From the NCBI GenBank assembly GCA_964357615.1, contig CAYHMC010000001.1, positions 2,602-66,601 on the forward strand: DNA of 64,000 nucleotides, in the 5' to 3' direction. Positions 1 through 64,000 of this stretch are shown piece after piece. The DNA is from an uncultured Candidatus Saccharibacteria bacterium. Lineage in GTDB: Bacteria; Patescibacteriota; Minisyncoccia; UBA6257; JACOXY01. How positions within the stretch are numbered: position 1 is the stretch's first letter; each line of letters opens with the position of its first letter. Position numbers and translations under genes: made by a program. The notes under the pieces are model-generated. The model searched no databases. It saw only the letters and a program-made list of their open reading frames with translations, and was not told where the DNA came from.

Positions 1-2
1 CT

Positions 3-1235
3 TTGGTTGATTTAATTATTAAAAATCAAAGCGGTAAATTTGCTGTGTTTGGTCCATCTGCAATTGGAAATCATGTTGACCATGTTATTACGAGGGATGT
101 TTGCAGAGATTTGTTTCTAAACGCAATTTATTTCGCAGATGTCCCATATATATTAAATAACCCTGAAGCAATTAATGAAGTTACTTTAGGTGAAATAGGG
201 ATTTGGGCAGGTGATTTAAAAAATAAAGAAAATATAATTAGGGGATATAAAACGCAGTTTAAGGCAATGTTTGGAGGCGGTTCCCCGTCCTTACCACAAG
301 AAATATTTTATATTAGAGAAATAATAGAAAAAAAACCAAAAGTTTCGGTTGGAATACCAGCATACAACGAAGAAGGAAATATCAAAGTTTTACTCGAGGC
401 AATACTTGCTCAAAAAGAAATAAATCATGAGCTTTTAGAGGTTTTGGTTGTATCAGATGGAAGTTCTGATAAAACGATTAAGCTAGCAAAATCAATTGGT
501 TCCTCAAAAATTAAAATATTTGATTATAGAAAAAGAAGAGGAGCAATGATTAGGCAAAATGAAGTCCATAAAATTTTTAATGGAGATATTTTGGTATTGC
601 TAAATGCAGATGTATTGCCTAAAGATAATTACTATATTGAAAATATGATTTTGCCGTTTTTAAGAAGTAATAAAATAGGTCTAGTTTCTAATAGAGGCAC
701 TACTATGCCAGCAGAAACATTTGTTGAAAAAATAATCAACTTTAGCGTTTCGATGAAAGTTGATATTCTAGAAATAGTTAATGGCGGAGATAATATTTAT
801 TTGTGTCATGGTCATAGTCGTTCCTTTTCAAGGTCATTTGCTAAAAGTGTTAAATGGCCAGAGGATGCGACTGCAGAGGACGCCTTTTCTTATTTACGAG
901 CAAAAGAACTTGGCTTCGAGTTTTTCTATCAGAAAAATGCAGAGATATATTTCAGATCACCTCAAAATATATTTGATCATATTAAGCAAAGTTCAAGATT
1001 CATTAACAGCAAAAAAGGTCTTTCAAAGTATTTTGATAAAAAAATAATTGACAAAAATTTTAAGCTACCAGCTACGCTTGTGGCTTTAATTTGCATTGAG
1101 TCATTCTTAAGACACCCTATTCTGTTTGTAAGTTATATTTGGATTCGCGTTATTGCTACACTCGATTCACTTGTAATAAATAGAGCAACTGTCGCCTGGG
1201 ATCCATCAAGTAGCTCAAAAATTTTAATAAAGTAA
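3..1235 (+). CDS. PIG-L/LmbE-like deacetylase C-terminal segment fused in-frame to a family-2 glycosyltransferase. The ORF is open to the window start, so it is 5-prime partial.
   Basis: The first ~100 aa end with GNHVDHVITRD, matching the C-terminal HxDH motif of PIG-L/LmbE deacetylases. From ~aa 112 the sequence KPKVSVGIPAYNEEGNIK...VVSDGSSDKT...DYRKRRGAM is a typical GT2 DxD-type N-terminal region. No stop codon separates the two parts. Confidence 0.6.
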   Translation: MVDLIIKNQSGKFAVFGPSAIGNHVDHVITRDVCRDLFLNAIYFADVPYILNNPEAINEVTLGEIGIWAGDLKNKENIIRGYKTQFKAMFGGGSPSLPQEIFYIREIIEKKPKVSVGIPAYNEEGNIKVLLEAILAQKEINHELLEVLVVSDGSSDKTIKLAKSIGSSKIKIFDYRKRRGAMIRQNEVHKIFNGDILVLLNADVLPKDNYYIENMILPFLRSNKIGLVSNRGTTMPAETFVEKIINFSVSMKVDILEIVNGGDNIYLCHGHSRSFSRSFAKSVKWPEDATAEDAFSYLRAKELGFEFFYQKNAEIYFRSPQNIFDHIKQSSRFINSKKGLSKYFDKKIIDKNFKLPATLVALICIESFLRHPILFVSYIWIRVIATLDSLVINRATVAWDPSSSSKILIK

Positions 1236-1248
1236 AAAAATAAAAATT

Positions 1249-1998
1249 ATGAAAAATCCTAATGAAATATATGAAAACGAAATAGTGTTTGGTAGCAAGA
1301 AGCAATGCGACGATAACCCTAAACGATGGGAACATGCTAGAGATATGATCTTAAAGCTTGGATATGATCCAAAAAAAGTTTTAGATATCGGCTGTGGTGA
1401 TGGGTTTATTTCTCAAAGTATAAAAAACATTTACCCTAACGCTGAAGTCTTTGGAATTGATATTTCAAAAACTGCAATTGCAATAGCTCAAAATAAATAC
1501 CCTATAATTAATTTTCAAACAGCAAACGCGGAAGAGAAATTACCATTCGAAGACAATTTTTTTGATTTGGTATTTTCTGGAGAGCATATCGAACATATAA
1601 AAGACACTGATACCTACTTGGAGGAGATAAATAGAGTTATGAGAAAAGGTGGAGTTTTTATTATCACTACGCCAAATCTCGCATACTGGGTTAATAGGTT
1701 ATTGTTATTGTTTGGATTCCAGCCATTTAGTTGCGAAGCCAGTCTTAAAAGAAAATTTCCACTTTTTACTATTTTTGGCAAGAACATTCCAGATAACTCA
1801 AATTTTCCACCAGCGGGTCATTTAAGAATTTTCACACCAAACAATTTAAAAATGCTTTTGGAGTTCTATGGTTTTAAGTCAATCCAAATGAAAGGTTCTA
1901 GTTTATTAAAAAAACCAATAATCAGAGAAATCGACTTTTTTCTTTCGATGTTACCAAGTTTGGCACATAATATTATTTTAAAGACTGAAAAAAAATAA
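1249..1998 (+). CDS. Class I SAM-dependent methyltransferase
   Basis: VLDIGCGDGFIS (SAM-binding motif I), then IDIS...A and DLVFSGEHIEH..., a Methyltransf_11-like architecture. It sits 14 nt after the upstream stop. Confidence 0.75.
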   Translation: MKNPNEIYENEIVFGSKKQCDDNPKRWEHARDMILKLGYDPKKVLDIGCGDGFISQSIKNIYPNAEVFGIDISKTAIAIAQNKYPIINFQTANAEEKLPFEDNFFDLVFSGEHIEHIKDTDTYLEEINRVMRKGGVFIITTPNLAYWVNRLLLLFGFQPFSCEASLKRKFPLFTIFGKNIPDNSNFPPAGHLRIFTPNNLKMLLEFYGFKSIQMKGSSLLKKPIIREIDFFLSMLPSLAHNIILKTEKK

Positions 1999-1999
1999 A

Positions 2000-3181
2000 A
2001 TGAACCCCTCTTATGCAAAAGTTATTCATGCGATAGTGAGTGAATTCTATCCTCATGTTGGCGGAGTGGAAACGAATACCCTCGAGGTTTATAGTTCTCT
2101 AGTTAAAAAAGGATGGGAGGTTACCATTCATACATCAAAATTAACTTCACAAAATGAAGAAATACTGTTGGTAGATGAATCGTATAGAGGATTGCGAATT
2201 AAAAGATATAAAACATCATTATTTGGTTTTAAGCCAAATATTTCATGGGGTTCTGCAAATTTGATTGCTATTCATGGTTGGGGTCTTTGTAATTTAAGAC
2301 ATTTTTTTTACAGTTCCTATCTAAAAGTACTTAAAAGAAAAAAATTTATGCTTATTTTTACTCCTCATGGGGGATTTAATTTCGAGGCTCCTAATTCTTT
2401 TTATATTTCTAATATAATTAGAAATATATTCTATAGGGTAATAGGAGCGCCACTCGTGAATTATGTAGTGGATGGGATTAGGGCCGTATCTCATTGGGAG
2501 AAAGAAGTGCTAATCAAAAAAAGAGTCCACGAGGGAATAATTGAGGTAATCACAAATGGCATTGAAAATGAAGCATATCTAGACCTCGAACTCTTAGCAT
2601 CTTCTGAAACAAAAAATATAGCGAAAAATCTCAAAGATTATATTATTCAGATTGCAAGAATTGATCCAGTAAAAAATTTTGAAACCCCAATTAGGGCGCT
2701 TAGTAAGATTTCCTCAAATGTTAAATTTCTTATAATGGGTCCCGTAGGGGATTATAACTACTTTAATCGTCTTAGGATGCTGGTAGATGAACTTAATTTA
2801 CAGAAAAGAGTGATATTTCTTGGAGTCAAAAATGGAGTAGATAAATATTATTTAATAAAAAAAGCAAAGATAATGGTACATATGGCAACATCGGAAAGTT
2901 TTTGTAATTCCGTTCATGAAGGATTAAGCCAAGGTCTTCCATGTGTAGTGGCCAATAATACAGCCTTACCGTTTCTTGTAAAAGAAGGAGTTAGTGGATA
3001 CTGTATTAATCCGAATGATTCAGATTTATTAGCAGAAAAAATAAATTTCTTACTTCAAAACTACGACACCGACGAGTTGAAAAATATGCAAAACTTTAAT
3101 AAAAAAATTGGCAAAGAAAATTCGTGGCAAAAGACAGCTGAGCGCGTGGAATTTTTTTATAAAAAGTTACTTTGTGTATAA
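2000..3181 (+). CDS. Glycosyltransferase family 4 (GT-B, RfaG-like)
   Basis: C-terminal ESFCNSVHEGLSQGLPCVVANNTALPFLVKEGVSGYCI matches the GT4 E-x7-E/nucleotide-sugar-binding region. Its start lies 2 nt after the upstream stop. Confidence 0.75.
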   Translation: MNPSYAKVIHAIVSEFYPHVGGVETNTLEVYSSLVKKGWEVTIHTSKLTSQNEEILLVDESYRGLRIKRYKTSLFGFKPNISWGSANLIAIHGWGLCNLRHFFYSSYLKVLKRKKFMLIFTPHGGFNFEAPNSFYISNIIRNIFYRVIGAPLVNYVVDGIRAVSHWEKEVLIKKRVHEGIIEVITNGIENEAYLDLELLASSETKNIAKNLKDYIIQIARIDPVKNFETPIRALSKISSNVKFLIMGPVGDYNYFNRLRMLVDELNLQKRVIFLGVKNGVDKYYLIKKAKIMVHMATSESFCNSVHEGLSQGLPCVVANNTALPFLVKEGVSGYCINPNDSDLLAEKINFLLQNYDTDELKNMQNFNKKIGKENSWQKTAERVEFFYKKLLCV

Positions 3182-3200
3182 CTGTTTCAATAAATAAAAC

Positions 3201-4106
3201 ATGAATACAACCCTAAAAACAGTAACCGTAGCACTAAGCGCTCTAAATGAAGAAGGTAATATTTTAAATTTTCTAAAATCAGTTTTAGCTCAAAAAGAAG
3301 AAGGATTTATATTAGAAAAAATTTTGGTAATTTCAGATGGCGGAACAGATAGGACAGTAGAATTAGCAAGGTCATTAAACTCTAATAAAATTGAAGTTAT
3401 AGAACAAAAGGAAAGAGCTGGAAAGGCGCAAAGATTAAACGAAATTTATAAGTTACTCACGAGTGATATTTTAGTTCAATCAGATGCCGATGTTATCTTT
3501 GAAAATGAATTTGTAATTAGAAATTTAATAAAGCCGATTATAGAAAACGATAAAGTTGGCTTGTGCGCTGGAAATCCTATTCCTATGAAGGGAAAAACAT
3601 TTACAGAAAGAGCAGTCAATTGTACGGTTTTGGCATATGCACCACTTAAAAAAATAAGAAACATTTCTTCTGCGGACGGTAAATTATTAGCTTTTAAAAA
3701 GGAATTTGTTAAAAAAATGAAAATACCAAATACAATGGCAGACGATGCTTATGCTTATTTTGCCTGTATTAGAGAGGGCTATGATTATAAATTTGTAGAA
3801 AGTGCAGTAGTAAATTATAGGTCACCACAGAGTTTGGCGGATCAAATAAAACAAAATACAAGATTTATTTCAATTCACGCAAATATGGATAAGTTTTTTA
3901 GTAAAGAAATTGTAGAAAGAGAATATAAGCTAGACTCAAAAATAATTTACAAGCTTATGGCAAAACAATTTTTAAAGCACCCAATACTTAGTGCTTATAT
4001 ATTTGTTGTGAATCGTTATTGTAAGTTCCGAACCGTTTATTTTGTGGGTGAGATGAATTCGAAATGGAGCGTAGTGGAGTCCACAAAAAACTTAGAAAAC
4101 TCTTAA
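3201..4106 (+). CDS. Glycosyltransferase family 2, paralog of the GT2 domain in ORF 3..1235
   Basis: VTVALSALNEEGNI...ISDGGTDRTVELA...QSDADV. It aligns along its whole length with aa ~110-410 of ORF 3..1235, including the C-terminal YRSPQSLADQIKQNTRFIS versus FRSPQNIFDHIKQSSRFIN. Confidence 0.75.
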   Translation: MNTTLKTVTVALSALNEEGNILNFLKSVLAQKEEGFILEKILVISDGGTDRTVELARSLNSNKIEVIEQKERAGKAQRLNEIYKLLTSDILVQSDADVIFENEFVIRNLIKPIIENDKVGLCAGNPIPMKGKTFTERAVNCTVLAYAPLKKIRNISSADGKLLAFKKEFVKKMKIPNTMADDAYAYFACIREGYDYKFVESAVVNYRSPQSLADQIKQNTRFISIHANMDKFFSKEIVEREYKLDSKIIYKLMAKQFLKHPILSAYIFVVNRYCKFRTVYFVGEMNSKWSVVESTKNLENS

Positions 4107-4995
4107 GGCGTCTCTTGATTGATTTGGGGGCCATATGAGCAATCCAAGTTGCATAGCTTGTGCGATATTGTTGGTCTTCTAAAAATTCAACCGCGTCGTG
4201 CAAGTTTACAATATTCCATTTCTTAGTTAGATAATCCATATTTGGTTTGCCGTCTTCAACTTTCCAAATAAATTTACGAAAAGGAATTTCATCTTTGTAT
4301 ATTGGCGGTGGATTATAAAAATTTACACGCGACGCTGGTTCAAACACTATGGGGACATTGTGGTGAAGTAAGGCGATTGAAAAATCAATTGGCTCGTGAA
4401 CAGTTAGTTTTTCATCAAACGGTCCAATGATGTCAAAAACACTTCGTTTAAAGAGCGCAGTATGAACTTCTATTGCATATATTTGTTCTCGTTTTCTTGC
4501 GCGCCACCTTTTATTTACTTCTTTGATTCCCTCAAAATATTCATAAAATTTCTTCCCGTCTTTTATAAAAGATTTTATAGTAACTATATTTTTATCGTGG
4601 TGAACTTTTAGGCGAATTGTCATTCCCTCGAGTAATAGTGGAACTGCAACTCCAGCAGGAAATTCTTCACATGCGCTTATTAATTTTGAAAGCCAGTTAT
4701 TTCTTACCATGCAATCGTTTTCCACAAGAGCAATATAGTCATCTTTAGAGTTTTTAACTATTAAATTTCTTGATTGATTTTGAGTTAAATAATTATCAGT
4801 GTGAATAACTTTTACATTGGGTTTATTTTTCAAAACAGCCATCATTTGGTCTAAATATTTTTTTGGAATATTGCAATCTATAACAATTAAATTAAAGGGG
4901 ATATGGGTGTTTTTAAAAATCGCTTTTAGCGATTTTGGAGCCAAATTAAACCTTTCTCTGGGTAAAAAACCTATTGTTACGGATGGGTAATTCAT
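3988..4995 (-). CDS. Glycosyltransferase family 2
   Basis: PFNLIVIDCNIPKKY...ALVENDCMV is a GT2 Rossmann-like N-terminal region with a DxD-like motif. It is convergent with 3201..4106, and the two 3-prime ends overlap by 119 nt. Confidence 0.65.
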   Translation of the reverse strand: MNYPSVTIGFLPRERFNLAPKSLKAIFKNTHIPFNLIVIDCNIPKKYLDQMMAVLKNKPNVKVIHTDNYLTQNQSRNLIVKNSKDDYIALVENDCMVRNNWLSKLISACEEFPAGVAVPLLLEGMTIRLKVHHDKNIVTIKSFIKDGKKFYEYFEGIKEVNKRWRARKREQIYAIEVHTALFKRSVFDIIGPFDEKLTVHEPIDFSIALLHHNVPIVFEPASRVNFYNPPPIYKDEIPFRKFIWKVEDGKPNMDYLTKKWNIVNLHDAVEFLEDQQYRTSYATWIAHMAPKSIKRRLKSFLSFLWTPLRSISNSSHPQNKRFGTYNNDSQQIYKH

Positions 4996-5052
4996 TGAGG
5001 TATTTATAGCATATTTACCCTATAATGTCAATTTATGGGGATATTTAGATAT

Positions 5053-5080
5053 TGCAATTTTATCTGTTTTATGTTATAAT
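5053..5080 (+). promoter_or_regulatory. Sigma70-like promoter (TTGCAA-N16-TATAAT) upstream of CDS 5126
   Basis: ttgcaattttatctgttttatgttataat, a near-consensus -35/-10 pair. It lies in the divergent intergenic region between 4995(-) and 5126(+). Confidence 0.5.
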
Positions 5081-5125
5081 TATCGTATTGTAATTAAGGT
5101 ATTTTGCCGAAATAGTGATATTAAA

Positions 5126-6823
5126 ATGAATTCCAAAATAAAAAATTTATTGGCTATATTATTTATAGTTCTATTTTCATCTACCTTATATGTTTTGACT
5201 TTAAGGGGTCAGTATGGAAATCCTAATCCAGAGACAATGAGAGAGGAGCTTGCTAAGGATTTTAAGTCAATGGAACTTTCTCCTGAAAGGGGACGTTTTG
5301 CGCATGTAATTTCACTTGCAGAAAACGGCACCTACGAACTATCCAGCGCCTTGGTTGATTTTGTTTATCCAGATGTAGGATTTATAAAAGATAAATATTA
5401 CAGTTATTTTGCGCCTGGAATATCTCATATTGCAGTGCCATTTTATAACTTTGGAAAGCAATTTAATTTAGCTCAAGTTTTTTCATTCGCACTAATCTCA
5501 TTGTTTAGTATTGGTGCAATGATATTTATATATTTAATCGCTAGACAAATTTTTGAGTTGCCTGTGTGGGCATCAATTTTGGCTCCAATATTTTACGCTT
5601 TTAGCTCTTCAGCTTGGAGTTATGCAATAACTTTCTATCAGCATCATCTTACTGTTTTTTTCTTTGTAGCGGGTTTTTATTCGGCTTGGCAATTTGGCAG
5701 AAATAAAAAATGGTCTTGGGTTTGGGGTTTTATTCCTTGGATTTCTTATGCATCTGCTTTTACAGTGGATTATCCAAATCCATTATTTTTGCTTCCGATG
5801 ATGATTTATTTTTTCTGGCAGGCATGGAATGTGCGATTAACTGATGATGTGTGGCGTATTAGTTTTAGAACTTCATTTATTTTTGTTTCAATTGGTTTTT
5901 TTGTTATTACAGCATGGCATTTAAATTTGAACGCTACTCATTTTGGTGGTTGGCAAAAATTAGCCGGAGGATTAACAAGCTATAAAAAATTGGAAGTTAG
6001 GCCAATCTTAGACACAAGTATAACTGCTACTACAACAACATTTTACACTACAACAACGGTTGCCACGGCTGAAGCTCCAGAGCCAGGCATTACTACAGTG
6101 AACACAGCAACTTCAACCACCATAACTACTATTAGCATAGCAACAACAACTTCTAACACCACGACATTTGTTATCGCCACAGAGATAAGGGTTATTGGAT
6201 TAAAAAAAGAGAAGCCAAAAGATATTGTTGGATTTTTCGTCGAGAGAAGATTGCCTTATAGTGGATATATTTTATTTGCGTCACCCGAACGAGGACTACT
6301 TATTTTTTGGCCACTATGTATCATAGGTTTTATTGGTTTGTATAGTGCTTTTAAACACAAACCAGTTGAGGTTTCAACATTGTTTGGAGGAGTTTTTATA
6401 AATATGTTTCTTTATTTTAGCTGGGGTGATCCATGGGGAGGGTGGGCGTTTGGTCCTAGGTATATGATTTTATCTATAAGCATATTATCTATATTTGTTG
6501 CATATTGGGTGGCAAAGGGTGAGCTTTGGAAACGCATAGTTGTATTCGAGCTATTCCTCTACTCTTCTTTTATAAGCTTAGCTGGAGCATTAACTACAAA
6601 TGCGGTGCCTCCTAAAGTTGAGGCGATACCACTTGGCGCAGAATATACTTATTTTAGAAATATTGATTTTCTTTTTGAGGGTAAAAGCGGAAGTTTCTTT
6701 TATAATAGTTATGCAATTCAAAATATGTCTCTTTTAGAATATGCATTTCTAATATATATATGTTTAGTTTTGGTTGTAGCGTTACTAATATTTGTATTTC
6801 CAAAATTTAAAAATGACAATTAA
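5126..6823 (+). CDS. Polytopic membrane glycosyltransferase, GT-C fold (ArnT/PMT_2-like), with an internal Thr-rich low-complexity insert
   Basis: More than 10 predicted TM helices. The first extracytoplasmic loop has PERGRFAHV, resembling the ArnT/PMT DEARFA-type motif. It lies within the glycosylation cluster. Confidence 0.5.
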   Translation: MNSKIKNLLAILFIVLFSSTLYVLTLRGQYGNPNPETMREELAKDFKSMELSPERGRFAHVISLAENGTYELSSALVDFVYPDVGFIKDKYYSYFAPGISHIAVPFYNFGKQFNLAQVFSFALISLFSIGAMIFIYLIARQIFELPVWASILAPIFYAFSSSAWSYAITFYQHHLTVFFFVAGFYSAWQFGRNKKWSWVWGFIPWISYASAFTVDYPNPLFLLPMMIYFFWQAWNVRLTDDVWRISFRTSFIFVSIGFFVITAWHLNLNATHFGGWQKLAGGLTSYKKLEVRPILDTSITATTTTFYTTTTVATAEAPEPGITTVNTATSTTITTISIATTTSNTTTFVIATEIRVIGLKKEKPKDIVGFFVERRLPYSGYILFASPERGLLIFWPLCIIGFIGLYSAFKHKPVEVSTLFGGVFINMFLYFSWGDPWGGWAFGPRYMILSISILSIFVAYWVAKGELWKRIVVFELFLYSSFISLAGALTTNAVPPKVEAIPLGAEYTYFRNIDFLFEGKSGSFFYNSYAIQNMSLLEYAFLIYICLVLVVALLIFVFPKFKNDN

Positions 6824-8459
6824 TTTTAGTATAAAAATTTCCAGTTTAAAGAAAATTGGTGCTCTCTTGCACAAGATTACTACCGAAAGAACGATATTTT
6901 TAATCGCCTTAATAATGGCTATTTCAAGCACGGCTTGGTTTTATAGCACAGATACAATTGTGGCCTACGGTGATGCTGAATCTCACTTAAATATTGCTAA
7001 GCGTGTTATTAGTTCTATAACACCAGGACTTGCTCAGCTTGGCGGAATTTGGCTTCCTCTTCCACATATTTTAATGATTCCTTTTGTGTACTTTGATTTT
7101 TTATGGCGCACTGGTCTTGCTGGTTCTATCGTAAATGGTATTGCTTATATTATTTCTGCGTTATTTATTTTTAAAATTGGTAAGTTACTTTTAAAAGACC
7201 CAAGCGCCTCTTTTGTTGCTTCATTAGTGTTTATGTTCAATCTAAATATTCTATATCTTCAAGCCACACCAATGACCGAACTTACACTTATCGTGTTCTT
7301 TATTCTTTCAACTTACTTCTTTATAAAATATCTTTCACACGAAAAAACGCCTAATCTTGTTTTGGCAGCTTTGTTTGGTTTTTGTGCATCACTTTCTAGA
7401 TATGATGGTTGGTTTTTTGTTGGTATTGAAGCGATGATTTTGGCTCTATTTTATAATCCATTTAAAAAAATACCACATAGTTTTAATGAAATCTTGAGCG
7501 CATGGGATTCTAAGAAATGGTTTAAAATGGAAGGTACTGTTTTGATGTTTATTACATTGGGTTTTCTTGGAATTTTTATTTGGCTAGGTTGGGATTTTCT
7601 AATTTTGGGAGACCCACTTTATTTTACGCACAGTGAATTTTCTGCAAGCTCACAACAGCAGGGGTGGTTATCTCGTGGCCAACTTCCAACATATCATAAT
7701 GTTTGGCTGTCATTTTTGTATTATTTTCTTACTGCTATGAATGGCACCGGTATTTTGCTATTTTTCGCATCAATTTTTGGATTTTTTGCATATCTTTCTA
7801 ATAAAGAAAATAAAAACAGATTTCTTATCGGGCTCTTAATTTTCAATATATTTATTTTTTATGTACTAACTCTTTTTATGGGTCAGTCTGTAATTTTTAT
7901 CCCTCATATCACACCCGCAAATTTTGACTGGAATTTATTTAATGTGCGCTACGGCATAATGATGGTTCCTTTTGTTGCTATTTATTTCGGTTATTTATTT
8001 GGAAAATTTAAATTAGCTGGAAAGTTTTTGCTTTTAATTTTATTTGCTTCACAATTTGGTTTGTATGCAATTGGATATAGTCAGGCATTATCTTATCACG
8101 ATGGAATCGAAGGTCTTTCTTCTTCAAAAAGATTAGACGCTGAAAAATGGTTTAAGGTTAACTATGATGGGGGATTAGTTTTAGAAGATGATTTTTCTAG
8201 ACAACTTTCAATCGTGCGCAGTGGTGTACCAATGCAAAATGTAATTTATATTGGAAATAAACCTTATTGGGAAGAGTCGCTCGTTGAACCAGAAAAATAT
8301 GTTCGTTGGATAATAGTTCAGCAAAACGACACGATTGATAAGAAAATTTATCAGCCACCAGCAATGAATGGCCGTCTTTTCAAATACTTTAAATTAGCCT
8401 ATACCTCACCAGAAATTCTAATATTCCAAAGGAACGACTTGCCAGCTGGCTCACAGTAG
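6792..8459 (+). CDS. Polytopic membrane glycosyltransferase, GT-C fold (ArnT/PMT_2-like)
   Basis: More than 10 TM helices. The loop YGDAESHLNIAKRV resembles the D-x-E-x4-IA-R/K acceptor-loop motif of ArnT/PMT-family enzymes. It overlaps the upstream gene by 32 nt. Confidence 0.5.
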   Translation: MYFQNLKMTINFSIKISSLKKIGALLHKITTERTIFLIALIMAISSTAWFYSTDTIVAYGDAESHLNIAKRVISSITPGLAQLGGIWLPLPHILMIPFVYFDFLWRTGLAGSIVNGIAYIISALFIFKIGKLLLKDPSASFVASLVFMFNLNILYLQATPMTELTLIVFFILSTYFFIKYLSHEKTPNLVLAALFGFCASLSRYDGWFFVGIEAMILALFYNPFKKIPHSFNEILSAWDSKKWFKMEGTVLMFITLGFLGIFIWLGWDFLILGDPLYFTHSEFSASSQQQGWLSRGQLPTYHNVWLSFLYYFLTAMNGTGILLFFASIFGFFAYLSNKENKNRFLIGLLIFNIFIFYVLTLFMGQSVIFIPHITPANFDWNLFNVRYGIMMVPFVAIYFGYLFGKFKLAGKFLLLILFASQFGLYAIGYSQALSYHDGIEGLSSSKRLDAEKWFKVNYDGGLVLEDDFSRQLSIVRSGVPMQNVIYIGNKPYWEESLVEPEKYVRWIIVQQNDTIDKKIYQPPAMNGRLFKYFKLAYTSPEILIFQRNDLPAGSQ

Positions 8460-8523
8460 TTGCATAGAGCATTTTGGCTAAAATTGGTTTTGACTTGAGC
8501 TATTTATATGTTATAAAAAATAT

Positions 8524-11130
8524 ATGATTAACAAAAAACATATAGGAATTTACTTGGGAATAGCAGTTTTCTTAGGCCTTTTCTTTGCTATAACTCTAAT
8601 AAAGAGTGGTTTTTTGGGGATGATTAAAGAGGTTATAAGCGAGCCAATTGTAATCGAAGGTTACAAAAGCATAGTTTATAACAAAAGTGAGCTTGAAGCT
8701 GGAGTTTTATCAAATAAAAAATCTATTGTATTTAGCTATGATTTGCACGGAGTTTGTCTTTTGGGGGGACCTGCATCTGCCATTACCTTAATTGCAAAAG
8801 ATGAAAAAAAGTATAGTGTTTCACTTTCAGACTATGGTATAAACTGTGCATTTGGTGACCAAGATGCAAAAATATCGCTTAAGGATTTTGGAATTGATCA
8901 GCCACTAGCTAATATTAAATACATCGAAACAAATTTTTGGTATCCAACAACTTATAAATTTGAAATAAAAAGAATCACACTATATAAAACTACAGCAGGT
9001 TTTTTGTATAGCGCTACCAAAAATCTTTTCGCTTCTTTTGGCCTTGGCTCAAGGGTTAGTATTTCTGAATTATCAAGAATTGCTCAAGTATCAACTTCAA
9101 ATTCTACACCAACGCCAATTGTATCGCCAACACCCTTACCAACAACTACATATTACATTGGAGAATATTGGAATACACCTGGACAATTTTCTAATCCAAA
9201 ATTTCCAACCTCAACCCCAACTTTTACAAGAAACGATAATGCTATAAATTTTGTATGGAATCTTGGTTCACCTAACACGGCGATTAGCGTAGATCATTTT
9301 GTTGTTCGCTGGAGTAGGAATGTATTATTTGAAGAGGGAACATATAGATTTTCAGCAACTGTTGATGACGGAGCGCGCGTTTATATAGATAATGAGCTTG
9401 TTATAAATAGGTGGAAAGATCAGCCATCAACTTCATATAAAGCTAACAGGAATATGACAGCAGGTGTTCATTCTATTAAGGTAGAATATTTTGAAAATGC
9501 AGGAGGGGCAGTTATGAAATTTGATTTTCAAAAAATCTCTAGCACAGCTACTCCTACGCCAACACCAACTCCCACACCTACTCCTAAACCAATAATACCA
9601 ACGCCTACGCCAGTAGTTCCTACACTCACGCCAACACCAGTTTTGCCAACGCCTATCCCAACGCCAGTTCCAATTTCTACGCCATTACCACTTGCAACTT
9701 ATTACTTGGGAGAATATTGGAATATACCCGGACAATTTTCAAGCCCAATATTTCCAACTACAGCCCCAATTTTTACGAGAAATGATAGTGCAATAAATTT
9801 TGTTTGGAATGATCTATCGCCGAACTCAACTATAAATGTTGAACATTTTGTGGCTAGATGGCAACGAAATACTCTTTTTGAAGATGGGACTTATAAGTTT
9901 AGTGTTACTTCGGATGACGGAGTGCGCGTCTATGTAGATAATTCTATTATTATAAACCAGTGGAGAGACCAAGGGTCACTTAGCTATTCTGCAGAAATAA
10001 CAATGTCTGCAGGTGCGCATACAATTAGAGTTGAATACTACGAAAATGCAGGAGGCGCTGTTATGAAATTTGATTTTCAAAAAACTTCGCCATCATTTTC
10101 GCCTATACCAACCCCGACTCCAACACCAACGCCTGTTGTGCCAACACCAACTCCTGTTTTGCCAACGCCCACACCAGTAGTAGTGCCAACACCAACTCCA
10201 GTGCTCGGTGGAACTGGAACAGCTCCTCTTTGGTCAATTCGTAGCGTGTCTAGCATGAAGGAAACTAAAGATAAAATTTGTAATCAAGATTCTGCCACAA
10301 CTATAAATTCTTGGGTTAATAGAGCGGTTGAACTTGGAGTTAATTATGTAGCAGTTGAAACTCCATATGATAACCCAGCCTGCGGAAGTAGTGTACTTTA
10401 CACAAAAGCATGGGTTGATGCGATACGCGCAAGGGGGTTAAATGTTTGGCACAGGCATGCGCCTCTTGCATTCGAAGGCATTTATGACACACAAAAAAAT
10501 AGTTCTATAAATTTCCTCAATTTAATTTCGGATTATATTAAAGCAAATCCAACTTTTTTCCGTGCTGGCGATATATTTTCTCCAATACCAGAACCACAAA
10601 ATGGAGGTATAGCTGGTATAACTTATTGTCCACAAAACATTTGTATTTTCTCGGGCGCAGCCAATTTTAATAAATGGCTTCGTGACGCCATGATAGTTTC
10701 TGAATCTGCATTTAGCGAAATAGGACTTGGTGGAAAAATAAAAATTGGATATTACGGTTTCGATGGTTTTGTGGCTTGGGGCGATAATAATCCTGACTGG
10801 AATGGAATTTTAGAGAATTCCACAATTCAAGCAATGGGCAATATTACAATAGACCATTATCCAGAAATTGTTGGTGATACAATGGAAAATGATTTAAATG
10901 AATTGCAGTCTATATATCCTGGTGTTCCAATTATAATTGGTGAATGGGGAACAATAACCGGCGGTGATATAGTTTCGAGTGTTACAAGGTCAATGCAAGC
11001 ATCAGTAAGACCTAGCGTTATTGGTTTTAATTATTGGCATATGGGAATGGGTGGTAATGAAGCTTTGATTAATAGTGATTTTACAAAAAGAGCAAATTTT
11101 GACGCAGTAAAGGCGTTTTTTAGCCAATGA
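8524..11130 (+). CDS. Secreted/anchored surface protein with 2 PA14 domains, Pro/Thr linkers and a C-terminal TIM-barrel glycoside-hydrolase-like domain
   Basis: An N-terminal TM/signal segment is present. Two ~125-aa repeats (YY[IL]GEYWN.PGQF...DDG.RVY.DN...VEY.ENAGGAVMKFDFQK) fit PA14. Linkers are of the PTPTPTP type. The C-terminal region has GEWGT and is paralogous to CDS 11127..12383. Confidence 0.65.
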   Translation: MINKKHIGIYLGIAVFLGLFFAITLIKSGFLGMIKEVISEPIVIEGYKSIVYNKSELEAGVLSNKKSIVFSYDLHGVCLLGGPASAITLIAKDEKKYSVSLSDYGINCAFGDQDAKISLKDFGIDQPLANIKYIETNFWYPTTYKFEIKRITLYKTTAGFLYSATKNLFASFGLGSRVSISELSRIAQVSTSNSTPTPIVSPTPLPTTTYYIGEYWNTPGQFSNPKFPTSTPTFTRNDNAINFVWNLGSPNTAISVDHFVVRWSRNVLFEEGTYRFSATVDDGARVYIDNELVINRWKDQPSTSYKANRNMTAGVHSIKVEYFENAGGAVMKFDFQKISSTATPTPTPTPTPTPKPIIPTPTPVVPTLTPTPVLPTPIPTPVPISTPLPLATYYLGEYWNIPGQFSSPIFPTTAPIFTRNDSAINFVWNDLSPNSTINVEHFVARWQRNTLFEDGTYKFSVTSDDGVRVYVDNSIIINQWRDQGSLSYSAEITMSAGAHTIRVEYYENAGGAVMKFDFQKTSPSFSPIPTPTPTPTPVVPTPTPVLPTPTPVVVPTPTPVLGGTGTAPLWSIRSVSSMKETKDKICNQDSATTINSWVNRAVELGVNYVAVETPYDNPACGSSVLYTKAWVDAIRARGLNVWHRHAPLAFEGIYDTQKNSSINFLNLISDYIKANPTFFRAGDIFSPIPEPQNGGIAGITYCPQNICIFSGAANFNKWLRDAMIVSESAFSEIGLGGKIKIGYYGFDGFVAWGDNNPDWNGILENSTIQAMGNITIDHYPEIVGDTMENDLNELQSIYPGVPIIIGEWGTITGGDIVSSVTRSMQASVRPSVIGFNYWHMGMGGNEALINSDFTKRANFDAVKAFFSQ
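9148..9535 (+). repeat. PA14-domain coding repeat unit 1 (~70% aa identity to unit 2)
   Basis: This is an internal tandem duplication within CDS 8524..11130. Confidence 0.6.
9541..9700 (+). repeat. Low-complexity Pro/Thr linker-coding repeat (ccaacaccaactcc-type)
   Basis: An imperfect ACNCCN repeat encoding TPTPTPTPKPIIPTPTPVVPT... Confidence 0.6.
9697..10083 (+). repeat. PA14-domain coding repeat unit 2
   Basis: This is the second copy of the PA14-like unit; both units end in ENAGGAVMKFDFQK. Confidence 0.6.
10090..10205 (+). repeat. Low-complexity Pro/Thr linker-coding repeat
   Basis: Encodes PIPTPTPTPTPVVPTPTPVLPTPTPVVVPTPTPV. Confidence 0.6.
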
Positions 11131-12383
11131 TTTATCGAAAGAATTTAAAATTTTTCTTATTATTTACATTCTTAATTGCATTACCAAATCTTACTTACTC
11201 TGCATCTCCACGCAATATTTTTTGGCCAGTTCAAGCGGTTGATACTGTAAAATATTCAAGAGACTTAGCAAGGGAAAAATTAAATAACGAAAGTTTTGAC
11301 GCAGTTATAAATAAACAAGTTGTAAATATTGCATCGCTTGGTGCTACTCATATCGTAATTGCAACGCCATACGATAAAGAATTTTTTCCTTTTTTAAAGC
11401 GTTGGGTTAACGCAGGAAGAAAAAATAATCTTAAAATTTGGTTTCGTGGTAATTGGTCTGGCTGGGAGGGTTGGTTTAGTTATGGAGTCATAAGTAGAGA
11501 GGAGCACATAAGCAAAACAAAGAATTTCATTTTAGATAACCCAGACTTATTTGAGAGTGGTGATATTTTTACAGCGTGCCCAGAGTGTGAAAATGGCGGA
11601 CCTACTGGAGACCCGCGTTTTAGTGGCGATGTAGCTGGTCATCGAAAATTTTTAATTGACGAACATAATGTAATGGCCAGTTCTTTTAAGAAAATCGGCA
11701 AGAATGTGGTTTATAATTTTAATTCAATGAATGGAGATGTGGCTAGATTAATTATGGATAAAGCCACGACTAAAGCATTGGGCGGCGTAGTAACTATTGA
11801 CCATTATGTGAGAACATCAGAAAAGCTTGTTTCTGATATTAAAGACTTTTCTGAAAAAAGTGGGGGAAAGGTTGTTTTGGGTGAAATAGGTGTACCAATA
11901 CCAGATATTCATGGGCGTTTGAATGATAGCGAACAAGCAAAGTGGATGGATGACACTTTAAATAAATTAGTCAAAATGCCAGAAGTAATAGGCATAAATT
12001 ACTGGTTAAGTTATGGGGGATCTACAAGTTTGTGGAGTGAAAAAGGAAACATAAAACCAATAGCAGGAACTATAAAAAATTTTTATAAACCAAAATTACT
12101 AACTGGTTATATTATGGACGCACTAGATAAACCAATTTCTAACGCAAGCATTAAAAATGGATATGCGACATCAACCTCAGAGAGTAATGGATATTTTGAA
12201 ATTCCATATATATATTCCGAATCATCACTCAACTTAAATATTAGTGCTAATGAATATAATATTAAAAATATTGCAATAAAAAATCTGGGGGATATACAAG
12301 AAATCAAATTAGACAAAATTGATAGTGGCTTTTGGTTTAATGTAGTTAAATCCATTAGGAATTTTTTCGCTTTTTTATATTAA
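11127..12383 (+). CDS. Secreted TIM-barrel glycoside-hydrolase-like protein (paralog of the C-terminal domain of CDS 8524) with a C-terminal carboxypeptidase-regulatory-like beta domain
   Basis: WVNAGRKNNLKIWFRGNW...GDIFTACPECENGG...GEIGVP aligns with WVDAIRARGLNVWHRHAP...GDIFSPIPEPQNGG...GEWGT of the upstream gene. The C-terminal GYIMDALDKPISNASIKNGYATSTSESNGYFEIP resembles CarboxypepD_reg. There is a 4-nt ATGA overlap with the upstream gene. Confidence 0.55.
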   Translation: MIYRKNLKFFLLFTFLIALPNLTYSASPRNIFWPVQAVDTVKYSRDLAREKLNNESFDAVINKQVVNIASLGATHIVIATPYDKEFFPFLKRWVNAGRKNNLKIWFRGNWSGWEGWFSYGVISREEHISKTKNFILDNPDLFESGDIFTACPECENGGPTGDPRFSGDVAGHRKFLIDEHNVMASSFKKIGKNVVYNFNSMNGDVARLIMDKATTKALGGVVTIDHYVRTSEKLVSDIKDFSEKSGGKVVLGEIGVPIPDIHGRLNDSEQAKWMDDTLNKLVKMPEVIGINYWLSYGGSTSLWSEKGNIKPIAGTIKNFYKPKLLTGYIMDALDKPISNASIKNGYATSTSESNGYFEIPYIYSESSLNLNISANEYNIKNIAIKNLGDIQEIKLDKIDSGFWFNVVKSIRNFFAFLY

Positions 12384-12480
12384 GGAATAATTTTGAGGAT
12401 TAAATTATACCCTTGGCACATTGATAAAAATATTGATATTTATGCCATTTTTGCCTTATAAAGTAGCGCTAAATGGTTAT

Positions 12481-12509
12481 TTGACATATTCTAAATATTG
12501 TGATACAAT
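12481..12509 (+). promoter_or_regulatory. Near-consensus sigma70 promoter (TTGACA-N17-TACAAT with TGn extension) driving CDS 12596
   Basis: ttgacatattctaaatattgtgatacaat. It is about 85 nt upstream of the start, giving a long 5-prime UTR. Confidence 0.55.
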
Positions 12510-12595
12510 ATATACTAATTAAAGAACTGATCGAAAGCCCACTAAATTGAGCTTTTTATATAGGAAATTATTATTAATAATATAGATTATCGAAT

Positions 12596-14356
12596 ATGTT
12601 AAAAAATCTACACATAAAGAGAGTTGAATTCAGGAATATGATTATTATTAGCGTTGCAGTCGCTTATTTAGCGGTTTCTATAGTACTGAACCCAGCTCAA
12701 GTGTTTGCTGCAATAAATACTAAATTTTACCCAAATACTACATGCACAGGATCGGATGCAATATCATTTGTTCTAAGCACAGATGTATGTGTAAAATCTA
12801 CTGGTTTAGGAAGTAGCCATAATCATTTTATTAATATTTATAGTCCGTTAGATTCGGTAAATCCATTCACTAATTCAACAACTGGAACAGGCAATCGCGA
12901 AATTGCATTTCAGCCTAATGTTTGTGGAACATGGACAGCAAAAGTAATTAAAGAATCTGATAGTTCACTACAAGATTCAGCAACTTTTGCGGTAACTGGA
13001 TGTGTAACTCCAACACCATTTCCGTCTGCAACACCAACGCCAACTCCAGTAGTAAGTTCTACTCCAACACCATCTGCAACTCCAGTTGTATCTCCAACAC
13101 CAGAAATTACGCCAGCTTTAAGTCCAACACCAACTGCCGAACCAATTTCTACACCATCTGCAACACCAACCCCTACAATTGCACCAACTTCTACGCCAAC
13201 TCCATCTACAACCCCAACACCATTAGTTAACTTACATTTTATAAAAGTTTTGTGTCCGGCTTACTCTGATTTAACTGGAAACGCAGATGCAGATAAACAT
13301 GACGCAACTGGAGGTTTTTTCACAAATTTTATAAATTATATTTTATCAATTCCTCATTTTGCTAATCCATATGCGCTAAGTCCAATAGATCCATCTGAAA
13401 TCCCAGAAGTTTGTACAAGATTATCAGGTTGGAGTTTTAAACTTTCTTCTGATGAATCACAAACAGGCGATGTTCAAGTTGTTGGTGGAACTGATATTAA
13501 TGGTGAAATTAATATAACTTCTAATGATTTGAATGTAACATTAAAGAATCTTTTGCTTAGTAATAACAAAGTTTGGATAAGCGAAGTTCAAAATACTAGT
13601 GTGGCAAAATTTGGAGCAATTCGTTGCTATAAAGATGCTGTAAATGGAGATAATCTTGAGTACTTACAATTTAGTTCAGTTCCAAGTGATGTGTATTGTA
13701 TTGCATACAATGTGCCATTATCAACGCCTGTACCAACTCCATCTGCAACTCCAACTAATAGTCCAGCACCAGTAATAAGTTCAACTCCAAGTCCAATAGC
13801 TACACCAACCCCAGAAGTTTCTCCTACACCAAGCTCTTCACCAACAGCTACTCCAACTCCAGAATCAACACCAGCCAGTTCAGGCGGTGGAGGAGGTGGA
13901 AATGGCGGTGGAGGTAGTAATGGTGGAAGTAATAATCCTGGAATTGGATCACCTCAACCAGCAGAAGGATTCGTTGATTTTTCTGGTGGTCAGGTTGCAG
14001 GAGCAAATACTGGAGGAGAAGTACTTGGCGCATCAACAAACGCATGCACAAAATATATGGAGGATTATATAAAACTTGGCAAGAAAAATAGAATAGACCA
14101 AGTTATAAAACTTCAAACATTTTTGAATAGTCACATGAAAGCAAATCTTCCTGTAACTGGTTTTTATGGAAACATTACTGCTAAAGCTGTTAATGATTTC
14201 CAATTAAAATATTCAGAAGATGTACTTGCTCCTTGGGTGCCTCATGGACTTAAGTCGGCACAAACCCCAACCAGTTATGTTTATAAAACCACATTATGGA
14301 AAATAAATATGATAATGTGTCCTAGCTTGGGGATTGGTGAGCCAATGCTTCCATAA
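12596..14356 (+). CDS. Secreted Pro/Thr-rich surface protein with a Gly-rich tract and a C-terminal peptidoglycan-binding-like (PG_binding_1-like) region
   Basis: An N-terminal signal/TM is present, followed by long PTPTP/SPTP linkers and GGGGGGNGGGGSNGGS. The C-terminal VIKLQTFLNSHMKANLPVTGFYGNITAKAVNDFQ resembles a PG-binding helical repeat. Confidence 0.5.
   Translation: MLKNLHIKRVEFRNMIIISVAVAYLAVSIVLNPAQVFAAINTKFYPNTTCTGSDAISFVLSTDVCVKSTGLGSSHNHFINIYSPLDSVNPFTNSTTGTGNREIAFQPNVCGTWTAKVIKESDSSLQDSATFAVTGCVTPTPFPSATPTPTPVVSSTPTPSATPVVSPTPEITPALSPTPTAEPISTPSATPTPTIAPTSTPTPSTTPTPLVNLHFIKVLCPAYSDLTGNADADKHDATGGFFTNFINYILSIPHFANPYALSPIDPSEIPEVCTRLSGWSFKLSSDESQTGDVQVVGGTDINGEINITSNDLNVTLKNLLLSNNKVWISEVQNTSVAKFGAIRCYKDAVNGDNLEYLQFSSVPSDVYCIAYNVPLSTPVPTPSATPTNSPAPVISSTPSPIATPTPEVSPTPSSSPTATPTPESTPASSGGGGGGNGGGGSNGGSNNPGIGSPQPAEGFVDFSGGQVAGANTGGEVLGASTNACTKYMEDYIKLGKKNRIDQVIKLQTFLNSHMKANLPVTGFYGNITAKAVNDFQLKYSEDVLAPWVPHGLKSAQTPTSYVYKTTLWKINMIMCPSLGIGEPMLP
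13006..13235 (+). repeat. Low-complexity Pro/Thr/Ser/Ala linker-coding repeat
   Basis: Encodes PTPFPSATPTPTPVVSSTPTPSATPVVSPTPEITPALSPTPTAEPISTPSATPTPTIAPTSTPTPSTTPTP. Confidence 0.6.
13726..13870 (+). repeat. Low-complexity Pro/Thr/Ser linker-coding repeat
   Basis: Encodes PVPTPSATPTNSPAPVISSTPSPIATPTPEVSPTPSSSPTATPTPESTP. Confidence 0.6.
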
Positions 14357-14379
14357 TTCTTAAAATTAAGACTTAAAAT

Positions 14380-14410
14380 CCGTTCCGCCAGCTGGCGGAG
14401 CGGGTTTTTT
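14380..14410 (+). terminator. Rho-independent terminator after CDS 12596..14356
   Basis: A GC-rich hairpin, ccgttccgccagctggcggagcgg, followed by tttttt, in otherwise AT-rich DNA. Confidence 0.7.
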
Positions 14411-14526
14411 AGTATAGGGCTGTGTATATTGCAAAAAAACAAAATATGTGTTATAATATACACATGTAAATGGTATAATAAAAGAACCGGCAATTTGAAT
14501 CGAATTTAAGCAAATATATTAAAAAT

Positions 14527-15570
14527 ATGAGGAAAACCTTAAAAAAATACTTCATACCCCATAAGGAAAACGATCACAGGCCACATATCCTTCGTAAAGA
14601 AGCAACTTTATTTTTTATAGCAGTTATTTTTGTTATTGAGTTATTCTTTTTGGCTGGTGTAAATTATTCCCCAGAGTATAGGGGCTATTTTGCAAGCATA
14701 ATAAGAGGAGTTTTAGTTGACGAAACGAACATCAATCGCGTTAGGCAAAATTTAGAATCTCTAGAAACTAATCCGCTTTTAGAATTTGCGGCAGAGGAAA
14801 AAGCAAAAGATATGGCGCTAAAGGGATATTTTTCTCATGTTGGACCAGAAGGCAAAACACCGTGGCAGTGGTTAGGGGAAGCTGGATATGAATATAGTTA
14901 TGCTGGCGAAAATTTAGCTGTTAATTTTATAGACTCACAAGATGTTGTAAATGCATGGATGAATTCAGAAGGACACAGGGCAAATATTTTGAATGGCAAA
15001 TATACAGAAATTGGTATAGGTACCGCTACAGGAACATATAAAGGAAGAGAAACCGTTTTTATTGCTCAATACTTTGGAAAACCACTTGCTCGGCCAACAA
15101 TTAATGTTGCGCCAGTTATAAATGTTGCTAAGGCGGCATCTTCGTCAGAAATTACTAAAGTAAATTTGAGCACCGTATCAACTACAAAAGAAAATACAAG
15201 CAACGAAAGCAAAATTGTTCTAGGAGAAACCATAAATACTAATCAAAGTTCAACTGAAGAGTCTCATTTTTTAGCTATTGTAAACACAGAAGTGCCCGAA
15301 GAGCAATCAGAAATTAAGGTGAGCAGTGGAGCAGTGGTTAGGAAATCAAATATTATTAAGAAAACACTTTCTGCGCCAAAGTCAGTAGTAAACGACCTAC
15401 TTTCAGTTTTTGGTTTTATCATACTTCTAGCTTTGATACTAAAGATTTTTATAAAAGTAGAAATACAGCATCCAATATTAATTATGAATGGTGTGATTTT
15501 AATTACTTTAATTGTATCTGCGTTGTTTTTAAATAAATATATTGGTTATATAAATGCTCAAATATTGTAG
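14527..15570 (+). CDS. CAP/SCP/PR-1-like (YkwD-type) domain protein with a C-terminal membrane anchor
   Basis: HVGPEGKTPWQWLGEAGYEYSYAGENLAVNF...VVNAWMNSEGHRANILNGKYTEIGIG fits the CAP-domain signature. A hydrophobic C-terminal helix is present. Confidence 0.7.
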   Translation: MRKTLKKYFIPHKENDHRPHILRKEATLFFIAVIFVIELFFLAGVNYSPEYRGYFASIIRGVLVDETNINRVRQNLESLETNPLLEFAAEEKAKDMALKGYFSHVGPEGKTPWQWLGEAGYEYSYAGENLAVNFIDSQDVVNAWMNSEGHRANILNGKYTEIGIGTATGTYKGRETVFIAQYFGKPLARPTINVAPVINVAKAASSSEITKVNLSTVSTTKENTSNESKIVLGETINTNQSSTEESHFLAIVNTEVPEEQSEIKVSSGAVVRKSNIIKKTLSAPKSVVNDLLSVFGFIILLALILKIFIKVEIQHPILIMNGVILITLIVSALFLNKYIGYINAQIL

Positions 15571-15582
15571 TTTAAAATAAAA

Positions 15583-16812
15583 ATGATTTTACTAATTACT
15601 CTATCTTCTGCGATTATCGTAGTTGTTGGAATTATAAATATGGTGGAAGCTGCCTTATTTTCGTATCCACTTTATAAGGCAAGGTTAAATGTATCTCAAA
15701 ATAAATTTAATGCAAAAAGAGCCCTCGCAATTAGAGAAAATCCTTTTAAAACAATTGCAGCTGGTGTGATACTTTCTTCATCGGCTAATATTATTGGTAG
15801 CGTTATTGTGGGTTCTATAGCGGCTAGAGAATATGAAAGCATCGGAGTTGGAGTATTTGGAGCATTGCTTACATTTTTTACAATTACACTATCTGAAATT
15901 ATTCCTAAAAATATAGGTGAAAGATGGAGTCATGTTATATTTCCAATAGCCGCAACTCCACTTTATTGGCTTACCGTTATTCTTACTCCACTTGTATGGT
16001 TCTTTGAGACAATTTCTAAGCCATTTACTTTCGGCGTTTCACCATTTCTTACTTCTGAAGATGAGATTACTTTGCTTACAAAAGAAGGCGCCAAAGAAGG
16101 AACAATTGAGACACGCGAAGCAGAAATGATTCAGCGTGTTTTTAAGCTTAACGATGTTACAGCTGGAGATATGATGACCCCAAAACCATTTGTAAAGTTT
16201 ATTAATGGTGAAAAAACTATTCGTGAAATTAAAGATGATATATTTAAAATGGAGCACTCAAGAATTCCAGTTTATAAAGATGACACCAATCAGGTTACTG
16301 GTATTGTTCATCTTAAGGATTTGTTGAAAGCTATTGCGCTTGGAGATGTAGATAAAAAAGTTGTAACTTTGGCTCGCAAAGCCCTTACGGTATCTGACGC
16401 AAGAGTGGGAGATGATTTGTTAAATGATTTTCGTGAAAATAGATCGCATTTAGCATTGGTTATAAGTGAGTATGGAAACATTGTTGGCGTAGTTGGTCTT
16501 GAAGATGTCATAGAGGAACTTGTTGGTGAGATTATTGACGAGAAAGATGTGGTACCACAAACTATTAAGCGTATTTCGCGTAGCGAAGTCTTAGCTCATG
16601 GTCAAACAAAAATTTCTAATCTTAATCATTTTTTCAATCTAAACATACACTCAAAGAAAACATTGCATGGTTATTTATCGGAACAATTTGGCTATTTACC
16701 TAAGCAGGGTGAAAAAATTACTGCTGATGATTCAGATTTTCTGATTGAAGAAGTAATGGGTCATGAAATTACTAAAGTTCGCATTATTAAAAAAACTAAT
16801 CCTTTAAATTAA
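15583..16812 (+). CDS. CNNM/HlyC/CorC-family transporter (DUF21 TM domain, CBS pair and CorC_HlyC transporter-associated domain)
   Basis: The N-terminal region has 4 TM helices. The CBS pair includes GDMMTPKPFVKF and SRIPVYKDDTNQVTGIVHLKDLL. The C-terminal domain is ...GYLPKQGEKITADDSDFLIEEVMGHEITKVRI. Confidence 0.8.
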   Translation: MILLITLSSAIIVVVGIINMVEAALFSYPLYKARLNVSQNKFNAKRALAIRENPFKTIAAGVILSSSANIIGSVIVGSIAAREYESIGVGVFGALLTFFTITLSEIIPKNIGERWSHVIFPIAATPLYWLTVILTPLVWFFETISKPFTFGVSPFLTSEDEITLLTKEGAKEGTIETREAEMIQRVFKLNDVTAGDMMTPKPFVKFINGEKTIREIKDDIFKMEHSRIPVYKDDTNQVTGIVHLKDLLKAIALGDVDKKVVTLARKALTVSDARVGDDLLNDFRENRSHLALVISEYGNIVGVVGLEDVIEELVGEIIDEKDVVPQTIKRISRSEVLAHGQTKISNLNHFFNLNIHSKKTLHGYLSEQFGYLPKQGEKITADDSDFLIEEVMGHEITKVRIIKKTNPLN

Positions 16813-16833
16813 ATATTTAAAGCAAATTTAACT

Positions 16834-17181
16834 ATGAAAGAAAAAGATTTTGATTACGAAAGTAAGCCACCTGAATTTAGATATGAAATAAGTGATGCAA
16901 AATTGCAATCAATTCAAGCTGTAACTAAAAAATTTGAGATTGCATTAGAGTCAATGCATGAAAACTTATCTGAATTAAAAATAATATATAGCAGAAGCAA
17001 ATCGAAAAACGATAAAACTAAATTATCCGAAGAAATTACTAAATATGAAGAAGCAATAGAGACAAATAATAAAATTTTAAGAGAATTTTATAACGCAATA
17101 AATTATTGGGAAATTGAACTTGAAAAAGGCGCAACAGAAATATTGCTCAAATTTAAGATTGACGATATTTTGCCAAATTGA
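16834..17181 (+). CDS. Hypothetical coiled-coil protein
   Basis: ORF only; charged and helical. It may be the partner of the downstream small gene. Confidence 0.35.
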   Translation: MKEKDFDYESKPPEFRYEISDAKLQSIQAVTKKFEIALESMHENLSELKIIYSRSKSKNDKTKLSEEITKYEEAIETNNKILREFYNAINYWEIELEKGATEILLKFKIDDILPN

Positions 17182-17191
17182 AACTGCTATT

Positions 17192-17542
17192 ATGTTGCCA
17201 AAGTATTATTTTACAAAACACGCATTATACAAAATGAAATTTTATCGTTTGTCAGGACAAATGATTAAAGGAGTTATGGCAAGGCCAAAACGCACCGAAG
17301 AGGGTATTGCGCCAAAGACCGTCGTGTATATGAAACAGGTTGGCAACAAAACTAAACCTCATGAAATTTGGGTTATGGTTGCCAAAAGTGAAATGAAGAG
17401 AGAAAAAGATAATGTGTTTGAAAAAAATAGATTCAAATCAAGTATAATAAATATTGTTTCGGCTTGGAGATACCCAGGGGTTACCAAACCAGGCAAAGCA
17501 CTTCCAAAGGAAATTCTTCGTGAAATTGCAGAAGTTGAATAA
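17192..17542 (+). CDS. Hypothetical small protein, possibly DUF4258-like (toxin-like). Start trimmed to the internal Met after the upstream stop.
   Basis: FTKHALYKMKFYRLSGQMIKGVMARP resembles the hTKHAxERMxERGIsxxxI N-terminal signature of DUF4258. This is a weak, by-eye match. Confidence 0.3.
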   Translation: MLPKYYFTKHALYKMKFYRLSGQMIKGVMARPKRTEEGIAPKTVVYMKQVGNKTKPHEIWVMVAKSEMKREKDNVFEKNRFKSSIINIVSAWRYPGVTKPGKALPKEILREIAEVE

Positions 17543-17579
17543 TCTTTTGATTTTCAACTTATATAAGTCAGCTTCTTTG

Positions 17580-17605
17580 TTGCTTATATTTAGCTGTGGT
17601 ACAAT
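17580..17605 (+). promoter_or_regulatory. Possible extended -10 promoter (TGgTACAAT) upstream of pepN
   Basis: ttgcttatatttagctgtggtacaat. The spacer to the -35-like TTGCTT is only 14 nt, so the call relies on the extended -10. Confidence 0.3.
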
Positions 17606-17646
17606 GTAATCTTGCTTTAATTTTTGGTTAGAGGGCAAGAATTAAT

Positions 17647-20247
17647 ATGGTAAAAAAACTACTGGAACAATTATTTCTCCCAAACAACATAAAGCCTCTG
17701 GTTTATAAAATTACATTAACTCCAGATTTAGAAAGTCACACTTTTGATGGAAAAATAAATATCGCTTTAAATATATTAGAGGCAACTAATTGTATTATTT
17801 TGCATGCAAAAGATTTAAAAATAAAAAGTGTTTTTCTCGATATTGCTGGAAAACAGATTATCCCAAGTGAAATTATTCTCGACAAAGAAAATGAAAAACT
17901 AGCATTAATTTTTAGCGAAGATTTAAAACCCGGAGAAACATACCTTAATATTTTATATTCTGGTATATTAAACGACCAAATGTCAGGATTCTATAGAAGT
18001 ACTTATATAGTTGAAGGGGAAAATCGAATGATGGCAGTTACACAATTTGAAGATACTTCGGCTAGAATGGCGTTTCCGTGTTTTGATGAACCAAATATAA
18101 AAGCAAGATTTAAAGTAGAATTAATAGTTCCTAAAAATCTTGATGCATTATCAAATACTAAAATAGAAAAAGTAGTCTCAAATGGTTCGAGTAAAACAGT
18201 AACTTTTGAGGAAACGCCAATAATATCAACATATATATTAGCGTTTTGTGTTGGCGAGTTTGAATGCATTGAATCACTTGAACGAAAAGGGATGCCTAGG
18301 ATAAATGTTTATACAACCTCAAATAAAAAAGAACTTGGTCGCTTTGCCCTAGGGGTAGCAGAATCAATAATTGTAAGATGTAGCGAATATTTTGATCATC
18401 CCTACATGGGTACAAAGCTCGATCTTATTGCCATTCCTGATTTTGCCGCTGGAGCAATGGAAAATCTTGGTCTTATAACTTTTAGAGAAAGTGCAATTTT
18501 AATTGATGAGAAAAATTCTTCCAGAAGCGCCAAGCAAAATGTTGCTATAACTGTGGCGCATGAAATTGTTCATATGTGGTTTGGAAATCTTGTAACAATG
18601 AATTGGTGGGAAGAGCTTTGGTTGAATGAATCTTTCGCAACAGTCATGTCATATTATTTTGTAAATGAACTTTTTCCAGAATGGAATGCTTGGAATAAAT
18701 TTATGGTTTACGAATATTCTTCTGCATTAAACGATGATGCACTGCGTTCAACTCACTCAATTCAAATGCCAATTAAAGCAAAACATGACATTGGTCAAAA
18801 TTTTGACACTATAAGTTATGAGAAAGGAGGTTCTGTGCTTAGAATGATAAAGGGTTATCTTGGCGACGATATTTTTATGGCTGGGCTTCAGCTTTATATT
18901 TCACGCCATGCATACGGAAATGCTAAAACTAAAGATTTGTGGCAAGCGCTAGAAGATGCATCGGGTAAGCCAGTGCGCAAAATTATGGAAAGTTGGATTT
19001 CTCAGCCCGGATACCCATTACTTGAAATTTCAGAAAAAAATGAGAATGAAGTTGTCGTAAGGCAACATAGATTTTTATCAAGTGGTGAACCATTACAAGA
19101 GGAAGAAGATAATCAAATTTGGCTAATAGAAACCAATTATATAAATAGCGAAAAAAAAATTGAAGCAATAAAGTTAGAAAAAAAAGAGGAAATTGTTTCT
19201 ATATCCAAAAAAAATCAATGGGTTAAAATTAATAATCATCAGCTTGGTTTTTTTCGGGTTAAATATCCCGAAGAATTTTTAAATAAGCTAAAATCTGGAG
19301 TAGCAAAAAAAGAAATTTCTTCTATCGATAGAATGGGTATTGCTGATGACCTTTATGCGCTAACTAGAGCAGGATTTATTCCGGCAACACAATTTCTATC
19401 ATTTTTGGAATCTTATCAGAATGAAAACGAATATATTGTGTGGGCGAGTATTATTCAAAGCTTAAGTGAACTTGAAATACTTTTTGAGCATGATAAAAAA
19501 GCAACAGAAATATATCATATATTCGCTAGAAGTATAATTAAAAATATTGCAAAAAAAATAGGATGGGATGAGAAAAATAGTGAAAGTGATGACGATAAGT
19601 TTCTTAGGCCAATAGTGCTTGGCGCATATGGTCATTATGGCCATATAGAGACCATTACAAGGTCACGCGAATACTTTAGAGCATATTGTAGTGATGGGGA
19701 GGCAGTTAATCCAGATTTAAGGAATATGGTCTGTCGTATAGCTGCTAAACATGGAAATGAAGAAGACCATGACATTGTGCTTAATAGATATCGTCACGAA
19801 ACACATCCAGAAGAAAAATTAAGATTTCTTAGAACTTTAGGTGGTTTTCCTCATGACCATCTTGTTAAAAAAACATTGGAATTTGGTTTGGGCGGAGAAG
19901 TTAAATCGCAAGACCTGACTTCAATAATATATTCCACTGCGTTAAATGATAATCACGAAGCAGCAAAGTATACATGGTCATTTATAAAAAAGAATTGGGA
20001 TGAAATTCACAAGCGCCTTGGTCAAAGCATTGTTCTTTTAGAGCATACCGTAAAAGGGAGTGCGCATAGTTTAAATAGTCACGAAGAGGCGTTCGATTTT
20101 AAGAAATTTTTTGAAGCAAATCCAACTCCAAAAATTAGTAAAGCAATTTCGCAAACTTTGGAAATTATTAGCTCTCGCGCAAATTGGATTTCTCGCGATA
20201 GAGATAGCGCAACAAAATGGCTTCTAGACTGGTACAAGATGAAATAA
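17647..20247 (+). CDS. pepN: Aminopeptidase N, M1 family zinc metallopeptidase
   Basis: The GAMENLG exopeptidase motif and HEIVHMWFGNLVT-x18-E (HExxH plus distal Glu) are present. Length 866 aa. Confidence 0.92.
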   Translation: MVKKLLEQLFLPNNIKPLVYKITLTPDLESHTFDGKINIALNILEATNCIILHAKDLKIKSVFLDIAGKQIIPSEIILDKENEKLALIFSEDLKPGETYLNILYSGILNDQMSGFYRSTYIVEGENRMMAVTQFEDTSARMAFPCFDEPNIKARFKVELIVPKNLDALSNTKIEKVVSNGSSKTVTFEETPIISTYILAFCVGEFECIESLERKGMPRINVYTTSNKKELGRFALGVAESIIVRCSEYFDHPYMGTKLDLIAIPDFAAGAMENLGLITFRESAILIDEKNSSRSAKQNVAITVAHEIVHMWFGNLVTMNWWEELWLNESFATVMSYYFVNELFPEWNAWNKFMVYEYSSALNDDALRSTHSIQMPIKAKHDIGQNFDTISYEKGGSVLRMIKGYLGDDIFMAGLQLYISRHAYGNAKTKDLWQALEDASGKPVRKIMESWISQPGYPLLEISEKNENEVVVRQHRFLSSGEPLQEEEDNQIWLIETNYINSEKKIEAIKLEKKEEIVSISKKNQWVKINNHQLGFFRVKYPEEFLNKLKSGVAKKEISSIDRMGIADDLYALTRAGFIPATQFLSFLESYQNENEYIVWASIIQSLSELEILFEHDKKATEIYHIFARSIIKNIAKKIGWDEKNSESDDDKFLRPIVLGAYGHYGHIETITRSREYFRAYCSDGEAVNPDLRNMVCRIAAKHGNEEDHDIVLNRYRHETHPEEKLRFLRTLGGFPHDHLVKKTLEFGLGGEVKSQDLTSIIYSTALNDNHEAAKYTWSFIKKNWDEIHKRLGQSIVLLEHTVKGSAHSLNSHEEAFDFKKFFEANPTPKISKAISQTLEIISSRANWISRDRDSATKWLLDWYKMK

Positions 20248-20269
20248 CCTACAATTTCGGCATATTCAT

Positions 20270-21436
20270 TTATGCCTTGATGGCGTTTCTTAAAACTGAC
20301 ATTATTTCTGCATTAATTACTTGAGGGTCAAGAATTTTTCTTAGATTGTTAATCTGCCTAGGCAATATTTGTTGTCCACAAAGCTGTTTCACCCTCTCGG
20401 TGACTTTATTACTATCTTCAAATGAAATAACCATATTTTCCAAACCTGCTGTTTTTAAGATTTCTGCGCATCCCATATTTTCACTTACTAATACTGGAAT
20501 ACCCATACAAACTGCTTCCATTGGGACGTTCCCAAATGTTTCAAATGTTGATGGGCATATAATTAAACCTTGAGAGGAATAGAATTTTAATAGTTCGCTA
20601 TGCGTCATCGGTGCTAGTCTGTTCATTGTTTTTGGAATTTGTTTTATTATTTGATCATTTGTTACAAAAAACGCTTCATGTCTCCACTTTTCTTTTAATA
20701 AAAGCTTGTGTATTTTAAAGAATTCTGGGAAATTTTTAATTTTATCCCATCTACCCACAGCAGCAATTCTTCTTTCTACATTTTTAGAAACCTGATATTT
20801 TTCAGGAATATTAAATGGGTTTGGTATTATGAAAGATTTTTCTATCGGTTTATTAAGTATTTCATTTTCAACCATATCTTTACACAAGCGAGAAGGAAAT
20901 ATAAAGTAATCAACTCTTTTCTGGAATGATTTCTCTATTGCATTAAAAAACTTCTTAGCTTTTGGTTTTGAATTTTCTGTTTCTTTTGAATATACCCCTG
21001 CATATCTTAAAACGATTGGAATGTTTAATTCATAAGCTGCAATTGAAATTAACCACGGAATATAATAGGTCCCATTTAAAAAAACCACATCAGGTTTACT
21101 TTGCATTAGTAATTTTTTGACTATCTTAATTATTGGCCTATATTTTATCTCCAAATCCTTAATTGATTTTGAGGAATATATTGATTCGAATATGGGGATA
21201 TCGTGTATATTTATTATATTGTGATCAAACCACTCTGAAGAAAGGTGTTGGAAAACTACTGGTCCTCGCATATACCTTCTGACGTTTAATTCAATACCAA
21301 CAACACCACTACCATTTCCATGGTAAAAATCTAAAAAACTTATATTTGATCGAGTAATACCACCAATGTATTCTCTGGTTACATTTGTTGCAATTTTCAT
21401 TATATATATCATAACACAAAACAATAAACTTTTCAA
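20270..21436 (-). CDS. Glycosyltransferase family 4
   Basis: C-terminal PSTFETFGNVPMEAVCMGIPVLVSENMGCAEIL fits the GT4 sugar-nucleotide-binding region. Its 3-prime end is convergent with pepN. Confidence 0.7.
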   Translation of the reverse strand: MKSLLFCVMIYIMKIATNVTREYIGGITRSNISFLDFYHGNGSGVVGIELNVRRYMRGPVVFQHLSSEWFDHNIINIHDIPIFESIYSSKSIKDLEIKYRPIIKIVKKLLMQSKPDVVFLNGTYYIPWLISIAAYELNIPIVLRYAGVYSKETENSKPKAKKFFNAIEKSFQKRVDYFIFPSRLCKDMVENEILNKPIEKSFIIPNPFNIPEKYQVSKNVERRIAAVGRWDKIKNFPEFFKIHKLLLKEKWRHEAFFVTNDQIIKQIPKTMNRLAPMTHSELLKFYSSQGLIICPSTFETFGNVPMEAVCMGIPVLVSENMGCAEILKTAGLENMVISFEDSNKVTERVKQLCGQQILPRQINNLRKILDPQVINAEIMSVLRNAIKA

Positions 21437-21524
21437 GTTTCTATCTAAGCGTAGAATGGGTCATATTTTTTAAATAAAATCACTACTTTTCAAAATCGCT
21501 AAACTTTAGTATTATTTATCCATT

Positions 21525-22523
21525 ATGAAATTAAGTCTTGGTATAGTTGGTCTTCCAAATGTTGGTAAATCCACGCTTTTTAAAGCTTTAACAAAAATTG
21601 ATATAACAATCGCAAATTATCCTTTTGCGACAATAGATCCTAATGTTGGTATAGTTACGGTTCCTGATGAACGAGTAAATAAACTCGCAGAGCTCTCAAA
21701 ATCTAAAAAGAAAATTCCTGCAGTAGTTGAGTTTTATGATATAGCGGGTTTGGTTAAGGGTGCGTCTTCTGGTGAGGGGCTTGGCAATCAGTTTTTGTCT
21801 CATATTCGTGAGGTGCAGGCAATTGTTCATGTTGTAAGGTGTTTTGATGGAGGAGACATTATACATGTTGAAAGTTCAGTAGATCCAATTCGTGACATTG
21901 AAACAATAAATACAGAACTTCAACTTAAAGATTTGGAAACTGTAGGCAGAAGGTTACATAGCGCCGAAAAAGAGTCTCGCGCAGGAATTAAAGAAGCTAC
22001 GGCGATTTTAGACACATTAAAGATAGCTAAAGATAGACTTGAAAAAGGTGAAATGCTCCGTGAGTTAAAAGATAATACTACAATTAAAGAATTACAGCTC
22101 TTAACAGCAAAAGAGATGCTTTTTCTTTTTAATGGTACCGAAAGTGATATTCAAGAAAATTTAAAAGAAAAAATAAAAAGTTTGGGTTATTCATATCTAG
22201 TAGGAGATTTGAGTGATTCAAATTTTGATTTAGCTCCACTTGTTCGAAAGGCTTATGAAATCTTGGATTTAATTAGTTTTTTTACAACCGGAGAAGATGA
22301 AACTCGTGCTTGGACAATAAGACGAGGTGCAAAAGCACCAGAAGCCGCTGGAACAATACATACTGATTTTGAAAAGAAATTTATTCGTGCTGAAGTTGTG
22401 CCTTATGTTAAATTAATTGAGGCAAAGACTTGGTCTGGGGCAAAACAAAAAGGATGGTTACGCCTTGAAGGTAAAGAATATGTTATGCAAGATGGTGACA
22501 TTGTTGAAATAAGACATGGTTAG
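21525..22523 (+). CDS. ychF: Ribosome-binding ATPase/GTPase YchF (Obg family)
   Basis: N-terminal GIVGLPNVGKSTLFKALT (P-loop), DIAGLVKGAS (G3) and a C-terminal TGS-like region. Confidence 0.9.
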   Translation: MKLSLGIVGLPNVGKSTLFKALTKIDITIANYPFATIDPNVGIVTVPDERVNKLAELSKSKKKIPAVVEFYDIAGLVKGASSGEGLGNQFLSHIREVQAIVHVVRCFDGGDIIHVESSVDPIRDIETINTELQLKDLETVGRRLHSAEKESRAGIKEATAILDTLKIAKDRLEKGEMLRELKDNTTIKELQLLTAKEMLFLFNGTESDIQENLKEKIKSLGYSYLVGDLSDSNFDLAPLVRKAYEILDLISFFTTGEDETRAWTIRRGAKAPEAAGTIHTDFEKKFIRAEVVPYVKLIEAKTWSGAKQKGWLRLEGKEYVMQDGDIVEIRHG

Positions 22524-22691
22524 TTTATAAAGATTTAACTTTGTTGACTAATTAAATAAAAATTCATATGCTATTGTAGTTAATAAAGGCACTTCTAAGT
22601 AGTATATTTTGTAGCCTAAAAAGCCTATACACTGACCTTAAAATTTGCGATTGTAAAAAGCCGAGATTGACTCGGTATTTCTTATGAAATT

Positions 22692-23234
22692 ATGTTAAAA
22701 CTTTTCACCAAAATACTAAAAACTCCTAGAAATACGATATCTATAGATGAAATTAATAATGAGCATGCGGAAGTGTTGGCAGTCGGTCAGAAAATACATG
22801 AAAAAGTAAAGCGTTTATTTAGAGGCTCTCTTGCTATTAGGCAAGTAGATGCGGGATCAGACAATGCTTGTGAGCAGGAATTAGTAGCACTTTCCAATGC
22901 TTTTTACGATATAGAGCGTTTTGGAATACATTTTGTAGCGTCACCCAAACACGCGGACATGTTAATGGTGACTGGCCCAGTAACTAGAAATATGGCTGAA
23001 GCTCTAAAGAGAGCATACGATGCAACACCAGATCCAAAGATTATCGTAGCTCTAGGAGACGATGCGATAGATGGGGGAATTTTTAAATCATCTTATGCGG
23101 TTCTAGATGGCGTTAAAGAAGTAATCCCAGTAGACTACAGTATTCCTGGTGACCCACCCACACCAAAGGTAATTCTCAATCATCTTTTGAAAATATTAGA
23201 AGTTATTGATGAGAAGTCATTAAAGTCAAAGTAA
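22692..23234 (+). CDS. NuoB/HycG-like small-subunit homolog of group-4 [NiFe] hydrogenase / complex I. It is degenerate, with 3 of 4 FeS-cluster Cys ligands replaced.
   Basis: The backbone ...FGIHFVASPKHADMLMVTGPVTRNM...DPKIIVALG..IPVDYSIPG.PP aligns with NuoB/HycG. At the ligand positions it reads DAGSDNACEQE, GDDAIDGG and PGDPP, where canonical sequences have C(G)xC..C, GxC..GG and GCPP. Confidence 0.75.
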   Translation: MLKLFTKILKTPRNTISIDEINNEHAEVLAVGQKIHEKVKRLFRGSLAIRQVDAGSDNACEQELVALSNAFYDIERFGIHFVASPKHADMLMVTGPVTRNMAEALKRAYDATPDPKIIVALGDDAIDGGIFKSSYAVLDGVKEVIPVDYSIPGDPPTPKVILNHLLKILEVIDEKSLKSK

Positions 23235-23235
23235 C

Positions 23236-25281
23236 ATGCTAGAAATATTTGCTTCATCACTTAGTTTTTTCGTTCTCCTATTCTTATTTTCCATTGGCGC
23301 AATTGGCTCTTTGGTTTTACGAAAAAATGATTGGATGGCAAATGGCTGGAGTAGTTTATTTGCAATTTCAGGTTCTATTTGGGGATTACTTTTATCAATT
23401 TCAATTTTTATAATGGGATCAGGAAAATCAATCTCACTTGGAAGATTTTCTTACCCGCTTCTAAATATTTCGTTTAATATAGATTTACTCTCAGTATTTT
23501 TTATATTTCTAATTTCCTTAATTACACTTTTCTGTTCAATATATGGAATTGGATATGTAAGACATTATTATAAAAAATATAACCTTGGTGTTCTAGGATT
23601 TTTTTACAACCTATTTATATTAGGCATGTACTTGGTTGTGACTGCGAGTAACGGATTACTTTTTTTAATTGCGTGGGAAGTTATGGCTCTAGCATCATAT
23701 TTTCTAGTAATTTATGACAGCAATGACCAAGAAAATATTAAAGCAGGATTCCTATATTTAGTAATGACTCATATTGGAACTGTCTTTATTACTATTTCAT
23801 TTTTGATGCTTTATAAATTTACTGGTTCATTTGATTTTGAAGCAATTAAAATTGGTTTGCCGTTTGTTCCACTTTACGCTAAAAATATTGTTTTTATTTT
23901 AGCTGTGCTTGGATTTGGAATGAAAGCCGGAATAATACCTTTGCATGTTTGGTTGCCCAAAGCTCATCCTGCCGCACCCTCCCATGTTTCTGGGCTGATG
24001 TCAGGCGTAATGATAAAAACTGGCATTTATATGATGATTAGAATGTTTATGGATATCCTCCAGCCAATTCCAGAATGGTGGGGATTTACATTAATGATAA
24101 TTGGTTCCGTTACAGCATTACTCGGAGTTCTTTATGCATTGGCTGAAAATGATATCAAAAGACTTCTAGCTTACTCCAGCATTGAAAATGTAGGTATTAT
24201 TTTGCTTGGATTGGGTAGCTCGCTTTCGTTTTATTCATTGGGCATGCATTCACTCGCGCTTCTTGGTTTAGTTGCGGCGCTATTCCACACTTTAAATCAC
24301 GCTATATTTAAGTCTCTTTTATTTTTGGGAGCAGGCTCTGTTATTTCGGAAACACATACTAGAAATATGGAAAACTATGGTGGACTTATAAAATACATGC
24401 CACAAACCGCATTATTTTTCTTAGTAGGTTCAATGGCTATATCATCTTTACCACCTCTTAATGGATTTTTTAGTGAGTGGATGACATTCCAAGCCATTTT
24501 TCAAGGAATAGCAACTCTGGGTATTTCTACAAGATGGGTATTTATTATTGCCGGAAGCTCACTTGCATTTACGGGTGGCTTAGCGCTTGCGTGTTTTGTA
24601 AAGGCATTTGGAACTATATTTTTAGCTCGACCAAGAAGTAGTGAAGTTAATCACGCCAGAGAATCTTCTATTTATTTGAAGATGAGCATGGGTTCGCTTG
24701 CGATTTTATCGCTACTTTTCGGATTGCTCTCTGGATTTGTATCGGCGTCAATTGAAAAAGTTGGTCGTGGCCTAAGTATTTTCAATGAAGTATCTTCTTT
24801 TGTATCAGTTTCACCATTTGGAAATATATCTGCCGGAAATTTGCCTTCGATCTCGGGTCCGTTAATGTTTGGTTCTCTAGTTGTAATAATATTAGGTGTT
24901 TTATTTGCAACAAAATATTTTGTTTATGGAGAGCAAAAAATAAAAATTGGAAACACTTGGGATTGCGGAATTGATTTAACTCCAAGAATGGAAATTACCT
25001 CAGCGGGATTTGCACACTCAATCATTACAATATTTAAAGGGGTGCTAAAACCAAGCTTACAACATGATGTTGAGTATCATGATGCAGATATCAGATATTT
25101 ACCAGAAACGAGAACTGTTACATTGAGTGTGAGAGATGTTTATCATCAATATTTATACAGACCACTAAATATTTTGGTAGAAGTATTATCAAAGAAAGCC
25201 AAAAAAATTCAAAGCGGAAATATTAATGCTTATATTCTTTATATTTTCATTGCATTATTAGTGGCATTGTATTTTGTATAA
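23236..25281 (+). CDS. NuoL/MrpA/HyfB-like antiporter-type membrane subunit
   Basis: About 16 TM helices. GIIPLHVWLPKAHPAAPSHVSGLMSGVMIKTGIY is the conserved NuoL/HycC proton-pumping motif region. It starts 2 nt after the upstream gene. Confidence 0.8.
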   Translation: MLEIFASSLSFFVLLFLFSIGAIGSLVLRKNDWMANGWSSLFAISGSIWGLLLSISIFIMGSGKSISLGRFSYPLLNISFNIDLLSVFFIFLISLITLFCSIYGIGYVRHYYKKYNLGVLGFFYNLFILGMYLVVTASNGLLFLIAWEVMALASYFLVIYDSNDQENIKAGFLYLVMTHIGTVFITISFLMLYKFTGSFDFEAIKIGLPFVPLYAKNIVFILAVLGFGMKAGIIPLHVWLPKAHPAAPSHVSGLMSGVMIKTGIYMMIRMFMDILQPIPEWWGFTLMIIGSVTALLGVLYALAENDIKRLLAYSSIENVGIILLGLGSSLSFYSLGMHSLALLGLVAALFHTLNHAIFKSLLFLGAGSVISETHTRNMENYGGLIKYMPQTALFFLVGSMAISSLPPLNGFFSEWMTFQAIFQGIATLGISTRWVFIIAGSSLAFTGGLALACFVKAFGTIFLARPRSSEVNHARESSIYLKMSMGSLAILSLLFGLLSGFVSASIEKVGRGLSIFNEVSSFVSVSPFGNISAGNLPSISGPLMFGSLVVIILGVLFATKYFVYGEQKIKIGNTWDCGIDLTPRMEITSAGFAHSIITIFKGVLKPSLQHDVEYHDADIRYLPETRTVTLSVRDVYHQYLYRPLNILVEVLSKKAKKIQSGNINAYILYIFIALLVALYFV

Positions 25282-25287
25282 CAAATT

Positions 25288-26220
25288 ATGATTATTTCTA
25301 CTACATTAATTCAATTAATTGTTACACCAGCGCTTTCCCCATTGGGTATTGGACTGATTAGAAAGATAAAAGCCAAGCTTCAGAATAGACAAGGAGCAAG
25401 TATCACACAACCGTATAGAGATTTATGGAAGCTTTTTCATAAAGACGAAGTGATAAGCAAAGATGCATCTTGGATTTTTAAATACGCGCCATATTTTGTT
25501 TTTGCGACCACAATTGTAGTTGGTTCTTGTATTCCATATATAGATTCCTTAGGACGAAGTATTTTAGCTCCAGACATGTTGGTTATTATTTATACTTTAG
25601 CAACAGGCACATTTTTTTTAGCATTGGCTGGAATGGATACCGGCGGTGGTTTCGGTGGTTTTGGATCTAGTCGTGAAATGACTATATCAGCCCTAGCTGA
25701 AGGGGGACTCATATTTTCATTTTTAACTTTATCAATAATTAGCCACACTACAAATTTACTCGAAATGGCAAATGGAATAAATTTAGCGTACGGAAATTTT
25801 TCCTTACCAATATTATTGGCTTTTTCAGGATATTTTATTGTGTTGCTTGCAGAAACATCAAGATTTCCATTCGATAATCCAGCGACTCATTTGGAACTTA
25901 CAATGATTCACGAAGCTATGATACTAGAATATTCTGGTAAAAAATTAGCCCTAATGGAATGGTCTGCCGCTAATAAGCTTTTTATTTTTGCTGTATTGGG
26001 TTCTAATTTATTTTTTCCTTGGTGGATAGCTTCTGGTGCAAGTATTTATTCTATTATTCAAGAGGTTATTGTTTTATTTATCAAACTATTACTCATCTAT
26101 ACCTCGATTGCATTATTAGAATCAAGCATCGCAAAATTTAGATTTTTTAGATTGCCAGATTTATTAATTATTTCATACATTCTTAATATTATTGCGATAG
26201 GATTAATAAATTACATATGA
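25288..26220 (+). CDS. NuoH/HycD-like membrane subunit
   Basis: 310 aa with 8 TM helices. Size and N-terminal region (TQPYRDLWKLFHK) match HycD/NuoH. Confidence 0.65.
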   Translation: MIISTTLIQLIVTPALSPLGIGLIRKIKAKLQNRQGASITQPYRDLWKLFHKDEVISKDASWIFKYAPYFVFATTIVVGSCIPYIDSLGRSILAPDMLVIIYTLATGTFFLALAGMDTGGGFGGFGSSREMTISALAEGGLIFSFLTLSIISHTTNLLEMANGINLAYGNFSLPILLAFSGYFIVLLAETSRFPFDNPATHLELTMIHEAMILEYSGKKLALMEWSAANKLFIFAVLGSNLFFPWWIASGASIYSIIQEVIVLFIKLLLIYTSIALLESSIAKFRFFRLPDLLIISYILNIIAIGLINYI

Positions 26221-26864
26221 TGATAATTTCTGAACAACTTTTGTTAACTCTATTTTTTGCAACAATTGTTTATTTTCATGTTGCGAAAAAAAATTATGGC
26301 GTTGCGATAACATATGGTATCCAGTCTTTTATTGTTGTCTTGTTGTTATTAAATTCATTCATGGAAACAAATTCAGTATCTCTACTTTTGATTGCATTTA
26401 TAGTTTTGATAGTAAAAGTGATTTTAACTCCTCTATTTATTATACAGCTGATTAAAAAACATGAATTAAAATTTTTAGTTAGTAGTTATACAAATACACC
26501 AATAACTCTTATCGTGGTTGCGATGCTTACCGCAGTTGCACATCTAAATATTTTTAAATCCCTGGTTAATATTGTTCCAGGCAACCAATCATTATTATTA
26601 CTAGCGCTATCGTCATTACTCATATCTTTATTTTTAATTGTAAACCGTAAGGGCGCATCTTCGCAGATTATTGGGATACTTTCGCTCGAAAACAGTATTG
26701 TGGTTTTTGCATTTTTTGCAGGCTTAGAGCAAGCAACCGCGCTTCAGATAGGCATTATATTTGATCTTTCTGTTTGGATAATAACGGCAACCGTTTTTAT
26801 GTCTATGATATATAGACATTTTGGTTCGCTCGATGTTACAGAAATGAAAAATTTAAAAGATTAA
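26217..26864 (+). CDS. HyfE-like small membrane subunit of hydrogenase-4-type complexes
   Basis: 215 aa with ~6-7 TM helices, the same size as E. coli HyfE. It sits between the NuoH-like and NuoN-like genes and overlaps the upstream gene by 4 nt. Confidence 0.5.
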   Translation: MMIISEQLLLTLFFATIVYFHVAKKNYGVAITYGIQSFIVVLLLLNSFMETNSVSLLLIAFIVLIVKVILTPLFIIQLIKKHELKFLVSSYTNTPITLIVVAMLTAVAHLNIFKSLVNIVPGNQSLLLLALSSLLISLFLIVNRKGASSQIIGILSLENSIVVFAFFAGLEQATALQIGIIFDLSVWIITATVFMSMIYRHFGSLDVTEMKNLKD

Positions 26865-26868
26865 AAAT

Positions 26869-28311
26869 ATGGAACTTACAATTATTTTAATATCAACATT
26901 AGCAACTGCTATCATTTGCTTAGCGTCAAGACAAAGATTAATTATTGAATTCGCGTCTGTTATTTCTGCTTTTGTCACATTATTTGAATCTACACTTGTT
27001 GCGTTAAAAGTTTCTTCATTCGGGACATACACTCCTTATAAATTTATAACAATTGATTCATTGGGGGCAATCGTTATGCTTATCATTTCTCTTGTTGGGT
27101 CTGCAGCGGTGATGTATTCGGTTGCCTATCTTAGAGAAGAAACAAAAAAACAAATTATTGGATTCACTCGGGTAAAACAGTATTTCGTATTGCTAAATCT
27201 TTTTTTAGCCGCAATGTTTTTAGCTGTCGCATCAAATAATCCCATTCTTACTTGGATTTCAATTGAAGCCACCACACTTTCAACAGCTTTCTTAATTAGT
27301 TTTTATAATAAACCAACATCACTAGAAGCAGCGTGGAAGTATTTGGTAATTAATTCTGTTGGCTTACTTTTGGGATTTTTTGGAACTTTACTTTATTTTA
27401 CTTCCTTTAAGTTGGTTGGCGAAGCGAATACAATTTCGTGGAATACCTTACTTTTGAATGCTGGTTATCTTGATCCAATGATTGCAAAAATAGCATTTGT
27501 TTTTGTACTTATAGGTTATGGTACAAAAATTGGTTTTGCTCCTATGCACACATGGCTTCCAGACGCTCACAGCAAGGCGCCTGCGCCAATTAGCGCGTTA
27601 CTCTCTGGAGTGTTGCTTAATGTTGCCTTTATTGCAGTTTTGCGGTTTAAATTAGTTACTGATGCGGCTGTTGGAATTGATTTTTCTAGAAACTTATTAA
27701 TTATTTTTGGTCTGCTTTCAATATTTGTAGCTTCGCTTATAATTTTCACGCAAAAGAATTACAAACGTATGCTGGCTTACTCAAGCATAGAGAATATGGG
27801 AATTATCGCGCTTGGTTTTGGTTTCGGAGGATTGGGAAGTGTCGCTGCTTTGCTTCATATGATCTATCATTCTTTACTTAAGTCTTCATTGTTTTTTTCT
27901 GCAGGAAACATATTTCTTAAATATAGTTCAACAAAAATTGATAAAATTAAGGGAACAATGAAAGCTTTACCAATCACTGCGGTACTATTTCTTATGGGAT
28001 TTTTCGCGATAACTGGTACGCCACCATTTGGTGTTTTTCTCACTAAAATATATATTTTATCAGCAGGCATGAGTGCACATCCAATAGTAACCGTTATTTC
28101 TTTTGTGCTTATGTCTTTGGTATTTGTAGGATTTTTTCAGAAAGCTGCAGCGATGACATTTGGTGAAAAACCACAAGGTATTGATTCTGGAGAAAATAAT
28201 GTTTGGCTTATTATTCCTTCGATGGCATTTATAACAATTGTAGTTTGTTTAAGTTTTTATATCCCACCATTTTTAATCAATTTATTAAACAGCACAGCTT
28301 CACATTACTAA
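26869..28311 (+). CDS. NuoN/NuoM/HyfF-like antiporter-type membrane subunit
   Basis: GFAPMHTWLPDAHSKAPAPISALLSGVLLNVAFIAVLRF; about 14 TM helices. Confidence 0.8.
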   Translation: MELTIILISTLATAIICLASRQRLIIEFASVISAFVTLFESTLVALKVSSFGTYTPYKFITIDSLGAIVMLIISLVGSAAVMYSVAYLREETKKQIIGFTRVKQYFVLLNLFLAAMFLAVASNNPILTWISIEATTLSTAFLISFYNKPTSLEAAWKYLVINSVGLLLGFFGTLLYFTSFKLVGEANTISWNTLLLNAGYLDPMIAKIAFVFVLIGYGTKIGFAPMHTWLPDAHSKAPAPISALLSGVLLNVAFIAVLRFKLVTDAAVGIDFSRNLLIIFGLLSIFVASLIIFTQKNYKRMLAYSSIENMGIIALGFGFGGLGSVAALLHMIYHSLLKSSLFFSAGNIFLKYSSTKIDKIKGTMKALPITAVLFLMGFFAITGTPPFGVFLTKIYILSAGMSAHPIVTVISFVLMSLVFVGFFQKAAAMTFGEKPQGIDSGENNVWLIIPSMAFITIVVCLSFYIPPFLINLLNSTASHY

Positions 28312-28312
28312 T

Positions 28313-29884
28313 ATGCAAAAGGAAAAAATTCAAAAATATATACCAGTAAATTCGAAAGCAGAATTTCTTAAAAATTCAGTACAATTTGAGGTTGAGTCAT
28401 TGGAAATATTAAAAATAGTGTCAAACTTGAAACACGAGCATAACTTAAGTTTAAAGCTAGTCACTGCTACGGATGAACAAAAAGAGCTAGGATGTTTTAG
28501 GATTTGGTACATTTTTGGAGTGCCCGATGAAGATGCTTTTGTTATTCCATATATTACGGTTAAGGATGCAAATGAATTTCCATCTATTACATCAATTTGC
28601 GGTGAGGCTATGGGGTATGAAATGAAGATTAGAACATTTTTTGGACTAAAACCAATTGGACACCCAGATTTTAGACAGACCATCCTGCATGAAAATTGGC
28701 CTGAAAATATACATCCACTTAGAAATGACTTCAAATGGGATAAGAGGCCAGAATTAGCACATGGGACATATAAGTTCCAAAAAGTTAATGGTGAGGGTAT
28801 TTATGAAATTCCAGTTGGACCAATACATGCTGGCATTATTGAACCTGGACACTTTAGATTTAGCGTTGCTGGTGAGAGGATTATGCTTTTAGAACCACGC
28901 CTAGGTTTTGTCCATAAAGGAAGTGAAAAGCTTTTTGAAATTCTTCCGATAGATCAAAAAATAAAGTTATCGGAAAAAATTTCTGGCGATAGCTCATTTA
29001 GTCATTCATTGGCATTTTGTGAGGCATTGGAGCAATTGAGTGACACTATAGTATCAAGTCGAGCAAAATATTTGAGAGTTATATTTGCAGAACTAGAAAG
29101 ACTCGCAAATCATTTTGGAGATATTGGTGCAATTATGATAGATACTGGTTTTAATTTTGGCGGAAGTAATGGGTCACGATTGCGCGAGATAATAATGCAG
29201 ATTAATGAGCGTCTTACTGGTAGCAGGTTCTTGCGTGGCGTAAATAAAATTGGCGGTGTTTCAAAAGATTTAAATAATGAAGAAAAGTCTCTTTTATCCT
29301 CTGATTTGGATAGAATACTAAAAGATTTTGGTGAAGTTATAAATGTTGCAGAAAATAGCGTGTCATTATTAAACAGATTAAAGGGGACTGGAGTCATAGC
29401 AAAAGAAGTTGCACAATTGAATGGCGTGATGGGGGTTGCGGGACGTGCTACTGGAATTGTTAGTGATGCAAGAATTGATTATAAATATGCAGCATATGGT
29501 GAAATTACTCCATTTGATATTGCGGTTGAGAATGACGGGGATGTATTTGCAAGATTTAATGTGCGCATTAAAGAAGTTCGCACATCGCATAAAATTATAA
29601 AAAATGCGTTGAAGAATTTACCTGAAGGCTCTATTAGAAGCGATGAGATGAATTCTGAATTTAAAGCGAATTCTCTCGCGATTAGTATTGTTGAGGGTTG
29701 GCGAGGAGAAATTGTTTACTTCGTAACAACCGATTCACATGGGAATATAAGTAGAGTCGTGCCTCGTGATCCGTCACAAATGAATTGGTCTGTACTTAAA
29801 GATGCTGGTTTTGATAATGTTGTACCAGATTTTCCATTAATAAATAAAAGCTTTAACTTATCATACTCTGGAAACGATTTATAA
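28313..29884 (+). CDS. Fused NuoC-NuoD / HycE-like large-subunit homolog of group-4 [NiFe] hydrogenase. All four Ni-Fe-binding Cys are absent.
   Basis: The N-terminal ~150 aa are NuoC-like (YEMKIRTFFGLKPIGHPDFRQTIL). Next comes VGPIHAGIIEPGHFRFSVAGE, which is HycE-like rather than NuoD-like. At the L1 position it reads KISGDSSFSHS where canonical sequences have RxCGxCxxxH. The C-terminus reads DFPLINKSFNLSYSGNDL where canonical sequences have DAPLIxxSLDPCxSCTDR. Confidence 0.8.
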   Translation: MQKEKIQKYIPVNSKAEFLKNSVQFEVESLEILKIVSNLKHEHNLSLKLVTATDEQKELGCFRIWYIFGVPDEDAFVIPYITVKDANEFPSITSICGEAMGYEMKIRTFFGLKPIGHPDFRQTILHENWPENIHPLRNDFKWDKRPELAHGTYKFQKVNGEGIYEIPVGPIHAGIIEPGHFRFSVAGERIMLLEPRLGFVHKGSEKLFEILPIDQKIKLSEKISGDSSFSHSLAFCEALEQLSDTIVSSRAKYLRVIFAELERLANHFGDIGAIMIDTGFNFGGSNGSRLREIIMQINERLTGSRFLRGVNKIGGVSKDLNNEEKSLLSSDLDRILKDFGEVINVAENSVSLLNRLKGTGVIAKEVAQLNGVMGVAGRATGIVSDARIDYKYAAYGEITPFDIAVENDGDVFARFNVRIKEVRTSHKIIKNALKNLPEGSIRSDEMNSEFKANSLAISIVEGWRGEIVYFVTTDSHGNISRVVPRDPSQMNWSVLKDAGFDNVVPDFPLINKSFNLSYSGNDL

Positions 29885-29910
29885 TGCTAAAGCATTGTAA
29901 ATATATTAGG

Positions 29911-29940
29911 ATATAAAAATAGGCCACCACAGGGCCATTT
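29911..29940. terminator. Weak bidirectional hairpin between the hydrogenase-like operon (+) and the 29949 gene (-)
   Basis: aaaataggccaccacagggccatttt; the GC stem is short. Confidence 0.25.
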
Positions 29941-29948
29941 TAATATAG

Positions 29949-30287
29949 TCAGTCTTTTTCTACGAAACTAATACCATCGAAATCAACAAATACTGGAATA
30001 ACTGGAATTTTGCTTAAGGATACCGGGCCAAATTTCTCAACGACCTGCTTAGCGATGACTAAATCATTTAGTATTTTTTCTTTCGGTGTATTGCCGTATG
30101 CGCCACAAGTTTCATGAGCCATAAGAACTATTCTCGGAGGATGATGTAGTTCAATGGTTCGCTTGATTTGCTTGAGGACATAAATTCTATCGCTTTCATG
30201 TTCAGGGCTTGCTAAGTCTTTTGCGCCACCAGCAATCGTAATTCGATCAACTTTATCAATTTCAAGAATGGTTTTAAGTTCGGTCAT
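29949..30287 (-). CDS. Hypothetical conserved small protein immediately downstream of atpC
   Basis: 112 aa; contains the motif LMAHETCGAYG (HxxCG). No family could be assigned by eye. Confidence 0.4.
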   Translation of the reverse strand: MTELKTILEIDKVDRITIAGGAKDLASPEHESDRIYVLKQIKRTIELHHPPRIVLMAHETCGAYGNTPKEKILNDLVIAKQVVEKFGPVSLSKIPVIPVFVDFDGISFVEKD

Positions 30288-30370
30288 ACCCCTTTTAAAT
30301 CTTCTATCTAGGCACCATAAAAAAGTTGCGCCAACAGTATAGTGTTCTTTTGAGAGATGCTCTCCAAATC

Positions 30371-32033
<1,663 letters not shown>

Positions 32034-32094
32034 TTATTTCAATAAACGACTTTGTATTGTTTTTCATCATATATTTATAAAATGCGATCGCGGC

Positions 32095-32119
32095 TTCGTA
32101 CGGGATCATCCCGTACGAA
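32095..32119. promoter_or_regulatory. Perfect 12-1-12 palindrome (TTCGTACGGGAT-c-ATCCCGTACGAA) inside the atpG-atpD intergenic gap; a candidate operator or RNA hairpin
   Basis: It is flanked by related copies: tcatcccgaacgaa at 31986-31999 and tacgggatca at ~32218-32230. It is also flanked by the palindromes agatcgcgatct (32002-32013) and gcgatcgc (32083-32090). Confidence 0.5.
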
Positions 32120-32225
32120 ATAGGACGCGAACATTTTTTATTATCTACATTGTTTACTAATTATTATTAAGCTTTTATTAATCATTGTCATTATCATATA
32201 TGCGTGTCCGCTATTTCATACGGGA

Positions 32226-33155
32226 TCATGTGTTTGAATTTACTCCGGCAGATATTTCAGATAACTCTTGAGTAATAGCTGCTTGACGAGATTTATTAAA
32301 AATAAGTTGTAAATTATCTTTTAAGTCTGCGGCATTGTCTGACGCGCTCTTCATTGCTACCATTCTTGCTGAATGTTCTGAAGCATTAGATTCGAGTATT
32401 AAGTGATATATTACCATTTCTACTAGGTGTTTGGTTAAATCATTTAAAAGTTTCTGCGCTTCTTCTTTTGATGATGGCTCTGTAATATATTCAAAATGGT
32501 CGCTTAAAATTGATTTTGAATCATTGGCTTCTGAAAAACGACCATATTCTGGCACAAGTTCTTTAATATCTTCTTCAATTTTTTCAAAACTAATGGGAAG
32601 TAATTCACGAATCAAGACATCTTGACGAAGAGTTGTTTTAAAATGTGTGCTAATGGTTATAACTTTTGACCATTTACCACTCAAGAAACCATCAATAACA
32701 AAGTCAGCAAAATCTTGTGTGTGTTGTGGTGTGGCATAATCTCCAAACTTAGTAAACGATTTTTCTGTTCTTAAATTTTTGCGAACCAAATAATCTTCAG
32801 ATTTTTTACCTACTGCCGCATAAAGATATTTGTCAGAATCATCGGTAAAACTTTTCTCAAATTTTCTAAGTACGTTGCTGTTTAGTGATCCCGCGAGCCC
32901 TTTGTCTGCTGAAATAAGAATCACTAATGTTTTTCCGGACTCGCCTGACTCTACCATAAGAGCTGATTTGTGAGGAGAACGTTTTGAAATTTCACGCAAA
33001 ATTTCCATACCTGCAATTGCATATGGTCTGGAATTTAGCGCTAAAACCTGCGCTTTGCGCATTTTGTTGCTCGCAACCATTTCCATCGCCTTAGTAATTT
33101 GCTCGGTATTCCCAACTGATTTTATTCTTCTTTTAATTGATTGAGTAGATTCCAT
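32226..33155 (-). CDS. atpG: F-type ATP synthase gamma subunit
   Basis: 309 aa; the N-terminal IKRRIKSVGNTEQITKAMEMVA and C-terminal ...ITQELSEI match gamma. Confidence 0.88.
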   Translation of the reverse strand: MESTQSIKRRIKSVGNTEQITKAMEMVASNKMRKAQVLALNSRPYAIAGMEILREISKRSPHKSALMVESGESGKTLVILISADKGLAGSLNSNVLRKFEKSFTDDSDKYLYAAVGKKSEDYLVRKNLRTEKSFTKFGDYATPQHTQDFADFVIDGFLSGKWSKVITISTHFKTTLRQDVLIRELLPISFEKIEEDIKELVPEYGRFSEANDSKSILSDHFEYITEPSSKEEAQKLLNDLTKHLVEMVIYHLILESNASEHSARMVAMKSASDNAADLKDNLQLIFNKSRQAAITQELSEISAGVNSNT

Positions 33156-34678
33156 TATAGTGTGTTCTTAAAATTTTGAATTGCCAATTTTAATTTCTCT
33201 TCAATTTCTGTTGTCAGTTCTTTGGTGGTTCTTATGGGTTCTAATAAGTCGACGTCATGTCGCCCTCGCATATATTCCAAATATTTATTTTCAATATTTT
33301 TAAGATTTTGTACTGCCACATCATCAAAATAACCATTAATTGTTGCATAAAACACTAGCACCTGACTTTCAAATGGAAGAGGAGATGCATCATTCTGTTT
33401 CAATATTTCAGTTATCATTTGACCTCGTTTAATTTTATTTTTTGTCCCTTCGTCTAGATCTGATGCAAATTGAACAAATGCTTGTAATTCTCTAAACTGT
33501 GCCAATTCAAGACGAAGTTTACCAGAAACTTTTTTCATAGCTTTTGTTTGAGCTGAAGATCCTACGCGAGAAACAGAAAGTCCTGCGTTAATTGCTGGTC
33601 TAATACCCTGATAGAAAAGATCTGCCTCTAAATAAATTTGACCATCTGTAATAGAAATAACGTTGGTTGGAACATAGGCAGATACATCGCTTAGTTGAGT
33701 CTCTATTATTGGAAGCGCTGTTAAGGAGCCACCCCCTTTTTCTTTGCTTAATTTTGCAGAGCGTTCAAGAAGCCTAGAGTGGAGATAAAAAATATCTCCA
33801 GGATAAGCTTCTCTACCAGGAGTGCGTCGCAAGAGTAAAGAAATTTGTCTGTATGCAGTGGCGTGCTTTGAAAGGTCGTCATAGATAATCAATGAATCTT
33901 GACCTTGATCCATAAAATATTCTCCAATTGCACACCCCGCATATGGCGCTAAATACCAAAAAGATGCAGGGGAAGAAGCACCTGCCACAACTACAATTGT
34001 GTATTTCATGGCACCGGCCGCTTCAAGCTCTGATATTATTTTTGCAACATTTGATTCTTTTTGACCAATTGCAACATAAATACAAATCGGAATTTTCTGT
34101 CCTTTCTCATTTTGCTGATTAACAATCGTATCAATAGCTATTGCTGTTTTGCCAGTTTGGCGGTCGCCAATAATTAGCTCGCGTTGGCCTCGTCCTATTG
34201 GAATCATAGAATCTATTGCTTTAATTCCAGTATGAATTGGTGATTTTACTGACTCACGTTCAAGAACTGAAGGGGCCCGCTTTTCAATTGGGTAATTGGC
34301 TGGCTTAGCGCCTTTCCATATATCTCCTTTGCCATCAATAGGCTCTCCAAGGGGGTTAATAACCCTTCCAATGAGTTCTGGTCCCACTTTAATACTTAAC
34401 ACCTCTCCAGTGCTCTTTACCTCATCTCCGGCTTTAATTTTCTTAAAATCACCAAGAACAATTGCTCCAATTGATGATTCTTCTAAATTTAACGCCACAG
34501 CTTTAATGGACCCATCCTTGGTTTCGATGCTTAACATTTCTTGGCTCATTGCATTACTTAACCCCTGAATTTTAACTACGCCATCGGCAACCTCGATAAT
34601 ATTACCTATTTTAGAAATTAAAACATCACTCTTTGCGTTTTCAATTTCCCTTTTGAGTTTTTCAATTATTTCAAACAT
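33155..34678 (-). CDS. atpA: F-type ATP synthase alpha subunit
   Basis: [15 protein letters not shown] (P-loop) and ...[14 protein letters not shown]; 507 aa. Confidence 0.93.
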
Positions 34679-35040
34679 TTTAGTCTGTTCTGCAATGAGC
34701 TATCGATAGACAGCTCATCGTTAATTGTTATTTTTATACCAGCAATAAGTTTCTTGTTTATTTTAAAAGTCACATCACTATTTTTATTAAAAGAATTTTT
34801 AACTTTATCTATGAGTGGCTTACTTAATTCTCGAGCCGTTTCAATTTTAATTATTGAAATATTTTCCTTTGAGGCGATATTTTTTTTTATTTCATTGAAT
34901 ATTTTATTTGAATCTTTAATTGCCCCATGCTTTTTTAAGACAGAAGTAAAATTATTACACAGTTCATTATATTGGCTTTCTGGTGTTTTGAGTAACACTT
35001 CGCAAAATGCTTTAGCGAAAATTGTTGGTGAATATTGCAT
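34666..35040 (-). CDS. atpH: F-type ATP synthase delta (OSCP) subunit, short form
   Basis: It lies between atpF and atpA. The N-terminal [11 protein letters not shown] resembles the delta N-terminal YAKALFE motif. At 124 aa it is shorter than the usual ~180 aa. Confidence 0.6.
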
Positions 35041-35549
35041 TAGGATATATTGTTTTTACGCAAATTAGTGACGGTTTGCTCAATTAGTTTTTCATCTATG
35101 GCGCTAGGGGATAGCAGAACGGTTTTCTCTATTGCTAATTTAACAAATTCTAAAGCTTCACTGTAAAATTTAGCTTTTTCTTTTAATATTTCTTCGTTGC
35201 CTCTTGCCACAGCTCCCAAAAGCAATTCATCGCCTTTTTTGCGAGCAACTTCCAATAATTCGACTTCTTGTGCTTTTGTTTTTATTTGCATTGCTCCCAG
35301 TATATTAAGCGATTCTTTTTCAGCTTCGGACAGCTTTTCCGCCTTTATTCTCTCTGACGCTTCAAGTTCTTTTTTAGCAAGTTCCGCATCTTCTATACCT
35401 TTTTGTATTTTATTTCTCCTTAATTCAAGAATGCTAAGTAGTGGTTTGTAAACTGTAAATCGTAATATTATTAGTACAATCAAAAAATTAATTGCTTGAA
35501 CAGCAAGTAATTTGAAGTTAACACCCAATTGTGAAAATAATTCAGACAT
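35040..35549 (-). CDS. atpF: F-type ATP synthase subunit b
   Basis: A single N-terminal TM helix followed by a long charged coiled coil (KAEKLSEAEKES...); assigned partly by position. Confidence 0.75.
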   Translation of the reverse strand: MSELFSQLGVNFKLLAVQAINFLIVLIILRFTVYKPLLSILELRRNKIQKGIEDAELAKKELEASERIKAEKLSEAEKESLNILGAMQIKTKAQEVELLEVARKKGDELLLGAVARGNEEILKEKAKFYSEALEFVKLAIEKTVLLSPSAIDEKLIEQTVTNLRKNNIS

Positions 35550-35564
35550 ACCTTAACTTACTTA

Positions 35565-35792
35565 TTATACGAATTTTAATATAAGCGCTACGACTAATGC
35601 GTAAATAGCGATTGCTTCAGCAAAAGCGATAGCTAATATCATTGCTGTTTGAACTTTTGGTGCTGCTTCTGGGTTTCTTCCAATTGCTTCTGCTCCTCTT
35701 GAACCAATAAGTCCAATCGCTATAGCTGGGCCAATAGTACCAAGTGCCATTATAATTCCAATCGCTAACATTTTCATTGTTTCTGCGTCCAT
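35565..35792 (-). CDS. atpE: F-type ATP synthase subunit c
   Basis: 75 aa hairpin protein with IGRNPE in the loop and [12 protein letters not shown] carrying the conserved carboxylate. No Na+-type Q/ES/T residues are present, so it is probably H+-coupled. Confidence 0.9.
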
Positions 35793-35861
35793 CCCGTTAG
35801 AGGTCCCGTTTCGTAGGCTGTTCTGATAGTTTTATTATCGAGTACATACCTCTAATGGGAT
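35791..35861. promoter_or_regulatory. Imperfect inverted repeat (atcccgttagaggt ... acctctaatgggat) in the atpB-atpE intergenic region
   Basis: The arms match at 13 of 14 positions and are separated by ~43 nt. It shares the ATCCCGT k-mer with the atpG-atpD palindrome. Confidence 0.35.
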
Positions 35862-35916
35862 CCATTTTATTTTTAATAATTTTAATTAATATTAATGTTT
35901 CGACCAAGTTTTAATT

Positions 35917-36660
35917 TCAGTGACTTTCTTCAATCGTTGCGATTGTTATAAATACCAGCGTTAGCATTGCAAATACGAATGCCTGAATAAATCCAACGAA
36001 TATCTCAAGCAGTATAAATGGTAGCGGTGCTATAAGCGGCAGAAGGAAAACAATAATAATTAGTAATACTTCTCCAGCAAATACATTACCAAACAACCTA
36101 AATGAGAACGAGATTATTTTAGCAATTTCTGAGATTAATTCAAGTATTCCAATAAAAAACCCAATCGGACTTTTAAAATTTATAAATTTTTTAAAATGAG
36201 AAATCGCACCAATTGCACTAATTCCAAAAATATTAACTCCAATCACTGCGATAAGAGCAATGGCAATAGTAAAGTTTAAGTCCGCTGCTGGAGCTCGGAA
36301 TAGTGGAATTAGTTGGGTTTCTTCTCCGTGAGTCTCGTAGAGGCCAATAGATCCAATTCCAGGGAGTAGTCCAAGCCAGTTTGAAATAAGAACAAAAAAG
36401 AAAATTGTTGCGACCAGCGGGAAGTATTTTTTAGTTTTTTCTTCATCATTTATGACGGAGTTACATAGCGAAAGCATTCCCTCAAAAGCAAACTCTAAGA
36501 AATTTTGAAATTTACCTGGAATTAAAGTAAGTCTATTTTTAAAAAATATTCCTAAAACAATAAGAATAGCTGAAGTTATAAATGCTAAAGCTACTGAATT
36601 TGTTATATCCAAGCCCCAAAAATAGAATAAATGCTCTGCTTTGATTGAAATTTCTGGCAT
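35917..36660 (-). CDS. atpB: F-type ATP synthase subunit a
   Basis: 247 aa with 5-6 TM helices. The C-terminal region ...RLFGNVFAGEVLL contains the conserved R in the penultimate helix. Confidence 0.88.
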   Translation of the reverse strand: MPEISIKAEHLFYFWGLDITNSVALAFITSAILIVLGIFFKNRLTLIPGKFQNFLEFAFEGMLSLCNSVINDEEKTKKYFPLVATIFFFVLISNWLGLLPGIGSIGLYETHGEETQLIPLFRAPAADLNFTIAIALIAVIGVNIFGISAIGAISHFKKFINFKSPIGFFIGILELISEIAKIISFSFRLFGNVFAGEVLLIIIVFLLPLIAPLPFILLEIFVGFIQAFVFAMLTLVFITIATIEESH

Positions 36661-36725
36661 AAAAAATATGCCTACATTGTAACAGGGAAGTGTTGAAAAA
36701 TAAAGCGATTTAGTAAAATAACCTT

Positions 36726-37052
36726 TTAGTTTAAGGCCCTCAATAATTCATTGTATTGATTTATTGAAGCAACTCCCAACCAAAGCATTAGAGCTATAGA
36801 AAAAATTGTAAGAACTAAAGATGCTACGCCAATCATTCTGGCTTTTGGATCTGACTGCCGAATATATTTAACTGTATAGCCTAGTCCAAACGGAGCTAAA
36901 AAGAAACTTACCAGATAAATAATTATTTGTTTATTGGTAGATGTGTTGATTGGAGTTACCCTAATATTAAATCCGCAACGCGGACAAAAATAAGCACCTG
37001 CTGGCACTGTCGTTCCACAAGAGGAACAAGCCGTTTCAGTTAGAGTGTTCAT
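36726..37052 (-). CDS. Zinc-ribbon protein with two C-terminal TM helices, at the position usually occupied by atpI/atpZ
   Basis: N-terminal CSSCGTTVPAGAYFCPRCGF (CxxC-x11-CxxC) followed by 2 hydrophobic helices. Confidence 0.45.
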   Translation of the reverse strand: MNTLTETACSSCGTTVPAGAYFCPRCGFNIRVTPINTSTNKQIIIYLVSFFLAPFGLGYTVKYIRQSDPKARMIGVASLVLTIFSIALMLWLGVASINQYNELLRALN

Positions 37053-37177
37053 ATAGTTCTAGTATATCAAGGTAATTGTAAATTCAGAAATAGTAAAATT
37101 TAGAGCAGATACATTAAAAATAAAAAGCCACTAATAGGGTAGTAGCTTTTTATAGAAAACAGATAATAATTCTTGTT

Positions 37178-37876
37178 TTAGTGAGAGCTAGAAGTTGCAG
37201 TTCTTGGAATCGAAATATCTCTCACAATTTGTGCTGAAATTGTGCTACTTACATTTGTGCCCCAAACTCGAAGCGTATCTCCGCTTTGGATATCAGAAAT
37301 TAGAATTGGCAAATAATTTTTATTGAATATTTTCGCACCCGAAACAATGCTTACAGAAAACGCAACATTTTTTTCGGTTAGCGTAAATCCAGATCCTGTT
37401 ATCGTGGTGACTTTGCCTTCATAGTTACGGGGCGTGGCATTTTTCATTAGTTCTTTTACTACTTCCTTATTTTCTTTTTTGGTTTTAGCTAATTCTTCTT
37501 TGTAGCTCCAATTTCTAATAAGCGTTGCGTTAATTGTCCACGGTGAACTGTCAGAAATTTTTCCTTGAATTCCAACAAAGTCATCTTTAGCAAAGTTCGC
37601 AATATCTTTATTGGGCAATATTTTTGTACTGGACCCAATATTTATTGTCCAATTACCGCCCCAGCTTTTTACTACAAGCGAACCACTTGCATTGCTTATA
37701 ACCGTTCCACGAAGCAATGTACCACCCCTTGGTCCTATTTCAATAACCATTGGATTTGTAGTTCTGGTGTTGTTATTTGTAGCTATGGTGGAGCTATTAT
37801 TAGCACTTGCAATAAGTGTTATCGCTAAAATAGATCCGCCAGTAATGATTCCCGTTATAATTTTATTTAGTTTCAT
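37178..37876 (-). CDS. Secreted hypothetical protein with two repeated beta-rich domains
   Basis: Signal peptide (MKLNKIITGIITGGSILAITLIASA). It has an internal duplication, and its C-terminus GDTLRVWGTN...AQIVRD resembles the C-terminus of CDS 42645. Confidence 0.45.
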   Translation of the reverse strand: MKLNKIITGIITGGSILAITLIASANNSSTIATNNNTRTTNPMVIEIGPRGGTLLRGTVISNASGSLVVKSWGGNWTINIGSSTKILPNKDIANFAKDDFVGIQGKISDSSPWTINATLIRNWSYKEELAKTKKENKEVVKELMKNATPRNYEGKVTTITGSGFTLTEKNVAFSVSIVSGAKIFNKNYLPILISDIQSGDTLRVWGTNVSSTISAQIVRDISIPRTATSSSH

Positions 37877-38039
37877 GTTATTACTTAAATTAATAAGCGA
37901 CCTTTTGCTCTATGTATTATTTGACGCAATAAGAAATAATCTCTTACATAATCCATTAGCAAGTTTTTTATTGGAATAAAACTAAAACTAGCTACCCAAT
38001 TTAGGTAGCTAGTAATAAAAGCTAATTTATTAAGAAAGC

Positions 38040-38684
38040 TTAATAACTTACAAAATATGAAACGCTTGCTTTTGCTCGAAGTTCCGTCAATAAATTGTCT
38101 GTTTCAATACCGATCTTTTGATTTGTAAGTTCATCTTTTACTTTGGCTTTGAATGTTGCTTCTTGGCCCTTTGGTATGACTATTTTATTCTCTTTAATAT
38201 AGGCAGTAATATCAGCATCAGTAATGACCACTTTGTCGTCTAACAGTTTTTTAATCTCTAATTGAAGACGAATTCTTCTTTTAATATCTTTCATATTGAT
38301 ATTTTTGGTTTCCATTAAATTCTCAAGCGTTTCACCCTGTGCAACAATTTGTCCTTCAAGAACTTTTACCTCAGCTTCAATTTCTTCAGTTGTTACTTTT
38401 ATGCCTTTGTTGACTGCTTCTTCGTGAATTAGTTTTTCGCTTATTAGTGCATCAAGAATATCTTTACCCGATTCTTTTTCAAGTTCTTTCATGACCGACA
38501 AGCGCCAAATATAACTGCCATTAACTGAAGCAGCAATTAGTACACTTTTCATTGAATAGGCAAGCGCTCCTAAAATTAATATAAAAGCAATAATAATAGC
38601 TGTTTTTGCATTGAATTTAGATTTTGGAGCAGTAGCTAAATTTTGATTGTCGATTCCAGGGGAATCATAACTTTTATCTTCCAT
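38040..38684 (-). CDS. Membrane-anchored SurA/PrsA N-terminal-domain-like chaperone fragment (no parvulin domain)
   Basis: N-terminal TM helix, then IWRLSVMKELEKESGKDILDALISEKLIHEEAVNKGIKVTTEEIEAEVK, which resembles the SurA_N/PrsA foldase N-terminal domain. Confidence 0.4.
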   Translation of the reverse strand: MEDKSYDSPGIDNQNLATAPKSKFNAKTAIIIAFILILGALAYSMKSVLIAASVNGSYIWRLSVMKELEKESGKDILDALISEKLIHEEAVNKGIKVTTEEIEAEVKVLEGQIVAQGETLENLMETKNINMKDIKRRIRLQLEIKKLLDDKVVITDADITAYIKENKIVIPKGQEATFKAKVKDELTNQKIGIETDNLLTELRAKASVSYFVSY

Positions 38685-38796
38685 ATTTTTATATATTAAT
38701 AATAATTTATATTTTTTAAATTGATAATAATCTCAGAGTCGACCATTAAACAAATAATAATTTTCTCTAATAATAGCTTTTGAAGCTTATTTAATT

Positions 38797-39519
38797 TTAA
38801 TCGAATTTGGCACTAGTTTGCAACCTTGTATCAAGCAATAATTTCAAATAACTTTTTCCAACTATGTATCCAGCAATTGAACCATATATAATTCCAGCCA
38901 AAAAATCAGATAACCAATGCGCTCCAATTACTGCAACCCCAATTCCAACATAGAGAGCAAATATCATTACTGCGGTTTGAATGAATCTATTTTTCGTAAA
39001 AAGATTTAGCATTGCAACAGAAATTGCAAACGCAACGGATGTGTGTGAAGACGGCCACCCCCAAAAAACTCCACCTTTTAAAAAACCAAAACGAAATACA
39101 TTACTTATGTCAATCGATTCATATGTACCAAATAAATCCGGAGGCACTCTTCCAGTTAGTGATTTATAAAAGAATGAAATTAAAAGTCCAAGTATAGCTG
39201 CTTGAATTATTGCTGAAGCAGTAATTATTAAAATTTTACTCTTAGACATCATGCCAAAAAAAAGCAAAAAAAGAGGTATAAGAATTGGAAAGAGCGCACC
39301 AATTACTAGCGAAGAAAAAAAATAATGTGAAGCACCTGACTTGTGAGTTACTAAATAGAAATTCCAATCAGTTCCGTTTGAAACCAGAATCCAAGTTAAG
39401 ATTATTGCTAATATGTGTAGTGGCAATATAGAAAATCTAAAACAAGAGATTAAATTTTTTATAAAGTCATGAAATAGTGTATTGGTTAAACCAAAAGCAC
39501 CTTTGCTATCATAAGGCAT
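38797..39519 (-). CDS. PAP2-superfamily membrane phosphatase (PgpB/undecaprenyl-diphosphatase-like)
   Basis: Motifs WPSSHTSVAF (PSGH-like) and GAHWLSDFLAG (SRxxxxxHxxxD-like); about 6 TM helices. Confidence 0.75.
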   Translation of the reverse strand: MPYDSKGAFGLTNTLFHDFIKNLISCFRFSILPLHILAIILTWILVSNGTDWNFYLVTHKSGASHYFFSSLVIGALFPILIPLFLLFFGMMSKSKILIITASAIIQAAILGLLISFFYKSLTGRVPPDLFGTYESIDISNVFRFGFLKGGVFWGWPSSHTSVAFAISVAMLNLFTKNRFIQTAVMIFALYVGIGVAVIGAHWLSDFLAGIIYGSIAGYIVGKSYLKLLLDTRLQTSAKFD

Positions 39520-39581
39520 AAAATATTATAGCATAATCATTTCTTGATTATTGGTCTATCAACCCCCAATTTTTGATTAAC

Positions 39582-39845
39582 CTACTGTTTTTTAAGAAGT
39601 TCGTTAAATTTTAACTTGATAACAAAAAATAAATAAATAATTTCCAAAATGCCAGCTGTGTTTAAAATGAGCATCAAAATAAACCAATTATCATCGCCTT
39701 TTCTACTTGAGTGCCAAAGCGCAAGTCCTTTCCAAAAAATACTCCAAATTACCAAAATGATTAGAAGAGGAGCAAATGTCATCATCCAAGAGGGCAACCC
39801 TCCTTGCATAAATGATTTTGAATAAAAATAATTCATATTTTTCAT
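39582..39845 (-). CDS. Small hypothetical membrane protein (2 TM)
   Basis: ORF plus hydrophobicity only. Confidence 0.35.
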   Translation of the reverse strand: MKNMNYFYSKSFMQGGLPSWMMTFAPLLIILVIWSIFWKGLALWHSSRKGDDNWFILMLILNTAGILEIIYLFFVIKLKFNELLKKQ

Positions 39846-39946
39846 TATATGACAGTTTGCTTTTTAATCAATGATCTAATTAAGCTAAATTAAAATTTGA
39901 GTTATCTATTGACAATTAAAAATAAATGTAATATAATTACTATATA

Positions 39947-40510
39947 ATGAATAACTTTAAAAGAGGTGACTTTAGAGATAACAGAGGTGACTCTGGAGGT
40001 CGCCCAAAATTTGGCAATAGATTTGGCGGAGGAGGAGGTAGGAGAGATGGGGGTGATAGGGGCGATAGGCAAAGGAGAAGCCCAGAGCTTTTTCAAGCGG
40101 TTTGTGCAGAGTGTAGAAAACAATGCCAAGTTCCTTTTAAACCAACTGGTGATAAACCGGTCTATTGTCGCGACTGTTTTAATAAGCAGGGATATAAACC
40201 AGGACGAAATTCAAACGGCGCCGACGGTCCTCGCCCAGATTTTCGTAGAGAATTTGCTCCAGCCCACAATGAGCAAAGAGAATTTTCACAACCACAAAGC
40301 AATCCACAAAGCAATCCCCAAAGCAATATAGGAGTTGAAGCTCTTTACCGAAAACTTAGTTCTCTTGAAGCAAAGGTAAATCAAATTTTTGATATTTTAA
40401 ATAAAAAACCAGTCGTTTTGCCAGTTCCCAAGGCTGAAAAAGTTATTCCACTAGCAACAAAAAAACTAAAAGCAAAAATCTCTAAAGCGAAAATAAGTAA
40501 AAAGAAATAA
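39947..40510 (+). CDS. RGG/Arg-Gly-rich protein with a CxxC-x17-CxxC zinc ribbon and a QSNP tandem repeat
   Basis: N-terminal GDFRDNRGDSGGRPKFGNRFGGGGGRRDGGDRGDRQRR, then CAECRKQCQVPFKPTGDKPVYCRDCF, then QSNPQSNPQSNI. Confidence 0.5.
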   Translation: MNNFKRGDFRDNRGDSGGRPKFGNRFGGGGGRRDGGDRGDRQRRSPELFQAVCAECRKQCQVPFKPTGDKPVYCRDCFNKQGYKPGRNSNGADGPRPDFRREFAPAHNEQREFSQPQSNPQSNPQSNIGVEALYRKLSSLEAKVNQIFDILNKKPVVLPVPKAEKVIPLATKKLKAKISKAKISKKK

Positions 40511-40551
40511 AAAAGCTGACTTAATAAGTCAGCGAGTGTTCGTCCATTTTA

Positions 40552-40905
40552 TTAGATTCCCAAAATAAAACGGTTATAAAGTGCAAATGGAACAATTTGG
40601 TATCGACATAAAAAATATTCAGAACTTACGATAGATCCAAATGGAGTATCGTTGTCTAAACACCAACGTTCAATTTCGTCGCAAAGCACCGCGATTAACG
40701 CATTTCGCATTCCAAAAGAGAATGTGGCTGTAAAATCATGAAATTCCTCGACTGAACAAATGTCAGTACCTGGTCGTTTAAAAGCAGACAAAAAAGATTC
40801 CTTCCAAGATGCGTTCTCTTCTATCGCTCTATATAAACCGCCTAAGCTTCTATTGATTTCATCCGAAGCTACTAACTGACCATTTTCAGTTTTTATCCAA
40901 CCCAT
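40552..40905 (-). CDS. Hypothetical protein (start trimmed to MGWIK; the ORF track gives 40552..41031)
   Basis: It lies in a GC-elevated patch. It may be a second gene, or a frameshifted continuation of 40967..41344. Confidence 0.3.
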   Translation of the reverse strand: MGWIKTENGQLVASDEINRSLGGLYRAIEENASWKESFLSAFKRPGTDICSVEEFHDFTATFSFGMRNALIAVLCDEIERWCLDNDTPFGSIVSSEYFLCRYQIVPFALYNRFILGI

Positions 40906-40966
40906 AGTTAGAATTTGCTCTACAACTGAAGTCTCTGTCATGCAGCTCGCCCTTTCCTTTCTTGAT

Positions 40967-41344
40967 CTAGAAGCAATAAGTTTGGCGTAGTGCAGAAAGT
41001 CCAGTTTCGGGAAGAAGTTCTCCGTCTGCAAATTTGTAATTTACCCTATTTTGAATTTCGCCGGTTGTTTTATTTCTACTAAGTAGAAAAACACCCCTTG
41101 GTCCATGACCAGATCCATCATCCGTCCAGTGTGCTTTGCCACTTGAAAAGAGAAGTTCAATATCTCCAACTTCTATAACATTGCATGCAAGGGCAGTAAT
41201 GTTGTATCCGGCTCTAGTTAGAATGTCTTGCCATTTCTCTATGGTAGGCCCCCAGTTAAACGAATACTTAATTCCAAGAATTCTTAGTGTTACGATAAAT
41301 CGTCGAAACTCGCTATCGGCATTTGAGATTCTGTCCTCGTTCAC
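40967..41344 (-). CDS. Hypothetical protein with a GTG start, in a GC-elevated patch
   Basis: 125 aa. ...VIEVGDIELLFSSGKAHWTDDGSGHGPRGVFLLSRN... has no family assignable by eye. It overlaps the downstream ORF out of frame. Confidence 0.35.
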   Translation of the reverse strand: MNEDRISNADSEFRRFIVTLRILGIKYSFNWGPTIEKWQDILTRAGYNITALACNVIEVGDIELLFSSGKAHWTDDGSGHGPRGVFLLSRNKTTGEIQNRVNYKFADGELLPETGLSALRQTYCF

Positions 41345-41562
41345 TTTCCTTCCTTGTTTCGATGCTTATAAATTACTAAAAGATAAAATATCACAGGATA
41401 TCTATTATGTCAAATATAATATATAAAACTATACTTAAGATTAAGTTTCTTTTTAAAATTTAAATAGATACTTGCGGTTGGTATATATTTATTAATGTTC
41501 GTAGATATTAATGAATAATAGTTTACTATTACATTTTTTATATTTATAAATTCAATTAAATT

Positions 41563-41591
41563 ATTGACTAGAAATAATATAATTGTTAGTA
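41563..41591 (+). promoter_or_regulatory. Sigma70-like promoter (TTGACT-N17-TAGTAT) followed by an AGGAG RBS, for small ORF 41622
   Basis: ttgactagaaataatataattgttagtat, then aaaggagc 9 nt before the ATG. Confidence 0.45.
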
Positions 41592-41621
41592 TGGGGTAAG
41601 TTTTAGAAAGGAGCTACATCA

Positions 41622-41828
41622 ATGGTGCGAGTTTGGACTAAAGATGAAATTCTAAAAATGTGGCCCCAAGCGGAAGGGGAATTAATTGTATTTCAGAGAG
41701 TACTTGAAGCTAAATCAGGGCTTACAGCATCCCAACTTGGAATGGCACTTCAGCTTGCAAGAGCAGAGTTTGGAAAAATTAAGAGTGAAGAACCCACTGG
41801 CGTTCTCGATTGCTTTCTGGAGAGCTAA
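41622..41828 (+). CDS. Small hypothetical protein (68 aa)
   Basis: It has a good promoter, an RBS and a terminator hairpin, and its GC content is above the local background. Confidence 0.45.
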   Translation: MVRVWTKDEILKMWPQAEGELIVFQRVLEAKSGLTASQLGMALQLARAEFGKIKSEEPTGVLDCFLES

Positions 41829-41837
41829 ATTTATATA

Positions 41838-41882
41838 AGGTCCATTTAAGGGACCTCGCTAACCGAGAACGGTTATTTTTTA
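41838..41882. terminator. Bidirectional terminator region (two hairpins, then a T-run) between 41622(+) and the sigma factor gene (-)
   Basis: aggtccatttaagggacct and aaccgagaacggtt followed by attttttat. Confidence 0.5.
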
Positions 41883-41918
41883 TAAATAAAAAGATTCGAT
41901 AATATTTTTTATGATTAT

Positions 41919-42434
41919 TTACGCACTAGGATATATAAGTTTAAGTTTTTCTAATCCTCGGTGGGCAAGTACTGCCATAGAATTTTTTGATTGGCCTGTT
42001 ATTAATGACATTTCTTTGAGTGACAAATCTTGCACATATTTCATTCGCATCACTTTCTGATATTTTAAAGGAAGACGCGCTATCAATAGAAGGGCTGCCT
42101 TGCCGTCTAAAATTTTAAGTAATTTTTCGGAGTCATTAATCTTTGGTTCAAAACCCTTTTCAAACATAACATCAAGCGATGTTGTTTTATGCTTTCTATA
42201 CTCATCTATTATAAGATTATTTAAAACATGGTAAAGAAATGCTTTCATTATTTCAATTTTACCGCCTTTTACAAGATAAACCCATGTTTTTAAGAAAGTG
42301 TCTTGAACTAATCCTTCGCCAAGTTCTCGGTTATTTAGCTTAAAGAAAGCATGAGAATTAAGCCCCTTTTCATAATCATGGTGGGCGGAAGTTATTGCTT
42401 TATTTTGTTTCGAATTTTTCTGCTCTTGTTCCAT
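41919..42434 (-). CDS. ECF-type RNA polymerase sigma factor (sigma-70 family, regions 2 and 4)
   Basis: ...LVQDTFLKTWVYL... fits region 2. ...LPLKYQKVMRMKYVQDLSLKEMSLITGQSKNSMAVLAHRGLEKLK fits the region 4 HTH. Confidence 0.85.
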   Translation of the reverse strand: MEQEQKNSKQNKAITSAHHDYEKGLNSHAFFKLNNRELGEGLVQDTFLKTWVYLVKGGKIEIMKAFLYHVLNNLIIDEYRKHKTTSLDVMFEKGFEPKINDSEKLLKILDGKAALLLIARLPLKYQKVMRMKYVQDLSLKEMSLITGQSKNSMAVLAHRGLEKLKLIYPSA

Positions 42435-42644
42435 TGGTATTATGCCGAGTTTATGCTGGTTTTATTACACTAGAATTACAGTAAAGCTATAACATTAAAA
42501 TCAGCCCCGCTATTATCAGGGTTTTTAATAACTAGTTATGTAAAGGTTCATTACAGAAATATTACAGGAGTGTAGTATATGAGGAAGTAACTTGCCTTGT
42601 TCTCAACATAGCACAGTGAGTTTTTTAATACAAATATGCAATAA

Positions 42645-43202
42645 ATGCAGTTGATATACGGCAGTATGTGTATGAAAAAAGAAAATAAAAGTATTTCAGG
42701 AAATATGAGTTTGAAAAATTATAGTGTATATATAGTAATTTCAATTCTATCGCTTTTTTTGTTTGGCATGATTCTCTACCGCGCAAATGCAGATTTTATG
42801 AGCGATAAGTATCCTAGCGCAATAACGGCGACAATCTATAAAAATGATGTGATTCGTGATAATCCAAATGTAGAAATGATAGCAGGCGTTTCTAGACCAA
42901 TTAAAGAGCCAACATCCGAAGTTCATATTGCCAATAATGGCTTAATGCTTTTGCGTGGAACGCGAGTTATTTCAGTTGATAACAGTTCCAATTTTAATAG
43001 TATTATCCGCGTAATAATATCGTGGGGTTCAATTGATTCTATTTGGGAAGTGAATACAAATTTGTCTACTGAGCTTATAAAGTCAGATGGCAAAACTGGA
43101 ACAATGAGCGATATAGAAGTTGGGGATATAGTTACTGTAACTGGTAATTTAGTTAGAAATGGACCAGAGCCAATAATAAGCGCCGTATTTATCAGGAAGT
43201 AA
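42645..43202 (+). CDS. Membrane-anchored hypothetical protein with a C-terminal beta domain
   Basis: TM helix, then GDIVTVTGNLVRNGPEPIISAVFIRK, similar to the C-terminus of CDS 37178. It is divergent from the sigma factor gene, so it is not a canonical anti-sigma partner. Confidence 0.4.
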   Translation: MQLIYGSMCMKKENKSISGNMSLKNYSVYIVISILSLFLFGMILYRANADFMSDKYPSAITATIYKNDVIRDNPNVEMIAGVSRPIKEPTSEVHIANNGLMLLRGTRVISVDNSSNFNSIIRVIISWGSIDSIWEVNTNLSTELIKSDGKTGTMSDIEVGDIVTVTGNLVRNGPEPIISAVFIRK

Positions 43203-43247
43203 ATTGAATATTTTGTAATAATTAATAATAACTTTCGGCTTAAATTT

Positions 43248-43841
43248 ATGAACACAAACATTAATAATACAGAGTCAAATAAGGCAGAAGCATTTGTGAT
43301 GCCTTCTGGTAATGAATTCTTGGGTCGTTTTTGGGAGCAAAGTTGGACATATCTTAAGACGGTAGTAGACGTCGTTCGAGAACCAATTTTGGTTTTAGAT
43401 AAAGATCTTTGCGTGATGGCAGCTAATGAAGCTTTTTATAAAATGTTTCAGGTTGAAAAGGAAGATACAGAGAAAAAAAATATTTATAAATTAGGCAATG
43501 GTCAGTGGAATATTCCTGCGCTATGTAAATTACTTGAAGATATTTTGCCTAAGAATACCTTTTTTAAAGGATTTGAAGTTACACACGAGTTTCCGCATAT
43601 TGGACGAAAAGTAATGATTTTAAATGCTAGAAAAATTCATTTTGAAAAAGATTTTGCAACAGACGCTTTTCCTCCAATAATTTTACTTGCTATAGAAGAT
43701 ATAACAGAAATGATGGTTGTTGCTGAGACTCTTGCTAGTCACGCAAATCAATTAGAGGTTAAGTTAACAGAGCGAACAGCAAAATTGGAAATTCATATTA
43801 AGAAATTAGAAAAAGAAATTAAAGAACTTAAAAATAAATAA
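43248..43841 (+). CDS. PAS-domain protein with a C-terminal coiled coil
   Basis: VVDVVREPILVLDKDLCVMAANEAFYKMFQ...GRKVMILNARKI has a PAS-like pattern, followed by a heptad-repeat tail. Confidence 0.5.
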   Translation: MNTNINNTESNKAEAFVMPSGNEFLGRFWEQSWTYLKTVVDVVREPILVLDKDLCVMAANEAFYKMFQVEKEDTEKKNIYKLGNGQWNIPALCKLLEDILPKNTFFKGFEVTHEFPHIGRKVMILNARKIHFEKDFATDAFPPIILLAIEDITEMMVVAETLASHANQLEVKLTERTAKLEIHIKKLEKEIKELKNK

Positions 43842-43955
43842 GTTTTTGTAATTTTCTTAGATTAATAACGGCTTTATTTATGATGGTATAGTCGATAATC
43901 CATAAAATAATTCCCGTTGTTTACACAGCTAATTTTAAACTAAAAATAAAAACAT

Positions 43956-44204
43956 ATGGGAATTATTTTATGGATTATATTCGGAGCATTAGTTGGTTGG
44001 GTCGCGTCTTTGATAATGAAAACCGACGGGGAACAGGGGACTGTTTTAAATGTTCTTGTTGGAATTCTAGGTGCCGTTATCGGTGGTTGGTTGATGAACA
44101 TGCTTGGTGAGGGTGGAGTTCAAGGGCTTAGTTTGTATAGTTTTCTGGTCGCGTTGCTTGGGGCTTGTTTACTTATAGCAATGGTAAAAATATTAAGGCG
44201 TTAA
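43956..44204 (+). CDS. GlsB/YeaQ/YmgE-family transglycosylase-associated membrane protein
   Basis: MGIILWIIFGALVGWVASLIM...GILGAVIGGWL...; 82 aa, a typical family signature. Confidence 0.8.
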   Translation: MGIILWIIFGALVGWVASLIMKTDGEQGTVLNVLVGILGAVIGGWLMNMLGEGGVQGLSLYSFLVALLGACLLIAMVKILRR

Positions 44205-44221
44205 GCTAAATATAAATTATT

Positions 44222-44404
44222 ATGGATTCAAATAAACTACCTACCACTAAATATTTACTTAAAAAGTATAAAAAATTAAATTCGCAATATAAGAAATTAA
44301 ATGCACGCAAGGGTTATGTAAGCTGGAAATTCAAAAAAATAAATTGGAAAAAAGAATTAGCAAATTCACAAAACAAGATCAATAAATTATTTAAAGATCT
44401 TTAA
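44222..44404 (+). CDS. Small basic hypothetical protein (60 aa)
   Basis: ORF only; Lys-rich. Confidence 0.25.
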   Translation: MDSNKLPTTKYLLKKYKKLNSQYKKLNARKGYVSWKFKKINWKKELANSQNKINKLFKDL

Positions 44405-44448
44405 GTTAAAAATTAAATTATTAAAAAATATTATTAAAATAAAATAAA

Positions 44449-44805
44449 ATGGATTCATATAATTCACCAACAACAAAATCACTATTTAAAGGAACTCAAA
44501 TCGTATGGTATGTCGTTTCTGTTCTTTCGGTAGTACTTGCATTTCGTTTTGTACTAAAACTAACAGGAGCAAACCCAAATGCAGGATTTACAAATTTCAT
44601 CTATTCAATAACATGGCCATTCGCAGCTCCTTTCAATGCAGTATTTCCAAAAACCATTGTTGAGGGCAGTATTTTTGAATGGACAACACTCTTGGCAATA
44701 ACAGTATATTGGATGGTTGCCATTGCAATAGTGCAACTTTTTTTGATGAGCAAAACAGTTTCAATACCAGAGGCTGCGTCTGGTCTAAAAGATCAGGAAA
44801 GTTAG
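44449..44805 (+). CDS. YggT/Ycf19-like small membrane protein
   Basis: 2 TM helices; ...VLAFRFVLKLTGANPNAGF... resembles the YggT family FxLR motif region. Confidence 0.45.
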   Translation: MDSYNSPTTKSLFKGTQIVWYVVSVLSVVLAFRFVLKLTGANPNAGFTNFIYSITWPFAAPFNAVFPKTIVEGSIFEWTTLLAITVYWMVAIAIVQLFLMSKTVSIPEAASGLKDQES

Positions 44806-44987
44806 AAAATATATAAATGTAATATTTTTATCTTTGAGACGGCCTTGTTAATAGAGGTATATACATAATACATAAGTGGGTCGAGTGTACAAGACGAATG
44901 AAGGTGAGGATGTACTGAGACCAGAAGGTCGAATGTAAAAATTACACAATAAAAATATCAAAAATTAAATCAAAAAAATAAAATAAA

Positions 44988-45665
44988 ATGAACAAAATAA
45001 AATCTTACTTTCTTTTTGGGGGAGTGGTAGTGACGGCATTCGTCTTCTCATTCTTCGCGGTTTCAAATTCATACGCGATGATATCTAGCTCTTTAGATTT
45101 GGGCTCAACGGGTTCTCAAGTCACAGAACTTCAAACATATCTTTCTACTAATGTTAATATTTATCCACAAGGGATAATATCAGGATATTTTGGTCTTCTT
45201 ACTCAATCGGCCGTCCAGCGTTTTCAGACTGCCCAAGGAATAGTCTCAAGTGGTAGTCCAGCTACTACGGGCTACGGTAGAGTAGGACCAATGACAAGAG
45301 CAAGAATTAATAGTCTTTTGGGTTTTGGTGTCCAACAATCATGGGATACAGTACCAACACTTAGTAATCCTGTGGTTACTTATACAAATACCACTGCTAC
45401 TTTTACATGGACTACTAATGAATTAACACAAGGACAAGTTTATTGGAGCCTAACTCCATTACAATTTACTGAAGAAGATGAATCACGCCAGCAATCATAT
45501 GTAGGTGGTATATTAGCGCTTGATGCCGGTGGTTTACAAGTAAATCACACAGTTACGGTTTCAAATCTTCAGGCAAATACAACTTACTATTATCTCGTTA
45601 GGTCTATTGATATCGCGGGAAATGTGAGTATTGTATGGCCAAGCTTCTTTCACACCAATCAATAA
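44988..45665 (+). CDS. Secreted protein with a peptidoglycan-binding domain (PG_binding_1) and an Fn3-like domain
   Basis: Signal/TM, then GSTGSQVTELQTYLSTNVNIYPQGIISGYFGLLTQSAVQRFQTAQGI (PG-binding repeat), then TFTWTTNE...YYYLVRSIDIAGNVS (Fn3-like). Confidence 0.65.
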   Translation: MNKIKSYFLFGGVVVTAFVFSFFAVSNSYAMISSSLDLGSTGSQVTELQTYLSTNVNIYPQGIISGYFGLLTQSAVQRFQTAQGIVSSGSPATTGYGRVGPMTRARINSLLGFGVQQSWDTVPTLSNPVVTYTNTTATFTWTTNELTQGQVYWSLTPLQFTEEDESRQQSYVGGILALDAGGLQVNHTVTVSNLQANTTYYYLVRSIDIAGNVSIVWPSFFHTNQ

Positions 45666-45683
45666 TTGAGTTCGATATTGATT

Positions 45684-45711
45684 TAAAAATCACCGCAATA
45701 CCGGTGATTTT
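45684..45711 (+). terminator. Rho-independent terminator after CDS 44988..45665
   Basis: aaaaatcaccgcaataccggtgattttt. Confidence 0.65.
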
Positions 45712-45792
45712 TAGACAGCTGATATTCAAATACTATATTACTTAAAGCATTCAATAAAAGGTCGTATTAAAAATTAAATTATTCAAAATTTT

Positions 45793-45981
45793 ATGACAAA
45801 CAAAAATGACAATTATGATCAAGAAGCGGAAGGAGCAAAAACACAAATTCCAACTGCACCAGCAGATAATGAAAAAATAAATGTTGTAACTCCACCGTTA
45901 TCCTCAATTCCTTCGTTAGATGATAAAAAAGAGAAGAAGGAACCTTCGGTTGTTACAGCAGATTCATCCTCAATGCAATAA
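45793..45981 (+). CDS. Small hypothetical acidic protein (62 aa)
   Basis: ORF only; followed by a strong hairpin. Confidence 0.25.
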   Translation: MTNKNDNYDQEAEGAKTQIPTAPADNEKINVVTPPLSSIPSLDDKKEKKEPSVVTADSSSMQ

Positions 45982-46008
45982 TTATTTCTATAAGAAATAA
46001 TTAATAAA

Positions 46009-46042
46009 CTAAAACTCACCGCTTTATAGTGGTGAGTTTTAG
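46009..46042. terminator. Bidirectional terminator hairpin between 45793(+) and 46069(-)
   Basis: ctaaaactcaccgctttatagtggtgagttttag, a 12-bp stem. Confidence 0.65.
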
Positions 46043-46068
46043 TTTATTATAATATCGCTTTTAAGGGT

Positions 46069-46740
46069 CTATCTATAATTTCTTCCATCGCCACTTACTG
46101 GTATTTGATCTCCAAGATATTTTGGTTTTCTTCTAAATATCAAATCCAATACAGCTTTTTCATTTGCAAATATTTCACGAACATAATTACGAGTAAGTAG
46201 GTGACCTACATCAGCGTTTACTCCGTATGATGTAATACCCAGTGCGTGAGCAATAAATATTGCGCGGGGTAAATGAAATGATTGGGTTACAATAAGTATT
46301 GAGGTGACGCGGAAAATATCACGTGCACGGTAGACCGTGCTGTAGGTATCAAATCCCGCATGATCAAGAAAAATATCTTCATCTAAAACACCATTTTGGA
46401 TAAGATATTTGCGGACAGGATTTACCTCATTGTAATTTAATGTGCTATTGTCACCGGAAACTAGAATCTTTTTTACTTTATTTATTTTGTAAAGCTTTAT
46501 AGCCATGTCCGCACGATCTTCAAAAACAGGGGAAAGAGAGCCATTGATTTTTATAGCAGCACCTGGAATAAGGGCAACCTCTGCACTAGGCGCTTCCGAA
46601 GCACTATTATAAATATAGGACCTAGTTGTTAGATGAATTATCACATTTATAAAAAAAATAATAAGAATAACAAATCCAATGCACACGAAGGTATAATAAA
46701 AAAATTGCTTCCAGATTTTAATATTATTTAGTTTTATCAT
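46069..46740 (-). CDS. SanA/YdcF (DUF218) family membrane-anchored protein
   Basis: ALIPGAAIKINGSLSPVFEDRADMAIKLYKINKVKKILVSGDNS...DTYSTVYRARDIF matches the DUF218 core. Confidence 0.75.
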   Translation of the reverse strand: MIKLNNIKIWKQFFYYTFVCIGFVILIIFFINVIIHLTTRSYIYNSASEAPSAEVALIPGAAIKINGSLSPVFEDRADMAIKLYKINKVKKILVSGDNSTLNYNEVNPVRKYLIQNGVLDEDIFLDHAGFDTYSTVYRARDIFRVTSILIVTQSFHLPRAIFIAHALGITSYGVNADVGHLLTRNYVREIFANEKAVLDLIFRRKPKYLGDQIPVSGDGRNYR

Positions 46741-46769
46741 ATTAGAAGAAACCTATTTTTAAATAATAG

Positions 46770-48002
46770 CTAAGCATTGCTTCCTGCTATATAACCGGTT
46801 GTCCAGCATAATTGAAGTGAATACCCACCAGAGGGTCGACTAATGTGTAGTAAATCTCCTGTTATGAATAAATTGCTATATAGCTTAGATTGCATTGTGC
46901 GAGTATCTATTTCCTTAAGAGAGACGCCACCGTCTGCAACTACTGCACGGTCATAACCCATAAGACCAGTTATTGTTATGGGTAACGCCTTTAGCATATT
47001 AACAATTTCCCGCTTTTTGTCTTTGGTGATGCTGTGTATTTTAATGTTTGAATCCATTTCATTTAAGAGTGGCAATAAGGCGTGTCCAGTTCCAAGTGGA
47101 GCAATCTCGTTCCACACATTTTTAAGAGTTTTATTTTTATTTAAGTCAAAAATTGAAGTAATTTTTTTAGTAAGAGAGCCAATATCGTTTTTTGGATATG
47201 TATCAATTTGTGCTGTAACAATTCCAGCATGCAATAAATCGGCAATCTTTCCAGCCGTATTTAAAATAAGTGGTCCAGACATGCCAAAATGTGTGCATAA
47301 AATATTTCCACTTAGTGAAATCTTCTTTTTCCCATCTAGAAAAAAATTAATACTCACATTAGAAAGTGTGGTTCCTGCAAGTTTTTTTACCCACTCGTCT
47401 TTGACTGCTAGTGGTACAATGGTCGGAGTTGGTTTTTTAATTGTATGACCCAGTCTTTTTAACCATGCAAAACCATCTCCTGTAGAACCAGTTTCTGGGT
47501 GTGACATACCACCTGTCGCCAAAATAAAAGAAGTGGCGGTAATTTTTTTACCGTCTAAAATTATATCGCTAATATTAGAATTATGGCCATTTATTTTTGA
47601 TACATTTGCTTTGGTGTGTATTTGAACCCCATTCCTTCTAATGTATTCTTGAAGCACCCTAAAGACATCAATTGCTTTTTCTGTTTTAGGAAATACTCTT
47701 TTGCGGGCTTGCACTACAAGTGGTAATTTGCGAGATTCAAAAAAAGAAAAAGTATTTTGAATTCCAAATTGAGAAAAAGGGGAGTGTAAAAACGATTTTT
47801 CTTTACCATAATTTGACAAAAATATTTGCTCATCTTTTTCAGCATTTGTGATATTGCATCTGCCACCTCCGGTAATTTTAAGTTTAGCTCCAAGAACGGA
47901 GTTTTTTTCAAGTAATAAAACTTTTTTACCAAGCTCTCCGGCTCGTCCTGCCGACATCATGCCAGATGCACCTCCACCAATTACAATAACATCATAATTC
48001 AT
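46770..48002 (-). CDS. HI0933-like (BaiN/aminoacetone-oxidase-family) NAD(P)/FAD-dependent flavoprotein
   Basis: N-terminal YDVIVIGGGASGMMSAG (FAD GxGxxG) and TGGGRCNITN, the family signature. Confidence 0.85.
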   Translation of the reverse strand: MNYDVIVIGGGASGMMSAGRAGELGKKVLLLEKNSVLGAKLKITGGGRCNITNAEKDEQIFLSNYGKEKSFLHSPFSQFGIQNTFSFFESRKLPLVVQARKRVFPKTEKAIDVFRVLQEYIRRNGVQIHTKANVSKINGHNSNISDIILDGKKITATSFILATGGMSHPETGSTGDGFAWLKRLGHTIKKPTPTIVPLAVKDEWVKKLAGTTLSNVSINFFLDGKKKISLSGNILCTHFGMSGPLILNTAGKIADLLHAGIVTAQIDTYPKNDIGSLTKKITSIFDLNKNKTLKNVWNEIAPLGTGHALLPLLNEMDSNIKIHSITKDKKREIVNMLKALPITITGLMGYDRAVVADGGVSLKEIDTRTMQSKLYSNLFITGDLLHISRPSGGYSLQLCWTTGYIAGSNA

Positions 48003-48074
48003 AGAATTTTATACTAACAAGTTGCGATAATTTACAGACCAATTTATTTTCTTACTACAGTTATTTGGTTCAAA

Positions 48075-49142
48075 TCAGGATAGATTCTTATCTAAAAATT
48101 GCTTTAAGCCATCTAAGTCATTTTTATCATTATTATAATGAAATGTAACTATTCCCAAAGACCTAGCGCTTTCTATTGCATCGGTTCTGTGCTCAAAGTA
48201 AATCACATTATTTTTGTTTAGTTTAAAATAGTCAAAAACTTTTTTGTAGTATTCTGGATTTGTTTTATCAGGTTTATGTTTTAAAGTAAAAAGCTCGTAT
48301 GGCAAATTAACTAAATTAAATTTCGTAATCTCTTCGTCGTTGGCGTTTGTAAGAATAATTTTTCTATTAGAATAATTCTCTAAAAGATTAAACATTTCTT
48401 TGTTTACACCAAAGACCCCATCGTTTTTTATTATAAAAGTGTGCAATGCATCAACCAAAATTACCTTATCTTTTTTTCTTAAAGGTAGCTCTAGTATGCA
48501 GAGGTCATACTTTTTTTGAAGTAGTTCAATGGTGTCCTTAAGTTTATTATATTTCGCTTCTACACCTTCCTTTATTTCTAGAGCTTCTTTAAAATTTTCA
48601 TCTTTTTTTAATTCCTTTAAAACTTTATTTTTTGCCATTTCTTCCACTTTTTCTTTGGGCCAATCACGAATCATATCTTCAAGTTCTTTTTTCTTTTGCT
48701 GAAGTAGCTGTTTAATATCATTACACCCATCCTGATCTTTATCGTTATTATTTTTTAATTTTTTTGTAAGTTTTATGCCTAACATTCCCAGAAGAGCTAA
48801 GGTAGCAATTGAGATAATCGCAATTATAGTAAAGTTGTTTTTAGTAGAAATAGCTGTTATTTCTGGCGTGGCAAGTGGTAGTAAATTCAATGGAGAATCC
48901 TGCGGAGTTATTTTCGGTATGGCTTGTTTTGTAATACTAGGAACGGTTGTTGTTGTTCTAACCTCCGAAACTGTACTTGTTGTACTTGGGCTTGGATTAG
49001 GTACAGAGTCTACTTTTTGTTCTGTAATGCTAGGAGTCGACTGGGTTGCGTCGCTTGAAGTAGGCGCTTCTCTCGTTTGACCAAATACAAAATAAAAAGG
49101 AACGAAGAACAAAATCAAAATCAATTTTATTGGCCGTTGCAT
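48075..49142 (-). CDS. Membrane-anchored protein with a Ser/Thr/Pro-rich linker and a C-terminal HAD-like hydrolase domain (start trimmed to MQRPIKLIL)
   Basis: Signal/TM, STTS linker, second TM, and a coiled coil. The C-terminal region (ILVDALHTFI...ILTNANDEE...KPDKTNPEYYKKVFD) resembles a HAD core; the nucleophile motif is not clear. Confidence 0.4.
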   Translation of the reverse strand: MQRPIKLILILFFVPFYFVFGQTREAPTSSDATQSTPSITEQKVDSVPNPSPSTTSTVSEVRTTTTVPSITKQAIPKITPQDSPLNLLPLATPEITAISTKNNFTIIAIISIATLALLGMLGIKLTKKLKNNNDKDQDGCNDIKQLLQQKKKELEDMIRDWPKEKVEEMAKNKVLKELKKDENFKEALEIKEGVEAKYNKLKDTIELLQKKYDLCILELPLRKKDKVILVDALHTFIIKNDGVFGVNKEMFNLLENYSNRKIILTNANDEEITKFNLVNLPYELFTLKHKPDKTNPEYYKKVFDYFKLNKNNVIYFEHRTDAIESARSLGIVTFHYNNDKNDLDGLKQFLDKNLS

Positions 49143-49155
49143 CGTTAGTAATATT

Positions 49156-50190
49156 TTAAATATTAGTTGTATGTCTTGGAAAACGCGATTGATTATAGGC
49201 CTCAATTTCACTAAGTTTAAGAAGAGTAGTGGTATTTCCGGTTCGTATATAAAATTTTTCATCCCCATCAATTTTAAGATAAACTGGTCGATTGCTCTCT
49301 AGTGATTGGACAACGCACACCTCAACACCATCAATTTGATGGAATGATGCCGAAATTAAATGTCGAAACTCTGGCCCAATCATAGAATTAAAAACTTGAG
49401 TTAAATGGTTTTCAAATCCATCAGCATTTGGATGTTGGAGATGTGGGTAGTCGGCGTTAAGTCCAACTAGTTTTTTTTCATTGTTTATGCCGATAACCAA
49501 ATAGCCTCCTTTAGAATTTAAAAAACCAGCAATAGTTTTCATAGCTGTTTTCTCAAGATCTCGATTTATTTTGCCAGTTTTGTGGTCAAATCGAAGCGAA
49601 GACTTAAATTCTAGCTCATCGTTTTCATCATTAGAAAGAAGTTTTATTATGCTTGGTTTTTCGTCAAATGATTTTTTTATTATATTTTGCGCCTCAAAAG
49701 AGTGCGCTAAATTGCCTTCAATGGCTTGTTGAATGGTTTGTAAAAAAAGTTTAGGTTTAGAAATAGTATTTATGATTAATGCATTTTTGGTCGTGCTATT
49801 TTCAATGTACAGCGAACCGTAATGTAATAGTTTACCAAGGGGACTAATCGAGGCGGTTATAATTGCACCCTCTTTAAAATTAATTATTTTTTCTTTTTTA
49901 TATAAAACACCCCAAGAATGAGTTATAACACTTGGTTCTATGGAATATGTTTCCCGATACCAACTTAAAAACGCATAAATAGTAATAAAAAGTTGTGCGA
50001 GCGGTAGGAGTAATAATTTCAATGATTGATATGTAAAACTTTCAGAAAAGGGAAGTTGCGCATAAAGCTGATATTTATAAGAATCTAATGTGGTTCCAAA
50101 TAAATAAAGCGCAATAACTACTCCTTCGATTACAACTAGTGTTCGAATTAAAACAATTGGGCTACGCTTTGTAGTTACAGAATTTACCAT
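49156..50190 (-). CDS. Membrane-anchored AlbA_2 (PF04326, formerly AAA_4/Schlafen-like) putative DNA-binding domain protein
   Basis: N-terminal TM region, then ELEFKSSLRFDHKTGKINRDLEKTAMKTIAGFLNSKGGYLVIGINNEKKLVGL, the AlbA_2 signature. Confidence 0.6.
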   Translation of the reverse strand: MVNSVTTKRSPIVLIRTLVVIEGVVIALYLFGTTLDSYKYQLYAQLPFSESFTYQSLKLLLLPLAQLFITIYAFLSWYRETYSIEPSVITHSWGVLYKKEKIINFKEGAIITASISPLGKLLHYGSLYIENSTTKNALIINTISKPKLFLQTIQQAIEGNLAHSFEAQNIIKKSFDEKPSIIKLLSNDENDELEFKSSLRFDHKTGKINRDLEKTAMKTIAGFLNSKGGYLVIGINNEKKLVGLNADYPHLQHPNADGFENHLTQVFNSMIGPEFRHLISASFHQIDGVEVCVVQSLESNRPVYLKIDGDEKFYIRTGNTTTLLKLSEIEAYNQSRFPRHTTNI

Positions 50191-50379
50191 GCAAAAATAG
50201 TCTACTATAGAAATAGATTGCTTTAAAGTCTATAAAATTACCTCGTATTTTTTATTTATTGATTCTTAAGAATCTTTTAAAACTAAAAAAACATAACTTA
50301 ACTTGAGAAGGGTTAATATGAAGAATATATTATTTAGGTATATTTGCCTAAGTAATATGTTCTGATATAATATTTTTAT

Positions 50380-51624
50380 ATGAATAACAATACAAAAATA
50401 GCAGGAGTGGCAGCGGTAGCAATTGTTGCTGGAATAATTATTTTTTTGCAAAATTTTGATGCAGGAAAAGTTGCGTGCGAAGATATTGCAGAAGCCCGAG
50501 CCAGTTTGCAGTCAGCGTACGATACAGGAGTATCTGCGAGTGTAGAGGTATATGCAGACGAAAAAGCGGCGATAGATGAGCGTCTAAGTGAGTGTCTAAG
50601 CGCTAAGCCGATTGATCCTTGTGCTGATGCGCAAAAAACACGAGATGCAGCCGTAGAAGCTTTTAACGGAATTCCTTCACCGCCGGACAATGCACCGCAC
50701 TCGGAATTTCAAACATATTTTAAGAAGCGTGATGATGCCTATAACAACTATAAAAAAGCAAAAGACGCTTTAAGTGAGTGCCGTGCGGCAAATCCGCCAA
50801 AACCCGACGTACCATATGAAAAATCTGATGCTAAAGCTTGTTTTGACGCTTACGACGCTGGAGTTGAAACAATCAGGAATACATTCGAGACCAATACGCA
50901 GGCAATGAAGACAGCGCTAAAAGCGGCGCTTACAGCATTAGACGCACGAGAGAAAGCATGTAACCCCCCAACCGGAAAAGAAAAGTTCACGGAATCCATT
51001 GGTGGCGACACATCTGGTAATGGTGATTCATCACAAACAAGCGTTCCAACAGAGATTTTAAACTGCAGGCCCATTAATGAAAATTTGGATACAGAATTGC
51101 TTGCACTGCGCCAAAGGGCGGCAGCTATTCCTGGTGAGATTCAGGCAGTGCAAACTAGCATAGACAATATAAAAAAGCGAATGAGCCCATTACAGCGTGA
51201 TTTGGGGGAAGTTGATACATACATTCCACCCGAGAGTACAAAGACACAGTTTGAGGGTGCGCTAAACGCTCTTCGAGCAGAACGCAAGGTATCTATTGAA
51301 TCGGCCCTTGAATTTTATAAGAACCTACTTACAAGAAAAGAAGCAGAAAAAGCTAAGCTACAAGAAGAATTGAGTGATTTAGAGGTTAAAATTAGGGCAC
51401 GTCTTCTGCAAATAAGGAAAGAAAATGAGACGAGAGCAAGAAGCTTCCCAACCAATGTGCACCTCGCAAAGCCAGATAAATGTGAGTACTATCATTGCCA
51501 TGGAATGCTTTGTGGACGGCCGGATCCTGAGCAGGATGGTTGTGGTCATGGAGCAACTACCCAAGATGATGTTGATTGTAAGAAATTTATTGATTCGTAC
51601 CTAAAAGCTGCTGGAGCAAATTAA
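50380..51624 (+). CDS. Membrane-anchored coiled-coil protein with a Cys-rich C-terminus
   Basis: N-terminal TM helix, long Ala/Glu-rich helices, and a C-terminal CEYYHCHGMLCGRPDPEQDGCGHG. Confidence 0.4.
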   Translation: MNNNTKIAGVAAVAIVAGIIIFLQNFDAGKVACEDIAEARASLQSAYDTGVSASVEVYADEKAAIDERLSECLSAKPIDPCADAQKTRDAAVEAFNGIPSPPDNAPHSEFQTYFKKRDDAYNNYKKAKDALSECRAANPPKPDVPYEKSDAKACFDAYDAGVETIRNTFETNTQAMKTALKAALTALDAREKACNPPTGKEKFTESIGGDTSGNGDSSQTSVPTEILNCRPINENLDTELLALRQRAAAIPGEIQAVQTSIDNIKKRMSPLQRDLGEVDTYIPPESTKTQFEGALNALRAERKVSIESALEFYKNLLTRKEAEKAKLQEELSDLEVKIRARLLQIRKENETRARSFPTNVHLAKPDKCEYYHCHGMLCGRPDPEQDGCGHGATTQDDVDCKKFIDSYLKAAGAN

Positions 51625-51647
51625 AAACTGAATTGCAATTAAATCGT

Positions 51648-51684
51648 AAAAAAATAATACCCGACGGGTATTATTTTTTATTGT
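51648..51684. terminator. Bidirectional rho-independent terminator between 50380(+) and 51808(-)
   Basis: aaaaaataatacccgacgggtattattttttatt, a perfect stem. Confidence 0.65.
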
Positions 51685-51807
51685 TTGTACAGTCTTTTGT
51701 TTATTTTTTTTGTTCCATTAATGCTACTGAAATTTTTAGTTCTTTTCCTTGCCAATAGGCTGTATTTATGGCCATACTAATCGTGTTATTTATTGATTAA
51801 GTTATAT

Positions 51808-53274
51808 TTATTTTACTAATTTTTTGACTTCTAGGAGTAAGCGTTCGATTTCTTCAATTTTTCGATTAACTTGCGCTTTGCTATCTCCTTCTTTTATAGT
51901 TGGGATTAAACCTTTTGAAATAAATGATTTTAGTTCACTTTCGTTTTTCATATCTACTACTACATTTGTTCTTGTGTTTAGTAATACGGTTGAGGCAATG
52001 CCAGCGGCGTCGTGTGGAATTATCGAAAGGAGCCAATATAAATCATCACCAATTTTTATTGGTCTTGGCTCTGAGAGATTAAATATATTCCAGTCATAGG
52101 TCGGAAATTCTTTTTTAATATAATCTGCTGCCGCAATTGGTCCAGTGAGCTGAGATTTTGCATCATACTCAATTATTTCTCGCTTGCCAGTTGTGGCATC
52201 AAAAATAAAAATCTTGTAAATGCCATATGATTGGCCATAAGGCTCTGCTACTACAAGTTGTTTAAATCCTTCAGTTGTTGCTACATGAAAAATATTCTCA
52301 TCTCCCGGGAGACTTACGATTTCTGTTTGATTTTCATGTAAAAACCATTTATTTATAAGGCCACCCAAATACGCGTATGAATGCGAATAGAATTCTACAA
52401 TTTCTTTCGGATGAATTCTGTTACCCTTCAAATAGCTAATGTTGCTTGCTTCCTCTGGAGACAAATCATCAATTTTACCATCACCGTGAACAACCATCAC
52501 GCCAGCCCAATATGGTACTCGAAAAATAATTCCGCGATATGAAATGTAGGGCACAATAGTTACCCATTCCTTTTCATCATTTTTAATAAATATTGGTTCT
52601 TTGCTGTAACTGACAAAATATTTTTTAAGTGGAAGTTGAAAATAAATATTATCAAAAATTCCTATTCCGTCAGCATATTTAAATTCTGCGTTTTCAATGT
52701 CTACTTTTCTTTCTAGCGTATCAACATCAACCGTTACAAAGCCACTAAGTTTTTTTAGAAAATAAAGTATTCCACCATCTGGAAGTCTAGGGAATATGCG
52801 CTTAAGTTTGCCATCTACAAGAATAATTTGTGAATCACCTAGGTATTCTTGTGGATTCTGAAATGTGTCATCAGCATATCGTTTTGCCACTGCTTTTGGG
52901 GTGAGCCGTAGTGGTTCAAATTTAGGAACATCGGCACGCTTTTCATATTTGATATTGTTTGCGGTTATTGAAAAGAGAATTTCACTTTCAAGGCTCAAAA
53001 GCATAGATAGGGTTAGTAGTGCAATTACATACAACTTAGCCGAATTATTATTTCGAGGTGGAATTCTAAGCGTATAATTATTTTCTCCATTTTTTTCGAA
53101 AAATATTCCAATTTTAACAAAAAAACGCCAAATACTATAAAGAAGTGTTAAAATAAAAATAAAACGAAGTGGACTAGAAACTAACACCATTACAATTGGA
53201 TGAAAAAAAGGTCTAAGTAGCCAGCCCATAATAAATAGAGTAATAATTGGAATTAAAAATTTATATTTTTTCAT
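51808..53274 (-). CDS. Hypothetical membrane-anchored protein (488 aa)
   Basis: 2-3 N-terminal TM helices and a large extracytoplasmic domain; no family recognised. Confidence 0.4.
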   Translation of the reverse strand: MKKYKFLIPIITLFIMGWLLRPFFHPIVMVLVSSPLRFIFILTLLYSIWRFFVKIGIFFEKNGENNYTLRIPPRNNNSAKLYVIALLTLSMLLSLESEILFSITANNIKYEKRADVPKFEPLRLTPKAVAKRYADDTFQNPQEYLGDSQIILVDGKLKRIFPRLPDGGILYFLKKLSGFVTVDVDTLERKVDIENAEFKYADGIGIFDNIYFQLPLKKYFVSYSKEPIFIKNDEKEWVTIVPYISYRGIIFRVPYWAGVMVVHGDGKIDDLSPEEASNISYLKGNRIHPKEIVEFYSHSYAYLGGLINKWFLHENQTEIVSLPGDENIFHVATTEGFKQLVVAEPYGQSYGIYKIFIFDATTGKREIIEYDAKSQLTGPIAAADYIKKEFPTYDWNIFNLSEPRPIKIGDDLYWLLSIIPHDAAGIASTVLLNTRTNVVVDMKNESELKSFISKGLIPTIKEGDSKAQVNRKIEEIERLLLEVKKLVK

Positions 53275-53283
53275 AATAGTTTC

Positions 53284-54174
53284 TTAACCATTGTACGCTT
53301 CTTCTAGTTTTTTAATATCAAACTTTTTCATTTTAAGAAAAGCTTGAGTCACTTTTTCAATTTGTTCTTTGCTTCCGTTCGCCATCATATCATTCATTGC
53401 AGTTGGAACAATTTGCCAAGAGACGCCAAACTTGTCTTTCAACCAGCCACACTGTTCTGCTTCTGGTATTGCTGACAATTTGCCCCAATAGTTATCAATT
53501 TCTTCTTGGGTATCGCAGTTAATGATAAAAGATATCGCTTCATTAAAAACAAATTCATGCGGACCAGAACTATCCATTGCCATAAAGTTTTGACCAGCGA
53601 GTGTAAAGCGTGAGTGCTTAATAAATCCTTCTTTGTCACCTTCGCCAGCGGCATAGGGCACAGTCATTTCTATTTTTGAATCTGGAAAAATACTCGTATA
53701 CATATCCATTGCTTCTTTGGCTTTTCCTGCGTGTTCTTTTGTAAACATAAGCATGGGAGTAATTTTCTGGGTCATTTGATGATTATCGCTCCATGAAAGT
53801 TGCCATGTTAGGCCGTATTTATCTTGTAGCCAACCGTATTTTTTTGCCCATGGATAAGTATCGTATGGCATCAAGGCTTTACCGCCCTCAATTAGTTTAT
53901 TCCAAACGGTTTCAATATCTTTCTCGTTATCAAAAATCGTAAACATTGATATTGAAGGATTTATTTTAAAATATGGCCCTGCGCTAATAGCCATAAAATC
54001 TTGACTAGCAAGTTTAAAAGTTACAATGTCGCAGTCGCCGGACGGTGTGCCTGTGATTGTTTTTGTGTTAATAATTTTTGAATCAGAAAAAAGCGAAACA
54101 TAAAAAGCCGTAGCTTCCTTTGCTTCTTTATCAAACCAAAAATGAGTAAGTATTTTTTGTTTACCCTGAATCAT
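53284..54174 (-). CDS. Tandem PhnB-like / VOC-superfamily protein (two 3-demethylubiquinone-9 methyltransferase-like domains)
   Basis: Both halves carry ...FW.D.EA.EA..FY.S.F.DSKI...YGWLQDKYGLTWQL / CGWLKDKFGVSWQI. Confidence 0.7.
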   Translation of the reverse strand: MIQGKQKILTHFWFDKEAKEATAFYVSLFSDSKIINTKTITGTPSGDCDIVTFKLASQDFMAISAGPYFKINPSISMFTIFDNEKDIETVWNKLIEGGKALMPYDTYPWAKKYGWLQDKYGLTWQLSWSDNHQMTQKITPMLMFTKEHAGKAKEAMDMYTSIFPDSKIEMTVPYAAGEGDKEGFIKHSRFTLAGQNFMAMDSSGPHEFVFNEAISFIINCDTQEEIDNYWGKLSAIPEAEQCGWLKDKFGVSWQIVPTAMNDMMANGSKEQIEKVTQAFLKMKKFDIKKLEEAYNG

Positions 54175-54307
54175 ATTGAAGGGTTACCATGAATTTGTTG
54201 AATGGGCATATTAATATATTTTATTAATTTAATAATTAGTTTATCAAGAAATAAGTATATATACCACAAGCTATCCAAGGCTACACAAAATGGTATTATT
54301 AGTATAA

Positions 54308-54865
54308 ATGGCTAATTTTGAAATAAAACAATCTAATGAAGGCGACGATTCAAATCCAATAGAAAATAGAAACGAGGCTCTTGTGGTCCCTGAAAATATT
54401 ACAGATACTCCTCTCGAAGAAAAATCACCAGAAGAAAAATTGGTTACAGATGATTTTAGATTGGCTACAGAAGGCAAGTCTTTTGAAGAGGGGCGCGATG
54501 CTTTGTTTGAATTGTTGAATAAAATTGGGGAAATAAAAGGAAAAAGCGGATATTATACCGCGGAGCAGTTAAAAGATAGAATTAACAAAGTTTTTAGTGG
54601 CGAGCTTAATGTTGGCTCTATTACGCGCTTCGGTGATTTAAGGGGAGTGGTGGGGACACTTTTTGTAAAGAAACTTGAGGAAACCAGAATAGAAAAATTA
54701 AAAGAAGAAATTGTAGGAGAACCAAGTAATGTAGCGCAAAGAGAAGAAAGAATTTCCCCACAAGAATTATTTAAAGGAGAAGACGAAGCGCACGAAAGAG
54801 AACTATTAGAATTAAAGTCTAGGGAAAGGCCTTCATTATTAGAGCGCTTTAAAAAACTATTTTAA
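54308..54865 (+). CDS. Hypothetical acidic protein
   Basis: ORF only. Confidence 0.35.
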   Translation: MANFEIKQSNEGDDSNPIENRNEALVVPENITDTPLEEKSPEEKLVTDDFRLATEGKSFEEGRDALFELLNKIGEIKGKSGYYTAEQLKDRINKVFSGELNVGSITRFGDLRGVVGTLFVKKLEETRIEKLKEEIVGEPSNVAQREERISPQELFKGEDEAHERELLELKSRERPSLLERFKKLF

Positions 54866-55098
54866 GTTGGATTTAAGAAATTCTAAAGTTTTCGCCCAGG
54901 CGTCTTTTGTTTCGTTTGGTGCATAGTTTGCGCCAGATGGATTTGCAAAGGCATGACCAAAAATATATAAAGTTAAAGTTTTTTTATTCATAATTTATTT
55001 ATTATAACACAAAACCCACTAGCTTTATAAAAAACAAAGAGTTCGCTTTCGCAAACCCTTTGTAATAATAAAATCTATTTAGAATTTAACACACTTTA

Positions 55099-56217
55099 TT
55101 ATGGCTTTGTCTTGAAAGTTACAATACTTCCACGAACAACACCATATTCATTTTGTGCTGCAACTCGATAGAAATATTTAGTGTCTTTTTTCAAGCCTGT
55201 AATTTCTAGTGATACTTTTGTATTTCCATCATTCGCATCAAGCGAGTCGGTAGGGGATTCGGTACCAATAATTATTGTAAGAAGTGCGTCTGTTCCGTAT
55301 TCAAACCAATATGTGGTTGGTGCACCATTTGGATTAACCCGGCCATTAACCTTGGTTGATGTAGATGAAATGTTTGTAGCTGCATCGGTGCTTACTATTG
55401 GTTGATCTGGTGCCGGCGGTCCTTTGGTAGTAAAGCTTAAAACTGATCCTACTACTGTACCGTATTGGTTTTGTGCATTAAGCCGGAAGTAATATTTCGT
55501 AAGGGGTCTAAGATTAGTTAGTGGTATCGAAACATTAGTTGCAGTATTTCCATCACCTACTGATCTAAGCTCTGTCACGTTTCCAAAATTTGCAGTCTTG
55601 TCATATTCAAACCAATATGTGGTTAGTGATCCGCGAGGATTTACTTGGCCATTCACATCTGCACTGTTGCGTTCAACTTCAGTTGCGGCATTAGTACGTG
55701 CTGTTGGCACTGTTGCTTGTGGTGGGGGATTGTTATTGGTTTTAAAGCTATAGGTTGCTCCGTTTACTGTGCTGTACTGATTTTTTGCACTTAAACGAAA
55801 ATAATAAGTTACATTTGCTTTAAGGCCGGTAATGTATCCTGGTGCCGGAATTGAAATAAATCCGGAACCTAAAACCTGAGTGGCGGTGCGAGTGCCAAGA
55901 GCCGTGCTTTCTCCATATTCATACCAGTATTCTGTCGAGGCTCCACTTGGAGTTACACGACCGGTCACAACCGCAGTAGAGTTTGATGGAGTTGCTTTTG
56001 AATCGGTTTCTACTTTGGGTGCTTCTGCTATTGGTGGTGGAGGCGGTATTTTTGTTGACGGCGAAAGAATTGTAGTTTCTGGTGAAGTTGACGTTTCTGG
56101 TAATGGAGAAACCCGCAGTGTTTCATCAATGGGCATCATTCCATTATTCATGTAAACAAATAGTAATGCCAGAATGGCAACTACTATGACTGAACTATAA
56201 ATTAAATTTTTATTCAT
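55099..56217 (-). CDS. Secreted protein with three Fn3-like repeats
   Basis: Signal peptide and three ~95-aa repeats, each with T(E/T)YW(Y/F)EYG...YYFR...N(Q/E)YG.V.G...FKT. Confidence 0.6.
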   Translation of the reverse strand: MNKNLIYSSVIVVAILALLFVYMNNGMMPIDETLRVSPLPETSTSPETTILSPSTKIPPPPPIAEAPKVETDSKATPSNSTAVVTGRVTPSGASTEYWYEYGESTALGTRTATQVLGSGFISIPAPGYITGLKANVTYYFRLSAKNQYSTVNGATYSFKTNNNPPPQATVPTARTNAATEVERNSADVNGQVNPRGSLTTYWFEYDKTANFGNVTELRSVGDGNTATNVSIPLTNLRPLTKYYFRLNAQNQYGTVVGSVLSFTTKGPPAPDQPIVSTDAATNISSTSTKVNGRVNPNGAPTTYWFEYGTDALLTIIIGTESPTDSLDANDGNTKVSLEITGLKKDTKYFYRVAAQNEYGVVRGSIVTFKTKP

Positions 56218-56269
56218 ATTTTTTTGTAATTAATTATATTTTTCCGACCTTTTATTTCTGATTCTGAAT

Positions 56270-57619
56270 TTATTGTAAACGTGCTCTGGTAATTGGACCA
56301 AAATATCCTGTTGTTGGAATTCCATAAGCCTTTTGATATTCAATAAGAGCAGTTTTTGTTAAAGAGCCAAAATACCCGGTTGCACCGGACTTTGAAAGTA
56401 GAATTGCGGCCGGACCCCTATTTGCTTTTATGAGTAATTCTTGAAGCAATTTAACATCATTGCCTTCTGCTCCGATTTCAAGATCGCGATTTAATGAAGT
56501 TGAAGTAGTTGTACTGCTTACTGTAGAATTCAGAATACTTGTATTCAATTTTATTGACCCATTGGTTAAGAGATAAATAAAATGTTCTCTGGTTAGTGGT
56601 CCAAAATTTCCACTTGAAGGGACAATAACAACCGCAGTTTGATATTCAGCCAATGCTGATTTTGTTAGTGACCCAAAATATCCGGTTATTCCTGTTCTAG
56701 TTAATAATCTGCCGTAAGGGCCAACGGCAGTTTTAATTAAAAATTCTTGCAATAATTTTACGTTTGTTCCCGAAGAGCCAAAAGGCATTTCTTTTTTAAG
56801 AAGTGCAATTTGCCCAACCACTTTAGCTTCTTCAAAAACTTTTAAAATCATAGACGGCAAGGCGATATTAGATTTTTGTGCCTCAAGAAAAAGATTTTTT
56901 TCCTCAATAATTAATTTTTGTGCTAAAGCATGCGCATCATCAGAGCCATTCAAAATTCTATTCAAAGAGTCAATTTTTTCGGCAAGAGAGAATTCTAAAG
57001 TAAGACGCGGAAATGGGTTTATGGCTGTGCCTCTAGCATAAATGCCAAAGTGCAAATGAGTTGGTCCACCAGCTGCGTTTCCGGTGTTGCCAACATAACC
57101 GATAAGATCGCCGGTTTTTAGAATCTGTCCGGATTGTATGTTTTTAGGAATGGCATCAAGATGAGCGTAGTAATATCTTTCTCCTCCCGCAGTATAAGTG
57201 TATACATAATTACCACCATTGCTTCCATATCCAGTTCTACCTACAACTGCGTCTACAGGAGAAACTATAAATGCTCCGCGTGGGGATAAGATGTCTGTTC
57301 CTTCGTGAGTTCTGCCGTTTGCGCGCGCATCTCCCCAAGTATCATAAATATCTCTTAACGATACATTTAGTAATATTGGAATACGAATGTTTGAAGCTGG
57401 GCTACTGCCAAGAGAATTCATTTTATTTCTTAAGTCGTTATTTATCTGGAAACTAGAAGAATTTCTCTCTTCGTCCGGATTTGGCGGAGTAACAGGTGTT
57501 GGGGTGTTTGATTGGGCATTGGTTTTTATATAACCAAAAAAAGCCAGCAATATTAGAAATATAGCTAAAAATTGATAGACCATGAATTTAGGTCTTTTTT
57601 CAAAAAAACGTATAAGCAT
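56270..57619 (-). CDS. M23-family metallopeptidase (LytM/lysostaphin-like) with two C-terminal PG_binding_1 domains
   Basis: GRTHEGTDI (HxxxD), ...YYAHLD... and GPTHLHFGIY (HxH). Two repeats of G..G.NVKLLQE.LIK.....LL...G.TGYFGSLTK.AL.EYQ follow. Confidence 0.85.
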   Translation of the reverse strand: MLIRFFEKRPKFMVYQFLAIFLILLAFFGYIKTNAQSNTPTPVTPPNPDEERNSSSFQINNDLRNKMNSLGSSPASNIRIPILLNVSLRDIYDTWGDARANGRTHEGTDILSPRGAFIVSPVDAVVGRTGYGSNGGNYVYTYTAGGERYYYAHLDAIPKNIQSGQILKTGDLIGYVGNTGNAAGGPTHLHFGIYARGTAINPFPRLTLEFSLAEKIDSLNRILNGSDDAHALAQKLIIEEKNLFLEAQKSNIALPSMILKVFEEAKVVGQIALLKKEMPFGSSGTNVKLLQEFLIKTAVGPYGRLLTRTGITGYFGSLTKSALAEYQTAVVIVPSSGNFGPLTREHFIYLLTNGSIKLNTSILNSTVSSTTTSTSLNRDLEIGAEGNDVKLLQELLIKANRGPAAILLSKSGATGYFGSLTKTALIEYQKAYGIPTTGYFGPITRARLQ

Positions 57620-57705
57620 ATCTTATTATGTATAATATATGACGAAACAAATCATATTATATGACATAAGCCCTAATGAGAGTTTTTGTCCTGCTATTAC
57701 TTAAG

Positions 57706-58419
57706 TTAATATCCTGTAAATTCCTCGCTTCTTATATCGTTATCGTTTATGCCGGCATCACTTAAAACTTTTCTCATGGCAAAAACCATAACTGCTGGAC
57801 CAGACATGTAATAAATTGGAGAATTTAAATCTGGAAGATATTTCATAAGCATTTCTTTATTAATGTATCCGGTCTCACCGCTCCACGATTCTTTAGAATC
57901 TTCCATATTGGTCATTGTGGCAATCAATTTAAAGTTTTTATTTTTTTCTTCAAGTTCTTTTAATTCTGTTAGAAATACAGCATCTTCTGGGCGACGATTT
58001 GAATAAAAAAGAAAAAGTTTATGTGGTAAATTACGAATTGTTGCGTCCACTATCATTGACCTAATTGGTGTAACACCAACTCCACCAATAAGAAATACTG
58101 CGGGTCGTGAAGTATTATTTTGAAGTGTAAAATCGCCAAACGGACCTTCCAAAGTTAGGGGATTACCATCTGGTAATTTCTGTAGCACTCGCTTAAAAGC
58201 CGTATCTCTTAGTCTTGTTGTAATTTTGAGATAGTCTTCTTCTGGTGCGCTTGAAAGCGAATAAGCTCTTTTATTTCCTTCCGCATCTGTCTCTGGTGGG
58301 TTAATAAGAAAAAGATCAATCGATTGACCTGCTTTATAAATAAATCCTTCTGGTTTTTTTAAATAAACAGAAAGCGTTCCTTCTGCTTCCATTTCTTTTT
58401 TAATAATTTGTGTATCCAT
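57706..58419 (-). CDS. Ferredoxin-NADP reductase-like FAD/NAD(P)-binding oxidoreductase
   Basis: RAYSLSS (RxYS FAD motif), GGVGVTPIRSMI (NAD(P) GGxGxxP) and YMSGP. Confidence 0.7.
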   Translation of the reverse strand: MDTQIIKKEMEAEGTLSVYLKKPEGFIYKAGQSIDLFLINPPETDAEGNKRAYSLSSAPEEDYLKITTRLRDTAFKRVLQKLPDGNPLTLEGPFGDFTLQNNTSRPAVFLIGGVGVTPIRSMIVDATIRNLPHKLFLFYSNRRPEDAVFLTELKELEEKNKNFKLIATMTNMEDSKESWSGETGYINKEMLMKYLPDLNSPIYYMSGPAVMVFAMRKVLSDAGINDNDIRSEEFTGY

Positions 58420-58471
58420 ATTTTAGATTAATTTTAATTATTATACCCTAAAAAATAACATCGCAAGGGTG

Positions 58472-60271
58472 TTATTTTTTAGTTAATACCTTTTCTAAAA
58501 ACTCAACAACTTTAGGATATGCATCTAATCTATTTTTTAATTTTGAAAGACCATGGCCTTCATCTAGGTAAATTAATAGCTCCACAGCTTTACCATGTTC
58601 TTTAAGTTTAGTTTCAATTTGCTCGGCTTCCGAGAGTGGAACTCGTGGATCATTTGCCCCATGTATTACTAAAAGTGGAGCTTTAATTTTATCTAATGAA
58701 TTAATTGGCGAGATTGATTTAAGAAACTCTCTATTTTTTTCTAATGATCCATATTCAGCTTCTCTATTTGCTCTGCGATATGGGGCAGTATTCTCTAGGA
58801 ATGTAATAAAGTTGGCTACTCCAACTATATCTACTCCAGCGGCCCAAAAATCGGGATAAAATGCCATACATGCCAAAACCATAAAGCCACCATAACTGCC
58901 ACCCATCGCAACTAATTTATTTCCGTCTACTTCTGGAATATTTTTTAAATATTCACTTAATGCAACAATATCCTTAACCGAATCCATTCTTTTTTCTACA
59001 TTGTCTAGTGCCATATATGTTTTTCCATATCCTGAACTTCCGCGAATATTAGGCGCTACAACAATATATCCAGCATAAACAAAATATTGTGTAAGAAGAG
59101 CTAAGCTGGGTTTATATTGTGATTCTGGGCCTCCATGAATATTTATTATTGTTGGTAATTTTTTGTGAGCTTCTATATTTTTAGGTTTATAAATAAAGGC
59201 GGGGATTTCTAAACCATCAAAAGATTTAAAGTGAAAGAGCTCTGGTTCTACTAGAATATCTTGTGGCACTCCTTGGGGCGTATCCGTTAGTTGCTCTGTC
59301 TTCCCGGTTTCCATATCGGCGATAAAGATATTTGTTGTTCTCTTAGAGTCGCCCAAACCAAAAGTCATATATTTACCATTCGCAGAGAAACTTAAACCTT
59401 CGATTTCGCCAGATGGCAGATTGTATGGAATTGGTTTTAAAGTGTAAGGTTCATAAATTGTTAGCTTGTTATATCCATCTTCATTAATTGCTATACCAAA
59501 ATATTTCCCACCGCGATGCATGGCTAATCCAATAATGTCCCAGTTTGGTTTTATAACATATTCAAATTTCTTAGTATTCAATGAATATTTAGCAAGACTT
59601 TCGAATTCCAAATCATAATTTGTTGCGATATAAAACGAAGATTCATCCGGTAGCCAGCGTGGAGCTCCATAAGAAACATTGTTATCGTGAGGGGTAATGT
59701 GTTCAGTTTCGTTGGTCTCCAAATTAAATAAGTAGAGGTCATTATTTTCGTTTGAATAAAATCTGCTTATTGCAAGATATTTACCGCTTGGAGAAAAACC
59801 AGCTGAGCTACAAGAATCACCTAAATCGAAAACACACCGCTTTTCCTTGGTTTTAAGATTCATTATGTAAACATCAAAGTCTTTGCCGTTTCTTTCATTA
59901 GAAGCATAGGAAATAAATTTACCATCATAAGAAAACGAACCAAGCTGATATTTTACTTCTGGTTTATTAGTCAGTTCTGTAATTTCTTTGGTATTTGAAT
60001 CAATTAAATAAATTTGATTTTTTTCACTACCGCCCTCTGACTTCGAAAACGCGATTAAGTTTTCTCTAGGCGAAAAAATCATGCCCTCTATAAAATCAGG
60101 AAAATCTGTAAGCTGAGTTGCATCACCGCCATCTATAGACATTAAATAAATCTGAGTTGTACCAGTTAGATTAGATAAGTATGCAATTTTAGATGCATCT
60201 GGGCTAAACCTTGAGCCAAAAGATGTCTTAACTTTCAAGAAATCAGCTATTGTATATTTGTTGTTTTCCAT
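58472..60271 (-). CDS. S9-family serine peptidase (prolyl oligopeptidase/acylaminoacyl-peptidase-like) with an N-terminal beta-propeller
   Basis: N-terminal TolB-like propeller repeats. The C-terminal region has AMGGSYGGFMV (GxSxG) and ...IHGANDPRVP...H, giving the catalytic triad. Confidence 0.88.
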   Translation of the reverse strand: MENNKYTIADFLKVKTSFGSRFSPDASKIAYLSNLTGTTQIYLMSIDGGDATQLTDFPDFIEGMIFSPRENLIAFSKSEGGSEKNQIYLIDSNTKEITELTNKPEVKYQLGSFSYDGKFISYASNERNGKDFDVYIMNLKTKEKRCVFDLGDSCSSAGFSPSGKYLAISRFYSNENNDLYLFNLETNETEHITPHDNNVSYGAPRWLPDESSFYIATNYDLEFESLAKYSLNTKKFEYVIKPNWDIIGLAMHRGGKYFGIAINEDGYNKLTIYEPYTLKPIPYNLPSGEIEGLSFSANGKYMTFGLGDSKRTTNIFIADMETGKTEQLTDTPQGVPQDILVEPELFHFKSFDGLEIPAFIYKPKNIEAHKKLPTIINIHGGPESQYKPSLALLTQYFVYAGYIVVAPNIRGSSGYGKTYMALDNVEKRMDSVKDIVALSEYLKNIPEVDGNKLVAMGGSYGGFMVLACMAFYPDFWAAGVDIVGVANFITFLENTAPYRRANREAEYGSLEKNREFLKSISPINSLDKIKAPLLVIHGANDPRVPLSEAEQIETKLKEHGKAVELLIYLDEGHGLSKLKNRLDAYPKVVEFLEKVLTKK

Positions 60272-60335
60272 TTTATTTTAGTTCCTAGAATCATATCTGA
60301 AATAAATAACACCGCAATAGCGTGGCTACACTTTT

Positions 60336-60803
60336 TTATTTAGTTTTTTTGAGGCGTTTAGGGAGATGTTTATTTTGCCACTTGCGTTCGCGGTCGTGTT
60401 TGGCTATCCCTACGGCTTTTAGGGCATACATTGCAGCTCCAGGGGCATGAGTTGCAACATGTGCTACTGCAACTGCTTGGCCTGCAGAGCGTGCTGAAAA
60501 TCGTGCTGGGCTATCTTCTTTCGCACTTCGTGCCGCCGCATGAGCATCAAGTGAGGCTTTGCGGATTACTGCCATTTTAAAAATTCCAGTTCTTGCCCAT
60601 TTGCGACATGCTTTGATTGCTTCACGAGGGCGTTTATCTTTGGGAAATTCTTTTTCAAAATAGTGCAAAACATGCTCTGCGCAATCTGCAGCCCAAAGAG
60701 CCAATAACTTTTGGTCATCTTTAGTTACTTTTTTTAAATTGATTAAATTTAATTCAACTTCTTTTTTGAGGGTTATCAAAGAAATTGGACTAGAGTTTTG
60801 CAT
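60336..60803 (-). CDS. Hypothetical alpha-helical protein with an Ala-rich C-terminal half; locally GC-rich
   Basis: ...WAADCAEHVLHYF...AAARSAKEDSPARFSARSAGQAVAVAHVATHAPGAAMYALKAV. GC is ~50% across 60390-60590 against a ~30% background. Confidence 0.4.
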   Translation of the reverse strand: MQNSSPISLITLKKEVELNLINLKKVTKDDQKLLALWAADCAEHVLHYFEKEFPKDKRPREAIKACRKWARTGIFKMAVIRKASLDAHAAARSAKEDSPARFSARSAGQAVAVAHVATHAPGAAMYALKAVGIAKHDRERKWQNKHLPKRLKKTK

Positions 60804-60834
60804 TTACTAAGGTTAAAATATTATTTGTGGCCAA

Positions 60835-61455
60835 TCAATTTTTAATCTCAGAATTTTCTAAGAGGGAGAGCGCTAAGCTACTCATCGCTAAATATTGATA
60901 TGCTCTAATGGGATCATTAATTCTTGAGTCGGAAGTGTGACTTTTTTCATTTCTAAACATGTCAATAGCCATAGTAAGGAATTTGACTGCTTGATTAAAA
61001 TCTCCATCAACATTAGAAGCAGAAGCTCCTTTTATGTGTAACTTTCCTTTTCCAAAAGCTTCTGAACCTGTTTCATACCCAGTTAATTCTCGCAACTTAT
61101 CTCTTACGATTTTAAAACTTTTTTCTACGGCTTCGGCATATTCTTTCGACAAATATAAGGAGGTGCACTTTTCCTTTATCAGTGGGTGTATGTGAGAAAA
61201 TTCTTTTTCTATTGTTTTTGTATCTTTTTTTATGTGATTGGTTCTTTGTATATATTCATATAAACCTGCTTTCTTACGCCTTGTGAGAAACTTTTTTGCA
61301 CGCAACAATGCAACACCCATCTGCATTGAATTGAAATTGTTACCCCATGATTCCAGTTTTTTCAAAATTGCAGATGAGGTCCGCCAATTTCTAAAGAAGC
61401 CATCTTGCCAAAGAATCTTTAAACCATCGGATGAATTTTCTACAGATTTTTTCAT
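60835..61455 (-). CDS. HEPN-like protein (TIGR02391-type) with a C-terminal Rx4H motif
   Basis: ...NQAVKFLTMAIDMFRNEKSHTSDSRI... The R-x4-H sits in a helical C-terminal region. The gene overlaps the upstream gene by 1 nt. Confidence 0.5.
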   Translation of the reverse strand: MKKSVENSSDGLKILWQDGFFRNWRTSSAILKKLESWGNNFNSMQMGVALLRAKKFLTRRKKAGLYEYIQRTNHIKKDTKTIEKEFSHIHPLIKEKCTSLYLSKEYAEAVEKSFKIVRDKLRELTGYETGSEAFGKGKLHIKGASASNVDGDFNQAVKFLTMAIDMFRNEKSHTSDSRINDPIRAYQYLAMSSLALSLLENSEIKN

Positions 61456-61862
61456 TATTTACTTAATTCGTTTTCTACATATTGTTCTCCGGTAGATGTC
61501 AGAACCCATGACTTTTTTCCATTTTTCTTTTCTTCCGTTTCCATCATATGCGCATTTTTTATATTCATATTAACCTTATCGTTTATGTTGGCAGGTGCGG
61601 GATATTTAGCTGCAATAAAACCCTTCTTTAGATCATCTGCATTAACAGATTCAGTTTTTTCTACATGTTCTAAAAAGTAAGCAATTGCTACTGTTCGCTT
61701 TACGTCATCATTAATTTTTTTACCTAACAAAAATTCTTTAATAGACATTTTCTTTTTAGAATCTAAAACAATGCTGTCAAATGGTCCAGGTGATTTTATT
61801 TGTTCTAATTTATTAACTCTATCCTCCAAAGATGAGATTCTTTTTTCAATATGTTCATTCAT
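61455..61862 (-). CDS. Hypothetical protein (N-terminal coiled coil, possibly a C-terminal winged-helix-like region), translationally coupled to the HEPN-like gene
   Basis: 135 aa; ...GKKSWVLTSTGEQYVENEL at the C-terminus. It is 2 nt from the upstream gene. Confidence 0.4.
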   Translation of the reverse strand: MNEHIEKRISSLEDRVNKLEQIKSPGPFDSIVLDSKKKMSIKEFLLGKKINDDVKRTVAIAYFLEHVEKTESVNADDLKKGFIAAKYPAPANINDKVNMNIKNAHMMETEEKKNGKKSWVLTSTGEQYVENELSK

Positions 61863-61864
61863 AA

Positions 61865-62248
61865 TTATTTTTTAAAACGAGCGATTACTTGTGAAAGTTT
61901 ATAGTTTGGTAGATAGTAACGACTATTTTCTGACTTTATATCTTTTGACTCGAGAAGATTTTTTAGGGTTATTTTTACACTTCCCTCAGGGGCAATTTCC
62001 ATTTTTATTATTTCTGAAGGCGTTATTCTGTCTTCTGTGCCGAGTATTAGACTTCTAGCTTTTATTCCAGCTAGGACAAGAAGAATTCTTTCAGCGTTGG
62101 GAAGTTCCCAAAAGCCACCTGAAAACTCAAGAGTCTTCGATTCTTTATTTATTAATAGGTAAGGTTTTAAAAGATCAGCCAAGCCAACTTTGTCTATTGT
62201 TTGGGATTCGCTTACTAGTAAACTTGCCAATGGATCTTGATTGTTCAT
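61865..62248 (-). CDS. Hypothetical protein, first gene of a 3-gene coupled module
   Basis: 127 aa; no recognisable motif. Confidence 0.4.
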   Translation of the reverse strand: MNNQDPLASLLVSESQTIDKVGLADLLKPYLLINKESKTLEFSGGFWELPNAERILLVLAGIKARSLILGTEDRITPSEIIKMEIAPEGSVKITLKNLLESKDIKSENSRYYLPNYKLSQVIARFKK

Positions 62249-62547
62249 AATTGTAGTTTATAAATTACTTATAATAACTACTATTATAAACTATTCAAAT
62301 TAAAATGCAAGAGAAAGTGAAGTTTTTGGAGTATTATTTAGTCTATTATTTTAGTAATTTTTAAACTAGTCTAAATTTATCCTTATTTTAAAGCTTATTT
62401 CCTCATAATAAGAAAATATTTTTGTCGTGAATAAAAACTAATATATGCAATACATACTTATATTTATCCATATGAAAATGTTCCTTGCATTTTATACAGA
62501 ATAACTTGGTGATTGAAAGTTGTATTAAAAGGTGAAATAATTAAAAA

Positions 62548-62745
62548 ATGATAAGTTCCATTAGTCCAAAAGACGAATTAAATAAAAGTTTGGTGCGCAG
62601 AGACGACTCAGAAGAATTCAAAAAAGAAATGAAAAAACGAGAGAGTGATTATGCTAAGGACCTCGATTCTCTTAGTTTAGATTCCAAGAAAGACAAAAAA
62701 TTATCTGGACAAAAATCTCTAAAGCAAAAAAAAGACCGCAGATAA
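62548..62745 (+). CDS. Small charged ORF; probably the N-terminal exon-like part of the downstream DGQHR gene, separated by an apparent frameshift at an A8 tract
   Basis: ATG with an upstream AGGTGA. It ends 3 codons after an A8 run at 62726-62733. The +1 frame is open from 62723 to the window end. Confidence 0.35.
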   Translation: MISSISPKDELNKSLVRRDDSEEFKKEMKKRESDYAKDLDSLSLDSKKDKKLSGQKSLKQKKDRR

Positions 62746-64000
62746 AGCTTTTGAAGACAGGGTTTGGCTCTTGTTCGCCAATCTTGGAGCATCATTTTTA
62801 AACAAAGAAAATTCGAAATTATTCTTAGATATAAAAAAGACAAAACAAATTGATGTTATTGCTAAAATTGATGATCTAATTTTTGTTGTTGAGTGTAAAT
62901 ATTCAGAAAAAAAATCTAGATCACTAAGAAAAGATTTAGCTGAAACATCTAAATTAAGACGCCCAATAACAGAACTTTTTATAAATAATTGGCCAGAGGC
63001 AAGAGTAATTTTTGTTTATGCTCTTGAAAAAATAGAATTATCAGAATCTGATGAAAGAGACGCTTCAAATTACGGCATAAAGGTTTGGGATTCAAGCATA
63101 ATTTCTTATTTTGAAGATTTGGAAAATAGATTAGGTGACGCCGCAAAGTATCAAGTTTTTGCAGAATCACTTGAAGACGAGGAAATTGGTTCTTATTCGC
63201 CCAGAGTTCCTGCGATAAAGAGTGATTTTAACGGAGTTCCATTTTATTATTTTCTCGCACGACCAGAATCCTTGTTAAAAATAGCATATATTTTTCATAG
63301 GAAATTAAGAATTGGAGATCAGCACGAAAATCCATATCAAAGAATGGTAAACAAAAGAAGAATTGAGGACATTAGAAACTTCGTGGCTTCTAAGGGCTAT
63401 TTTTCAAATAATGTGATTGCAAACTTCAAACAATCACCAAAATTTAATAAAACTGATATTATAGAGGGTATTGAATACGGTGTTTTGACACTTCCAATTT
63501 TTTATCAGTCATTATGGATTATAGACGGACAGCATCGCTTATTTGGTTATTCAAATACAGGCGAAGCTAAAGACCACCTTATTCCAGTTCTTGCATTTCA
63601 GGGTCTTAATGAGGAAAAACAAGGCAAATTATTTATTGATATAAATTACAATCAAAAAAGTGTTGATCAAAATTTATTATGGGATTTGTATAGTGATATA
63701 TACTATCAAAGCAGAGATCCTGAAGAAAGACTGCTCTATGTGATAAGCATGATAGGTAAGAAACTAAATTCTAATAAAAGTTCTCCATTTTTTAACTACG
63801 TTTATATTCCAAGCATGAATGAATCTGGTCCGGGCGTAAATATTAAACTTACAACTTTTGGCGTACGGCTACAAAAGGGCAGTTTCTTAAAGGGGCAGAA
63901 AGATTTATTTAAAGAAAATAATGAGAATACTATAGATTTTGCTACAAAAAGAATAATCGAATATTTTAATATACTCAAAAGCTTTAACTCTAAAGATTGG
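62723..64000 (+). CDS. DGQHR-domain (DndB/DpdB-like, ParB-fold) protein with an N-terminal PD-(D/E)xK-like region. It is 3-prime partial (open to the window end) and is not in the supplied ORF track.
   Basis: 426 codons with no stop. The motif IIDGQHRLFGYS (63524-63538 encodes DGQHR) is followed by KLFIDINYNQK, a DndB-like FxDxN motif. Upstream, IDVIAKIDDLIFVVECKYSEK gives a D...ExK pattern. There is no in-frame ATG for ~200 codons, so the start is either TTG at ~62771 or an upstream ATG at 62548 reached via a frameshift. Confidence 0.6.

Follow-up and report, generated by a model that had tools for sequence, protein, structure and literature searches.

A groundwater bacterium of the Candidate Phyla Radiation (CPR) carries, on the plus strand at positions 22692-29884 of the 64-kb stretch of DNA that we analysed (the window), an intact six-gene operon that belongs, judging by sequence, to the Ehr family and within it to a clade specific to CPR/Patescibacteria. 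The encoded complex is predicted to have neither a Ni-Fe site, nor a proximal [4Fe-4S] cluster, nor a NuoI/HycF-type or other Fe-S subunit, and no redox cofactor appears bindable at any of its ancestral ligand sites. We see about an even chance that this six-subunit complex of complex-I/Hyf type moves ions independently of redox chemistry and that its conserved peripheral module has a non-redox role.

The ORFs start and end exactly where the original prediction had placed them, and the six genes were confirmed by the ORF list together with Pfam and NCBIfam assignments, which give the order NuoB/HycG-, HyfB-, NuoH/HycD-, HyfE-, HyfF- and fused NuoC-NuoD/HycE-like. The genes, all on the plus strand, encode the small subunit B (NuoB/HycG/MbhJ-like, 180 aa, 22692..23234; PF01058 (NuoB / Oxidored_q6), 2.2e-26), antiporter-like subunit 1 or L (HyfB/HycC/NuoL/MrpA-like, 681 aa, 23236..25281; PF00361, 5.9e-62), subunit H, the linker between peripheral and membrane arms (NuoH/HycD/MbhM-like, 310 aa, 25288..26220; PF00146, 1.3e-42), the HyfE-like small membrane subunit E (215 aa, 26217..26864; NF008556, 4.5e-16, below cut-off), antiporter-like subunit 2 or F (HyfF/NuoN/MrpD-like, 480 aa, 26869..28311; PF00361, 7.1e-53) and the fused NuoC plus large subunit CD (HycE/NuoD-like, 523 aa, 28313..29884; PF00329 and PF00346). 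Overlaps of 2-4 nt had been noted between these genes; H and E do overlap by 4 nt, but the remaining junctions are gaps of 1 (B/L), 6 (L/H), 4 (E/F) and 1 nt (F/CD).

The large subunit descends from Hyf/Hyc-type hydrogenases, as had been proposed. Its best solved relative is HycE of Escherichia coli (7z0s_E), to which it aligns up to residue 522 with E=1.4e-63, while the match to Nqo4 is weaker (1e-40). In this gap-free alignment CGIC of HycE corresponds to S224-G-D-S227 and DPCYSC to N-L-S517-Y-S-G520, which bears out, residue by residue, the predicted loss of all four Ni-Fe cysteines (now S224, S227, S517 and G520). The protein stops directly after NLSYSGNDL and has no C-terminal extension for protease processing. 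None of the 120 nearest large subunits carries a cysteine at any of the Ni-Fe positions. The pocket that replaces the metal site (EKISGDSSFSH / NLSYSGNDL) has motifs (SGD…SYSGxDL) that do not vary within the CPR clade and are conserved in Ehr from outside CPR, the invariant polar or acidic set being E177, S224-G-D226, H231 and S517-Y-S-G520-x-D522.

Of the four cysteines that ligate the proximal [4Fe-4S] cluster in relatives, the small subunit keeps C60 alone and has Asp at the other three positions (D57, D124 and D154), since GSCNGC aligns with GS-D57-NA-C60, GAC with GD-D124 and PGCPP with PG-D154-PP. These positions were mapped by pairwise and profile-based alignment to MbhJ (6cfw_J) and HycG (7z0s_G), without gaps near the motifs, and the earlier claim of a three-in-four ligand loss stands. 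The 120 nearest cluster representatives of the small subunit never show more than one cysteine at the four ligand positions. Even without its cluster the subunit is predicted to retain the NuoB/MbhJ fold: its AF2 model (pLDDT 90.8) superposes on MbhJ (6cfw_J) at 2.0 A and matches NuoB/PSST chains of complex I / NDH-1 with a probability of 1.0.

Searching all ORFs of at least 40 codons in the window for CxxCxxCxxxC, RxCGxC, DPCxxC and GCPP returned no match, and Pfam scans of the 10 flanking ORFs detected no hyp gene or redox partner; within the 64 kb, the statement that a ferredoxin-type subunit and hyp genes are missing therefore holds. Together with the lost Ni-Fe ligands and three of four Fe-S ligands, the lack of a partner in the window supports the view that hydrogenase or electron-transfer chemistry is impossible for this complex. 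A caveat is that our view of the genome is limited to 64 kb, beyond which a partner could be encoded. The complex could then still be a redox enzyme that receives electrons from such a partner (a formate dehydrogenase or a ferredoxin) and works with an unusual cofactor or set of ligands, for instance a metal held by Asp residues; Asp does occasionally ligate Fe-S clusters. A partnership of formate dehydrogenase and Ehr has been hypothesised for Margulisbacteria (PMC6349859), and Ehr subunits of Geobacter increase on formate (PMC7894505). We nevertheless regard this as improbable, given that the CPR clade keeps at most one Cys at the cluster site (none in 8 of 25 non-redundant loci), that the replacements vary by lineage (D/T/S, C/A/E/V, D/G/A/E, D/N/A/S) and thus outline no common metal site, that the 64-kb window holds no Fe-S motif and that no oxidoreductase is found among the conserved neighbours. 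In addition, I176 and G225 align with H38 and Y87, the quinone ligands (His and Tyr) of Nqo4.

Gene content and gene order are identical across the loci compared, 15 from genomes and 39 from metagenomes. Identity to the window's proteins in the genome loci amounts to 61-78% for B, 54-69% for CD, 51-66% for L, 55-71% for H, 39-63% for E and 44-67% for F; the small subunit is thus the best conserved of the six, and conservation within the complex is highest in the peripheral arm, which speaks against this arm being a mere vestige. Close homologues (61-72% identity) occur in MAGs of Peregrini-, Gracili-, Paceibacteria, Magasanik-, Staskawicz- and Saccharibacteria. Apart from the lost ligands, the machine is under strong purifying selection, and the preserved gene set, order and identity indicate that it is not a decaying relic. 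That it should be a non-functional remnant of a Hyf-type hydrogenase that a reduced genome is in the course of losing is very improbable: every catalytic ligand is gone, CPR genomes are in reduction and the distribution of the operon is patchy, but its ORFs are intact and tightly packed, the peripheral subunits keep 54-78% amino-acid identity over deeply divergent CPR classes, the replacement motifs are invariant, gene order is kept in >40 loci, no frameshifts or stop codons were seen in close relatives, and 7.2 kb of dead DNA would not persist in ~1-Mb genomes.

The family reportedly owes its name to Coppi (in 2005) and Marreiros and colleagues (in 2013). Jaffe et al. (2020; PMC7304191) have already described Ehr large subunits without metal-binding cysteines that form a monophyletic clade in CPR and are patchily distributed there, and one 2023 paper still terms the function of Ehr unknown. 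Our operon lies within this clade, with a large subunit of group-4 hydrogenase descent devoid of Ni-Fe cysteines and a multi-subunit composition that includes NuoH-like and antiporter-like subunits; nothing sets it apart, and the suggestion that it goes beyond Ehr and is undescribed is not supported. The missing NuoI/HycF-type ferredoxin subunit, which had been considered special, is absent from all six-gene Ehr clusters that we examined, those retrieved from other phyla included, and thus does not distinguish the operon either. What can be added are family-level observations, none of which we found in the accessible literature: the loss of Fe-S ligands from the small subunit, which is clade-wide in CPR Ehr and not peculiar to this operon, its recurrence in other Ehr, some of which keep the cluster, and the fact that several CPR lineages have the operon linked to genes of the F-ATP synthase. 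Small-subunit ligands are also lost in Ehr of Chloroflexota (L016) and other lineages (L020, L021), and the sister six-gene clusters L017 and L022 keep all four Cys. The SGD/SYSGxDL pocket is common to both kinds, which makes the [4Fe-4S] cluster look dispensable for the core function of Ehr. The substituted ligand sets are heterogeneous (DCDD, TADD, SEDD, NEGD, DAAD, SAES, DVDD and others) and, in a neighbour-joining tree, Cys-losing small subunits are scattered among Cys-keeping relatives; this suggests repeated, apparently independent losses.

As to the membrane arm, three antiporter-like subunits had been predicted, but PF00361 is found in two only. Subunit L scores 664.8 bits against NF005086 (hydrogenase 4 subunit B; cut-off 667), retains the SSIEN and HxxxHxxFK motifs and, when aligned to HycC and MbhH, keeps Glu and Lys opposite charged membrane-helix residues of MbhH. 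Subunit F matches NF005044 (hydrogenase 4 subunit F, 1.5e-131); one Glu and three Lys agree with conserved charged positions of MbhH, and one more Lys position is occupied by Asn. Subunit H (4.6e-34 to 7z0s_D) has a loop, ETSRFPFD...E.T..HE...EYSG, that aligns with the HycD carboxylates. By alignment, then, the antiporter-like and NuoH-like subunits keep counterparts of the conserved charged residues of pumping relatives. The C-terminal half of the HyfE-like subunit weakly resembles NuoK/MrpC/MbhG (PF00420, 4e-4, below cut-off, and a weak 6cfw_G match).

Among solved complexes, E. coli Hyc/Hyf (7Z0S) offers the best relatives of four subunits (HycE 1.4e-63, HycC 2e-77, HycD 4.6e-34, HycG 1.3e-29), and the operon shares with formate hydrogenlyase / hydrogenase 4 the NuoC-NuoD fusion and membrane subunits of HyfB/HyfE/HyfF type. 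Differently from Hyc/Hyf, it has neither Ni-Fe ligands nor proximal cluster, lacks HycF/HyfH, HycB/HyfA, HyfD, formate dehydrogenase and the C-terminal extension of the large subunit, and is not accompanied by Hyp/HycI genes in the window. Mbh (6CFW) and Mbs (6U8Y) of Pyrococcus furiosus similarly place a peripheral B/CD module on a NuoH-like subunit and add antiporter-like subunit(s), and Mbs keeps working despite its lost Ni-Fe site; however, both are ferredoxin-driven, retain the proximal cluster and a 2x[4Fe-4S] subunit (MbhN/MbsN), and possess an Mrp-type MbhA-G set that is absent here. Complex I has homologues of the NuoB, C, D, H and L/M/N-like subunits, but the operon lacks cluster N2 ligands and NuoA, I, J and E-G, and has I176 and G225 in place of the quinone-site His and Tyr. 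The likeliest functional analogue would be the Mrp Na+(K+)/H+ antiporter (6Z16, 7QRU, 7D3U), which operates without redox chemistry and whose MrpA/MrpD-type subunits are homologous to L and F (E = 1e-33 to 3e-40). Mrp, however, has no NuoH, NuoB or NuoCD homologues and requires MrpB, C, E, F and G, whereas the operon has no MrpB, E, F or G and only the weak NuoK/MrpC-like segment.

A redox-independent translocator of this kind would be a secondary, gradient-driven transporter, Mrp-like in action, that moves H+, perhaps exchanging it for Na+ or K+, and transfers no electrons. The B/CD/H junction would not be a catalytic redox site but would couple or gate transport without redox chemistry, through protonation in the old Ni-Fe pocket or through an ion or small ligand bound there. 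Two observations sit less easily with an Mrp-like action: the top conservation of the peripheral arm is unexpected for a mere antiporter cap, and MrpB/E/F/G, the proposed Na+ path of Mrp, are missing. Conservation of the pocket residues across phyla (S224, G225, D226, H231, S517, Y518, G520, D522 and E177), of the peripheral arm and of the NuoH-like coupling subunit favours a binding or catalytic site over an inert plug. The pocket, with its Ser, Asp, His and Tyr, might thus have been repurposed for a non-redox reaction on a bound substrate that is coupled to ion translocation, and precedents exist in decarboxylase/methyltransferase Na+ pumps and in CO2 hydration by CupA/DabA modules on NuoL-type subunits. 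We rate this as a minor possibility, as there is no substrate to name, genes for enzymes or transporters do not consistently adjoin the operon and no likeness to the sites of known hydrolases or lyases was seen. Note also that a weakly carbonic-anhydrase-like ORF beside the operon is missing at all other loci.

For the redox-independent translocator, a partnership with the F-type ATPase would be most likely, in fermentative bacteria without a respiratory chain: the ATPase may hydrolyse ATP and build a proton gradient that Ehr converts or uses, or the reverse. The c subunit of the window's ATP synthase carries no Na+-binding signature by motif reading, so there is no specific pointer to Na+. 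The patchiness of Ehr across CPR also means that it is no universal route to membrane energisation in these bacteria. The ATP synthase operon atpB-E-F-H-A-G-D-C (30371..36660, minus strand, ORF calls) is convergent with the Ehr operon, as had been noted, and atpC lies ~490 nt away, close to the ~500 nt given before, although the interval contains a 112-aa minus-strand ORF (29949-30287) with a weak PF20393 match. F-ATP synthase is the sole recurrent neighbour of the CPR operon, and is probably a functional partner of the complex and not a subunit. Among the 17 non-redundant CPR loci whose upstream sequence is long enough, 5 have atpA-G-D-C immediately upstream of the gene for the small subunit and on its strand, and two further loci (L034 and L055) show this same arrangement.

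The operon, on the + strand at window positions 22692-29884, consists of six ORFs with a total length of 7.2 kb that encode, in this order, a small subunit of the NuoB/HycG type (B; PF01058), an antiporter-like, HyfB-like subunit (L; PF00361, and 664.8 bits for NF005086, whose cut-off is 667), a NuoH/HycD-like subunit (H; PF00146), a HyfE-like subunit (E; assigned by Pfam/NCBIfam), a second antiporter-like protein resembling HyfF (F; PF00361) and a fused NuoC-NuoD/HycE-like large subunit (CD; PF00329 and PF00346). PF00361 is thus found in two subunits, L and F, and not in three as the original prediction had it; likewise, the overlaps of 2-4 nt described there hold for the H/E junction (4 nt), while the remaining four junctions are gaps of 1, 6, 4 and 1 nt. 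The G+C content of the window is approximately 34%. A promoter scan of the operon region returned promoter-like matches no more commonly than shuffled sequence did, and neither a tRNA gene nor an Rfam family at threshold was detected in the whole 64-kb window.

The closest solved relative of the large subunit is Escherichia coli HycE (7z0s_E; E = 1.4e-63, with the alignment reaching residue 522), well ahead of Thermus thermophilus Nqo4 (1e-40), which supports the hydrogenase ancestry already proposed for this protein. In the alignment to 7z0s_E, the C-G-I-C segment of HycE corresponds to S224-G225-D226-S227 and its D-P-C-Y-S-C segment to N515-L516-S517-Y518-S519-G520, after which the protein continues for only three residues. 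The four cysteines that bind Ni-Fe in group 4 [NiFe]-hydrogenases (motifs L1, RxCGxCxxxH, and L2, DPCxxCxxH/R) are therefore absent, their positions being occupied by S224, S227, S517 and G520. In the small subunit, the positions of the proximal [4Fe-4S] ligands are taken by D57, C60, D124 and D154, so that a single cysteine of the four is present. This was seen in alignments to MbhJ of the Pyrococcus furiosus membrane-bound hydrogenase Mbh (6cfw_J) and to E. coli HycG (7z0s_G), performed both with the single sequence and with a 17-sequence profile; they are gap-free around the motifs, and the profile places the ligand positions exactly where the pairwise comparison does, with no shift. Moreover, the motifs CxxCxxCxxxC, RxCGxC, DPCxxC and GCPP are missing from every ORF of at least 40 codons in the 64-kb window, and Pfam scans of the ten ORFs flanking the operon revealed neither oxidoreductases nor any of the Hyp families, which serve the maturation of group 4 [NiFe]-hydrogenases together with an endopeptidase specific for their C-terminal extension. 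Altogether, these results bear out at the residue level the claim that all Ni-Fe ligands and three of the four Fe-S ligands have been lost, and according to the alignments no ancestral cofactor ligand set is left in the complex. An AlphaFold2 model of the small subunit, computed with homologues (pLDDT 90.8), can be superposed on MbhJ at 2.0 A and on NuoB of Aquifex at 1.6 A; the NuoB/MbhJ-type fold is thus predicted to persist without the cluster.

Database searches returned hundreds of close matches, with 61-72% identity for the large subunit and 70-82% for the small one. The named homologues come nearly all from the Candidate Phyla Radiation (CPR)/Patescibacteria, including Peregrini-, Gracili-, Paceibacteria, Magasanik-, Staskawicz-, Nomura-, Adler- and Saccharibacteria; the few exceptions carry the names Firestonebacteria, Deltaproteobacteria and Chloroflexi, which may reflect mis-binning. 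A metagenome contig from Hainich groundwater (L023) is 100% identical to the window. The same six genes occur in the same order in all 15 related genome loci and in every metagenome locus long enough to judge. Across the genome loci, identity to the window proteins is highest for the small subunit (61-78%), followed by 54-69% for the large subunit and 39-71% for the membrane subunits. S-S-S-G occupies the Ni-Fe positions in 117 of the nearest 120 large subunits, and not one of the 120 carries a cysteine there; the segments EKISGDSSFSH and SFNLSY(S/T)GNDL are nearly invariant. The nearest 120 small subunits show the ligand patterns DCDD (89 sequences), DCDN (23), DADD (3), TADD (3), DAEN (1) and DVDD (1), never with more than one cysteine. 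Such fixed replacement residues, within conserved genes, indicate at the sequence level that the remodelled proteins are under purifying selection and not decaying, and this conservation excludes the reading of the operon as a non-functional relic.

[quoted passage not shown] In a single cluster, the window operon joins NuoB-like, NuoH-like and antiporter-like (Mrp/NuoL-type) subunits to a large subunit that aligns over its full length with HycE and has all four cysteines replaced. Jaffe et al. (2020, PMC7304191) described the CPR sequences as a monophyletic group without metal-binding cysteines inside the Ehr subclade of group 4, and judged an interaction with H2 to be probably impossible. 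By homologue identity and organism names, the window operon very probably belongs to this published clade, and the suggestion that it goes beyond Ehr can therefore not be retained.

How far this remodelling extends was seen when the small subunit was searched against 1.84 billion cluster representatives and the 150 best matches were assessed. All four cysteines are kept in 92 of these, while approximately 23 have lost at least two, with replacements such as SEGD, NEGD, DAAD, DADN, SAES, ECED, DVDD and DCAA, among others; some of the cluster-less forms are labelled Chloroflexota or Dehalococcoidia. Genomic context was fetched for six representatives, one of which (P0125) lies on an uninformative 1.6-kb contig. 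The ligand positions read D-A-A-D in L016 (Chloroflexota, G+C 54%), N-E-G-D in L020 (58%) and C-C-C-C in L017/L018 (62-63%), all with the gene order B-L-H-E-F-CD. They again read C-C-C-C in L022 (66%), with the order L-H-E-F-CD-B, and D-V-D-D in L021 (67%), with the order H-E-F-CD-B-L. Each of these non-CPR loci has the identical six-subunit set and none a NuoI/HycF-type gene. By the motif scan, the 64-kb window itself contains no 2x[4Fe-4S] ferredoxin-like subunit of the HycF/EchF/MbhN/NuoI type, and a seventh conserved gene was found neither among the first 15 related loci nor beside the Ehr genes outside CPR. Hence the missing ferredoxin subunit, which had been regarded as special to the window, is a trait of the Ehr family.

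The large subunits of the non-CPR loci (L016-L022) all lack the Ni-Fe cysteines and share the motifs (K/R)xSG(D/T)… and …S(Y/P)(S/A)GxD(L/R). Nine residues, E177, S224, G225, D226, H231, S517, Y518, G520 and D522 in the numbering of the window protein, are invariant among 19 sequences of these lineages, and the shared motifs make the Ser/Asp pocket a family signature. As the C-C-C-C and the substituted loci demonstrate, some Ehr lineages have kept the small-subunit cluster and others have lost it. In a neighbour-joining tree, whose resolution is low because the protein is short, the cluster-less forms are scattered among cysteine-keeping relatives, which suggests several independent Fe-S losses. 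No description of Fe-S loss in Ehr was found in the literature searched, Marreiros et al. 2013 and Coppi 2005 lying outside that search. What is new is at the family level: complete cofactor-ligand loss throughout the CPR clade, apparently repeated Fe-S loss elsewhere beside cysteine-keeping sisters, a replacement pocket conserved across Ehr, and, in CPR, genomic linkage with the ATP synthase genes.

Two further observations concern individual non-CPR loci. The high-G+C (62-66%) operons L017:7356-14666, L018 and L022:3370-10546 combine the four [4Fe-4S] cysteines with the absence of both Ni-Fe ligands and an encoded ferredoxin-like subunit, and a cluster in these complexes would lack an evident partner from which to take electrons or to which to pass them. 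In L021:1602-8996, the gene order is a circular permutation, the small subunit (277 aa) carries an N-terminal extension, and the motifs of the large subunit deviate further (SGTS and LSPAGCDR). Note also that the Mycobacterium tuberculosis cluster Rv0082-Rv0087 presumably has the same six-gene order as the Ehr operon; searches on this cluster yielded nothing about its ligand residues.

Could the replacement residues of the small subunit form a metal site of their own? The three Asp and one Cys were considered for this role and rejected, as some members of the CPR clade carry A, E or V in place of C60, and in other cluster-less Ehr proteins position 124 is G, A or E and position 154 is N, A or S. 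With replacements varying in this manner between lineages, a shared metal site built by Asp residues is unlikely. The heterogeneous and often cysteine-free ligand positions, together with the lack of a conserved oxidoreductase neighbour, also disfavour a redox partner hidden elsewhere in the genome, a proposal that draws on the fact that only 64 kb of this genome are in view.

The complex also differs from the better known relatives of its parts. Differently from complex I, it does not retain the full set of N2 ligands of NuoB, and T. thermophilus Nqo4 H38 and Y87, which we take to be the quinone-site ligands, align with I176 and G225; NuoA, I, J and K as well as E, F and G are absent from the operon, a weak PF00420 segment inside the HyfE-like subunit being the only trace of NuoK. 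Subunits L and F resemble the MrpA/MrpD types of Mrp antiporters (PF00361; PDB chains at 1e-33 to 3e-40), whereas none of the six proteins matches MnhB, MNHE, MrpF or MnhG in Pfam/NCBIfam, and the MrpC/NuoK-like part remains below threshold. In subunit L, a Glu and a Lys aligned to charged membrane-helix residues of the Mbh antiporter-like subunit MbhH are kept, as are the motifs SSIEN and HxxxHxxFK; in subunit F, one Glu and three Lys align in this way, with Asn at one more MbhH Lys position, and the carboxylates in the ETSRFPFD…EYSG region of the NuoH-like subunit align with those of HycD. We infer that the Ehr membrane arm still translocates ions. As no electron could enter or be transferred, the driving force would have to be non-redox, and the simplest model would be a secondary, gradient-driven cation/proton exchanger similar to Mrp. 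The peripheral arm is the best conserved part, and its old pocket is invariantly polar and acidic; it likely has its own role, for instance in binding protons or ions, in sensing a ligand, in gating or even in catalysis of a non-redox kind. A pump driven by non-redox catalysis fits this conservation of the pocket, with the reservation that its substrate cannot be named.

The sole recurrent functional neighbour of CPR Ehr, when the ORFs flanking the first 15 related loci were clustered, is the F-type ATP synthase. The other neighbours there (ComEC, UvrD, Fic, two-component and MFS proteins) are unrelated, and a conserved seventh subunit or partner beside the operon was thus rejected. Of the 17 non-redundant loci whose upstream sequence is long enough, five (L006, L007, L009, L028 and L042) carry atpA-G-D-C directly upstream on the same strand, and the same arrangement precedes the small-subunit gene in L034 and L055. 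In the five of these seven loci that were measured, atpA-G-D(-C) ends 435-651 nt before that gene. The seven loci, which span three different ligand-pattern sublineages, look like one bioenergetic gene block, and atp genes were not seen upstream of Ehr in the non-CPR loci L016-L022. In the window, the Ehr and ATP synthase operons are convergent neighbours. A coherent scheme would have the ATPase build a proton gradient from fermentative ATP, which Ehr would then use or convert. We consider it possible, albeit improbable, that the old Ni-Fe site binds or converts an ion or a non-redox ligand, and that the complex, together with the F-ATPase, forms part of the membrane-energisation machinery of bacteria without an electron-transport chain; the invariant Ser/Asp/His/Tyr pocket would then adjoin an acidic patch at the former Fe-S site.

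One ion-pumping chassis is common to complex I, membrane-bound hydrogenases and Mrp antiporters, and there is continuing debate on how the pumps are coupled to what happens in the peripheral arm. The CPR Ehr, with the whole chassis and a highly conserved peripheral arm lacking any redox centre, provides an informative comparison case, posing the alternatives of an arm with a non-redox role or of pumps that run as a secondary transporter under regulation by the arm. If a non-redox ligand or ion is indeed used, the repeated, independent Fe-S loss in Ehr from other phyla would mean that the entire family relies on a non-redox coupling principle. The presence of an F-type ATP synthase without a respiratory chain in CPR bacteria is a long-standing puzzle, and here a conserved putative ion-translocating complex is genetically tied to that synthase. 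The operon is also amenable to study, being 7.2 kb long and requiring no metallocentre maturation, and it should express in E. coli. Its value is tempered by the facts that the clade is already published, that Ehr is patchy in CPR and that any function of an Ehr complex is as yet putative.

Na+-binding c rings carry a Gln/Ser/Thr signature. The ATP synthase c subunit of the window (35565-35792, - strand, 75 aa, motif AFAEAIAIY) possesses the carboxylate and the Tyr; by-eye reading of the motif places Ala and Ile at the Ser and Thr positions, and the helix-1 Gln is absent. Lacking this signature, the ATPase is probably H+-coupled, and Na+ bioenergetics as deduced from the ATP synthase was rejected. 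A 112-aa ORF (29949-30287, - strand) separates atpC from the end of the Ehr operon. Its match to PF20393, 'putative carbonic anhydrase', is marginal (32.5 bits, the cut-off being 30); an HxxC motif (HETC) is present and no CxDxR motif was seen. Contig L023, which is identical to the window, also has this ORF, none of the other related loci does, and a functional link to Ehr was rejected on these grounds. Immediately upstream of atpB, a position often occupied by atpI, is a zinc-ribbon protein of 108 aa (PF13240; 36726-37052, - strand), one of only four window ORFs with paired CxxC motifs. Finally, a perfect 6-bp G+C-rich hairpin (GCCGAG…CTCGGT; 22660-22676), located 16 nt upstream of the start codon of the small subunit, resembles a terminator on either strand according to the scan; it could end transcription of the ychF-like gene upstream or influence how translation starts.

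Follow-up and report, generated by a model that had tools for sequence, protein, structure and literature searches.

The small subunit (EhrS) of an energy-converting hydrogenase-related (Ehr) complex from an ultra-small groundwater Patescibacterium (CPR) has aspartate in place of three of the four cysteines that hold a [4Fe-4S] cluster in its solved relatives. A Cys-poor small subunit recurs in 12 of 12 Patescibacteria genome loci and in all 120 of the closest database homologues. In the usual understanding of complex I, of membrane-bound hydrogenases, and of the enzymes related to them, electron transfer is turned into ion pumping, and the NuoB-type cluster, located beside the coupling site, is the last electron station. 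The account that we consider probable, if not strongly so, is that EhrS, with negative charge now filling its former cluster pocket, persists as a cluster-free structural and coupling subunit of a redox-inert and probably Mrp-like ion translocator.

EhrS belongs to the NuoB/HycG/MbhJ family

EhrS (180 amino acids) is encoded at positions 22692–23234 on the plus strand of the window, by which we mean the whole 64,000-nucleotide stretch of DNA analyzed. It matches Pfam PF01058 (Oxidored_q6) at 2.2e-26, its 92.5 bits well above the cutoff of 27, and the NCBIfam NuoB subfamily at 120.8 bits, and its PDB matches include MbhJ (6cfw_J, 4e-30) and HycG (7z0s_G, 1e-29), at 38–39% identity. The AF2 model has a pLDDT of 92.8; in Foldseek, it superposes on MbhJ with an rmsd of 2.0 Å over 137 alignment columns, and the highest TM score is 0.89, normalized by target length. 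By both sequence and fold homology, EhrS is a member of the NuoB/HycG/MbhJ family (the flavodoxin-like 20-kDa subunit), and the Pfam, NCBIfam, PDB, and Foldseek matches bear out its description as a NuoB-like small subunit in the first-pass annotation. HycG of the E. coli FHL and MbhJ of the P. furiosus MBH are its closest matches in sequence and structure, and it shares with NuoB/PSST/Nqo6 of complex I the same fold and the same place, where the peripheral arm meets the membrane arm. The identical 180-residue protein is found on contigs of three independent samples. Databases label CPR proteins of the EhrS type as NuoB or as a hydrogenase small subunit.

Aspartate occupies three of the four ligand positions

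In HycG and MbhJ, the proximal [4Fe-4S] cluster is bound through CxxC, GxC, and GCPP motifs and passes electrons on to the NiFe site, whereas here both sets of ligands are gone. The corresponding stretches of EhrS, aligned with these nearest cluster-bearing relatives, read D57-x-x-C60, G-D123-D124, and G-D154-PP. At the former CxxC motif (22860–22871, plus strand; now D57-N-A-C60, GAC AAT GCT TGT), residue-level alignment places EhrS 'GSDNACEQE' opposite 'GSCNGCDIE' of MbhJ (6cfw_J) and 'GGCNGCEIE' of HycG (7z0s_G), such that the first ligand has become D57 (GAC, 22860–22862) and the second is kept as C60 (TGT, 22869–22871). The 'GAC' of the solved homologues aligns with 'GDD' in EhrS, where the codons for D123 and D124 (GAC GAT) span 23058–23063 on the plus strand; D124 (GAT, 23061–23063) replaces the third ligand cysteine, and D123 beside it is ancestral in Ehr. 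In the last motif, 'PGCPP' aligns with 'PGDPP', and the fourth ligand is now D154 (GAC, 23151–23153, plus strand). Cluster N2 of complex I is held by a tandem CC and two further cysteines, and the 'CC' of PSST aligns with 'AC' in EhrS. Of the four cysteines that characterize a [4Fe-4S] subunit of this kind (CxxC or CC; GxC; GCPP), one is left. Each change from Cys (TGY) to Asp (GAY) requires two nucleotide substitutions.

The in-frame translation of 22848–23159 (EhrS residues 53–156) reads DAGSDNACEQE...TGPVT...GDDAIDGG...PGDPP, in exact agreement with the motif strings quoted in the first-pass annotation, and the alignments to solved homologues uphold its central claim that aspartate has replaced cysteine at three of four ligand positions. 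One of its entries, a single ligand cysteine now reading GPV, must be withdrawn: TGPVT aligns with the Cys-free segments TGPVT, TGAVT, or AGTLT of cluster-containing homologues, and the list of five Cys-bearing positions given there thus contains a spurious one.

The operon encodes an Ehr complex

The EhrS gene is the first of a six-gene operon (22692–29884, all on the plus strand) in the order S-A-B-C-D-L, comprising two antiporter-like subunits, a NuoH-like and a HyfE-like subunit, and a large and a small subunit. EhrA (23236–25281, 681 residues) is a HyfB/NuoL-like antiporter-type membrane subunit (Pfam Proton_antipo_M, 6e-62) that matches the NCBIfam model for hydrogenase-4 subunit B at 1e-199, its 664.8 bits lying slightly below the 667-bit cutoff. 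EhrB (25288–26220, 310 residues) is HyfC/NuoH-like (Pfam NADHdh, 1e-42), and EhrC (26217–26864, 215 residues) is a HyfE-like membrane subunit, recognized by the NCBIfam model for the HyfE-type hydrogenase-4 membrane subunit at 4.5e-16 (59.4 bits, under the 136-bit cutoff). EhrD (26869–28311, 480 residues), the second antiporter-type membrane subunit, is HyfF/NuoN-like (Proton_antipo_M, 7e-53) and matches NCBIfam HyfF at 1.5e-131 (439.8 bits, under the 610-bit cutoff). Charged residues conserved in the respective families are largely retained (16/18 in EhrA, 21/24 in EhrB, 4/6 in EhrC, and 14/18 in EhrD). Several otherwise invariant membrane charges are altered in CPR, namely E177Q in EhrC and E236K, H309N, and E393K in EhrD; in EhrC, a membrane glutamate has undergone a CPR-specific relocation, E177Q occurring together with G171E. 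Given these altered charges, the transport properties of the CPR complex may differ from those of its known relatives.

EhrL (28313–29884, 523 residues) is a fused NuoC-NuoD/HycE-like large subunit (Pfam Complex1_30kDa and Complex1_49kDa), with HycE as its best PDB match (7z0s_E, 1.4e-63). In alignments to HycE and Nqo4, the former L1 NiFe motif (RxCGxCxxxH; 28976–29005, plus strand) reads K-I-S-G-D-S-S-F-S-H, with both cysteines changed to serine, and the former L2 motif (DPCxxC; 29855–29878, plus strand) reads N-L-S-Y-S-G-N-D, with serine and glycine for cysteine. The four NiFe cysteines of HycE therefore correspond to S, S, S, and G, and the L1/L2 CxxC Ni-Fe motifs by which a group 4 membrane-bound [NiFe]-hydrogenase (Hyc/Hyf/Mbh/Ech) is recognized are missing. 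Two hallmarks of complex I are likewise absent, the tandem CC of N2 and the quinone-site tyrosine, Nqo4 Y87 being replaced by glycine in EhrL. The large subunit lacks NiFe ligands in all related loci compared; nearly all of the ~75 such loci share an R/K-x-S-G-D-S motif, and the SGDS and SYSGxD motifs of the former NiFe pocket are kept family-wide in Ehr, whether the small subunit is Cys-less or not.

Unlike complex I, which has NuoI, NuoEFG, and quinone-site residues, the operon contains no ferredoxin-like (NuoI/HycF) or NuoEFG-like subunit; these, Hyp maturation genes, and HycF/EchF/MbhN were found neither in the operon nor conserved in the flanks of the 12 CPR loci. None of the small Mrp subunits (MrpB, C, E, F, and G) is present in the operon. 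Because the large subunit has lost its four NiFe cysteines and a ferredoxin-like subunit is absent, the operon, judged by its genes, encodes an Ehr complex of groundwater CPR/Patescibacteria. Its nearest relatives are Ehr operons, including that of Geobacter, and the 68 non-CPR loci compared are of the Ehr type wherever the large subunit was recovered. The Ehr of Geobacter sulfurreducens, said to have been described by Marreiros et al. in 2013, reportedly comprises GSU0739-0745 (EhrA-D, EhrL, and EhrS). Geobacter-type Ehr has the same six subunit types and the same R-x-S-G-D-S and S-Y-S-G-x-D motifs in the large subunit, and it too is without a NuoI-like ferredoxin subunit; EhrS identity to these loci is 51–55%. 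The small subunit is encoded last in Geobacter and Rhizobium (A-B-C-D-L-S) and first here, an S-A-B-C-D-L order shared with Ehr loci of Acidobacteria and Chloroflexi. Described Ehr complexes typically have a complete [4Fe-4S] motif in the small subunit; here, the four positions read DCDD.

The six-gene order is conserved in the nine CPR loci of sufficient length (L001–L007, L011, and L012) and agrees, over their extent, in three shorter ones (L008–L010). According to the large-subunit phylogeny of Jaffe et al. 2020, CPR Ehr is monophyletic, is without the Ni/Fe-binding cysteines, and 'likely cannot interact with H2' (PMC7304191); the present complex evidently belongs to this CPR-specific clade. 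The loss of NiFe ligands from the large subunit of CPR Ehr was thus already known, and in the passages of that paper examined, only the large subunit of Ehr is discussed. The loss of the EhrS cluster ligands, its DCDD and TEGD solutions, and the Chloroflexi loss described below were not found in the literature searched, including these passages, and the conserved loss of the small-subunit ligands appears to be new.

Genomic neighborhood

An F1Fo ATP synthase operon adjoins the Ehr operon. We considered whether a Na+-coupled ATP synthase would support a sodium cycle and set this aside: the c subunit of the adjacent enzyme appears to be without the Na+ signature motif. Directly downstream of the Ehr operon is a Pro_CA_2-like gene on the minus strand (29949–30287). 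A carbonic-anhydrase link reminiscent of NDH-1/CupA or DAB systems was likewise rejected, such a gene being absent beside all 12 related CPR operons. An FDH-Ehr link has been proposed for Margulisbacteria (PMC6349859). A comparable conserved redox partner was sought by comparing the flanks of 14 CPR loci all against all, and no family beyond the six operon genes was conserved around them. The window gave no Rfam match to rRNA, and its taxonomic placement follows from protein homologues and the source of the contig; a scan for promoters and terminators returned no signal above shuffled expectation.

Conservation and independent loss of the cluster ligands

Two solutions are found at the four former ligand positions in CPR. 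In type 1, to which the present EhrS belongs, the pattern is DCDD or DCDN: among the 120 closest homologues, D57 is conserved in 97%, C60 in 93%, D123 in 100%, and D124 in 99%, and position 154 is Asp in 80% and Asn in the remaining 20%. C60 is replaced by Ala, Val, or Ile in 8 of these 120 and in locus L007. Type 2 has T-E-G-D (E60 100%, G124 99%, and D154 100%), with a carboxylate moved, in effect, from position 124 to 60. This apparent swap between C60/D124 and E60/G124 is phylogenetically confounded because it is essentially a single contrast between two clades. All 240 CPR sequences have two or three carboxylates at the four positions; rare sequences with none or one (TCGN, SAES, and DCAA) count against a refilling of the pocket with negative charge. 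Beside the former ligands, E61 and D123 are both 100% conserved.

In contrast, the four cysteines are intact (CCCC) in 68 of 68 non-CPR Ehr loci, although the large subunits there are already NiFe-less. The first-pass annotation had called a cluster-less NuoB homolog uncommon, which holds outside CPR; within CPR, it is the rule, across hundreds of sequences. It had also proposed looking in related genomes for cysteine at these positions, as a sign of sequencing error or recent decay, and aspartate was found instead. Its suggestion that the choice of aspartate is meaningful gains from the conservation of D57, D124, and D154, from the two nucleotide changes that each replacement needs, and from a Chloroflexi lineage in which the cluster ligands were also lost, with a D-A-A-D pattern that again has Asp at positions 1 and 4. 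The residues seen across the Cys-less lineages are D/T/N/S at position 1, C/A/V/I/E at position 2, D/G/A/E at position 3, and D/N at position 4.

Locus L084 falls within a Cys-containing clade in 91 of 100 bootstraps, and none of the 100 unites all the Cys-less sequences. On this phylogeny, no fewer than two losses of the cluster occurred independently, the Chloroflexi loss being separate from that in CPR. When all six subunits of the three Cys-less lineages were compared, the only convergent changes were at the three Cys positions, so that a correlated remodeling, in which the large or the NuoH-like subunit adapted to the missing cluster, was rejected. Repeated loss of the cluster with no other convergent change suggests that Ehr does not need it for its core function. 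EhrS has the lowest pN of the operon (0.21; pS is saturated at ~0.77), and its identity across CPR loci is 65–80%, compared with 50–70% for the other subunits; by these measures, it is the most constrained subunit.

Discussion

The conservation data already refute the notion that the operon is a decaying remnant left after loss of a hydrogenase, or that the substitutions are an assembly or sequencing artifact, and we give it practically no weight. CPR genomes are indeed reduced, and Ehr is patchily distributed among them (PMC7304191). Against this, six of six reading frames are intact, identical EhrS comes from three independent samples, 240 homologues share the same patterns, and synteny is kept at 50–80% identity despite saturated synonymous sites, with the lowest pN in EhrS itself. 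Continued binding of an FeS cluster through the aspartate carboxylates and C60, in a complex that still works as a redox enzyme with electrons from a soluble donor, is very unlikely. The predicted structure preserves the fold and the geometry of the pocket, and in some proteins a single Asp can ligate a [4Fe-4S] cluster, as in Pyrococcus furiosus ferredoxin; however, to our knowledge, every [4Fe-4S] site has at least two Cys ligands. The one cysteine left is dispensable, as relatives replace it, by Ala/Val/Ile in the 8 homologues and L007 and by Glu throughout type 2. Type 2 and Saccharibacteria have Gly at position 3, and a fifth of type 1 has Asn at position 4. Moreover, an electron would find no acceptor site, the NiFe ligands and quinone tyrosine being absent, and the NuoI/HycF-like relay is missing from the operon and the CPR flanks. 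The view of the first-pass annotation that the cluster is no longer bound is therefore supported.

D57, D123, D124, and D154, with E61 nearby, might form a true site for a cation (Mg2+, Ca2+, Mn2+, Fe2+, or Na+) that serves as a structural cofactor or as a gating switch or sensor, a possibility that we take seriously but think improbable. Three carboxylates sit where the cubane sat, at positions that ligate one cluster in 6cfw_J and 7z0s_G; carboxylates appear to have been selected convergently in independent losses; and oxygen-ligand sites for hard cations tolerate D/N exchange at one position. Yet no former ligand position is invariant across the Cys-less lineages, and this variation (D/N, D/T, and D/G) weakens the case for a strict four-ligand site. 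Saccharibacteria (DCGD) and Chloroflexi (DAAD) have two carboxylates only, EhrS shows no recognizable metal-binding motif, and the full conservation of D123 and E61 is no evidence for a new site because both are present in cluster-containing Ehr. It is less likely still that the EhrL pocket and the acidic cluster of EhrS together run or sense a non-redox step (protonation, CO2/bicarbonate, or a ligand) coupled to ion movement. The strictly conserved polar SGDS and SYSGxD motifs of the former NiFe pocket throughout the Ehr family, the strong constraint on both S and L, and the Pro_CA_2-like gene downstream in the window would fit such a step; the carbonic-anhydrase-like neighbor is conserved in none of the 12 related CPR loci, however, and we can name neither a candidate substrate nor catalytic residues for a step that would be without known precedent in the Ehr family.

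We return to EhrS as a cluster-free element of a probable redox-inert translocator. With the FeS ligands lost and the NiFe ligands, the quinone tyrosine, a ferredoxin-like subunit, and a conserved partner absent, no site for any redox cofactor of the complex I/hydrogenase family is apparent in this Ehr complex. EhrS would then have been kept to cap the NuoH-like subunit and dock the large subunit, as both a structural and a coupling element. The cluster pocket presumably arose to accommodate the -2/-3 charge of [Fe4S4(SCys)4], which is buried there, and the two or three carboxylates that refill it would restore this charge and the hydrogen-bond network and may, in addition, bind water or a cation. 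The complex would most plausibly exchange cations for protons independently of redox chemistry, in the manner of Mrp or of a gated version of it, with this antiport driven by a proton gradient from the adjacent F1Fo ATPase. There is a parallel in deactive complex I, which carries out Na+/H+ antiport once its redox arm is uncoupled (Roberts & Hirst 2012, PMC3464577). As in Mrp, there are two MrpA/MrpD-type antiporter-like subunits with most conserved charged residues kept (16/18 and 14/18), a likeness of functional analogy and not of family membership, Mrp being without NuoB-, NuoD-, or NuoH-like subunits. For the same reason, the ~700 cytoplasmic residues of S and L would be superfluous in a pure antiporter, yet they are the best-conserved parts of the complex, which counts against the antiporter reading. 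Together with the retained SGDS and SYSGxD motifs, this conservation hints that the peripheral arm has a ligand or a chemistry as yet unrecognized.

A bolder version, which we regard as unlikely, makes the carboxylate cluster the working coupling element of an electron-free, complex-I-like machine, that is, a pH- or ion-driven, or ion-gated, transducer. Protonation and deprotonation, or cation binding, at D57/D124/D154 would mimic the -2/-3 charge change of the FeS cluster and trigger the same relay of conformational changes, passed on to the NuoH-like subunit and to the antiporter modules. If this were true, nature would in effect have tested, in this complex, whether coupling in complex I is driven by the charge state of N2 itself.

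More broadly, this is a large and strongly conserved family that keeps the whole architecture of peripheral subunits, NuoH-like subunit, and two antiporter modules after losing the ligands for all redox cofactors known in this enzyme family. For bioenergetics, it is a naturally occurring case in which to test the contribution of the peripheral arm beyond electron transfer and any part played in coupling by charge at the N2 position. Metabolic reconstructions of CPR would lose a supposed 'hydrogenase/NADH dehydrogenase', and the complex would point to ion homeostasis instead.

Identity and predicted fold of the small subunit

The small subunit of the Ehr operon, EhrS, is encoded by an intact ORF of 180 aa (22692-23234, + strand), which contains the region 22848-23159, translating in frame to DAGSDNACEQE ... 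TGPVT ... GDDAIDGG ... PGDPP. EhrS matches Pfam PF01058 (2e-26) and scores only slightly over the cutoff of the NCBIfam NuoB subfamily model. Its best matches among solved structures are Pyrococcus MbhJ, from the membrane-bound hydrogenase (6cfw_J, 4e-30), and E. coli HycG, from formate hydrogenlyase (7z0s_G, 1e-29); the PSST/NuoB chains of complex I rank next, and by homology EhrS classes as a NuoB/HycG-type small subunit. A confident AlphaFold2 model (131 homologues as input, pLDDT 92.8) superposes on MbhJ with an rmsd of 2.0 Å over 137 alignment columns and on Aquifex NuoB with 1.6 Å over 134; the fold is thus predicted to be kept, and sequence and model together place EhrS in the NuoB fold family. 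A G+C-rich hairpin (22660-22676, GCCGAG-ATTGA-CTCGGT, then a T-rich tail) lies upstream of EhrS, its end 15 nt before the start codon; it could terminate the preceding ychF gene or have a regulatory role.

Where EhrS departs from NuoB and HycG is in the ligands of the [4Fe-4S] cluster. In residue alignments to solved homologues, the hydrogenase CxxC becomes D57-N-A-C60, the GxC motif G-D123-D124, and the GCPP motif G-D154-PP, while the tandem CC of complex I reads A-C. Asp therefore replaces Cys at three of the four ligand positions, leaving a single Cys, as the first-pass annotation had proposed. Its further reading of GPV as the replacement of a single ligand Cys does not hold, because cluster-containing homologues have no Cys at that site.

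Composition of the operon and the former NiFe site

EhrS is the first of six closely packed genes (22692-29884, + strand), followed by the HyfB/NuoL-like A (681 aa), the HyfC/NuoH-like B (310 aa), the HyfE-like C (26217-26864, 215 aa), the HyfF/NuoN-like D (26869-28311, 480 aa), and EhrL, a fused NuoC-NuoD/HycE-like large subunit (523 aa). Ehr complexes have this composition; the six genes include neither a NuoI/HycF-type ferredoxin subunit nor a NuoEFG-like module. In EhrL, the four NiFe cysteines of HycE align with Ser, Ser, Ser, and Gly, and the quinone Tyr87 of Thermus Nqo4 aligns with Gly. Large-subunit motifs, subunit set, and phylogenetic neighborhood all assign the complex to the Ehr family, and it lacks the defining features of both true group 4 hydrogenases and complex I.

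Scanning one genome per species yielded 80 loci, in which all recovered large subunits are Ehr-type and nearly all carry R/K-x-S-G-D-S and S-Y-S-G-x-D. At the former NiFe site, R/K-x-S-G-D-S and N-x-S-Y-S-G-x-D (28976-29005 and 29855-29878 in the window) are conserved family-wide, in almost all of ~75 related loci, which suggests a preserved pocket rather than a degenerate one.

Conservation of the Cys-poor site in the CPR clade

The identical small subunit occurs on contigs of three independent samples, one of them named as a Hainich 0.1-µm sample, and the closest homologues come from Patescibacteria/CPR MAGs (Staskawiczbacteria, Magasanikbacteria, Moranbacteria, Peregrinibacteria, and Saccharibacteria). 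In the 80-locus scan, all 12 Patescibacteria loci are Cys-poor (65-80% identity), whereas all 68 others, from Acidobacteria, Chloroflexi, Geobacter, Rhizobium, and further groups, retain C-C-C-C (51-72% identity). The cluster is thus retained as a rule in Ehr and missing specifically in the CPR clade. One MAG labelled Patescibacteria (L033, 10001-17705) has an Ehr operon with the canonical four Cys that clusters with Chloroflexi/Acidobacteria operons, and could reflect misbinning or horizontal transfer.

The Asp residues are indeed conserved in related genomes: of the 120 closest proteins in the database (70-82% identity), 97% keep D57, 93% C60, 99% D124, and 80% D154, which is otherwise Asn. 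The order S-A-B-C-D-L is syntenic in every CPR locus of sufficient length. Synonymous sites are saturated between CPR loci (pS ~0.77), and S has the lowest nonsynonymous divergence of the six genes (pN 0.21 versus 0.23-0.27), being the most conserved subunit at the protein level too. Pseudogenization is excluded by the conserved Cys-poor pattern, the synteny, and the low pN of S, and sequencing error by the recurrence of the pattern in all 12 Patescibacteria loci and the 120 closest proteins.

Independent losses and recurrent carboxylates

In an exhaustive HMMER search against 50%-identity representatives, 92 of the best 150 clusters carry C-C-C-C at the four ligand positions and ~20 full-length clusters are Cys-poor, with varied residues (SEGD, NEGD, DAAD, DADN, SAES, ECED, DVDD, and DIDD, among others). 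A second large CPR clade, comprising Kaiserbacteria and other Parcubacteria, has T/N/S57, E60 (100%), G124 (99%), and D154 (100%), with its carboxylate at 60 instead of 124 as in the window's clade. Since both residues ligate one cubane in homologues, 60 and 124 are inferred to lie side by side. Two or three carboxylates occupy the four positions in 240 of 240 CPR sequences. Of the TEGD-type subunits of the second clade (e.g., L085 10001-10537; P0300-P0418), 56% carry a new Cys at position 126 (GDGACTGG), two residues past the lost ligand position.

A Chloroflexi protein with D-A-A-D (P0124) is encoded in the same six-gene operon type, and 118 of its 120 nearest relatives have C-C-C-C. In a neighbor-joining tree of concatenated S, B, and L (965 columns, 100 bootstraps), it falls inside a Cys-containing Chloroflexi/Acidobacteria clade in 91 of 100 replicates; all 100 recover the window's CPR clade as monophyletic, and none unites all Cys-less sequences in one group. 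By this placement the cluster was lost at least twice. Asp stands at the first and fourth positions after both losses, bearing out the earlier view of Asp as a notable replacement. A change from Cys (TGY) to Asp (GAY) takes two nucleotide changes, yet Asp recurs, which favors selection over drift as the cause. Among the conserved positions of the six subunits, the three cysteines alone changed in all three Cys-less lineages, and the remaining machine, the large-subunit pocket included, did not co-adapt to cluster loss.

Membrane arm and genomic neighbors

Family-conserved charged residues are largely kept in the membrane arm (A 16/18, B 21/24, C 4/6, D 14/18). In the CPR clade, the C subunit combines E177->Q with G171->E, shifting a Glu by six residues, and the D subunit shows E236->K, H309->N, and E393->K; in non-CPR Ehr loci the altered charges are otherwise conserved (45/45 for C, 55-56/56 for D). 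These changes may alter the ion pathway or its specificity. In a Moraniibacteriota locus (L007, 7420-8868), the large-subunit gene is followed directly by an additional gene for a HyfF-like antiporter subunit, 60% identical to D of the window.

No conserved partner gene was found in the flanks of CPR Ehr operons. The window's operon is adjoined by a convergent, apparently complete F1Fo ATP synthase operon (30371-37052, - strand), in which beta (30624-32024, -) is assigned by homology and the other subunits by ORF order and size alone; an ATP synthase lies near the Ehr operon of another CPR locus (L002) too. The c subunit (35565-35792, -) reads ...FAEAIAIY..., without Ser/Thr after Glu, a motif that we take to suggest H+ rather than Na+ coupling. 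Between the two operons, a 112-aa ORF (29949-30287, -) matches Pro_CA_2 slightly over the cutoff (Pfam, 1e-7) as a putative carbonic anhydrase; 0 of 12 related CPR loci have such a gene beside the Ehr operon.

Discussion

The window's Ehr operon retains no Cys-based FeS site, NiFe ligands, quinone Tyr, or relay subunit. With no site visible for any redox cofactor of the family, we take the complex to be redox-inert. The small subunit would be kept because it joins the large subunit to the NuoH-like one, and the pocket that once stabilized the buried -2/-3 charge of [Fe4S4(SCys)4] would now be refilled with two or three carboxylates. Such charge replacement would account for the preference for Asp/Glu, the tolerated D/N exchange, the swap from 124 to 60, and the convergent solution in Chloroflexi. 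An FeS cluster ligated unusually by Asp is very unlikely, given that Ala, Val, Ile, or Glu can stand in for the sole Cys. The data are compatible with a true cation site in the acidic pocket, but every ex-ligand position varies between lineages and D123 and E61 occur in cluster-containing Ehr as well, which makes this reading unlikely.

As for function, redox-independent cation/proton exchange is the most economical proposal, on the model of Mrp and of deactive complex I, which turns into a Na+/H+ antiporter when decoupled from the redox arm (PMC3464577). That S, L, and the SGDS/SYSG motifs are strongly conserved would also fit a nonredox chemical or sensory role of the peripheral arm, which we consider quite unlikely; the downstream carbonic-anhydrase-like gene is not kept beside related operons.

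A monophyletic CPR clade of Ehr large subunits without NiFe cysteines has already been reported (Jaffe et al. 2020, PMC7304191); the passages of that paper retrieved by term search make no mention of small-subunit cluster ligands. In the searchable literature, a scope that leaves out the founding Ehr paper, we found no account of small subunits of Ehr that have lost their FeS ligands. We therefore rate the Ehr family as known and, as new, a widespread Ehr lineage that, as far as its sequences indicate, has no site for known redox cofactors and in which conserved acidic residues would serve as a surrogate for cluster N2. This can be expected to surprise specialists in complex I and hydrogenases; although we only infer the function itself, the role of a peripheral arm without electrons becomes directly testable.

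Follow-up and report, generated by a model that had tools for sequence, protein, structure and literature searches.

The Ehr operon and its neighborhood

The window (the whole 64-kb stretch of DNA that was analyzed) carries a six-gene operon at positions 22,692–29,884, which encodes a NuoB-like small subunit (EhrS), four membrane subunits and a large subunit (EhrL), and which converges on an operon for an F1Fo ATP synthase (Table 1). All relative loci of sufficient length contain this operon too. The identity of the 523-aa ORF as EhrL, the large subunit of the six-subunit Ehr (energy-converting, or Ech, hydrogenase-related) complex, is secure. The protein is homologous to the large subunits of group-4 [NiFe]-hydrogenases (HycE and MbhL matches), is devoid of the L1 and L2 CxxC motifs, and is encoded together with NuoB-like, NuoH-like and antiporter-like subunits, the features by which Ehr large subunits are recognized. 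The initial annotation had missed the membership in this named family, as well as the more unusual features of the locus, namely the loss of Fe-S ligands from the partner small subunit and the tie to an ATP synthase operon. Scans for promoters and terminators near the operon did not exceed shuffled expectation, and no Hyp domain was found among those window ORFs that were scanned, a subset of all.

Table 1 Features of the Ehr locus, in coordinates of the window
Feature	Coordinates	Strand	Basis
EhrS, NuoB/HycG/MbhJ-like small subunit, 180 aa, no [4Fe-4S] ligand set	22692–23234	+	Pfam Oxidored_q6 2.2e-26
EhrS codons D57-N58-A59-C60, once proximal-cluster C-x-x-C	22860–22871	+	vs MbhJ GSCNGC, HycG CGGCNGC; coordinates derived from the ORF start
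EhrS codon D124, once third cluster Cys (G-x-C)	23061–23063	+	GDDA opposite GaC; invariant in A2
EhrS codon D154, once fourth cluster Cys (GCPP to GDPP)	23151–23153	+	alignment
HyfB/HycC/NuoL-like antiporter-type membrane subunit, 681 aa	23236–25281	+	Pfam Proton_antipo_M 5.9e-62
HyfC/HycD/NuoH-like membrane subunit, 310 aa	25288–26220	+	Pfam NADHdh 1.3e-42; PDB HycD 4.6e-34
HyfE-like (NuoK-type) membrane subunit, 215 aa	26217–26864	+	NCBIfam hydrogenase-4 membrane subunit 4.5e-16
HyfF/NuoN-M-like antiporter-type membrane subunit, 480 aa	26869–28311	+	Pfam Proton_antipo_M 7.1e-53
EhrL, NuoC-like plus HycE-like large subunit without NiFe ligands, 523 aa	28313–29884	+	Pfam, PDB alignment, Foldseek
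EhrL L1 motif remnant S224-G225-D226-S227, tct ggc gat agc	28982–28993	+	codons, alignment
EhrL L2 motif remnant N515-L-S517-Y-S-G520, aac tta tca tac tct gga	29855–29872	+	codons, alignment
F1Fo ATP synthase operon atpB-E-F-H-A-G-D-C, convergent with the Ehr operon	30371–36660	-	Pfam
ATP synthase c subunit	35565–35792	-	motif taken as H+ type

The large subunit keeps the hydrogenase fold and none of the NiFe ligands

The EhrL ORF begins with ATG and ends with a stop codon at 29,882–29,884. Pfam places a Complex1_30kDa domain at residues 26–145 (6.5e-15) and a Complex1_49kDa domain at residues 288–448 (2.4e-40). The top solved relative is Escherichia coli HycE (7z0s_E, 1.4e-63), which is also the top Foldseek match (TM 0.80), and MbhL matches at 4.4e-38. 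These matches bear out the reading of the ORF as a NuoC-like domain followed by one of the HycE type; the NuoC-NuoD fusion stands as an architecture, but it is not unusual, as it is the normal state of HycE/HyfG.

In the alignment with 7z0s_E, the HycE segment vCGiCgF lies opposite iSGdSsF of EhrL, and DPCYSC lies opposite NLSYSG. All four cysteine positions of the NiFe site are replaced, by S224 and S227 at the first site (I-S-G-D-S) and by S517 and G520 at the second (N-L-S-Y-S-G). The alignment and the codons agree on these Ser/Gly replacements, which the initial annotation had called correctly, together with NLSYSG in the place of the canonical DPCxSC; its codons for S-G-D-S were right as well, but its coordinates for them were one base off (Table 1 gives the true ones). 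The four-cysteine signature of group 4 hydrogenases (L1 RxCGxCxxxH, L2 DPCxxCxxH/R) is absent from EhrL. Rescue of a NiFe site by misalignment is impossible, because the only three cysteines of the protein (C61, C96 and C236) all lie off the ligand positions. A site hidden by misalignment or by an adjacent cysteine is thereby excluded, and the HMMER alignments to HycE, MbhL and Nqo4 concur. The remainder of the fold signature is conserved as had been described, with GPIHAGIIEPGHFRF at residues 169–183, RLGFVHKG at 196–203 and FARFNVRIKE at 412–421, and the C-terminus (...SGNDL) lies three residues past the L2 position. Single-chain AF2 models gave pLDDT values of 77.5 and 70.8, with low confidence precisely at the former metal-binding loops.

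Across 20 EhrL homologues (identity 63–72%), the segments ISGDSSFSH and NLSYSGNDL vary little or not at all, and they recur in most of the 117 family representatives obtained by clustering at 50%. The NiFe ligands are absent from about 90 of these 117, and Asp226 is nearly universal among the Cys-less representatives. The loss of the cysteines is a family-wide signature of the known Ehr large subunits and not a local oddity. A Candidate Phyla Radiation (CPR) clade of Ehr large subunits without these cysteines was described by Jaffe et al. 2020 (PMC7304191), and the Cys-less large subunit itself is therefore already known.

The nearest Cys-bearing relatives of EhrL are group-4 hydrogenases (CGxC...ELCYxC) and not NuoD, in agreement with the earlier proposal of an origin independent of NuoD on a hydrogenase-type backbone. 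In a neighbor-joining tree EhrL falls within the Cys-less assemblage; the tree suggests one ancient loss of the NiFe ligands, but the bootstrap of the Ehr/NiFe split, 10/100, gives it no support. A quinone-like cavity had been suggested for the former NiFe pocket. The gap-free HMMER alignment with Thermus thermophilus Nqo4 (2fug_4, offset 138) places Ile176 and Gly225 of EhrL opposite the quinone ligands His38 and Tyr87, which speaks against such a cavity, and a NuoD-like quinone reductase was rejected on these grounds. With the NCBIfam NuoD model, EhrL scores 208 at a cut-off of 360.

The small subunit has lost its [4Fe-4S] ligands

Alignment of EhrS with MbhJ (6cfw_J) and HycG (7z0s_G) shows that three of the four cluster cysteines are replaced by aspartates (D57, D124 and D154, in the first, third and fourth positions), while the second is retained as C60. 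EhrS thus has neither the four cysteines of the proximal [4Fe-4S] cluster of group 4 hydrogenases nor those of cluster N2 in NuoB (PSST; CCxxE ... GxC ... GCPP). Among 121 close homologues the ligand pattern is DCDD in 90, DCDN in 23 and Cys-free in 8, and at most one cysteine is found at the four positions in these 121 database homologues and in 80 of 80 metagenome loci. Cys-Cys-Cys-Cys has become Asp-Cys-Asp-Asp/Asn in the small subunits of the CPR clade (about 200 homologues), and the sister lineages read S/T-E-G-D. In contrast, all 63 of the other Ehr small subunits examined retain the four cysteines, and many of them bear an added Cys-rich or CxxCxxCxxxC extension. The Fe-S-less loci form one clade, with a bootstrap of 71/100 overall and of 83/100 for its main CPR group, and EhrS is the best-conserved of the Ehr subunits, with 65–82% identity. 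That the [4Fe-4S] site has also been lost from the small subunit in the CPR clade is new; no earlier report of Fe-S loss in an Ehr small subunit, or of a linkage to atp genes, was found in the literature covered, which does not extend to subscription journals.

Could the complex still be a redox enzyme, served by an unlinked partner or by direct docking of ferredoxin, with a non-canonical Asp/Cys or Asp/His/Glu metal site? All other Ehr retain the proximal cluster, and in many of them a ferredoxin-like domain is fused on; redox function is therefore ancestral. The replacements, conserved acidic residues and one cysteine, could bind a mononuclear metal, and Ehr subunits of Geobacter are more abundant on formate (PMC7894505). 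Against this reading, about 200 sequences have no more than one cysteine among the four ligand positions, and the sister lineages have S/T-E-G-D. We know of no precedent for a [4Fe-4S] cluster on one cysteine and three aspartates. The six-gene operon is without a ferredoxin-like subunit in 12 loci, a feature that is also new, and no ferredoxin-like ORF (at least 50 aa) was found in the 64-kb window. The tally of flanking families has no redox enzyme among the recurring neighbors, and the cysteines of the membrane subunits, zero to four in number, are not conserved. We regard a surviving redox function as improbable.

The complex is maintained by selection

All Ehr subunits of the clade are under strong purifying selection. 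The ORFs are intact at every locus examined, and all six are full-length wherever the locus is long enough. Identity across CPR phyla is 60–80%, comparable to that of ATP synthase beta (about 70%); for EhrL the mean column identity across these phyla is 74%, with a dN of 0.25–0.37 and a saturated dS. Database searches return thousands of homologues. The disappearance of the catalytic metal ligands from two subunits is what might be seen in the relic of a decaying hydrogenase operon, or in an inactive structural remnant, but intact and widespread ORFs, a dN well under dS and the conservation of the replaced ligand positions themselves make this extremely unlikely, and a pseudogene is effectively refuted. 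The initial annotation had argued for purifying selection and had named broken orthologues as the sign of decay; its argument holds, and no broken ORF was seen.

The membrane arm and the linkage to ATP synthase

The HyfB-like subunit (NCBIfam hydrogenase-4 subunit B, 1.4e-199; top PDB match HycC, 2e-77) retains TM5 Glu, TM7 Lys, TM8 Lys, TM11 His/Lys and TM12 Glu. The HyfF-like subunit (NCBIfam hydrogenase-4 subunit F, 1.5e-131) retains TM5 Glu, TM7 Lys, TM11 His/Lys and TM12 Lys, and its TM8 position is Asn in all classes. Both carry the TM5 Glu, TM7 Lys and TM12 Lys/Glu set of Mrp antiporters. AETSRFPFD and HLELTMIHEAMILEYSG in the HyfC-like subunit, as well as K67, R144 and E158 of the HyfE-like subunit, are conserved across all classes. 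None of the four membrane subunits has thus lost its ion-translocation residues, which is a new observation, and the arm has kept all the charged ion-moving residues of complex I, Mrp and the membrane-bound hydrogenases.

The H+-type F1Fo ATP synthase operon is the only recurring neighbor of the Fe-S-less Ehr operon, and the top six recurring flanking families are all ATP synthase subunits. An ATP synthase lies within 10 kb at 6 of 19 Fe-S-less genome loci and at none of 68 other loci (Fisher 5e-5, for loci that are phylogenetically related and hence not independent). Among non-redundant metagenome loci it is present in 11 of 44; in eight of these 11, atpA-G-D-C immediately precedes the Ehr operon on the same strand, and the gap between them measures -3 to 185 nt. 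The c subunits of the window and of the linked loci carry a motif that we take to be of the H+ type, so that the ATP synthase side lends no support to a Na+ cycle, and a Na+-coupled ATP synthase was rejected as the partner. The literature describes Patescibacteria as mostly devoid of a respiratory chain and asks what their ATP synthase is for (PMC11665869).

A proposed role without electrons

According to the alignments, the complex of the window's clade, mostly CPR/Patescibacteria, has neither a NiFe nor a [4Fe-4S] ligand set. With both sets gone and no ferredoxin-like subunit, no electron-transfer chain would be possible. We tentatively favor the proposal that the Ehr complex translocates ions in a proton-coupled way, independently of redox reactions, and works in partnership with the H+-translocating F1Fo ATP synthase whose operon it often joins. 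Either cation/proton exchange of the Mrp kind or some other use of the proton motive force (PMF) would fit this role. More speculatively, the peripheral arm may have been retained as a gating or ion-binding module, in which D57, D124, D139 and D154 of the small subunit and D226 of the large subunit would be acidic stand-ins for the metal ligands. By binding a cation or a proton, these residues could give the charge changes that electrons give in the redox-active relatives. With somewhat more reserve, we put forward that CPR bacteria possess a complex-I/hydrogenase-type machine without any redox cofactor, repurposed to serve the H+ F1Fo ATP synthase as its dedicated partner, with its peripheral arm as a non-redox coupling module. 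Such a machine would either turn a proton gradient made by the ATPase into another ion gradient or a substrate flux, or harvest a non-redox gradient to generate PMF for ATP synthesis.

Several points weigh against an ion translocator. The complex is without subunits of the MrpB/E/F/G type, through which Na+ is proposed to pass in Mrp and MBH. It is not obvious why a simple antiporter should need so conserved a peripheral arm, and adjacency to ATP synthase is limited to about 25–30% of loci overall, which are related by descent. Finally, no residues of the large subunit that separate Fe-S-less from Fe-S-containing Ehr were found above our thresholds, and the conserved pocket may therefore serve the same chemistry in both types.

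In a rival explanation, the former active-site chamber would host PMF-driven, non-redox chemistry or the handling of a substrate, with the membrane arm as the motor; examples would be the interconversion of CO2 and bicarbonate (as in DabAB or the CupA-NDH-1 modules), or the uptake or extraction of a membrane or solute ligand through the old gas or quinone-type cavity. The best-conserved parts of the large subunit are those that line the pocket (GPIHAGIIEPGHFRF, ISGDSSFSH and PDFPLINKSFNLSYSGNDL), Asp226 was gained and then fixed throughout Ehr, and conservation of the peripheral arm equals or exceeds that of the membrane arm. The ATP synthase linkage is compatible with a PMF consumer, and a small Pro_CA_2 gene ("putative carbonic anhydrase") lies between the Ehr and atp operons in the window. 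This gene, however, stands beside the operon only in contigs of this organism and is without an NCBIfam or PDB match; as a conserved partner for CO2 hydration it was rejected, and it is kept as a minor rival. Neither a Zn-type ligand set nor a candidate substrate is evident, and we consider chemistry in the chamber unlikely.

If CPR bacteria do possess such a cofactor-less partner of the ATP synthase, the complex would be the first member of the complex-I superfamily whose Q-module homologue works without electrons, and a concrete answer to why organisms that have no respiratory chain keep an ATP synthase. The Cys-less large subunit alone, a known Ehr protein, would not surprise hydrogenase specialists; it is the whole complex that matters. 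In complex-I-type machines, the delivery of electrons beside the membrane arm is regarded as the purpose of the peripheral arm, and a widespread, strongly conserved complex that has no places for NiFe or Fe-S but keeps the full ion-translocation apparatus, and that is repeatedly built into the ATP synthase operon, is a natural experiment on how the peripheral arm couples to ion translocation without redox chemistry. It is also a testable candidate for what the ATP synthase of Patescibacteria works with, and it offers a first functional handle on Ehr complexes.

Comparison with known systems

The known Ehr (Geobacter sulfurreducens EhrA-S, Nitrospira, ammonia-oxidizing archaea, Margulisbacteria and CPR) have in common a group-4-type large subunit without the L1 and L2 CxxC motifs. 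They share with the window complex the joint encoding of NuoB-like small, NuoH-like and antiporter-like subunits, and the signature S/A-G-D-x ... N-L-S-Y-x-G. The window's clade differs from the others in its small subunit, which has lost three or four of the four cluster cysteines and has no ferredoxin-like extension, in a gene order that starts with the small subunit, and in the recurring atp operon, a neighbor in this clade only.

E. coli hydrogenase-4 (Hyf) and formate hydrogenlyase (7Z0S) provide the top matches, in sequence and in fold, to the large, small, HyfB-like and HyfC-like subunits. HycE bears a NuoC-like N-terminal domain as EhrL does, and the window operon has a homologue of each of HyfB, C, E, F, G and I. 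Unlike these systems, the window complex is without NiFe ligands, the proximal cluster, the HyfA/HyfH/HycB/HycF ferredoxins, HyfD and formate dehydrogenase. NuoCD of complex I, like EhrL, is derived from a hydrogenase, with the NiFe site lost and the fold kept, and the C-D fusion is also found in complex I of E. coli and Aquifex. But NuoB keeps cluster N2, which EhrS has lost, and the window complex has no homologues of NuoA, E, F, G and I.

MBS/Mbx of Pyrococcus furiosus (6U8Y) is likewise a respiratory complex derived from a hydrogenase, with a degenerate NiFe site, and is a distant match of the large, small and membrane subunits. MBS has kept its Fe-S clusters, and its catalysis relies on the proximal one, whereas the window complex is predicted to bind none.

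The Glu/Lys pattern conserved in the HyfB-like and HyfF-like subunits of the window is also that of the MrpA/MrpD-type subunits of Mrp antiporters. Small subunits of the MrpB, C, E, F and G types were not found in the Ehr operon, whose sole small membrane subunit is HyfE/NuoK-like, and Mrp, unlike the window complex, has no NuoB-, NuoD- or NuoH-type subunits. Redox-independent itself, Mrp is proposed as a functional analogue of the window complex and not as a fellow member of its family.

Large subunit without [NiFe] ligands

Pfam recognizes two domains in the large subunit of the Ehr (energy-converting hydrogenase-related) operon, Complex1_30kDa of NuoC type at residues 26-145 (6.5e-15) and Complex1_49kDa of NuoD/HycE type at residues 288-448 (2.4e-40). 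Among solved structures, HycE of the E. coli formate hydrogenlyase is closest (7z0s_E, 1.4e-63), with Nqo4 of T. thermophilus and MbhL of P. furiosus next. The AF2 model (pLDDT 77.5, pTM 0.82) also matched HycE first (TM 0.80), then the NuoCD fusions of complex I from E. coli and Aquifex. HycE/HyfG-type large subunits ordinarily have a NuoC-like domain at the N terminus, and the one here is no special fusion.

Alignment with HycE sets iSGdSsF against vCGiCgF at L1 and NLSYSG against DPCYSC at L2, the paired CxxC [NiFe]-ligand motifs. The protein has three Cys (C61, C96, and C236), none at a ligand position. The alignment, the codons and this Cys count confirm the initial annotation, in which all four [NiFe] cysteines were replaced; its L1 codons were read correctly, but its L1 coordinates were off by one base. 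Its proposal of a quinone-like cavity fails, as the equivalents of His38 and Tyr87 are Ile176 and Gly225. The same replacements, the absence of an N2 cluster, and NCBIfam NuoD scores far below the cut-off rule out a NuoD/NuoB pair.

Features of the window, with conserved positions of the membrane subunits
Feature	Position	Strand	Remarks
NuoB/HycG-like small subunit	22692-23234	+	
HyfB/NuoL-like subunit	23236-25281	+	TM5 Glu, TM7 Lys, TM8 Lys, TM11 His/Lys, TM12 Glu
HyfC/NuoH-like subunit	25288-26220	+	AETSRFPFD and HLELTMIHEAMILEYSG
HyfE/NuoK-like subunit	26217-26864	+	K67, R144, E158
HyfF/NuoN-like subunit	26869-28311	+	TM5 Glu, TM7 Lys, TM11 His/Lys, TM12 Lys
Large subunit	28313-29884	+	ATG start, 523 aa; stop codon 29882-29884
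L1 remnant S224-G225-D226-S227	28982-28993	+	Codons tct ggc gat agc, from DNA
L2 remnant N515 to G520	29855-29872	+	Read from DNA
Pro_CA_2 ORF	29949-30287	-	112 aa
atpBEFHAGDC	36660-30371	-	Converges with the Ehr operon
Zinc-ribbon protein	36726-37052	-	108 aa; predicted membrane segment
PF06983 ORF	53284-54174	-	296 aa; two domain copies, 1.8e-72

Protein databases hold thousands of homologues of the large subunit. The best 120 are 62-72% identical to it and nearly all ~520-530 aa long, with Peregrinibacteria, Gracilibacteria, Magasanikbacteria, Paceibacterota and other CPR/Patescibacteria as named sources; the sample of the window itself is Hainich groundwater (0.1-µm fraction). Column identity averages 74% in an alignment of 20 homologues, where ISGDSSFSH and PDFPLINKSFNLSYSGNDL are essentially invariant. 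A scan of 80 genome loci extends the Cys-less signature well past CPR, to Nitrospira, Rokubacteria, Acidobacteria, Verrucomicrobia, Thaumarchaeota, Methanomassiliicoccus and Firmicutes (40-47% identity), while true NiFe relatives in the same scan (Thermincola, Desulfotomaculum and one Myxococcales metagenome-assembled genome (MAG), for example) read ICGACSLSH ... ELCYSCFDR. Among 117 full-length representatives at 50% clustering, ~90 are Cys-less, with the Asp of S-G-D almost universal, and 20 keep all four Cys.

By the tests applied here, the large subunit is a member of the named Ehr family, which the literature places near group 4 (4f) hydrogenases, without CxxC motifs and with function unknown (PMC6349859, PMC10284858, PMC10432482, PMC7894505). 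A monophyletic CPR clade whose Ehr large subunits lack the metal-binding cysteines was described by Jaffe et al. 2020, who judged these proteins probably unable to interact with H2 (PMC7304191); the Cys-less subunit of the initial annotation is therefore correct but previously known. Its overall interpretation, that of a scaffold maintained without its chemistry, is likewise supported, for a family already described.

Some relatives have unusual surroundings. Two Nitrospirota loci (L047 and L080) hold two complete tandem Ehr operons on one contig (about 10001-20000), with different large-subunit signatures (SGTSS... vs SGDT...) and four Cys in both small subunits. The Ehr operon of a Methanomassiliicoccus MAG (L024), Cys-less in its large subunit (SGDNS), adjoins a second, distant group-4-type cluster whose large subunit has all four Cys and whose small subunit measures 145 aa. 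In a MAG labelled Fibrobacteria (L007), the 852-aa large-subunit frame (3153-5711) is apparently continuous with the upstream HyfF-like gene, which could reflect a true fusion or an error in sequencing or ORF calling; 5 kb downstream the locus has a second set of Hyf-like membrane genes, rich in Cys (10505-15708).

Loss of the small-subunit cluster

The large subunit is the final gene of a tightly packed six-gene operon. Alignment of the small subunit to MbhJ and HycG places D57, C60, D124, and D154 (motifs GSDNAC, GDDA, and GDPP) at the Cys positions of the proximal [4Fe-4S] cluster. The 121 closest homologues show D-C-D-D (90), D-C-D-N (23) or no Cys (8), the same kinds of pattern recur in 80/80 metagenome loci recovered with this small subunit, and three more distant loci (L015, L059, and L065) carry S/T-E-G-D. 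We refer to such loci as Fe-S-less. All 63 other Ehr small subunits examined keep four Cys, as do the NiFe relatives; many of the 63 reach 240-350 aa with 8-15 Cys, and the CxxCxxCxxxC motif that they often contain looks like part of a fused ferredoxin-like domain.

No ferredoxin-like gene is present in the CPR-type operon, CxxCxxCxxxC is absent from every ORF of at least 50 aa across the 64-kb window, and the membrane subunits have 0-4 unconserved Cys. Because ligand Cys are replaced in both large and small subunits and a ferredoxin-like gene is missing, the Fe-S-less subclade, as judged from sequence, should be unable to bind a NiFe centre, a proximal cluster or ferredoxin-type clusters; a cryptic redox function is unlikely. 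Fe-S-less loci group together in a neighbor-joining tree of large subunits (71/100 bootstraps; main CPR group, 83/100), where a single loss of the NiFe ligands receives 10/100. CPR-type Fe-S-less operons turn up as well on contigs assigned by binning to Firestonebacteria, Fibrobacteria, Endomicrobiales, Thermoleophilia and Bdellovibrionales (L005, L007, L012, L013, and L015); either these operons were transferred horizontally from CPR or the contigs were mis-binned.

Purifying selection and ion-translocation residues

The six ORFs are all full length in every locus long enough. Against ten CPR orthologues dN is 0.25-0.37 and dS has reached saturation (values >1.5, or none computable), which puts dN/dS below about 0.2. 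The small subunit, its cluster loss notwithstanding, is the most conserved (65-82% identity), comparable to ATP synthase beta between the same contigs (~70%). D57 and D124, two of the replacing residues, hardly vary, and the Fe-S-less clade has an additional Asp of its own, D139. Purifying selection is strong on all subunits, the arm included, and it is unlikely that the complex is a decaying relic.

The proton-carrying role of the membrane residues in the table is established from complex I, Mrp and MBH. Located by alignment to 7z0s_C, 6cfw_H, and 7z0s_D, they are all present, and their conservation is the same across the three classes (Fe-S-less Ehr, Fe-S-containing Ehr, NiFe relatives). Two positions of the HyfF-like subunit stand apart: residue 251 (TM8) is Asn here and in all Ehr/NiFe relatives examined vs Lys in NuoM/N and MbhH, and residue 393 (TM12) is Lys in the Fe-S-less clade vs Glu in Fe-S-containing Ehr and NiFe relatives.

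Linkage to ATP synthase

The flanks of the Ehr operon are variable, and the sole recurrent neighbour is the F1Fo ATP synthase operon. Four loci (L009, L014, L059, and L088) have the Ehr operon after atpD-atpC on the same strand. Of the Fe-S-less genome loci, 6/19 have genes for ATP synthase no more than 10 kb away, vs 0/68 other Ehr/NiFe loci (Fisher 5e-5), and in 44 non-redundant metagenome loci, each with at least 1 kb upstream, atpA-G-D-C is directly upstream on the same strand in eight (gaps -3 to 185 nt) and the atp operon is elsewhere in the locus in three more. The loci are related by descent, and these counts overstate independence; the linkage nevertheless extends to the divergent L059 type, whose large subunit shows 40% identity. 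When all flanking ORFs were clustered, the top six recurrent families were all ATP synthase subunits, and every other family was limited to five loci or fewer. In the linked operons the c subunits share one motif; it lacks the Ser/Thr and Gln by which c rings bind Na+, and we take these subunits to be H+-coupled.

The zinc-ribbon gene lies immediately upstream of atpB, a place often occupied by atpI-like genes. The ORF between atpC and the Ehr operon end matches Pfam Pro_CA_2 ('putative carbonic anhydrase', 1.3e-7), and its H-E-T-C-G stretch recalls HxxCG of the beta-CAs; neither NCBIfam nor PDB gives a match, and the ORF is found beside the Ehr operon only on contigs of this organism. PF06983 bears the name '3-demethylubiquinone-9 3-methyltransferase', which would point to quinone biosynthesis, although quinones are not expected in this organism. 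Glycosyltransferases are numerous in the window, as are large secreted or surface proteins (PA14, CAP, M23, and PhoD-like), and ARAGORN finds no tRNA or tmRNA gene in the 64 kb.

Proposed function and comparison with known systems

Respiratory chains are mostly absent from Patescibacteria, and the literature leaves open what their ATP synthase does (PMC11665869). The lack of NiFe and Fe-S ligands and of a ferredoxin-like subunit, the intact ion residues, the purifying selection and the recurrent joining to an H+-type atp operon lead us to infer that the Ehr complex translocates ions without redox chemistry and with coupling to protons, in partnership with ATP synthase. Most economically, it would be an Mrp-like cation/proton exchanger powered by a PMF that the ATPase generates with ATP from fermentation. 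More speculatively, the peripheral arm might be a gating or ion-binding module, and the acidic residues in place of the metal ligands might undergo the charge changes that electrons supply in redox-active relatives.

Against such a translocator stand the absence of MrpB/E/F/G-type subunits, a conservation of the arm that exceeds the needs of a mere lid, and a large subunit that is the same, with no differences found, in Fe-S-less and Fe-S-containing Ehr, so that its pocket may serve one function common to both. For these reasons a rival reading, in which the PMF drives non-redox chemistry or the handling of a substrate within the former active-site chamber, retains appreciable weight beside the ion translocator that we favor.

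The Ehr complex of the window is not a [NiFe]-hydrogenase, because the NiFe ligands and the proximal cluster are both absent. It may work in the manner of Mrp, yet it is not an Mrp complex. Its subclade differs from described Ehr in the lost small-subunit cluster, in the complete absence of a ferredoxin-type domain and in the atp linkage, none of which we found reported for Ehr in open-access papers and preprints. The family itself is known; what is new is a subclade without any cofactor, as its sequences indicate, that is linked to ATP synthase.
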